DNA from: a virus
DNA length: 29,707 nt
Strand: one strand, 5' to 3'
Virus record (IMG/VR): IMGVR_UViG_646311944_000001
Location: 1 to 29,707 of that record
Shown here: positions 1-29,707 of the stretch, piece after piece
How the letters are laid out: every line of letters begins with the position of its first letter
Numbering within the stretch: the stretch's first letter is position 1
Made by a program: the position numbers and the translations under genes
The notes under the pieces: model-generated
The model's database searches: none
Seen by the model: the letters and a program-made list of their open reading frames with translations, nothing else
Told to the model about the DNA's origin: nothing

Positions 1-339
1 TTAATCAATCTCAGCCAGCCTTTTAATGTCCAAAGGATCCTCAACAACTACTAAATGATACACGTAAAAGCTTAAAACTTGAACTAAAAAAGTATATTCC
101 GCCCCGTTAATTTCATTCTCCTCAAAGCAACTATCATACAACTCATCCAATACACTTTGATAATCTAAAACACCATTTTCATCGGTGTGTTCCCCTATTT
201 TTTTATCTAATGCTTTTAACAGTGCTTTTTTTCTATGTTTTGGAATAACGTTTTCTGGATAATCAACATAGGGTTTTAGTAGTTCAATCATCTCTTTTTT
301 TGGGTTTTCTGTTGCTTTATTTTTACCGAATATTGGCAT
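1..339 (-). CDS. Hypothetical protein (112 aa from MPIFGKNK)
   Basis: ORF with GGTGG RBS before ATG at 339; follows the stop of the upstream ORF at 341. Confidence 0.7.
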   Translation of the reverse strand: MPIFGKNKATENPKKEMIELLKPYVDYPENVIPKHRKKALLKALDKKIGEHTDENGVLDYQSVLDELYDSCFEENEINGAEYTFLVQVLSFYVYHLVVVEDPLDIKRLAEID

Positions 340-340
340 T

Positions 341-610
341 TTAACCACCAAGTAATATTTCTATTAGTAGTTTTAAGATTGGGATTAAGCCTTCTGAGAT
401 TCCGAGGTAACTACAACCAATGGCAATGGCATATTTAAGAGCTTCCAAAATCAAGATTTTCATCAATAGTTTCTTTTTGTCTTGTCTGGATGTTTTTTGA
501 TATTCTTTGACTAATCGGAAGAACTGTTTTAACTCTCTTATGATTATCGAAAGTATCTTTTTTGAATAGTTTAATATTGCCCAAACTAATGCCATGAAAA
601 AGTTGTTCAT
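341..610 (-). CDS. Membrane protein (possible C-terminal part of a frameshifted holin-like protein)
   Basis: Hydrophobic N- and C-terminal segments; no RBS in front of ATG 610. Confidence 0.5.
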   Translation of the reverse strand: MNNFFMALVWAILNYSKKILSIIIRELKQFFRLVKEYQKTSRQDKKKLLMKILILEALKYAIAIGCSYLGISEGLIPILKLLIEILLGG

Positions 611-737
611 GGAAGAGTAGTAGTATCAGTAAGAACACTGGGATGCAGATGACTGCTGCTCTATATTCATGGACCAGGAGTAAGATGATTTCTACCATTA
701 GGACTGTTGCGAGGTATTGTTTTTGAGAATCATTCAT
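435..737 (-). CDS. Membrane protein (MNDSQKQ..., two hydrophobic segments); possible N-terminal part of a holin-like protein
   Basis: Strong GGAGGTGA RBS 5 nt before ATG 737; hydrophobic first 42 aa; remainder overlaps 341-610 in another frame. Confidence 0.5.
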   Translation of the reverse strand: MNDSQKQYLATVLMVEIILLLVHEYRAAVICIPVFLLILLLFHEQLFHGISLGNIKLFKKDTFDNHKRVKTVLPISQRISKNIQTRQKETIDENLDFGSS

Positions 738-763
738 ACTTTCACCTCCACATAGGGCTGGGA

Positions 764-787
764 CATTAGAATTTTTAAATTCTAATG
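764..787. promoter_or_regulatory. Palindromic late-promoter/operator element CATTAGAATTT-TT-AAATTCTAATG
   Basis: 11-bp inverted repeat around a TTTTTAAA TATA-like core between divergent genes; 19/20 identical copy at 17401-17420. Confidence 0.65.
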
Positions 788-791
788 CTGA

Positions 792-820
792 GGTTGATGG
801 TGGTTGATGAATGGTTGATG
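792..820 (+). repeat. Three direct repeats GGTTGATG (792, 802, 813)
   Basis: Exact 8-mers at 10-11 bp spacing directly upstream of TerS. Confidence 0.75.
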
Positions 821-830
821 AGGTGTTGAG

Positions 831-1271
831 ATGAGTAACAATCAAAAAATTACCCCAGAGATGCATGATGACATAATCCTATGGAGGTCTCAAGGGTATT
901 CGTGGAATCAAATTGCGAAAAAAATACATGAGGAATATGAAGTTGAAATTACAGCCCAGGCCGTTCATAAGTATTACAAAAAGCATCTTGAAAAAACTGC
1001 TCAGTTAAGATTACAAGAGATTTATGAGAAACATAAAGGCAAGGGGAGCGTTGAGCAAGAGTTGCTTGAAGACATTGGCACATTAAATTTTGCAATAAAA
1101 AAGGCGAAATCAGCATTAAATAGTGATGAAGTTAGCAAAAATCCTTACAAACTAAAAGCAGCTATCGAAGCGTTATGTTGTGCAATGAAGACAAAATACA
1201 ATATTTTAGGAGACTTCAGAAAAGAGGAGGATGAGGACCCATTACTTAAAGCCCTTACTGGTGAAGAGTAA
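831..1271 (+). CDS. terS: Terminase small subunit
   Basis: N-terminal HTH (QGYSWNQIAKKI...AQAVHKYY), helical body, stop/start overlap (TAATG) with TerL. Confidence 0.8.
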   Translation: MSNNQKITPEMHDDIILWRSQGYSWNQIAKKIHEEYEVEITAQAVHKYYKKHLEKTAQLRLQEIYEKHKGKGSVEQELLEDIGTLNFAIKKAKSALNSDEVSKNPYKLKAAIEALCCAMKTKYNILGDFRKEEDEDPLLKALTGEE

Positions 1272-2590
1272 TGGCTATGTCTAAAATGAAACTTAAAGAA
1301 CTTCGCAAAAAATTAAGAACTGATTTTGAATTTTTTGTTAAAACTGTATTAGGTGCTGAATTACACAAAGCTCAGAAAGAAATAGTAAAAGCATTCTTTT
1401 CAGGCAAATATAAAACGATAATTGTAGCGGCAGGTAGGAGGTTCGGTAAATCAAAACTTATGTGCTTTCTTTTGATATTTCTGAGTTGCACTCAAAAGGA
1501 TAAGAAATTTGCCGTTATTGCCCCATACTATGCAAATGCGAGGATAATCTTTAAAGAACTTAGAACATACATTGAGAAAAATAAAACACTGCAAAAACTC
1601 GTTAAGAGAATTACAGAATCTCCTTACATGGTTATTGAATTCAAAACTGGATGTATAATAGATTTTAGAAGTGCTGATAACCCTACGTCTATTAGAGGAG
1701 AGAGTTATCATCTTGTTATCCTTGATGAGGCTGCATTCATCAAAGATGATGTTGTGAAATATGTAATTAAACCATTGTTGATAGATTATGACGCACCTTT
1801 AATTGAAATCTCTACTCCAAATGGGCATAATCATTTTTATGAGTCATTTTTGATGGGAGAAAATAGACAAAATAGACACATTTCATTTAGATTCCCAACG
1901 TGGTCAAATCCATTCTTACCTAAAAGTGTAATTGAAGAGATAAAGCGAGAATTTGGAGAAGATTCCTTAGTTTGGAAACAGGAGTTTTGTGCAGAGTTTA
2001 TTGATGACCAGGATGCTGTGTTCAAGTGGGAGTATATCCAGCAATGCATTGATTCCAATATCGAATTGCTAACTGTCGGGGAGAAGGGGCATAGATATGT
2101 TATGGGAGTTGATTTGGCTAAATATCAGGATTATACGGTTATTATAATATTGGATGTTTCTGAAAATCCGTATAAACTCGTGTATTTTGAAAGATTTAAG
2201 GATAAACCATATTCCTATGTTGTTGAGAGAATAAAAGAACTTTATATAAAATTTAAGCCCGTAGTTTGCGTTGATAGCACTGGGGTAGGAGACCCTGTTG
2301 TAGAGCAACTTGAAGACTGCAATCCAATTCCGTTTAAATTTACGAATCAGTCTAAAATGCAACTAATAACTAAACTTCAAACAGCGTTGGAGAGAAAAGA
2401 GGTAATATTCCCATATATTGACACTCTTATTACGGAATTGAAGTATTTTAGGTATGTAAAAAAGAAAACTACGATTTCTTTTGAAGCTAAACCTGGAATG
2501 CACGATGATTGTGTATGTTCTCTTGCATTAGCTGTATATGCTGCTGATAAGGCAACGAATAACATAATCGTTGATTACTTCAGCTATTGA
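1271..2590 (+). CDS. terL: Terminase large subunit
   Basis: Walker A GRRFGKS, Walker B VILDEAAF, motif III STP, nuclease motifs GVDLAKYQDYT and HDDCV. Confidence 0.97.
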   Translation: MAMSKMKLKELRKKLRTDFEFFVKTVLGAELHKAQKEIVKAFFSGKYKTIIVAAGRRFGKSKLMCFLLIFLSCTQKDKKFAVIAPYYANARIIFKELRTYIEKNKTLQKLVKRITESPYMVIEFKTGCIIDFRSADNPTSIRGESYHLVILDEAAFIKDDVVKYVIKPLLIDYDAPLIEISTPNGHNHFYESFLMGENRQNRHISFRFPTWSNPFLPKSVIEEIKREFGEDSLVWKQEFCAEFIDDQDAVFKWEYIQQCIDSNIELLTVGEKGHRYVMGVDLAKYQDYTVIIILDVSENPYKLVYFERFKDKPYSYVVERIKELYIKFKPVVCVDSTGVGDPVVEQLEDCNPIPFKFTNQSKMQLITKLQTALERKEVIFPYIDTLITELKYFRYVKKKTTISFEAKPGMHDDCVCSLALAVYAADKATNNIIVDYFSY

Positions 2591-2600
2591 GGTGGTTTAA

Positions 2601-4604
2601 ATGTCAGAATCCGAAGGAAAGATTGTTGTTGATTATTTCGGTGAATCTCCAGCTACTAAAACCACAGAGGTGGGAGTTAGTGATAGGACTCCAGCCGATA
2701 TAGAACTTGGAGAGTTTTCAACAATCCAGATGATTGATATAACAGATGAAGCAAACTTAGAAGGGGCTTTCCTCATTGATGAGAAAGTTAATTTGGCATT
2801 GCATTCATTGATTTATGACATAATTTCAAATTGGACATTAAAAGGCGATGAAAAGCAAATTGAAGAAGTTAAAAAGTGGCTATATGAGACGGGTATAATC
2901 TTTTCAAAAAATGCCACTGCTACGATTATCGAAATGCTTAGGGATTACTTTATTTATGGAAAGGCGATTTACCAGATTGTTTGGGAAAATGGAAAAATTG
3001 TAAGATTGCATAGGTTAGACCCAAAGGCTACTAAAATAATTAGGAATCCCTTCGGAGATGATAGGATTATTATTCATGATGCTACAATTGATGGACAGAT
3101 AAGAAAAATCGGATTTATTGATTTGGAAAGGAAAGAAGAGGTTTTAAATTTATTTACGGTTAAAAGTGAAATGGTTCAGGTTTGGTTAGACATCAATGAC
3201 ATAATTCTGCTTGAAGGAACTTCATTAATGGCAAGGTGTGTTAATGCGGTTTATCAAAAGCAGAAGTTGTTAAATGAGATTTGTGCGTATGTGAACGAGC
3301 ATCAAGCCATCCCTCCGGTCCAAATTAAAATTGGGCAGATACTAAGCGATGGCAGAGGCATTGGACTTCCAGATGGAACTAACATTACAGTTGAGAAGTT
3401 TAAAGAAATGCTGAAGAATTATGCCAATGACATCACAAAACTAAAATACAAAGGAGCTGTAGCGACACCTTGTTATGTCGATTATAATCAGATTGACATG
3501 AAAATCAATTGGGAATACATTAAATTCATTTTAGACAAGTATGATGAGATTATTTTCAATGCATTTTATAGCTCAGAAGGATTATGGAAATCTGGAGTGG
3601 CAGATTATAGAAGGAAGGATATGAGAAGGGAAAGGCTGAAGCTAATAAGGTCTATGCAGGCGAAGATTAAGGAATTGATTAATGAGTTAATTAGAATGAA
3701 CTTTGGAGACATTGATGTTGAATTTACTTTTATAACAGATGACACTGAAGAGCTTTTAGAGAAATCAGAGTATTACAAAAATGTAGCAGATACAATTAAA
3801 TCCTTAGCAGATATTGGAGCTTCAGAAGATACACTAAAAAGAATTGCTCAGGAGTTTGGCATTGAGTTGGATTTGGCATTGCAGAAGGGACAGGCTGAAA
3901 TGTTTGCAGAAATGTTTGCAGAGATTGATAAAGAAACAATTGAAGCGATAGCACAAACATTAGTTGATAAAATTATGGAAAAGATAGAAAATGCTACACT
4001 TGAAGTTAAAGATAAGGCCATGGAAATCATTCAGGAAAATAAAGGAAAGATAACAGCAACAGCTTATAGAAAAATTAGAGCTTTAATAAATAAAGAATTT
4101 CAGGGATTGGATTTTTCAGGAGAAATCCAGCAGGCTTTAAGTGATATTGTTAGAGTAACAGGATTAGAAATTGATATTGATAAAGGAGTCATACAGTTTG
4201 TTAAAAATTATACCTTCGACCTGTGCAAAAAATTAACAGAGAATCAGAAGGCGAGATTAAGACATATTTTGTTAGAAGAACTTAGCACAACTGAAGATAC
4301 AAACATAACGCAAAAAATCATGGACACATTAAAAACAACAAGACATGAGGCAGAAAGAATAGCAAGGACTGAGCTTAGTAGGGCCTATGAATGGTCAAGA
4401 TATGAATATTATAAAAAGTATGCTGAGAAAAATAAGGTTAAAGTCATGGTAAGATGGTATACGAGAAAGGATGGCAAGGTATGTCCAAAATGTAGAGTTT
4501 TGGAGGGGAAAGAATGGGAGATTGATAAAGTTCCAGTTAAACCACCGTTGCATCCAAACTGCAGATGTAGCTTAGGATATAAAATTGTGGATGTGAAAAA
4601 ATGA
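2601..4604 (+). CDS. Portal protein fused to a MuF (phage Mu gpF-like) head morphogenesis domain
   Basis: Follows TerL; C-terminus has MuF signature AERIARTE...DGKVCPKC...PPLHPNCRC; single 667-aa frame. Confidence 0.85.
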   Translation: MSESEGKIVVDYFGESPATKTTEVGVSDRTPADIELGEFSTIQMIDITDEANLEGAFLIDEKVNLALHSLIYDIISNWTLKGDEKQIEEVKKWLYETGIIFSKNATATIIEMLRDYFIYGKAIYQIVWENGKIVRLHRLDPKATKIIRNPFGDDRIIIHDATIDGQIRKIGFIDLERKEEVLNLFTVKSEMVQVWLDINDIILLEGTSLMARCVNAVYQKQKLLNEICAYVNEHQAIPPVQIKIGQILSDGRGIGLPDGTNITVEKFKEMLKNYANDITKLKYKGAVATPCYVDYNQIDMKINWEYIKFILDKYDEIIFNAFYSSEGLWKSGVADYRRKDMRRERLKLIRSMQAKIKELINELIRMNFGDIDVEFTFITDDTEELLEKSEYYKNVADTIKSLADIGASEDTLKRIAQEFGIELDLALQKGQAEMFAEMFAEIDKETIEAIAQTLVDKIMEKIENATLEVKDKAMEIIQENKGKITATAYRKIRALINKEFQGLDFSGEIQQALSDIVRVTGLEIDIDKGVIQFVKNYTFDLCKKLTENQKARLRHILLEELSTTEDTNITQKIMDTLKTTRHEAERIARTELSRAYEWSRYEYYKKYAEKNKVKVMVRWYTRKDGKVCPKCRVLEGKEWEIDKVPVKPPLHPNCRCSLGYKIVDVKK

Positions 4605-5050
4605 AGTTTATGGACATAACAGTTAAAGTGGATAAATCTCTGCTGACAATAGCTGAAGAATTAGAAGACAACCTTAAGGATGCCATTAAGCAGGCGACAT
4701 TGGAAGTTAAAGAGGAAGTTTTGGACAATATCAGAAGAGGATATGTGAAATTGAATTATCCCCCAATATCTGAAAGTTATAGAAAACAGTTAGAAAGAAA
4801 AGGGCTTCTACCTCATGAGGGGCTAATTTCACCGAGAGAAGATAAAAAGAAATTGGAAAAGTCAATAAGCCATTCATTTAGAAGGGGAGGGTTAGAAGGT
4901 GTTATAAAAACTTCAAGACCTTACGCAATCTTTGTAGAACAGGGGACAAAGAAAATGCCTGCTCGTCCATTTTTCCAGCCAGCACTAAAGGCAAAAAAAG
5001 AGCGTGTTGAAGAGTTAATAAAAAAAGCAATTGAAGATGCGTTAGATTAG
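4601..5050 (+). CDS. HK97 gp10-like neck/tail component
   Basis: Motif YAIFVEQGTKKMPARPFFQPAL. Confidence 0.85.
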   Translation: MKFMDITVKVDKSLLTIAEELEDNLKDAIKQATLEVKEEVLDNIRRGYVKLNYPPISESYRKQLERKGLLPHEGLISPREDKKKLEKSISHSFRRGGLEGVIKTSRPYAIFVEQGTKKMPARPFFQPALKAKKERVEELIKKAIEDALD

Positions 5051-6990
5051 CCTTTAATACTTTCTAAAATATCAATTAACAGCTCTTTTTCATATTCTAA
5101 ACCTAACTTAACCCTTTTATCATTTGGTTTTATGCTAAACTCAACATAATTAACTCTTTTTTGAATAATGTTCCAAAACTTATCATTAGTAAATACTATA
5201 TCGCCTATTTTTGGTGGGATTAAATCTAAATAAGTTTCAATCTCCCAAACAGGCCTTGGATTTGCATATTGGGCGAGATAATCTCTACCTATTTGTTCAG
5301 CTTCTTCAACCGTTTGGAGGGAAGGGATGTAAAGTGTTTCCATCAGTCTTTTTCCATATTTGGCGATAGATTGTTCATCAACGACGATAACAGTTATCGG
5401 CTCTAAGGATTCTGCAATATCGAAGTAAGTACTGTCAGTATAGTAATTATACGTTATTTCTACGATATCTGATGCATTCATCGAATCTAAAATGTTTAAA
5501 TAGCAATCCCCATAAGCGTCGTTAGTTATTGTGTAGTTTGTCGTCTCTGTTCCGTTAATTTTCACACTAATTGGTTCAATCAGTTTATATTTTAACTTAA
5601 AAGATGAATTTACACCATCATAAACGAATTGTTCTGTTTGTGGCGTTCTATCGTTAATATTGCTCTTATAGTTGTCTTTTGTTGCTTTTACAACTAAATC
5701 ATATCTCCCAACAGGTAGGTTACTTATATCCATATATGCCGTGTATTCCCCATTTCCATTGTCAGTGTAGGAATTTCCAAAGTTGTCTGTTATCGTGCAT
5801 CCTGAAACTCTATTTCCAGCTTTATCTTCAACGATTACTGTAATTTTAGCTGGCTCTGTTGATGCATATAGATATTTGTCTTTATCTGTAAGAACTGAAG
5901 CTTTTAAAACATAATTTCCCCATTCTGAAACTCTTAAACTAACGGTTGTTGATGCTGGCTCATATCCACTTTTTTGTGCAGTTATTTCAACTTCTACGGT
6001 ATCATCTACTTGAGGGAGGGGATAAGTTATTTGATATTGCCCGTTTCCTAAACTTGTAGCTACAGGGCTAATAAGACAGCCATCAACTGGTATTTGATTG
6101 TTATCTATGACTTTGATATTTATTATGGCATTTCCATCAACTCGCCAGCTGTATTCTTCTTTATCTGTTTCCACTTCAGCAATTTGAAGAGATGGAGTTG
6201 TTGTAAAGTCGAAATTATTCAAATCATTATTATCATCTGGAATATCTGGTAAGTTAGGGTCCAATGGTGGGCTTGAATCTGGAGCATCATCATTCAAGTC
6301 AGGGTAATCACGTGCAGAAGGGACATCTGAAGGTATTTCAACATCTACAAAGCGAATGAAAGTTAATTGTCCGAGAGAATATTTAATCATGACTTTATAA
6401 CTTCCTGGTTCGTCATAAGTGTGTGAGTGTGCAACAAAAATTCCAGCTGTTGTATTGTCAATTACCGCATAACACCATCTTTTATCACTGATTAGATTTC
6501 CATTTGAATCTCTATATAGATTAGCTGTTTCTATCGTTCCATCTCCCCAATCAACTGTAACGGTTCCCGAACTAAAGACATCAGGGCTTGGAACAGTATA
6601 AGTGTGTGATAATTCTGCCTCTGCAACATTATCTCCAATGTGCACTGTTGGAAAAGTTATTTCAGTTGAATTAGCGATATCTACTGCTGAAACATCAACA
6701 TGTTTGTCTTCATAGTCAATATCCCAATAAATTGCATAAACTTCACAAAGATATCCATTGTCACCTACAAGACACTCAAATGTCAAACTCCCGTTATTTG
6801 GAACTCTAACATCTACTTTATTTCCATTAACGTCTATGTATCTTAGACCTACACCGTTTCCTCCATCCGCACCAGTGTCATCTGCTTCGTAGTTTGTAAC
6901 TGTAACAGTCCAAATAGAGCCTTTTGAGAATACTGCCAACCCTACGAAATCATTTAAAAAAACTGTTTTTCCGAGTTTTGAAATATCCAT
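5047..6990 (-). CDS. Tail tip/adhesin protein with PKD- and Ig-like domains and a hub-type C-terminus
   Basis: VTVDWGDGT...HTYDEPGSY (PKD-like), beta-rich repeats, C-terminal DEQSIAKYG...EEAEQIGRDYL typical of tail hub proteins. Confidence 0.75.
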   Translation of the reverse strand: MDISKLGKTVFLNDFVGLAVFSKGSIWTVTVTNYEADDTGADGGNGVGLRYIDVNGNKVDVRVPNNGSLTFECLVGDNGYLCEVYAIYWDIDYEDKHVDVSAVDIANSTEITFPTVHIGDNVAEAELSHTYTVPSPDVFSSGTVTVDWGDGTIETANLYRDSNGNLISDKRWCYAVIDNTTAGIFVAHSHTYDEPGSYKVMIKYSLGQLTFIRFVDVEIPSDVPSARDYPDLNDDAPDSSPPLDPNLPDIPDDNNDLNNFDFTTTPSLQIAEVETDKEEYSWRVDGNAIINIKVIDNNQIPVDGCLISPVATSLGNGQYQITYPLPQVDDTVEVEITAQKSGYEPASTTVSLRVSEWGNYVLKASVLTDKDKYLYASTEPAKITVIVEDKAGNRVSGCTITDNFGNSYTDNGNGEYTAYMDISNLPVGRYDLVVKATKDNYKSNINDRTPQTEQFVYDGVNSSFKLKYKLIEPISVKINGTETTNYTITNDAYGDCYLNILDSMNASDIVEITYNYYTDSTYFDIAESLEPITVIVVDEQSIAKYGKRLMETLYIPSLQTVEEAEQIGRDYLAQYANPRPVWEIETYLDLIPPKIGDIVFTNDKFWNIIQKRVNYVEFSIKPNDKRVKLGLEYEKELLIDILESIKG

Positions 6991-6999
6991 ACTAACACC

Positions 7000-7587
7000 T
7001 TATCTTTGATTTGTAACTTTAACAACATTTACAATTTTATCATTAATTGTCTGTATCATTCTGCATCTTCTATTCCAGCTGAAAATTAAATGCGTCATAA
7101 CATCATCGTAGCTCGTTGCTAAATCCCTTAATTCGTTAGTTTGGGAATCGTAGTAAAAACTCGTTTTAGCAAAGTGAAAGGCATCTTTTAAAAGCTGGTA
7201 TTTGTTAGTTTCATTCTCATATCTGAGATTTACCTTTGCATCAACTGAAACTGCGTTTATTATGTTAATTTCATCACACAATTGATTTAGTAAATCCTGT
7301 AAATAACCAGAATAGCCCCCAATAAAAGCTATGTTTTTTAACTTAATCAGAGGGTCATAAGCGGTAAATTTTGAAACTCTACTGTTTGCTGTGCTTTCAT
7401 GTTCCAACTGCACAATGTAGCCTCTAAAAAGTGTAAATTGTCCTTCTACAATTTCTACAAAATCAAAATATCCAACTGCATCGTTAAAAGGTGTGGTTAT
7501 GGAAGCAGATGAGATTTTATTCATATATTGCTTAATGCTAATGTCAGTAAATTCCGTTTTCTTGCCGTTAATGTAAAGCTCAGTCAT
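7000..7587 (-). CDS. Tail hub/baseplate protein (N-terminal hub-like part)
   Basis: LFRGYIVQLE...FTAYDPL and IVNVVKV motifs; position distal to tape measure. Confidence 0.65.
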   Translation of the reverse strand: MTELYINGKKTEFTDISIKQYMNKISSASITTPFNDAVGYFDFVEIVEGQFTLFRGYIVQLEHESTANSRVSKFTAYDPLIKLKNIAFIGGYSGYLQDLLNQLCDEINIINAVSVDAKVNLRYENETNKYQLLKDAFHFAKTSFYYDSQTNELRDLATSYDDVMTHLIFSWNRRCRMIQTINDKIVNVVKVTNQR

Positions 7588-8615
7588 TATTTCACCATAA
7601 CTATCGTCAAATCAGCAACATAGATGTTATCAAATCCAATAACTTTTCTAATACTGCATTTTTCAAGGGTTCCATAAAATATTTGATTATCATACTGAAC
7701 CAACAAAGTTCTTGTTTTTCTAAACTCTTCTAACTTCAAATAATCATCAATCGTATTTAGAAGCACACTAACGCTGAAGGATTTTGTAGTGTTCAAATAA
7801 GGAACCGCTTTTGTTTCACCATCTTCAATAGCATATTTTCCAACAGCTCTGCCGAAGTCCATACTTCTATCAATAACTTTGAATGCATATCTGTTGATAG
7901 CGAAATCAGAAGCTACTTTTTCCTCATAAGAAACCTTTACACTTGTTGCAGGGAAGATATAAGCATCTAAAGAAACTAATGAATCGTTAGCCGTGTCTCT
8001 TGCATAGATGTAGAATCTTCTTTTGGAGAGTATGTAAGGAGCTTTAACTTGGAGATGTATGGCTATGATATTCCCATTAGCATCCGTATATGTTTCTAAA
8101 ACTCTATAAGGCAATACTTGGTTAGTATAATCATCAACAACTGTGATTTGGGAAATATCTTTGATTAGATTATTCACATTAGTAATTATCGCATCGTAAA
8201 TTGCGTAATATTTGTTAATTGACAAATTCAGTAAGAATTGCTTTGATAAATTAGGTCTTTGCAATGTGGCATCTAAATTGCTGGTATATCTTGGTTGTTG
8301 GTCATCGAAGTAAAGATAAAACACATCATTAGCTGAACCCGTTACATTATGCACTACAATGCTCATTTCGTTAGCAGTTTCGGAATAAATATCGAAAGGC
8401 AAGACATTACCAGCAGAATCTGTAATTCTTAGTTCCTGCCCTCTATAATCCCAAAATGCTGTAAATTCTGGTGGAATATACAATTCTACATCTTCATTGT
8501 TGGCATCTTCACTAAGTAATAATTGAACTCTTTTGTAAAGCTTAATTGTAGCTAATGTTTGAATATTTGTTGTAAAAGTATTTGGAAAATTCGGAATTAA
8601 TGAAAATGTTGTCAT
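7587..8615 (-). CDS. Distal tail protein with DUF2341-like domain
   Basis: ELRITDSAGNVLPF...FYLYFDD resembles DUF2341; C-terminal region Dit-like by position. Confidence 0.55.
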   Translation of the reverse strand: MTTFSLIPNFPNTFTTNIQTLATIKLYKRVQLLLSEDANNEDVELYIPPEFTAFWDYRGQELRITDSAGNVLPFDIYSETANEMSIVVHNVTGSANDVFYLYFDDQQPRYTSNLDATLQRPNLSKQFLLNLSINKYYAIYDAIITNVNNLIKDISQITVVDDYTNQVLPYRVLETYTDANGNIIAIHLQVKAPYILSKRRFYIYARDTANDSLVSLDAYIFPATSVKVSYEEKVASDFAINRYAFKVIDRSMDFGRAVGKYAIEDGETKAVPYLNTTKSFSVSVLLNTIDDYLKLEEFRKTRTLLVQYDNQIFYGTLEKCSIRKVIGFDNIYVADLTIVMVK

Positions 8616-8619
8616 ACTA

Positions 8620-9816
8620 TCACTCTATTTTGAACTCTGTTTTTGCATCAAAGTCAGCAGTATCTGCAACTGCATATAATGTAACACCTGTTGGAACTTC
8701 AACTGAATAATCTCCTTTTGCATCAATCGTGGCTGTAGCTATTGTATTTCCTGCAGAATCGGTTATATTGACCGTTGCATTTGGAACTATATCGATATAG
8801 CCGTAGAAGTAAAGAATTTCGATAGTTGAACCTGATGCTGGAGCTGTTGTGAATGTTATTGTTCCATTGGTATAATCAACTGTGAAATCTGTCCCTTCAA
8901 CTAATTTCGTTCCATCAACCCAAACACGCACTTTTGGGATTATGGGTTTATTTTGCACTGTAAATGTTGTCGTAGCTCCATCTCCTGTAAAGGTTTCTAC
9001 AGCTTTTGAAACATTGATTGTTGTTAATGTCGCAATGATTATCGTTGTGTTTGCATATTGTAGTGTTCCTACAGTGGACGATGGTTCTTTCTCAGCGTAT
9101 TTTCTTACATAAATCCAATCAAACCTAACGTCTATGTCCCAACCTCCTCTTGTAGCATATAAACCAATGTAGTCATTTATCGTAACATTTCCAGTTTCAT
9201 AATAGTATATTTGCGTTCCAATTATATCATCAGAAACGTAGTTTGTTTTAGGTAATTCAATTAAACTACTGTCAATGTCGATATATGGTATCTCGCCACC
9301 ATTACCAGCCACGTAATTATATTTCACACCAATAACAACATTTTGTGCAGATATACTCTTTTTGATTCCAATATTGCTATTAGCATCGTCAGGATGTAGT
9401 CTTATCCAGCTTGTTTCAGGTATATCTACTGTTGTTGATGATGTTCCATATAATTCCCAGCTGTTTAAATCAAAATCGTCAAATACCTCAAAAACACTGC
9501 TCCCATCACTTGCATCAACTGCATCTGGATTTCCACACCATAATAAGATAGTTGTAGAGCCACCTGCTGGAATACTCGGCACTTTTACCCAGATTTTAGC
9601 TATTTGATTGGCAGAATCCCACTCTTCTATCCAATGTGATATTAACGTCTCACCATCTGAAAGTGTGAATCTAATATCACTTCCATCATCTTTAGCTTTT
9701 GAAAAATCAAAGTTATTAGCATCTAACTGAATAAGCACTTGAAAATCTAATAAATCATAAGAATTTGGATTAGAAATATTTACAGTGGCATAATATGTCC
9801 ATCCATCCAATGCCAT
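8620..9816 (-). CDS. Tail fibre/receptor-binding protein with DUF2341 domain
   Basis: FDFSKAKDDGSDIRF...HWIEEWD...IWVKVP...WCGNP (DUF2341); later FTGDGATTTF...FTTAPASG tail-fibre module. Confidence 0.8.
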   Translation of the reverse strand: MALDGWTYYATVNISNPNSYDLLDFQVLIQLDANNFDFSKAKDDGSDIRFTLSDGETLISHWIEEWDSANQIAKIWVKVPSIPAGGSTTILLWCGNPDAVDASDGSSVFEVFDDFDLNSWELYGTSSTTVDIPETSWIRLHPDDANSNIGIKKSISAQNVVIGVKYNYVAGNGGEIPYIDIDSSLIELPKTNYVSDDIIGTQIYYYETGNVTINDYIGLYATRGGWDIDVRFDWIYVRKYAEKEPSSTVGTLQYANTTIIIATLTTINVSKAVETFTGDGATTTFTVQNKPIIPKVRVWVDGTKLVEGTDFTVDYTNGTITFTTAPASGSTIEILYFYGYIDIVPNATVNITDSAGNTIATATIDAKGDYSVEVPTGVTLYAVADTADFDAKTEFKIE

Positions 9817-9820
9817 GCCC

Positions 9821-10297
9821 TCACCATGTTATTGTTAGTTTCCCATTGAGAACTAAGATTGTTTTTACCTTTGTTTCATCTAACCCGGTCATTTTAGCAA
9901 TGTCTTCAATCGAATAACCATTATTCCAATAATTTAGCACATCAACAGCCTTAGATATTAAATCGGAAATCGCAATCCCATAATCTTTTGAAAATTCTAA
10001 GCTAATTGCTCCCATAAGGGCTAAAGCATCAACTGAACCAGTTTGCTCATAAGTTGTTTTATAATTTTGATAATCGTTAATTCTACTTATCTGGTCTTTA
10101 ATCACGTCAGTATCATCTTTATATTGTACAATCAGCTTTTGTGTTGTCCTATAATACTCAATTTTCTCAACTGAACAAATATTGCCATTATCTAAAGTTA
10201 CCTTTTTTTGGTATTCAACTGAACCCAATCCGTTAATATCTGACTCTGAAACGTTTTCTATTGTCATGATTTTAGTTTGTGGCTGGACGGCTGCCAT
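9821..10297 (-). CDS. Hypothetical tail-associated protein
   Basis: GGTGA RBS, position in tail operon; C-terminal HTH-like segment GYSIEDIAKMTGL. Confidence 0.6.
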   Translation of the reverse strand: MAAVQPQTKIMTIENVSESDINGLGSVEYQKKVTLDNGNICSVEKIEYYRTTQKLIVQYKDDTDVIKDQISRINDYQNYKTTYEQTGSVDALALMGAISLEFSKDYGIAISDLISKAVDVLNYWNNGYSIEDIAKMTGLDETKVKTILVLNGKLTITW

Positions 10298-10309
10298 TTA
10301 TATCACCTT

Positions 10310-10426
10310 TTAAGCTGTGAATGTCCAAACGCCAGATTCAACTGTTGTTGTTGGGATTTGGTAATTTGAAACGTCTATAACAACTTCAACGACTAATCTT
10401 TCAGTTTCATCAGCATAGTGCCACAT
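10310..10426 (-). CDS. Small 38-aa ORF (MWHYADETERLVVEVVIDVSNYQIPTTTVESGVWTFTA), not in the ORF track
   Basis: Translated by hand; GGTGATG RBS; exactly fills the gap between tape measure and next gene. Confidence 0.65.
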   Translation of the reverse strand: MWHYADETERLVVEVVIDVSNYQIPTTTVESGVWTFTA

Positions 10427-10431
10427 TTACA

Positions 10432-12624
10432 TCACCACATTGTTAATTGCTGTTTCAGAACCTTCTGGACAGCCAGGGCGATGTCTTCAGGGCTCGCATC
10501 GGTTTTAGAAACGTGTATATTGACGTTGATATTTGGGCTTGAGTTAGTAATATTCTGTATTGTTGTAACTTGCTGGCTTATGGGAATGCTTTTTGGATTT
10601 ATCGCCATTGTTGTCGTTATTTTTCCAACTGCAGCTTGAATTCTTGATTTATGCTTTTCAATTCCTTCCGCAATTGTTTCGATGAATCCTGGACCTACTT
10701 TATCTAATCTTGATAGAGGTCCCTCTTTTGCTGGTGAGTGAGGTAAATGGTCATCAATCCAGCTGAGTAAATCTAAGATTTTTTGCTTAATTTCATTAAT
10801 TTTACTGGTGAATCCTCTGATAAATTCAGTAATGAGCCCAACTCCAGCTTGATAAAATCTACTTGGCAGTGATTTTAAGAAATTAATTATCTCATTCATT
10901 ATATTCTTGAGTTTGTCTCTAATTCCAAATAGATTCTTATCCCATGCTAATTTTATAAGCCCCCACGGTCCAAGCAGGGAGTATTTCAGAGCTTCAAGAA
11001 TCTGTGTTTTATGAGTCTTAATTTGGTTAATTAACCACTTAATTCCATTAATAAATAGTGTCAGCTTCTGCTTTACTGCACTAATAGCTGAATTTACAAT
11101 ATCTCTTATACCAAACCAATTGTTTTTCCAAGCTAAGTATAGAACTGCCAGCACTGCAACTATTGCCAATATTGGTGCTGTTATAGGTGCGATTGCCGCT
11201 ATAAATGCACCTATTGCTCCTATGGCTGCTGACACTGCCCCAGCAATTGCTCCAAATGAAATCCCCAAAGCCCCAATGACTGAAACTATTTCCAATGTTG
11301 AAGATATCGCCATTGCAAATGCTCCAGCCAGTAATATTATAGGCCCCACAATTGCAGCAACTGCAGCAGCTAATCCTACAAATGCTCCGATTGCATGTTT
11401 TATTGGTGTTGGAAGCTTGTTAAAAATATCTAATATAGGTTTTAGAGCCATTAGAATGATTTTACCGACAGTAGCCATTCCTTGTGCAACTGAAACTGCA
11501 AATTCTTTTATTGCCGGCATTGCTTTAATCAGCATGTCTAAGAATTCTTTGATATTGCCTTTAGAGTCCTTAAAAATCTCTAATTTTATATTTTCAATTG
11601 CTGATTTCAACTGCTGTATCTTATACTCAACAGTGTTCGTCATTTCTCTGTATTTTTGTTCAGCCACTCCTGCAGAATTTTCCAATATCCTAACGTATTC
11701 CTTATAAGCATCTCCTCCTTGTTGCATTAATTGTAGTAATGCTGAACCTGCCTCAGTTCCGAATATTTTAAATATCTCAGTTGCTGACAACCCTTTTTTC
11801 TTAATATCATCTAAAATATCTCCTAAATTCCTAAGTTTTCCTGATGCATCCATTACTTTAATTCCATACTGCTCTAATGCTTTCTGAACCTTAGTATCTG
11901 CCAACTCAGTTAATACTTCTCTCAATCCTGTCCCTGCATCTTCTCCTCTTCTACCTGCCTTATAAAACATCATCAAAGCAGCTACTGTATCTTCCAAACT
12001 TAACCCCAATGCCCTTGCTGCTGGTGCCGCATATTTCAAGGAGTATTGTAATTTTTCAACAGTCGCTGGAGAGTTGGCACACGCTTGAACAAAAACATCA
12101 ACGGCTCTACCGGATTCTTGTGCTGACATTCCAAATGAGTTCAATGTTGAAACTACTAAATCTGTAGCTGTTGATAAGTCGGTTTGTGCTACCGTAGCCA
12201 GATGTAGAACATTGGGAATTGCTGCAATTATTTCATTTGTTTTCATCCCAGCACTTGCCATGAGATACATTGCTTCAGCAGCTTCTGAAGCAGTGTATGC
12301 CGTCTGTGCCCCCATTTGCATAGCTGTTTGTGTCAATTTCTCAAATTCTTCAGCCGTAGCTCCAGTTATTGCTTTAATCTTATACATCTGCTGTTCAAAT
12401 TCTATACCTGTTTGAATTGCTGAATACATTCCTGCAACAAATGGAGCTGAAAATGCTGTAACTCCAGCTCCAACCATTGCCATACTCTTTCCTACCCTAT
12501 CAAAAACATCAGCCATGTTTTTAACTCTATTTTCCAATCTATCAATGTTTTGTTGTATTTTTTGAAATACTGCCGTTGCTTTATCCACCGCTGTAATTAT
12601 GATTTGCAGATTAGTGTCAGCCAT
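10432..12624 (-). CDS. Tape measure protein (TP901-type core)
   Basis: FEQQMYKIKAITGAT...TASEAAEAMYLMASAG core, hydrophobic Ala/Ile tract, W/F repeats; 730 aa. Confidence 0.95.
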   Translation of the reverse strand: MADTNLQIIITAVDKATAVFQKIQQNIDRLENRVKNMADVFDRVGKSMAMVGAGVTAFSAPFVAGMYSAIQTGIEFEQQMYKIKAITGATAEEFEKLTQTAMQMGAQTAYTASEAAEAMYLMASAGMKTNEIIAAIPNVLHLATVAQTDLSTATDLVVSTLNSFGMSAQESGRAVDVFVQACANSPATVEKLQYSLKYAAPAARALGLSLEDTVAALMMFYKAGRRGEDAGTGLREVLTELADTKVQKALEQYGIKVMDASGKLRNLGDILDDIKKKGLSATEIFKIFGTEAGSALLQLMQQGGDAYKEYVRILENSAGVAEQKYREMTNTVEYKIQQLKSAIENIKLEIFKDSKGNIKEFLDMLIKAMPAIKEFAVSVAQGMATVGKIILMALKPILDIFNKLPTPIKHAIGAFVGLAAAVAAIVGPIILLAGAFAMAISSTLEIVSVIGALGISFGAIAGAVSAAIGAIGAFIAAIAPITAPILAIVAVLAVLYLAWKNNWFGIRDIVNSAISAVKQKLTLFINGIKWLINQIKTHKTQILEALKYSLLGPWGLIKLAWDKNLFGIRDKLKNIMNEIINFLKSLPSRFYQAGVGLITEFIRGFTSKINEIKQKILDLLSWIDDHLPHSPAKEGPLSRLDKVGPGFIETIAEGIEKHKSRIQAAVGKITTTMAINPKSIPISQQVTTIQNITNSSPNINVNIHVSKTDASPEDIALAVQKVLKQQLTMW

Positions 12625-12625
12625 G

Positions 12626-12754
12626 TTACCAGCCCAACAAACACCCTATTATGGACAATATAAACAATAATCCGATAACTATGAATATCACCAAACAAAT
12701 AGCTCCAAAAATTAATATTGTTCGTCTTTTCCACCTTTCAGTATCTACTGGCAT
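12626..12754 (-). CDS. Small 42-aa single-TM protein (MPVDTERWKRRTILIFGAICLVIFIVIGLLFILSIIGCLLGW), not in the ORF track
   Basis: Translated by hand; AGGCGAT RBS-like; stop 1 nt before tape measure ATG. Confidence 0.6.
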   Translation of the reverse strand: MPVDTERWKRRTILIFGAICLVIFIVIGLLFILSIIGCLLGW

Positions 12755-12990
12755 GTGTATCGCCTTAGGATTTCTTTATACTGTAGTGACAATTCAGATT
12801 CTTTAACCACTTCAACCTTACAACCTTTCTTACTTTGCTCTTTTCCAGCCACGTTTAAAGCAACTGCCTGATTGATATTAAAATCAACTATTGAGAGCTT
12901 TAGTAAATCAGAAGGTAAGCAATTATATCTTTGAGCTAAGGCATCTAACAATTCACTATTCTCCCTCACGAAAGGATGCCACATTTTCAT
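12745..12990 (-). CDS. Tail assembly chaperone, downstream (gpT-like) frame
   Basis: Overlaps upstream chaperone in +1 frame; LAQRYNCLPSDLL motif typical of gpT-like parts; precedes tape measure. Confidence 0.7.
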   Translation of the reverse strand: MKMWHPFVRENSELLDALAQRYNCLPSDLLKLSIVDFNINQAVALNVAGKEQSKKGCKVEVVKESELSLQYKEILRRYTCQ

Positions 12991-13324
12991 TTACATTTAG
13001 CTGGGATAGAACATAGTTCATAAGGAAATCCTTATCTCTACCGTCTAATTGTTCCCATTTAATACCTTTTGGCTCTACAATGCACTTTTCAACTAACTTA
13101 GGTAGAATTTCAACAAAATTTTTTATGAACTCTGGATTTTTAGATATATTCTCTTTAATATTGTCTTTTGACGTTGGATTTTTAAGTAAATCTTGCATTA
13201 TAGGTATATCTCCCATAACTTCTAAAATATCATAAGCTGATAACGTCTTAACTTTAAATACAAATCCACTTGGCAATTTTACTTCGGGATATGCTTTTTT
13301 CAAGTATTCCTCAACGGTTACCAT
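12956..13324 (-). CDS. Tail assembly chaperone (gpG-like)
   Basis: Between tail tube and tape measure; GGTGAT RBS. Confidence 0.75.
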   Translation of the reverse strand: MVTVEEYLKKAYPEVKLPSGFVFKVKTLSAYDILEVMGDIPIMQDLLKNPTSKDNIKENISKNPEFIKNFVEILPKLVEKCIVEPKGIKWEQLDGRDKDFLMNYVLSQLNVNENVASFREGE

Positions 13325-13335
13325 GTAATCACCAC

Positions 13336-14109
13336 TTATTCAGGTAGGTTTTCATAGAATATTATATCTTCATTGGCATTTGAAACGACAAAGCTAATTT
13401 CTTCCTTAATGTGTTCTTCTTTACCCCTGATGTAGTCAAACTTAGGTTTGTCTAAAATTGTTACGTTTCTCATTTGCACACCTTGAAGATGTCCATCAGC
13501 TCCCTTAACGAATCCAACTAACGTGAATTTTGGAACATTAACGGGTTTTCCACTTTTAACCCCTGCCACTGTGGATATTGTAACGGTTTCAGTAGTCTGC
13601 AGGGTTGCAGGTAATATGATGCTATCAATCTGCGAAAATAACAAATTTCCAACGATAGTTTCTGCAGTTGTGTAATTGAACTTCTCTGTTATTGGATTTC
13701 CAAAAGCGTCTTTTCCTTGGACTATAATTATATCTGGAGTTACTGTTGCAGTTGTAGATATTGAGACTTTAATGATTGCTGGGATTGTAGGCTGTGCTGT
13801 AGGAGTAATTGTTTGTTCCGCCCCTGTTCCAGTAGCAGTGGCTAAAGTTTCTTCCACAGACTCCATCGCATCAATACCCATAAACAAACTCCAGAACTTA
13901 TGTGTTCCCGCCAATGTTACGAACTTTCCTTTGAAATCTATAAACTGCGATACATCTTTGTAAATACCTTTAGTAGTTTCAGTAGAGAATTCTTTATGTT
14001 TCAACTCGCACTCAAATTCCACAACAGCTACTTCCTCGCCGTTAATAAGAAGCGTTCCTCCACCTTTAAACCTCTCGTATTCTGTAGTTGGGTAATATAC
14101 ACTTCCCAT
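13336..14109 (-). CDS. Major tail (tube) protein
   Basis: Position before chaperones; beta-rich, with internal Thr-rich insertion. Confidence 0.75.
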   Translation of the reverse strand: MGSVYYPTTEYERFKGGGTLLINGEEVAVVEFECELKHKEFSTETTKGIYKDVSQFIDFKGKFVTLAGTHKFWSLFMGIDAMESVEETLATATGTGAEQTITPTAQPTIPAIIKVSISTTATVTPDIIIVQGKDAFGNPITEKFNYTTAETIVGNLLFSQIDSIILPATLQTTETVTISTVAGVKSGKPVNVPKFTLVGFVKGADGHLQGVQMRNVTILDKPKFDYIRGKEEHIKEEISFVVSNANEDIIFYENLPE

Positions 14110-14118
14110 TCAAATCAC

Positions 14119-14532
14119 CTATTCGGTTATTGCATAATCCAAAACAGGAATGAATTTTTGGTCTTCAATATCTTTATCATCAATAACATCTTGAATTTTT
14201 TTAAGTCTGTAAATAATCGCCTGAACTAACTCTTTAGCCCTTTTTTCATATTGCTCTATCTTGTCTCTCTCATAATTGTCAATTTGCAGTTTTTCCCAAT
14301 ATTGGATTAAGATTCTTGAACCTGCGTAGAACAAACATGCCTCTTTTGCTAATGTCTGAAGTTCAGTATCTGTTGCTGGGAGTTCTGTATTAACTTGGGC
14401 ATCAATCCACGCAGATGCCACTGTAATAGCAGTAGTTAAACTGTCCTTGATATCCTGAAAAGGGAGTTTTAGATTTAAGAAACTATATAACTCTGTTTCA
14501 GTGCAATAAGCCATAATCTCAACCTTATGCAA
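14119..14532 (-). CDS. Head-tail adaptor/connector
   Basis: AYCTETEL...ASAWIDAQ...AKEACLFYA helical pattern; directly after capsid gene. Confidence 0.75.
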   Translation of the reverse strand: MHKVEIMAYCTETELYSFLNLKLPFQDIKDSLTTAITVASAWIDAQVNTELPATDTELQTLAKEACLFYAGSRILIQYWEKLQIDNYERDKIEQYEKRAKELVQAIIYRLKKIQDVIDDKDIEDQKFIPVLDYAITE

Positions 14533-15328
14533 TGTTTAGTTTGATAACCCCTCCCTCATGTAAAATACCGCCTCCAAACTTCTCTTTAACATACCATGCA
14601 AATTTTTCGGGCGGGTCAGTGTCAGTATCAACTCTAACAACTGTCGCTGGAAGAGCCACAGGGAATTCAACAACCAATGGATTAGCTTCAAATAAAATAC
14701 CTGTTCCAGCGTCGATTTCGGTGCATGGGATAATCTTAACGTTTAAATCAGTTTGAAGGACTTTTAATCCACTATTTAAGTAATCGTTGAATCCTAATTG
14801 CCCGACATCTTCTGGATTCAATATCAATTTTGGTTTTTGGACAGGAACTTTGTTTTTTCTCATTTGGTTTATAGCTTGGAATATTGAATTTACCTTATCC
14901 GTTATGGTTGCAGAGCTCCAAGTAACATTTTTTTCGTTTGGTGTTTGGGACAACACATCAATGACTTTTTTATTCTCTTGCTCTACTAAATCATACAATA
15001 CTGCTGTATTAATTGCTTTTTCAACAGGGAATCCTGTTTTTTTAGCTGCTAAAATGGTATCTGCATCAATCTCAATAAGTGGTGATTTATAAACTTCAAG
15101 CTTAATGTCAATCTCTGTTTTTTCCAATTCAGCCAGCTCAGGTGTTGCAGTTTTAGCTGATTTCTTTGTAGAGTTTTTTAAAGTGTATTTTATCCTTGTA
15201 ACTAAATCCTTAAACTGCGGAACTGGTGTAACTGGAACTTCTTTTAATAAGGTTGAAATTGGCTCTAAGTCAGTGAGGATTTTATTTTCGATCAATTGAA
15301 ATTCAGCTTTTGTTAGCAACTGAACCAT
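14525..15328 (-). CDS. Major capsid protein (HK97 fold inferred)
   Basis: Position after protease/scaffold/decoration; LILNPEDV and terminal GGVIKL patterns. Confidence 0.8.
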   Translation of the reverse strand: MVQLLTKAEFQLIENKILTDLEPISTLLKEVPVTPVPQFKDLVTRIKYTLKNSTKKSAKTATPELAELEKTEIDIKLEVYKSPLIEIDADTILAAKKTGFPVEKAINTAVLYDLVEQENKKVIDVLSQTPNEKNVTWSSATITDKVNSIFQAINQMRKNKVPVQKPKLILNPEDVGQLGFNDYLNSGLKVLQTDLNVKIIPCTEIDAGTGILFEANPLVVEFPVALPATVVRVDTDTDPPEKFAWYVKEKFGGGILHEGGVIKLNIA

Positions 15329-15338
15329 TCATACCACC

Positions 15339-15722
15339 TTATAATCCTACTTTGATTTCATAGATTCCATCAGAATCTGATGATTGAGGAACTATGACTT
15401 TCAAGACCTTTCCAATGACTGTTTCAAGTGTTGCATTCCCATCATCGATTCTAACTTGTCCAGTTGCAGCATCATAGAATAAAATGTCCCCTTCAGCTGC
15501 TGGAGTTGCTACCCATGATGATGTTGTAGCATCATAAGCATAAGTTGTTGCTTTCAATTTTGTGACTCCATCCACAACCACTGGAACCTCATCTCCAACA
15601 TCATAAGAATCTACATTATCCACATCATCAACAACTCCCAAAACTTTCCCATTTGCAGTAAAAACTGTTTTTGGATAGGTTGTAGCTGTAGCAGTATATG
15701 ATTTAATGTATTTGTATGCCAT
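15339..15722 (-). CDS. Capsid decoration/cement protein
   Basis: LGVV...VGDEVPVVVDGV...AAEGDILFYD...VIGKV pattern typical of head decoration proteins. Confidence 0.7.
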   Translation of the reverse strand: MAYKYIKSYTATATTYPKTVFTANGKVLGVVDDVDNVDSYDVGDEVPVVVDGVTKLKATTYAYDATTSSWVATPAAEGDILFYDAATGQVRIDDGNATLETVIGKVLKVIVPQSSDSDGIYEIKVGL

Positions 15723-15732
15723 TTAGACCACC

Positions 15733-16176
15733 TCATTCAATGCCATATCTTCTCCATGGGTTGATGTCTTTCCCTGGCTCTGCAAAAGAAGCCCCAACAA
15801 TTTCAGTTGTCTTTTTTGTGTTAATATCCACCTTAGCAAAGACGTCTAAAACATCTTCAACTATTTTACAGTTAGCAAATACTTCTTTATCAATGCCGAA
15901 CTTTGAGCATATTTGTTCAATCTTCTTTTCCTTTTCCATTTGTGCAAAAATTTCAGCTTTTGTTTTTTCAACCGCTTCCCTAATTGCTTTATCTTTTTCC
16001 TCTGCAAACTGCTCTTTCAACATTTTAGCCTGCTCCTCTAACTTTTCTTTAATCATCTGCTCTACTTCATCTTGCGTATAGACCTTAATACCAAAATCTT
16101 CCGCAAATTGTTCTAATGCTTTCTTAACATCGTCTGGATTTTGATTAGTTTGGTTTTGAGCTGTCATAACCATCAC
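15733..16176 (-). CDS. Scaffold protein
   Basis: VYTQDEVEQMIKEKL coiled-coil; between protease and capsid. Confidence 0.7.
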   Translation of the reverse strand: MMVMTAQNQTNQNPDDVKKALEQFAEDFGIKVYTQDEVEQMIKEKLEEQAKMLKEQFAEEKDKAIREAVEKTKAEIFAQMEKEKKIEQICSKFGIDKEVFANCKIVEDVLDVFAKVDINTKKTTEIVGASFAEPGKDINPWRRYGIE

Positions 16177-16963
16177 ACTTTTTCTTTAATGATTCTGGCA
16201 TGCCTCTGTCAAGTGGATTATTAGGACTATACTTATGCCCTATTCCAAGTTCTAAAGCCCTTTTAACTGCGAAATTCCAGAGATACTGCCATTCTTCACG
16301 ACTATACATTTTGTTATAAGTTGGATGATTGAATAACTTTGAAATATACACCAAGGCAGCTTTAACTCTCGCAGGAGTATCGCAAGGGAATTTCCAGTTA
16401 GCCCTATCAGCAAAGAGCTCATCAGGAACGTCTTTATACTTTGATGGCTTTGTTTTATGCCCATGCTCTTTTGATGAAGGAGGTTTTGCATTTGCCATTG
16501 CTATTGGTGCAAAATTTAGAATTTTGGCATCTGTCATTTTGGGAGTGCTGTTAATACAAATTGCCAATCCATAAGGAAACACATCAACAACCTTTCCATT
16601 TTGAACTGCTTTTAACCACTCCGCACTAACTCCAACTTGGTTATTTTTCAGATATTCTGCAACTTGAGGGTCAAAAACTGCAAACTTACAATAAGCTTTG
16701 CCTTCATCATCGGTCCAGACATCAATAATGTAGCCCTTAAAGGATTGCGGGTCTTGGAATGGTAGAATGTGGTCGATATCAACATGCTTTCCAATTAGGA
16801 ATTTTGCTCTTTCTTTAACCAAATCTGGCGTAATCCCAGCTTTTCTATACTGCTGGTCGTTTGGGTCGTAAAATAAACACTCAACAATTGCTACTGGGTC
16901 GTATGGTTTTCTATCACCCTTTGCAAATTCTATTTTTCCAATTCTGCAAGTGAAAGTGTCCAT
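16145..16963 (-). CDS. Prohead protease with C-terminal DUF6582-like domain
   Basis: GKHVDIDH and VGVSAEW protease-like motifs; C-terminal FADRANWKFPCDTPARVKAALVY. Confidence 0.7.
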   Translation of the reverse strand: MDTFTCRIGKIEFAKGDRKPYDPVAIVECLFYDPNDQQYRKAGITPDLVKERAKFLIGKHVDIDHILPFQDPQSFKGYIIDVWTDDEGKAYCKFAVFDPQVAEYLKNNQVGVSAEWLKAVQNGKVVDVFPYGLAICINSTPKMTDAKILNFAPIAMANAKPPSSKEHGHKTKPSKYKDVPDELFADRANWKFPCDTPARVKAALVYISKLFNHPTYNKMYSREEWQYLWNFAVKRALELGIGHKYSPNNPLDRGMPESLKKKCDGYDSSKPN

Positions 16964-17035
16964 GTTTCCACCAAGATAAAAAGAAAAAAAAGAAATTAAA
17001 GCTTCTGCAACACAATCTTCTCAAGTAGGTCTAAC

Positions 17036-17332
17036 TTACCTCTGAGCTGGGCTACCTCCGATTCCAACGCCCCCAGCTTTGCCTCTTAATGCTCTGATTT
17101 CTTCTTTTAATTCATCGATCTCTTTATCTTTCTTAGCCAGTTCTGCTTTTAGTTCTGCAATTTTCTCACTTTGTGATTTTTCATGATAGAATTGTTCCAT
17201 TTCACTTCTTCTTACCAAAGTATCAACTTTGTCTTTTCTTATTGTTTCTTGTGCTATTTTTTCAACATAATCGCTCTTTTTAGGAACTAAATCATCTATT
17301 GCATCAGTATCTTTCTTCCCAAACAATGCCAT
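17036..17332 (-). CDS. Hypothetical coiled-coil protein (MALFGKK...)
   Basis: AAGGTG RBS before ATG 17332; first gene of late structural operon. Confidence 0.7.
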   Translation of the reverse strand: MALFGKKDTDAIDDLVPKKSDYVEKIAQETIRKDKVDTLVRRSEMEQFYHEKSQSEKIAELKAELAKKDKEIDELKEEIRALRGKAGGVGIGGSPAQR

Positions 17333-17400
17333 AACGAACACCTTTTTGTTGTATTGTATTAGAATGTGGGGCCCCACAGCCCCTATGCAAAACCGCACCG

Positions 17401-17420
17401 TTAGAATTTTTAAATTCTGA
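17401..17420. promoter_or_regulatory. Palindromic late-promoter/operator element TTAGAATTTTTAAATTCTGA
   Basis: 19/20 match to 766-785; ~70 nt upstream of head/tail operon. Confidence 0.65.
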
Positions 17421-17479
17421 TTTTATCTGTAAATTTAAATTTATAAATACTCAATTCGAAAAAATAAAAAAGTTCTTCC

Positions 17480-17917
17480 CTAAGTTCTTCCCTTCAACGG
17501 TCTCCCGTCTTTCTTTAATAATACTTGGCCATAAATTCTATACCTCCGATATAATTCCTTACACCACCTGTAACTAATCCCAACTTTTTCGGCTATATCT
17601 TTTAGAGTCATTCCCTCTTCAAACATTTTTTCGATTAACTTTAATTCTTTATTTGATAATGAGTATTTCCTTTTATTTCTTTTATTTTCTTTCTCCAGAT
17701 AACGTAAATCAATTAAAAAATAGATAACCTCCCCATTCAACCCCTTTACCTTTGAGATTATTTTCTTTTTCATCAGCTGTCTTAATCTTTGAGAAATATG
17801 TCCCAAACCATTGCCCGCATCTATATTATAAACTTCTCTAATCTCTCTCGTCGATACTGCCCCACCATTATTGATTATTAAGTTTAGAAGCTCTTCCTGA
17901 GAAACCATCTTTATCAC
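17480..17917 (-). CDS. Double-HTH transcription regulator (candidate late-gene activator)
   Basis: N-terminal winged HTH and C-terminal HTH (GMTLKDIAEKVGISYRWCKELY); start may be ATG 17908. Confidence 0.7.
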   Translation of the reverse strand: MIKMVSQEELLNLIINNGGAVSTREIREVYNIDAGNGLGHISQRLRQLMKKKIISKVKGLNGEVIYFLIDLRYLEKENKRNKRKYSLSNKELKLIEKMFEEGMTLKDIAEKVGISYRWCKELYRRYRIYGQVLLKKDGRPLKGRT

Positions 17918-18032
17918 TTTTTATTTGTATTATTAGTTTATCCCCATAATCTCTAACATCTAAAACATCTAAAAAATATTTTGCAACAGCCCTAACAACA
18001 TCCAACGCTAACCTTCCTTGCCTAACTCCCAT
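17868..18032 (-). CDS. Small 54-aa ORF (MGVRQGRLALDVVRAVAKYFLDVLDVRDYGDKLIIQIK...), not in the ORF track
   Basis: Translated by hand; GGTGG RBS; overlaps next gene by ~50 nt. Confidence 0.45.
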   Translation of the reverse strand: MGVRQGRLALDVVRAVAKYFLDVLDVRDYGDKLIIQIKSDKDGFSGRASKLNNQ

Positions 18033-18136
18033 AGAACCACCTAAAAATAAAAAAGATATTTGGAATTATTTTAATAATCAACTCTATTCTCTCAGTTCTA
18101 CATTTATGCTTTATTGGCATAAAACCACCAAAAAGT

Positions 18137-18421
18137 TTATTCTAAAATCTCAACTTTAATCTTCTTAATCTTACATTTCTCATAATACTCCTTACTTTTA
18201 ACTAAAATATCGTAATCCTCATAATCTTCAACTTTATTTCCTTCCAATTTTGCAATTTCTTTTATTTCCTCCAACTCATCGTTTATCCCATCTAAAACAA
18301 CATCTAAAAACTCTTTAGCATCTTCCTCAGTAGGAAAACTCAAAGTGAAGGTTCTACAACATTCATTACACGTTACCTTAGCTATTTTACCATTTTCATC
18401 CACAATAACCCACATCTCCAT
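18137..18421 (-). CDS. Hypothetical protein (CNEC motif)
   Basis: GGTGAT RBS; acidic ORF in early operon. Confidence 0.7.
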   Translation of the reverse strand: MEMWVIVDENGKIAKVTCNECCRTFTLSFPTEEDAKEFLDVVLDGINDELEEIKEIAKLEGNKVEDYEDYDILVKSKEYYEKCKIKKIKVEILE

Positions 18422-18449
18422 TTTATCACCAAAAAAGTTTAAAAAAGAA

Positions 18450-19175
18450 TTATTGCCCGTAAGTGATAATCACATACGACTTTCTCTTTTTTGCCTCAGC
18501 TATTACCATCTGCAAATACTTTGGCTCAATAATATGTTTTAGTGCGTTCCTTATCGCCTTTGAAGCTAAAACAGTATATTTAAACTCCTCTCCCATTCTA
18601 CCAGGACTTATCCTTTCAGCAGTCCCCACCATAACAATATTCCTTCTCAAATCCCTAACCCTACATGTTGCTATAATTTTTCCATTAACTTCTTGGAAAG
18701 TTGGTGGCTCTACCTCAATATTTCCCTGCATCCTCATTGCTTTAACAATCCCAGCCCATGAGAGGATTATCTTCTCCTTTCCTGTTTTTTTATCTGGATA
18801 AGTATATGCCAAAGGTAGATGCTCATTAGCTTCATCCAATAACATCAAATCCTCATCTAACGTGTCCATCTTTTCAATAACATTATCTAATGTCTCTACA
18901 TTTTCAACAGTTTTCTCTAAGACAACCATTGCATTGTTTGATGCTTTAACTTCAACATTATTTCCATTTGTCTTCATCTTCTCCTCCTCCCTAAGTTTTT
19001 TAAATTCATCTTTTAGATTTAAGTTCTCTAACCATTTAACAAACGCAGCTGATTCAGCAATCCAATTATTGTGCTCCTTCATAATCTCCTCTACTTGCTT
19101 TCTAATCCCATCTGGTGTTATTTCCGTTCCATACACATTTTTATGTGCCTTTGAAGCTAATTCATACTTGCACAT
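18450..19175 (-). CDS. Putative Rad52/ERF-like single-strand annealing protein
   Basis: ILSWAGIV...ATCRVRDL...GTA...LASKAIRNALK pattern resembles Rad52-superfamily core. Confidence 0.5.
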   Translation of the reverse strand: MCKYELASKAHKNVYGTEITPDGIRKQVEEIMKEHNNWIAESAAFVKWLENLNLKDEFKKLREEEKMKTNGNNVEVKASNNAMVVLEKTVENVETLDNVIEKMDTLDEDLMLLDEANEHLPLAYTYPDKKTGKEKIILSWAGIVKAMRMQGNIEVEPPTFQEVNGKIIATCRVRDLRRNIVMVGTAERISPGRMGEEFKYTVLASKAIRNALKHIIEPKYLQMVIAEAKKRKSYVIITYGQ

Positions 19176-19399
19176 ACTTCCAACCTCCTCTTGTGTAAAT
19201 CCTCATTTTCCTTCCTTTTAATTGCCTTCTTAGCCCTTTTCCACGCTCTAAGACCAACTCGTCTAACACAACAACCGAAACCTTCCAACATTTCTTTCGT
19301 TTCTCTAAACTCCTCCTCCGACCCGCAAACCCCATAACTATCAACCTTTCCATCAAATTCAACAACAAAATAGATTTTATTTGATGAACACCGCATCAT
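19157..19399 (-). CDS. Hypothetical protein
   Basis: GGAGGG RBS; overlaps both neighbours in operon fashion. Confidence 0.55.
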   Translation of the reverse strand: MMRCSSNKIYFVVEFDGKVDSYGVCGSEEEFRETKEMLEGFGCCVRRVGLRAWKRAKKAIKRKENEDLHKRRLEVCASMN

Positions 19400-19553
19400 A
19401 ACCCTCCCTCCTAATATCAGAGCATAACCTAACTCTTAGTTCCCTAATCAAATCCTCAGCTTCCTCCAACTTCAAAATCGCTCCAACAGTGTCTCCATTA
19501 TTATAATCACTCTTAGCCCTCTCCAAAACCTCAATAGCTTTATTTATTTGCAT
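19377..19553 (-). CDS. Hypothetical helical protein (MQINKAIEVLERAK...)
   Basis: AGGTGG RBS before ATG 19553. Confidence 0.65.
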   Translation of the reverse strand: MQINKAIEVLERAKSDYNNGDTVGAILKLEEAEDLIRELRVRLCSDIRREGYDAVFIK

Positions 19554-19624
19554 ATTCCCACCTATACGTTGATTATATATAACCAAAACATTTATGAATA
19601 GAAAATTAGAAAAACAAAAAGTGC

Positions 19625-19909
19625 TTAGGCAGTTATCTCTGCAACTGATACTCCATAAATATCTTCAATCAACGCAGCTAAATAGCCATTATCTTCTATA
19701 GCTTCGATTATATCCTCCTTCTTTATGGTCTTCCTTCCTGATTTTTGTGCGTTCATTCTTGCTTTAACTAAAATCTCAATCAAAATCTTTCGCAAATAGT
19801 TGTTAAGTTCCTCAACTGCCTCATTAGAAATCCTGAAATCATAACCGCTTTTAGGATAGTTATCCACAATCTCCTTCATCGTCCTTTTTAACGTAGCCTT
19901 AGGGATCAT
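19625..19909 (-). CDS. Archaeal histone-fold protein with C-terminal extension
   Basis: IPKATLKRTMK...RISNEAVEEL...AQKSGRKTIKKEDI histone signature; GAGGTGA RBS. Confidence 0.9.
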   Translation of the reverse strand: MIPKATLKRTMKEIVDNYPKSGYDFRISNEAVEELNNYLRKILIEILVKARMNAQKSGRKTIKKEDIIEAIEDNGYLAALIEDIYGVSVAEITA

Positions 19910-19913
19910 ACTC

Positions 19914-20531
19914 TCACCTCAGCTTTTTAATGTCAGAATCCAAATCTTTTAATTTTTTTATCAAATTTTTGACGTTGTTAATCTCTTTAACAACATCAGA
20001 AGTATCCTCTCCAAACTTGTATAATTGATACTCCTTTTCTTCCAAAAAACCAAGATATTCCTCTAAATATTCAATTGTTCTTCTCAAAGAAAATTTATCA
20101 ATTTTTACAAAAATTCGCTCTCCAATCTCTTTAGCCAACTTTTCATCCCAAATAATGTATCTGAAATATTCCTTGTTCTTACCCTTAAATACCCAATACT
20201 CTCCTTTATTTTTTAAATCCACCATTATAAACTCATCATTAAACTCCTCTAAAGGATTACACCCACGACCCCACATTCTTAACCATCCCTCTCCCTTTAC
20301 AAACTCGGATATTCTATATGGAACATCAAACCAGTACTCACATCTTGTTATTGGGATCGCTTTCCCATTTTCTAAAACATATATTCCCCAAAGTAATTCC
20401 ACTATACCCCGTTCCTTACGGATTATATAACCATCTTCCGTCTCAAACGACTCACCAATCTTCATATTTTCCAAAAACTCTTTCAACTCCTCATCTTTTA
20501 ACTCAACCCCATTAATCCTCAATCTCCTCAT
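19914..20531 (-). CDS. Hypothetical protein (MRRLRINGVEL...)
   Basis: GAGGCGAT RBS before ATG 20531; first gene of leftward early operon. Confidence 0.7.
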   Translation of the reverse strand: MRRLRINGVELKDEELKEFLENMKIGESFETEDGYIIRKERGIVELLWGIYVLENGKAIPITRCEYWFDVPYRISEFVKGEGWLRMWGRGCNPLEEFNDEFIMVDLKNKGEYWVFKGKNKEYFRYIIWDEKLAKEIGERIFVKIDKFSLRRTIEYLEEYLGFLEEKEYQLYKFGEDTSDVVKEINNVKNLIKKLKDLDSDIKKLR

Positions 20532-20640
20532 AATTATCGCCTCTAAGTTTTTTATAAACAAAGAAATAATGAGCTTCATCCCGCCCGTCTTTTAAAAAAT
20601 TTATTTTGCAGTGTGGGGGAGGGTCTCTCAAGGCTTACAT

Positions 20641-20691
20641 CCCACCCAATCAGCAGGCCCATTTCAGGACCTGCCTCATATACTTGGGTGG
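20641..20691 (-). ncRNA. Structured leader RNA with K-turn-like motif and GAAA loop
   Basis: Nested 8-bp stems with tandem G.A/A.G pairs; G.U wobble favours minus strand. Confidence 0.45.
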
Positions 20692-20766
20692 TCATTATGA
20701 TATGTCATTATGTTATGACATGTCATATTTCTATGACTTGTTTTATAATTGTGGAGATATAAAAAC
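20691..20766 (-). promoter_or_regulatory. Leftward early promoter with three GTCAT-N6-ATG(A/T)C operators
   Basis: TATA-like TTTTTATATC on minus strand; operators at 20691, 20704, 20722; 33-bp identity to 24565-24597 inverted. Confidence 0.75.
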
Positions 20767-20878
20767 CTTTCTCTATAAATTTGTTAATAGTAGATATTAA
20801 AAAAGTTAATACTAATAATTAAAAATATAAATAAAAAGCACAATATAAAAAATTACATACTTTCTGAGGTAGGACAAA

Positions 20879-21079
20879 ATGAGGCACAAAAATAAAGGAT
20901 TTAAAATTAAAAGATATAAAAAAATTGGGAAATATAGAAGAAAATACTATATAAGCAGGGAGGAATTTGAAAAAATAGAAGAGATTTTAGATATTTGTTT
21001 AGTTAAGGCAATGGAAGAAACAAAAGACGATGAATTATTAACTTACGATGAAATAAAAGGATTATTGGGAGATAAATGA
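20879..21079 (+). CDS. relB: RelB-type antitoxin
   Basis: ISREEFEKIEEILD...AMEETKDDELLTYDEIK closely resembles M. jannaschii RelB; overlaps relE. Confidence 0.8.
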   Translation: MRHKNKGFKIKRYKKIGKYRRKYYISREEFEKIEEILDICLVKAMEETKDDELLTYDEIKGLLGDK

Positions 21080-21342
21080 AAGTGTTGTTTGCCAAAACAT
21101 TTGCTAAGGATTTAAAGAATGTTCCAAGGCATGTAAGAAAAAGGATAAAGTTGATAATTGAAAACTTTCAAAATGCTAAATCGTTAAATGATTTAAACTT
21201 AGACATTAAGAAAATAAAGGGTTATCAAAATTATTACAGAATTAGAGTTGGAAATTATAGAGTAGGTATTGAAATTAATGGAGATACAATTATTTTTAGA
21301 AGGGTTTTGCATAGGAAAAACATATACGATTATTTTCCATAA
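21076..21342 (+). CDS. relE: RelE-type mRNA interferase toxin
   Basis: IKKIKGYQNYYRIRVGNYRVG...VLHRKNIY RelE signature. Confidence 0.93.
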   Translation: MKVLFAKTFAKDLKNVPRHVRKRIKLIIENFQNAKSLNDLNLDIKKIKGYQNYYRIRVGNYRVGIEINGDTIIFRRVLHRKNIYDYFP

Positions 21343-21346
21343 TTAA

Positions 21347-21484
21347 TTAATCAGAGCCAAATATTTTCTCCCTACCTCCTAATTTAAAATACCAAATCCA
21401 AATGCCTATGCCAATAACTGCTATAATTGCAAAAGAAATGAATGAAATAATTAAAAATAACGTCTGCCCTTCTATAACTATCAA
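21347..21484 (-). CDS. Small ~45-aa single-TM protein, not in the ORF track
   Basis: Translated by hand (...TLFLIISFISFAIIAVIGIGIWIWYFKLGG...); TTG start uncertain. Confidence 0.4.
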   Translation of the reverse strand: MIVIEGQTLFLIISFISFAIIAVIGIGIWIWYFKLGGREKIFGSD

Positions 21485-21561
21485 CTCCTTTTTTATTATC
21501 TTTATACTAAATTATATTAATTTACTATTTATTTTATAGGTTTGCCATAGGACCAGATGAA

Positions 21562-22335
21562 TTATTCTACTAAAACACTTATCTCATCTTCCCTTCTACT
21601 CCATAAAAACGGCTCAATATCATACTTATATAAAGCGTTAATCATGTCTTCAGAAGGCTTTCTCTCAGTGTCATTAATTATTGCTATTCTCTTAACCTCT
21701 TCATCCCTAATTGTATTTTTCACATCCTCAAAGGCAAATATTGTTGAATTGATAATTCTTTTTTCAGGTCTGCTAATTATACCAACTATTTTTTTAGTTT
21801 TAATTTCTCCATAATTCAATATTTCCAAAAATCTATGTTTTAAACCACTTCTACCACCGACATCTCTTTTCCTATATGGAATTTTCTTTTTCTCAAAATA
21901 CATCTCAACATCTTCCCAGAATATTGACCTAACCTTATGTTGAGCCAATAAATGAAACCCATCAACTGCAAGAATTGCTTGAATCATATTATTGAAATAT
22001 AATGGAAACTCATCCTTATTGGCAATTATAACTATTTCCCTACCTTCAAGATGAGCCCCAAAACCATTTAATACTGTTTTCAATTCATATAATCTTTTTT
22101 CAGTATTAATATCAACTCCTGCCACCTCAAGATTATCTAAAGTATTGCCATCATCAGTAAGTATAATCGAATCTCCCACAACCTTCATATAAAATTGAAT
22201 TAAATCATTAGATTTATCAATAAACGGTGTTGTTATTTCAACCCACTCCCCCCCATTTTCCAATATGATGTTTTCCCTTAGCCAATTAAAGTATTCATCA
22301 ATAAATTTTTCAATAAGTTTAATAGAATTTGACAT
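21562..22335 (-). CDS. DUF1828/DUF1829-like protein
   Basis: VEITTPFID...DLIQFY...ILTDDGNTL (DUF1828-like) plus C-terminal nuclease-like region; GAGGTG RBS before ATG 22335. Confidence 0.75.
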   Translation of the reverse strand: MSNSIKLIEKFIDEYFNWLRENIILENGGEWVEITTPFIDKSNDLIQFYMKVVGDSIILTDDGNTLDNLEVAGVDINTEKRLYELKTVLNGFGAHLEGREIVIIANKDEFPLYFNNMIQAILAVDGFHLLAQHKVRSIFWEDVEMYFEKKKIPYRKRDVGGRSGLKHRFLEILNYGEIKTKKIVGIISRPEKRIINSTIFAFEDVKNTIRDEEVKRIAIINDTERKPSEDMINALYKYDIEPFLWSRREDEISVLVE

Positions 22336-22837
22336 AAATCCACACCTCATTTACTGGAAACTTAATATTAGGGGCTTTTACAACTTTACAATAATCAAGG
22401 AACTCCTGCGTAATTTGAATAATGTTTTTATCTGAGATATTTAACTTTTCAATCTCCTCAATAGGAACTGCCCATTTATCATCATAGCCCTCTACATAAA
22501 TATGTAAATGAGGGCCTTTAATAGTCTTTCCAACATAACGACTCAATAAATTTATAAGGGAGTTGTGAGAATCATATAACGGGGGAAGTTTAGGAGGATT
22601 TCTATGTGGAGGACCATAATGTAAGTCCAACCTCCTTAAGATATATCGCTTCCTTGCAATGTTTGTATAGGATATTTTAATCTTATTTGATTTACTATAC
22701 TTTCTATAAATATCTATATAGTAACTTTCAGTCCCATCCTTAGATTTAAGATTTATCCTGGATTTCCCACCGTTATTAGGGAATGGCACATCATTGTCCA
22801 ATGAAATCTTTGGTATATTAAATAGTTGCTCTGCCAT
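22319..22837 (-). CDS. DUF6978-like protein
   Basis: LRRLDL..GPPHRNP...GPHLHIYVEGYDDKWAVP motif; overlaps downstream partner; true start possibly ATT at 22855. Confidence 0.7.
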   Translation of the reverse strand: MAEQLFNIPKISLDNDVPFPNNGGKSRINLKSKDGTESYYIDIYRKYSKSNKIKISYTNIARKRYILRRLDLHYGPPHRNPPKLPPLYDSHNSLINLLSRYVGKTIKGPHLHIYVEGYDDKWAVPIEEIEKLNISDKNIIQITQEFLDYCKVVKAPNIKFPVNEVWIYVKFY

Positions 22838-22882
22838 AGTTTGGGTTAGTGAAATTGTCCCACCTCCACGGCTTAATTACTT

Positions 22883-23389
22883 CTATGAAACAGTGAAAGC
22901 AATATAAAGAATAATATAAAGCATAACTGCAACAAGAAAATACTCAAAAACTTTTTTATGCCTTATAATTAGTTTTTTAGCATTTTTATTAATCTTTTTA
23001 AGGTTGAATTGTTTGGATTTTGACTTATTAGATTTCTTTTTATCCTTATCTTTTGGTGAGCCAAATTTCTTACAAACATAAATTTCATACTCTTTAATAT
23101 TTTTATTCCATAATATTGAAACACCTATACCGATACGGTTATATTTGTTGCTGAGTATATGTTTTCTATGGTTAGGATTTCTTAACCACTCCTTAACAAT
23201 CCTCTTAGCGACAGTTGTATGAGTCTCTCCCTTTACGGCATAATGAACTGTGCAGTTCTTCCTCTTTAATGCTTCCCTATTGGCTGACTTCGTTAGTGAC
23301 TTACTCAGCTTTAATGGCTTTAACTTCCTACGCTTTCTTTCTTTATTTATCACCTCATGTAATCTTTTTCTTAACCGTTGCGGTTCCAT
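22883..23389 (-). CDS. CAP/SCP-domain protein with basic linker and C-terminal TM anchor
   Basis: INKERKRRKLKPL...WLRNPNHRKHIL...IGIGV CAP signature; hydrophobic C-terminus; GGTGGG RBS before ATG 23389. Confidence 0.75.
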   Translation of the reverse strand: MEPQRLRKRLHEVINKERKRRKLKPLKLSKSLTKSANREALKRKNCTVHYAVKGETHTTVAKRIVKEWLRNPNHRKHILSNKYNRIGIGVSILWNKNIKEYEIYVCKKFGSPKDKDKKKSNKSKSKQFNLKKINKNAKKLIIRHKKVFEYFLVAVMLYIILYIAFTVS

Positions 23390-23480
23390 GACCCCCACCA
23401 ATTTTTGAAATAAAAAACTCAATAGATAAGCTTTATTTTTGTTACTTAACTACAATTTTTATACAACACCCCATAACTGG

Positions 23481-23834
23481 TTACAAGTTAAGTATGTTAA
23501 AATACGGCATTTTTATTTTATTCAAAAATTCATCTTTTTTCCCTATAGAGAGGTATTCAATAAATTTTTCTACTAAATATTCAATATCTTCTTTATCAAT
23601 ATCTATTAATATGATAGGATTTTCTAAAACTACTAATATCATGTCTTCTATATCTTCAATTGTGATAGTACAATACTCTTCTAATTCTATAATTAAAAAA
23701 TATAAGTTTGTTAAAAACTTATTTCGCTCATTTTTATCATATATCATAGCACCAGTCAAACAACCTTCCACATATCTTGACTCGATATATTCATCAATTT
23801 TCTCTTTAATATCATTCATATCCATATTAACCAC
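23481..23834 (-). CDS. Hypothetical protein
   Basis: Acidic ORF contiguous with neighbours. Confidence 0.65.
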   Translation of the reverse strand: MVNMDMNDIKEKIDEYIESRYVEGCLTGAMIYDKNERNKFLTNLYFLIIELEEYCTITIEDIEDMILVVLENPIILIDIDKEDIEYLVEKFIEYLSIGKKDEFLNKIKMPYFNILNL

Positions 23835-23837
23835 TTT

Positions 23838-24080
23838 TCATCTATTCATTCCAAACTCCATTAAATAACTCCGAACAACATCTCTTACTGCTTGATGTAT
23901 GACATCTTCCCCCCTATACCTTAACATTTCTTCAAACTCACCTCTAATGACTTCACAGATGATTTTTTCTCCAAGCTCAATATCTCTTCCACAGTTATCT
24001 TTAACTTTTGTTTTTAAATATTCCAAAACTGCTTCTTTAACACCATCTTTTACTGCCTTATAGTTTTTCCAATTATTCAT
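23838..24080 (-). CDS. Hypothetical protein
   Basis: GGTGAT RBS; downstream of repressor. Confidence 0.7.
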   Translation of the reverse strand: MNNWKNYKAVKDGVKEAVLEYLKTKVKDNCGRDIELGEKIICEVIRGEFEEMLRYRGEDVIHQAVRDVVRSYLMEFGMNR

Positions 24081-24095
24081 AGATTATCACCAAAA

Positions 24096-24431
24096 TTATC
24101 CAACAATTACCGAAACCTTATCATTTTCGTTTATTGAAAATTTAATGGTTTTATTCCCAATTTTTTCAATGAAATCATCTAATTTATATAAAATCAGTGC
24201 ATTTTTACCTTTTTGTGTTATTTTATAGCATGATTTTGGCAACATATATTCTGTCTCTTCTGTCCATTTTTCTACAAGACCTTCTTCAATGAGCTCAGAT
24301 AATAATCTACTTAATGTACCTTGATGTAGTTTAGTCTCTTTTTGAAGCTGACTAAATGTTAATACCCCCTTATTATTAAGTATTTCTAATATTTCTCTAA
24401 CATATTTTTTTGATAAAGTTTTAATTATCAT
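24096..24431 (-). CDS. Winged-HTH regulator (ArsR/HxlR-like), candidate immunity repressor
   Basis: LTFSQLQKETKLHQGTLSRLLSELIEEGLVEK...YKITQKG; divergent from rightward early promoter. Confidence 0.8.
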   Translation of the reverse strand: MIIKTLSKKYVREILEILNNKGVLTFSQLQKETKLHQGTLSRLLSELIEEGLVEKWTEETEYMLPKSCYKITQKGKNALILYKLDDFIEKIGNKTIKFSINENDKVSVIVG

Positions 24432-24552
24432 TCTACTCCCTCCATCTTTAACGTTTTTACGAATTTTTACAACTACTCCTATTTTTATGAGTAGTTATAT
24501 TAATTCGATGCGAGTAAAAATGTGAGAACTACTATTTTTATGACATCGAAAA

Positions 24553-24597
24553 TTTTATATACTACCACAATTATAAAACAAGTCATAGAAATATGAC
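24553..24597 (+). promoter_or_regulatory. Rightward early promoter with GTCAT-N6-ATGAC operator
   Basis: TTTTATATA box at 24553; operator GTCATAGAAATATGAC at 24582-24597. Confidence 0.75.
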
Positions 24598-24617
24598 TCC
24601 TCATAAGGGTGATACTA

Positions 24618-25036
24618 TGACTTACGAACACATGGTTAAATCAATTTTAACCTTACTGGCTACATTTGAACGAAAAAATAGAAGAGTTTTGCTACTATAT
24701 GAGTATGTATTACAGCATAAAAATCTACCTACTGAAGCAATTCCAGTTATTTATTTTATTAAATATAATGATTGGTTTGAAGCATATAAAAATTACTTAA
24801 AAAATAATTTAGACCACATTAACGACTTAGAATATAATGCTTTTTTGATATTAATAGGGGATACTCCTCACATAATGAATTTAGAATTATACGAGTTCTT
24901 TTTAGAAATTTCCAATTTTTCAGAGGAGCAAAAAATGAGGATAATATATAAAATTACCAAAAAAATTAAAGAGGAGGAAAAGTATGTCAGAAGAAATTCG
25001 CAATATCAAAGAACTCCTGAAAAATCCTGTATTTAA
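24618..25036 (+). CDS. Hypothetical protein (replication operon)
   Basis: GGTGAT RBS before ATG 24618; overlaps helicase start. Confidence 0.65.
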
Positions 25037-27371
25037 AAAATTTTTTGATGAATTAAGAAATAAACATGCAAAGTCAATAAAAGATTTAGTTGAAATTATC
25101 CCATCTATAGAAACCCTGAAACTCCATCACGAAATAGTATTATCATCTGAAGAAAATATCGATAAATATTTTAGTGCTTTAAAGTTTTACTTTCCAGAGA
25201 GGATAAAGCGATATTTTTTTAACAAATATCAGATATTTATTGATTTTGACAACAGATCTAAATGGCATGATTTCGTAGACATAAACACACTATTAAAAGT
25301 ATATGAATTGAATTATATACAAAGTATAACAAAAGAAGGAAAAACAATTAAAGATAGTTTTGAGGAATTTTTTACAGAGTCAATAGTATTATTATTAAAA
25401 AATACACATACACATGGAATAAGAGAATTAGAAGATACTCCAATAGTTATCAAATTTAAAAATAAATTATATGGAGATGTAAATACCTGGAAAATTATGA
25501 AAGTTGAAAGTGAGGATGACTCTTTAACTTACTATGTAAAACTTGATGATAATAATTTAATATATATGAATATTACTGGAACTCAAAAGAAAAAAAACAT
25601 TGTTACTCCTGTCAACATGGACATTCCAATATTCCAACTACATAAATGTGAAAAAATCTATGACCCTATAGATAATAAAACAGTATTCTATATTTCAGGA
25701 TGGAAACTACAGGGTAATGAAGAAAAATATGTTGAAATAATAGATATTAATGATATAGGACAATTACTAAGTTCCCCAATCATAAACCTCTGTAAAAAAT
25801 ACAAAGAATTATACATGGAACTAAAAAATGTCCTAAAACAGATAATATCTCAAAAAGCTGAGGACTGTATAAAAACTGAAGGTTTCGCAGTAATTACCCA
25901 TAATGGACATCTAACTATTCCAAAAAGATACAAAATGCCAGATACAATATTTTGTGAAGATTTAGAGCATTTGGATAGAATATTAACAAAAGATACAGAT
26001 GAGTTAATTAAAGAGGATTTGATAAAATATCTTGCATTATTTAATAAGGTCCACAACTTGACTACAATAGGTGCATTTATAGCCAGCCATTTAATACATG
26101 TAATTAAACCAAAAATTGTTTCTCCTGTATTTATATGGGGAGATAGTGGCGTTGGAAAAACAAGTATTGCAATGTTACTTAGCTATGTAAACCCCGCAAG
26201 TTCCCAAACTACAAGCCACCAGTTAATGCAGAAAATTTCTGGGTTCAGATGCGGTATAGTTTATTTTGATGAAAAAATAGAGTATTCATCACAATTAACG
26301 CAGGATTTAAAGTATTCTGCCACAAACTGTGGATACATACATAGAATTAGCCATAACAAAAAATATGTTGCCAATGTCATGTTTTTGGCAACATCAAACC
26401 CCCAACCAAAATTTAAGACAAGGGGTCTTGAAGATTTAAAAGGGCTTTTGAGAAGAGCAGTATTTTTAAAAGTCATAAAAGAGCTTGATGAAATAAAAGA
26501 TGAAAAAATTGATGAAGCTTATGAGATATTGGACATATATAGAAATGATTTAATTAAAATACTGCTTGATGAGCTAACATCATTCTCAGAAAAGGAAATT
26601 AAAGACATATACAGACAATTTACAGTTAGGGAGAAGTATAAACTACTTCTAACTGGAATTGAACTCTGGAAGGCAATATGTGAAAAATACAATATTAAAT
26701 TAAATATAAATTATGATGAACTTATTAGGAGATTTGAGGATAGTGAAAAAGAGATATTAGGATTTGGAGATATAAGCTTATTAGAATTAATAAAAGGAAG
26801 AATTATAGAAGATGCAATACACACTGCAAGAGTTTTAGATGTAGAAGGTAAAGATATTGTAGTTAGAGTTGCAGATAAAAACGTTGTGAAATCTCTACTT
26901 ACATCAAAAGGATATGCAATATACTTAAAAGATAAGAAACTTTATGCTATACTTTCTGTTAGAGGGTTTAAAAATCTAAAAGATAAAATTAAGGAACTAC
27001 CCGATTTAGAAACTAAGAGAGACATTGAAAGTTACCTCGGACAGAATGGCATTGAGTTTGAGTATAAAAATACGAGGGCATATGGAATATCCATAAAAGG
27101 ATTCTTTATAGAAATTAAAGACATTGAAATTGACATTGAGGATGATGAAGAAAATAACATTTCAAACTCAATACTTAAGAGCAGACAAAAGCAGAAAAAC
27201 CTTGAGGAGAAAATTATAAAGACAATAGAAGAAGCTGGAGAAATTAGTTTCGATGAATTAAAAGAAAAAATAGGGCTTGATGAAGAAACATTAGAGAAAT
27301 TAATCAAAAGGTTAATAAAACTTGGAGATATATTGGAGGTAAGACCTAATACTTATAAAATATTAGTATAA
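24984..27371 (+). CDS. Replication helicase/initiator (SF3/AAA+-like) with C-terminal winged HTH
   Basis: Walker A GDSGVGKT, Walker B IVYFDE, motif C LATSN, LLRR arginine finger; wHTH ISFDELKEKIGLDEETLEKLIKRL. Confidence 0.75.
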   Translation: MSEEIRNIKELLKNPVFKKFFDELRNKHAKSIKDLVEIIPSIETLKLHHEIVLSSEENIDKYFSALKFYFPERIKRYFFNKYQIFIDFDNRSKWHDFVDINTLLKVYELNYIQSITKEGKTIKDSFEEFFTESIVLLLKNTHTHGIRELEDTPIVIKFKNKLYGDVNTWKIMKVESEDDSLTYYVKLDDNNLIYMNITGTQKKKNIVTPVNMDIPIFQLHKCEKIYDPIDNKTVFYISGWKLQGNEEKYVEIIDINDIGQLLSSPIINLCKKYKELYMELKNVLKQIISQKAEDCIKTEGFAVITHNGHLTIPKRYKMPDTIFCEDLEHLDRILTKDTDELIKEDLIKYLALFNKVHNLTTIGAFIASHLIHVIKPKIVSPVFIWGDSGVGKTSIAMLLSYVNPASSQTTSHQLMQKISGFRCGIVYFDEKIEYSSQLTQDLKYSATNCGYIHRISHNKKYVANVMFLATSNPQPKFKTRGLEDLKGLLRRAVFLKVIKELDEIKDEKIDEAYEILDIYRNDLIKILLDELTSFSEKEIKDIYRQFTVREKYKLLLTGIELWKAICEKYNIKLNINYDELIRRFEDSEKEILGFGDISLLELIKGRIIEDAIHTARVLDVEGKDIVVRVADKNVVKSLLTSKGYAIYLKDKKLYAILSVRGFKNLKDKIKELPDLETKRDIESYLGQNGIEFEYKNTRAYGISIKGFFIEIKDIEIDIEDDEENNISNSILKSRQKQKNLEEKIIKTIEEAGEISFDELKEKIGLDEETLEKLIKRLIKLGDILEVRPNTYKILV

Positions 27372-27486
27372 AGTTATTTTATTATTTTTTTGAAATCTCA
27401 AATTTTCACCATCTTCAAACCCCAAACTCTTTTCATTATCCCTAATGTTGTAGGTATAATTATAGGACTAGAACCTACTCCACGTC

Positions 27487-27815
27487 AGCGACCATAGCGA
27501 CCATATCAGCGACCATGAATATTACGGTTTTTTCAGTTAGATTTTTGATAAATTTTCTTATTTTTTTAAAAATAACAATAAAATATTATAGTCGCTGATA
27601 GATATAACAATCTGACTTTATCTTATTACAATAAGAACTACAGCGACTTTTTGAAAACCAGCGACCACAGCGACCACTTGGATATAACTATTATGCGGTC
27701 AGGGTGTGGAAAAAATTTGAAGTCATTGAGTGGTCGCTCGGTCGCTAAAAATTAAAAAGGATGTTAAGTTGAGTATATTGTATATAATCAATAATATGTT
27801 TAGATTGTTAGCGAC
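27487..27815. repeat. Iteron array, 10 copies of AGCGAC(C/T): putative replication origin
   Basis: Direct copies at 27487, 27496, 27508, 27642, 27660, 27669, 27809; inverted at 27590, 27731, 27740; AT-rich spacers; non-coding, after helicase. Confidence 0.75.
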
Positions 27816-27947
27816 TCAGTTTTTATGTCATTATTATTCCAAATTTGACAGATGATTTGATTCATTTCTTGAAGATAAGAATATATTCATAGTAGCCGAT
27901 ACGGTTGCTGATAGAAATTTCACAGTTGCTCTTTAGTATAGAAAGCT

Positions 27948-27997
27948 TTATATATTTCCGCAATTATATTATATGTCATAAAAATATGAGATGTCAT
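27948..27997 (+). promoter_or_regulatory. Promoter with operator for integrase operon
   Basis: TTTATATA at 27948; TATGTCAT-N5-TATGAGATGTCAT at 27972-27997 aligns with 20701-20726. Confidence 0.65.
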
Positions 27998-28009
27998 TTT
28001 GGTGATACA

Positions 28010-28201
28010 ATGGTGAGAGTAAAAAAGAAGGCATGGAGAAAACCAAGAGATGTGGTTATAGGCTTTGTTGCGGTTTGTAAGGCAAACGGTAATACTGTAA
28101 TTCCTAAACCAACTTTACCTCCTGATTATGTCGGCAAAAAAGTTATAATCATTCCGATTGAAGATGAAGATGAAGAGTTTGATGTGGTTGATGATAATTG
28201 A
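28010..28201 (+). CDS. DUF2080-like (AbrB-like) small protein
   Basis: GNTVIPKPTLPPDYVGKKVIIIP motif; GGTGAT RBS before ATG 28010. Confidence 0.65.
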   Translation: MVRVKKKAWRKPRDVVIGFVAVCKANGNTVIPKPTLPPDYVGKKVIIIPIEDEDEEFDVVDDN

Positions 28202-28325
28202 AACTAAGAAAGTTGAAAAATCTAAATATCCAGCTCGAAATGTCGAAAGTTCTTATGGGGTTGTTAGTGTCCCTATTTATGGGGATAGGTACGTTATCCC
28301 CGCTTCTAACTTGGAGTTTGGGTGA
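28191..28325 (+). CDS. Small 44-aa ORF (MIIETKKVEKSKYPARNVESSYGVVSVPIYGDRYVIPASNLEFG), not in the ORF track
   Basis: Translated by hand; overlaps upstream stop and fills the gap. Confidence 0.5.
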   Translation: MIIETKKVEKSKYPARNVESSYGVVSVPIYGDRYVIPASNLEFG

Positions 28326-28330
28326 TTCTC

Positions 28331-28507
28331 ATGAGGTATAAGTCAGAGGTTGATGCTTTGGCAGAGCATGTTGAAGAGGTTATTGAGATTTTAATATCTC
28401 ATATGGATGAAGAGGATTTGATTAATTTGCATGCTATAGGCGTAGGGATATGTCAAAGAGTTGCTGAAGAGTTTAAAGAAAGATTAAAGTTGAGGGAGAT
28501 TTTATGA
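28331..28507 (+). CDS. Hypothetical helical protein
   Basis: GGTGAT RBS before ATG 28331. Confidence 0.6.
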   Translation: MRYKSEVDALAEHVEEVIEILISHMDEEDLINLHAIGVGICQRVAEEFKERLKLREIL

Positions 28508-28755
28508 GGAGGGCAACATTCTATTTATGTAGGAATATTGATGGTAGGAAACTTAGGTATCTTTTGCATAGGTTGGAAAACGTGGAAAATATAGATATTG
28601 AGACATTAAGAAGAGCAATTGAGGCGGAGAAGAAATACAAAAGAGCAATAACGCTCACAGAGGAAGAGGAGGCAATTATACAGAAGTTAGGTAAGAGTGC
28701 AAATTTACTTTTGAATTGTGAGTTGGTGAAGTTGGATGAGGGAGAAAGAGCTTAA
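28504..28755 (+). CDS. MJ0366-like (DUF2540) trefoil-knotted ribbon-helix-helix protein
   Basis: RATFYL..NIDGRKLRYLLH.LENVENIDI.TLRRAIEAEKKYKR.ITLTEEEE.IIQ.LGKSANLLLNCELVKLD, recognised as near-identical to MJ0366. Confidence 0.85.
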   Translation: MRRATFYLCRNIDGRKLRYLLHRLENVENIDIETLRRAIEAEKKYKRAITLTEEEEAIIQKLGKSANLLLNCELVKLDEGERA

Positions 28756-29707
28756 AAATCTCTTACTTTTAAAACCTAAGAGGGAAGAGATTAAAGAGAC
28801 GGATGATATTAAAAAATGGCTTGATAAGTTTAAAGAAGAGCGTTTATTTGATGGTAGGAAGGAAAGCACTATAAAAAATGATTTAACACGGTTGAAAGTT
28901 TTCTTGGACTTTTGTTATAATAGGTTAGGAAAAAGCCCTGATGAAATGGAGACATCTGATTTCGTTAAGTTCTTTAACTACTTAGAGAAAGAGAGGAAGT
29001 TATCTAAAAATACTCAGAAGAGGTATTATGACTTATTGAAAGTGTTTTATAAGTTGATGAGGTTAAAGAACTTTAATGAGTTTGCTGAGGAGAGTAAGGA
29101 AAGAAAACGGTTTGCTTGCATAGAAATAAGACATTATGATGCTGTTGATGCTGAGATTTTGAATGAGATTTTGAGGAAGATTGTTGAGAGTAATAGCAGA
29201 ACAAGGATGAGAGATGCATTGATTGTAAGATTGCTATGGGATACTGGAGCGAGAGTATCTGAAATATTAAATCTAAGATACAAGGATGTTGATTTCAATG
29301 AAGGAATAATTAGAATCACTAATACAAAAAATAGGGAAGAGAGAAAGGTGGTCTGTGCATCTGAAACCTTAGAGCTGTTAAGGCATTATTGCCAGTTCAA
29401 CATAAGGCAAGGACCGGAGGATTACCTATTCCAAAATAATAGGGGAGGGAGGGTTAGAAAGGATTGGATTAGTGAGGTTTTTAGAAAAGCAGTTGATGAG
29501 CTTAAAAAGGAGGGTAAGATTCCGCCAAATAAGAGGATTGTTATTCATTCTTTGAGGCATGGTAGGGCTGTTGATTTACTTGAAAAAGGATTACCTCTTG
29601 ATGTTGTTAAAGAATATCTTGGCCATAGGAGTTTGGAGGTTACTTTGTTTTATTCTCATTCTAAGGAGAGAACTGAGAAGTTATTAAAAATTATTAGGAA
29701 GTTGTAG
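28736..29707 (+). CDS. int: Tyrosine recombinase/integrase
   Basis: TGARVSE (R), TKN (K), HSLRH (HxxR), LGH and terminal Tyr (TLFY); N-terminal SAM-like domain. Confidence 0.95.
   Translation: MREKELKNLLLLKPKREEIKETDDIKKWLDKFKEERLFDGRKESTIKNDLTRLKVFLDFCYNRLGKSPDEMETSDFVKFFNYLEKERKLSKNTQKRYYDLLKVFYKLMRLKNFNEFAEESKERKRFACIEIRHYDAVDAEILNEILRKIVESNSRTRMRDALIVRLLWDTGARVSEILNLRYKDVDFNEGIIRITNTKNREERKVVCASETLELLRHYCQFNIRQGPEDYLFQNNRGGRVRKDWISEVFRKAVDELKKEGKIPPNKRIVIHSLRHGRAVDLLEKGLPLDVVKEYLGHRSLEVTLFYSHSKERTEKLLKIIRKL

Follow-up and report, generated by a model that had tools for sequence, protein, structure and literature searches.

A candidate UUU_CGU site for +1 frameshifting in the tail assembly chaperone genes of an integrated Methanocaldococcus virus

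The window, by which we mean the whole stretch of 29,707 nucleotides that was analyzed (IMG/VR virus record IMGVR_UViG_646311944_000001), is, judged by its gene content, an integrated tailed virus, in which a large terminase, a portal/Mu-F protein, tail fibre-like genes and an integrase are present in addition to the tail genes described below. The closest named relatives of the host genome are Methanocaldococcus and Methanothermococcus, and the genes studied here are part of an integrated tailed virus in Methanocaldococcus, a hyperthermophilic methanogen, whose genome consists of three replicons of 1,746,329, 10,704 and 4,704 bp with a GC content of 31.6%. All genes around the proposed shift site lie on the minus strand (Table 1). 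The two overlapping reading frames that we call G and T are located between a putative tube gene and the tape measure gene, as expected of a G/GT-type chaperone pair, and the tape measure gene starts 121 nt past the T stop codon with one 42-aa ORF in between. This small ORF overlaps the end of T by 10 nt and showed no family match in Pfam or PHROGs. The 257-aa putative tube protein is likewise without a Pfam or PHROG match and gave weak ESM Atlas leads only, with YomU_Tube clusters at 0.82. Elsewhere in the window the late genes are divided in an unusual way: plus-strand genes at 831-5050, among them the large terminase (1271-2590), the portal/Mu-F protein (2601-4604) and an HK97 gp10-like gene (4601-5050), converge on the minus-strand head-tail operon at 5047-17917. 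Within this operon a 398-aa tail protein (8620-9816, minus strand) combines DUF2341 (4.7e-26) with T7 tail-fibre N-terminal, DUF2460 and Ig-like segments and is probably the receptor-binding fibre.

Table 1: Features of the head-tail region around the proposed shift site, in window coordinates.
Feature	Position	Strand	Remark
Head module: 272-aa ORF, possible prohead protease	16963-16145	minus	
Head module: putative scaffold protein, then major capsid protein		minus	weak phrog_264 match (capsid protein)
Putative tail tube (major tail) protein, 257 aa	13336..14109	minus	assigned by position only; directly upstream of G
G, predicted short-form tail assembly chaperone, 122 aa	12956..13324	minus	standard decoding
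TAA closing the +1 frame upstream	12991..12993	minus	5' limit for any shift
Proposed shift site UCC_UUU_CGU	12968..12976	minus	E, P and A site codons
T segment, 74 codons	12748..12969	minus	+1 frame; stop TAG at 12747-12745
Small ORF, 42 aa	12626..12754	minus	membrane helix predicted (one); follows T, ahead of the tape measure gene
Tape measure protein, 730 aa	10432..12624	minus	PF10145 3.9e-46; phrog_1533 5e-111

To G only sub-threshold family matches could be assigned (DUF7391, E 2e-4; phrog_4336 tail assembly chaperone, E 0.016). An AlphaFold (AF2) model of G with 13 homologues reached a pLDDT of 74 and a pTM of 0.63; its best BFVD matches are annotated tail assembly chaperones from mycobacteriophages (E ~1e-5 to 1e-3), and against the PDB it showed weak matches to the HK97 TAC 2ob9 and to YqbN 3klu (TM 0.44-0.49, probability 0.3). 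The model thus gives moderate support to a tail assembly chaperone fold of G. Together with the position of G directly upstream of the PF10145 tape measure gene, these fold matches bear out the G/GT-type chaperone identity that an earlier note on this DNA had proposed from the letters alone, and the best explanation for 13324-12956 and 12969-12745 (minus strand) is that they encode a putative lambda-type tail assembly chaperone, the former being its G part and the latter its T part.

The 3' end of G (13324 to 12956) reads ...AAT GTG GCA TCC TTT CGT GAG GGA GAA TAG, with TCC at 12976-12974, TTT at 12973-12971, CGT at 12970-12968 and TAG at 12958-12956. The earlier note had seen an in-frame TCC TTT CGT four codons before the stop and a downstream frame (12990 to 12745) that is +1 relative to G; the sequence confirms both, CGT being the fourth codon ahead of TAG. 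As the downstream frame is opened by the TAA at 12993-12991, a shift must fall within the 32 nt from 12990 to 12959. The extension is open from the shift site in the +1 frame, as expected of a UUU_CGN (PA-X-type) site. Reading TTTC as one step gives ...NENVASF-VRENSELLDALAQRY..., a GT protein of 192 aa made up of G residues 1-118 and 74 T-frame codons, in exact agreement with the product ...ENVASF-VRENSELL... that had been predicted. The predicted tryptic junction peptide of GT is DFLMNYVLSQLNVNENVASFVR and its counterpart in G is DFLMNYVLSQLNVNENVASFR. In host ORFs of at least 200 aa we counted in-frame TTT_CGT 6 times in 406,801 codon pairs, which translates into a chance of about 1.6e-4 for one such motif in the 11-codon overlap; the in-frame motif at this place is more than chance.

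Other signals in the overlap were considered as well. The -1 slippery heptamer X_XXY_YYZ, the usual form in chaperone genes, is absent as a functional signal from the G/T overlap, where the T frame is +1 and a -1 shift from G reaches a stop after 6 codons. By inspection, no codon other than TTT re-pairs in the +1 frame within the minimal window (AAA TTT CGT GAG GGA GAA stop), and a -2 shift was rejected as tRNA-Phe is unable to re-pair on CCU. For a conserved RNA structure we used RNAalifold on 11 loci from -30 to +110 and obtained zero pairs, and a single-sequence fold downstream of the motif gave z = -1.6; a structural RNA stimulator was rejected on these results. A prfB-style upstream stimulator resembling a Shine-Dalgarno sequence was also dismissed, as the alignments of the relatives show nothing conserved past the E-site codon.

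In order to follow the motif through evolution we compiled 13 related loci with G homologues of 46-100% protein identity, taken from vent metagenomes and from genomes of the Methanocaldococcus, Methanothermococcus and Methanococcus types. Conservation of the motif had been suggested earlier as a check on the frameshift, and it is complete: TTT CGT stands in frame near the end of G, with T at +1, in all 13 loci. The codon ahead of it varies (TCC, CCC, ACC, AAC, AAA) and so does the codon behind it (GAG, GAA, AAA, GCG), and TTTCGT is the sole invariant hexamer in the nucleotide alignment of 11 relatives from -30 to +110. The motif is kept beyond the need of the protein sequence, as every locus uses an Arg codon that makes up 1.8% of the Arg codons of the host. 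Dual coding could explain part of the conservation of CGT, the GT being the start of a T-frame Val codon. In Methanocaldococcus sp. 10A (P0008) G ends directly after F-R, and in the Methanococcus-type relatives L020 and L021 the site is AAC_UUU_CGU. A more distant G homologue with 30% identity (L008:3001-3548, IMGVR_UViG_3300013885_000001) shows the opposite shift direction: its G frame ends AAC CCT TTG CAG AAA CAG AAA TAG and is followed by a 77-codon -1 extension with the canonical heptamer C_CCT_TTG, which suggests that homologous chaperones switch between -1 and +1 signals.

The same relatives allow the T frame to be examined. Its differences are distributed over codon positions 1/2/3 as 336/103/510, it has 0 stops in 70 codons compared with 3-15 in the other frames, and 17 residues are invariant among 11 loci from codons 4-5 onward. 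Both N4 and S5 are invariant, even though the G stop codon overlies them at differing places. From this signature the T frame is judged to be protein-coding from the first codon past the motif. We are therefore dealing with two overlapping frames, the second of which is conserved as coding yet lacks a conserved start or ribosome binding site. G has its own Shine-Dalgarno sequence GGTGAT, and a GGTG-type Shine-Dalgarno sequence at the usual distance was found for 10 of 14 other starts examined in the structural genes of the window; none precedes ATG 12990, ATG 12984 or GTG 12969. In 8 of the 13 loci the overlap contains no ATG at all, and in 6 of 13 a T-frame stop lies 5 nt ahead of TTT.

That T starts on its own at ATG 12990 or 12984, or at TTG 12951, is on these data very improbable. 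The codons are present in the window and a GAGGGAG lies about 9 nt ahead of the TTG, but this TTG occurs in only 4 of the 13 loci, GAGGGAG is confined to the closest clade, and the invariant N4 and S5 are encoded upstream of it. A start at one of the two ATGs combined with an unconserved motif had been named in the earlier note as the outcome that would speak against a frameshift; what we find are ATGs without a Shine-Dalgarno sequence that are missing in 8 of 13 relatives, in a frame that is closed in 6, and a TTT CGT that is present in 13 of 13. Even less credible is a change of frame that does not involve the ribosome, i.e. transcriptional slippage, a sequencing or assembly error, or a dead provirus whose single GT gene has decayed. 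Frame relation and motif recur unchanged across 13 independent assemblies and another ~25 distinct contexts from metagenomes, coding signatures are kept in both frames, and the only homopolymer at the site is T3, a run too short for polymerase slippage.

A shift at UUU_CGU would also agree with the decoding capacity of the host. The rarity of CGU, another point raised beforehand for checking, was found as supposed: CGT is used 0.69 times per 1000 codons, which makes it the third rarest sense codon with 1.8% of the Arg codons. The tRNA set of the host genome contains a single tRNA-Phe (GAA) and a single tRNA-Arg (GCG) able to read CGU, by a G:U wobble, and the A-site CGU is expected to be decoded slowly. 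We also looked at the use of the codon pair in host ORFs of at least 200 aa, where TTT_CGN is depleted three-fold (12 observed against 38.7 expected, Poisson P 5e-7) and the other NNT_CGN pairs are not (observed/expected 1.17). As GTA_CGN and AGG_CGN are also depleted in host ORFs, the codon-pair bias before CGN must be broader than an avoidance of shift-prone sites, and we take the depletion of TTT_CGN as mild support for a shift-prone site. A second TTT_CGT with a long +1 ORF was encountered in the host on contig 1 (~939985-940986, minus strand), where a ThiL-like gene of 333 aa reads ATG TTT CGT GAG GGA GG... at a distance of ten codons from its stop. The +1 frame that continues from there holds an ORF of 163 codons for a membrane protein, and as this ORF starts at a GGAGG-ATG of its own, the case was set aside as an ordinary overlap and a coincidence.

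In the mechanism that we propose most ribosomes would decode G up to TAG and produce the 122-aa chaperone, and a minority would pause with peptidyl-tRNA-Phe (GAA) on the P-site UUU, because the A-site CGU is very rare and read only via G:U wobble by the single tRNA-Arg (GCG). The tRNA-Phe would then re-pair from UUU (12973-12971) to UUC (12972-12970), whereby a G:U wobble is replaced by a G:C pair, and decoding would resume at GUG (12969-12967) in the +1 frame to yield the 192-aa GT (...NVASF-VRENS...). An RNA structure is seemingly not required for the slip. By analogy to lambda, the G:GT ratio set in this way would be a requirement for tail assembly around the tape measure protein. With a rare, wobble-read CGU and a tRNA-Phe that can re-pair, the classical model of a "hungry A-site" and "P-site re-pairing" fits well. 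Anatomy, conservation, T-frame coding signature, codon rarity and tRNA set can be read directly from the sequence; that the slip takes place, how efficient it would be and what G and GT do we infer from it. We consider a +1 shift at UUU_CGU the highly probable origin of GT.

To take a wider view of the T domain we used its motif D..AQRYG.LPS, which marks a large family, and a profile search retrieved 388 cluster representatives (E <= 1e-3). Pfam and PHROGs gave no significant family for T, and a tblastn search of T domains against isolate phages gave zero matches. Members of the family in IMG/VR directly precede lambda-type tape measure genes (PF09718, PF20155) and overlap the upstream ORF at G_GGA_AAG, the heptamer of lambda itself, or at A_AAA_AAG. 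An hhalign comparison of the Methanococcales T set with the T domains of other phages resulted in a probability of 98.6%, which is partly circular as the second set was found with the motif of the first. We then scanned IMG/VR for TTTCG located 10-40 nt ahead of the T-domain motif and obtained 35 loci. In 29 of these 35 the TTT is in the frame needed for a +1 shift, compared with one third by chance, and they represent 25 distinct contexts with a GC content of 0.28-0.71. In all 29 the TTT is in frame with an upstream open frame of 47-327 codons whose stop follows 4-33 codons later. At the A site they have CGT, CGA or CGC, at the E site NCC predominates (TCC 9, GCC 6, CCC 4, ACC 2), and the first codon past the shift is variable and usually no start codon. 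Proteins of these metagenomic +1 loci match bacterial phage proteins at 24-29% identity only.

A second scan relied on the motif only, and distinct T-domain junctions were counted among the 120 matches listed. Among the matches listed, 72 junctions need -1 and carry X_XXY_YYZ, corresponding to about 85% of loci, with G_GGA_AAG in 28, G_GGA_AAC in 19, A_AAA_AAA in 10 and other heptamers in 15. Four of the matches listed were scored as -1 and lack a canonical heptamer; they include L048 (on the same contig as L028), which by hand is +1 at TCC_TTT_CGA. Junctions with +1 and UUU_CGN number five among the matches listed, or six with L048, and three more among them have another UUU_Ynn (AGG_TTT_CCT, CCC_TTT_TCA, GCC_TTT_CTT); a +1 junction without UUU_Y was not found among the matches listed. 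Read from these junctions, the family rule among the matches listed is that the -1 junctions mostly have X_XXY_YYZ as putative signal and the +1 junctions all have an in-frame UUU_Y, mostly UUU_CGN.

Some members of the family deserve separate mention. In two relatives the T domain forms the C-terminal part of a single ORF (P0056, 190 aa; P0157, 173 aa), and toward its N-terminus P0056 is similar to the G of L026, a gene that overlaps its T at A_AAA_AAG; these ORFs may be natural in-frame GT fusions or reflect one-base differences in the A run. In L053 and L069 from IMG/VR G ends AAT TTT CGT TAA and the T domain is in the -1 frame, which could be due to an indel or to a -1 slip of one tRNA on U_UUU ahead of a likewise hungry CGU. 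In Halovirus HHTV-1 (KC292025; L034:3606-4521) genes 33 and 34, annotated separately, precede the tape measure gene. Gene 33 ends CAG TTT CCA GAA TAA (UUU_CCA); gene 34 lies in the +1 frame with respect to it and begins M-L-K-A-G-L-M-A-R-E-Y-G, similar to the T-domain motif. Either a UUU_Ynn +1 site or a T that is truly separate could be present here. The locus L029 is like HHTV-1, with GCG TTT CCT and an ATG preceded by GAGG. Since an ATG lies immediately ahead of the domain in L029 and in gene 34 of HHTV-1, T may be made on its own in some members of the family.

With the wider family at hand, the remaining rival can be weighed, namely that T is translated as a protein of its own from the GTG (12969-12967) just past the motif, perhaps by ribosomes that stop at the G stop codon 9 nt downstream and re-initiate, and that TTT CGT is conserved by dual coding only. 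The GTG is present in 12 of 13 loci, the gene caller gave such a product (P0015, starting M-K-E-N-S), and nearly all of the 388 T-domain representatives are stand-alone calls of 40-107 aa. Such calls are, however, what gene finders give for any G/T pair, and in the two single ORFs of 173-190 aa the T domain is C-terminal. The GTG lacks a Shine-Dalgarno sequence, and in L007 its place is taken by GTA, the first start codon there lying inside the conserved domain. The same motif is followed by GAG in L028 and by GCA in HSTV-2, and in the wider set of +1 loci the codon past the shift is GAG, GCA, GTC, GAT or others, which means that UUU_CGN, rather than a start codon, has been kept. Dual coding accounts for part of the conservation of GT in CGT in the close clade, and does not do so in L028, HSTV-2 and the metagenomic set. 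We regard GTG initiation as unlikely and adhere to the +1 shift at UUU_CGU.

Sites of this kind have been described in other systems. The earlier note mentioned UUU-CGN proposals for haloarchaeal viruses, and these indeed exist: for the HF1 group a +1 shift at TTT-CGC inside a perfectly conserved stretch of 15 bp was proposed and experiments were called for (Dyall-Smith et al. 2020, PMC7230728), and a review states for HSTV-2 that this virus "very likely" makes its G-T protein by +1 frameshifting (PMC5009743). In the HSTV-2 record (KC117376) a joined chaperone CDS is annotated, and the G frame reads AAG TCC TTT CGC AGA seven codons before its stop. The HF1-group/Hafunaviridae myoviruses (HF1, HF2, HSTV-2, Serpecor1, Hardycor2) and the virus studied here are alike in being tailed viruses of archaea whose tape measure gene is preceded by two ORFs, the latter of them in the +1 frame. 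In both, UCC_UUU_CGN stands in frame within a few codons of the first stop, a canonical slippery heptamer is lacking, and the shift is predicted only. They differ in their hosts, which are halophiles with a GC content of about 60% there and hyperthermophilic methanogens with 32% here, in being myoviruses compared with a tail module without a sheath gene, and in having CGC at the A site instead of a rare, wobble-read CGU. As CGC is a common codon in haloviruses, the rare-codon argument does not extend to them. In hhalign comparisons similarity to HSTV-2 was not detected, neither between the G profile and gp22 (0.3%) nor between the T profile and the HSTV-2 extension (0.2%), so that the signal is shared and the genes are not recognisably one family.

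UUU_CGN sites are also found in amalgaviruses, fijiviruses and chronic bee paralysis virus. The best studied case is influenza A, and the attribution of UCC-UUU-CGU to its PA-X gene in the earlier note is correct: the +1 shift at this site was proven by mass spectrometry, has an efficiency of ~1%, uses a rare CGU and receives a contribution from the E-site UCC (Firth et al. 2012, PMC3498833). Here the nine nucleotides are identical, and so are the proposed P-site slip of tRNA-Phe from UUU to UUC, the rare A-site CGU and the lack of a known stimulatory RNA structure. A shift of ~1% would suit a lambda-like G:GT ratio. The RNA viruses named above are, however, translated by eukaryotic ribosomes, whereas the DNA virus studied here would depend on archaeal ribosomes at about 80 °C; the shift is proven for PA-X and inferred here; and the E-site codon is not fixed among the relatives (TCC, CCC, ACC, AAC, AAA).

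The tail-chaperone frameshift is conserved in long-tailed phages and known from lambda G/GT (Levin 1993; Xu, Hendrix and Duda 2004, as referred to in PMC5009743). The locus studied here shares with lambda the gene order and, as predicted, two products with a common N-terminus, and T-domain family members elsewhere precede lambda-type tape measure genes and overlap at the G_GGA_AAG of lambda. In contrast to lambda the shift would be +1 instead of -1, and it would proceed by a single-tRNA P-site slip next to a hungry A site instead of a tandem slip on X_XXY_YYZ. In archaea the sole experimentally established frameshift is a -1 event in fucA of Saccharolobus, and no +1 event is established in any archaeon (PMC8211752).

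In summary the locus is in all probability a well-supported new example of a type of frameshift that had been predicted earlier for tailed viruses of archaea; the mechanism itself is not new. The Methanococcales add an independent lineage with unusually clean comparative evidence, and the occurrence of the same nine nucleotides as in influenza PA-X argues that the signal acts on something conserved in the ribosome and tRNA-Phe instead of on host-specific factors. For annotation this means that two small ORFs in front of a tape measure gene are to be fused at UUU_CGN if the second one lies in the +1 frame, and the family-wide rule for -1 and +1 junctions is useful in the same way. We are cautiously inclined to go further and to regard UUU_CGN as a general, structure-independent +1 signal that would work on archaeal, and perhaps bacterial, ribosomes as it does on eukaryotic ones, even at ~80 °C. 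It would then be the standard +1 alternative to the -1 heptamer in T-domain chaperones and would have been recruited independently in unrelated chaperone genes of Methanococcales proviruses, Hafunaviridae and uncultured viruses with a GC content of 0.28-0.71. If this is true, the Methanococcus-type relatives (L020/L021) would offer a genetically tractable system in which +1 programmed frameshifting could for the first time be proven by experiment in archaea.
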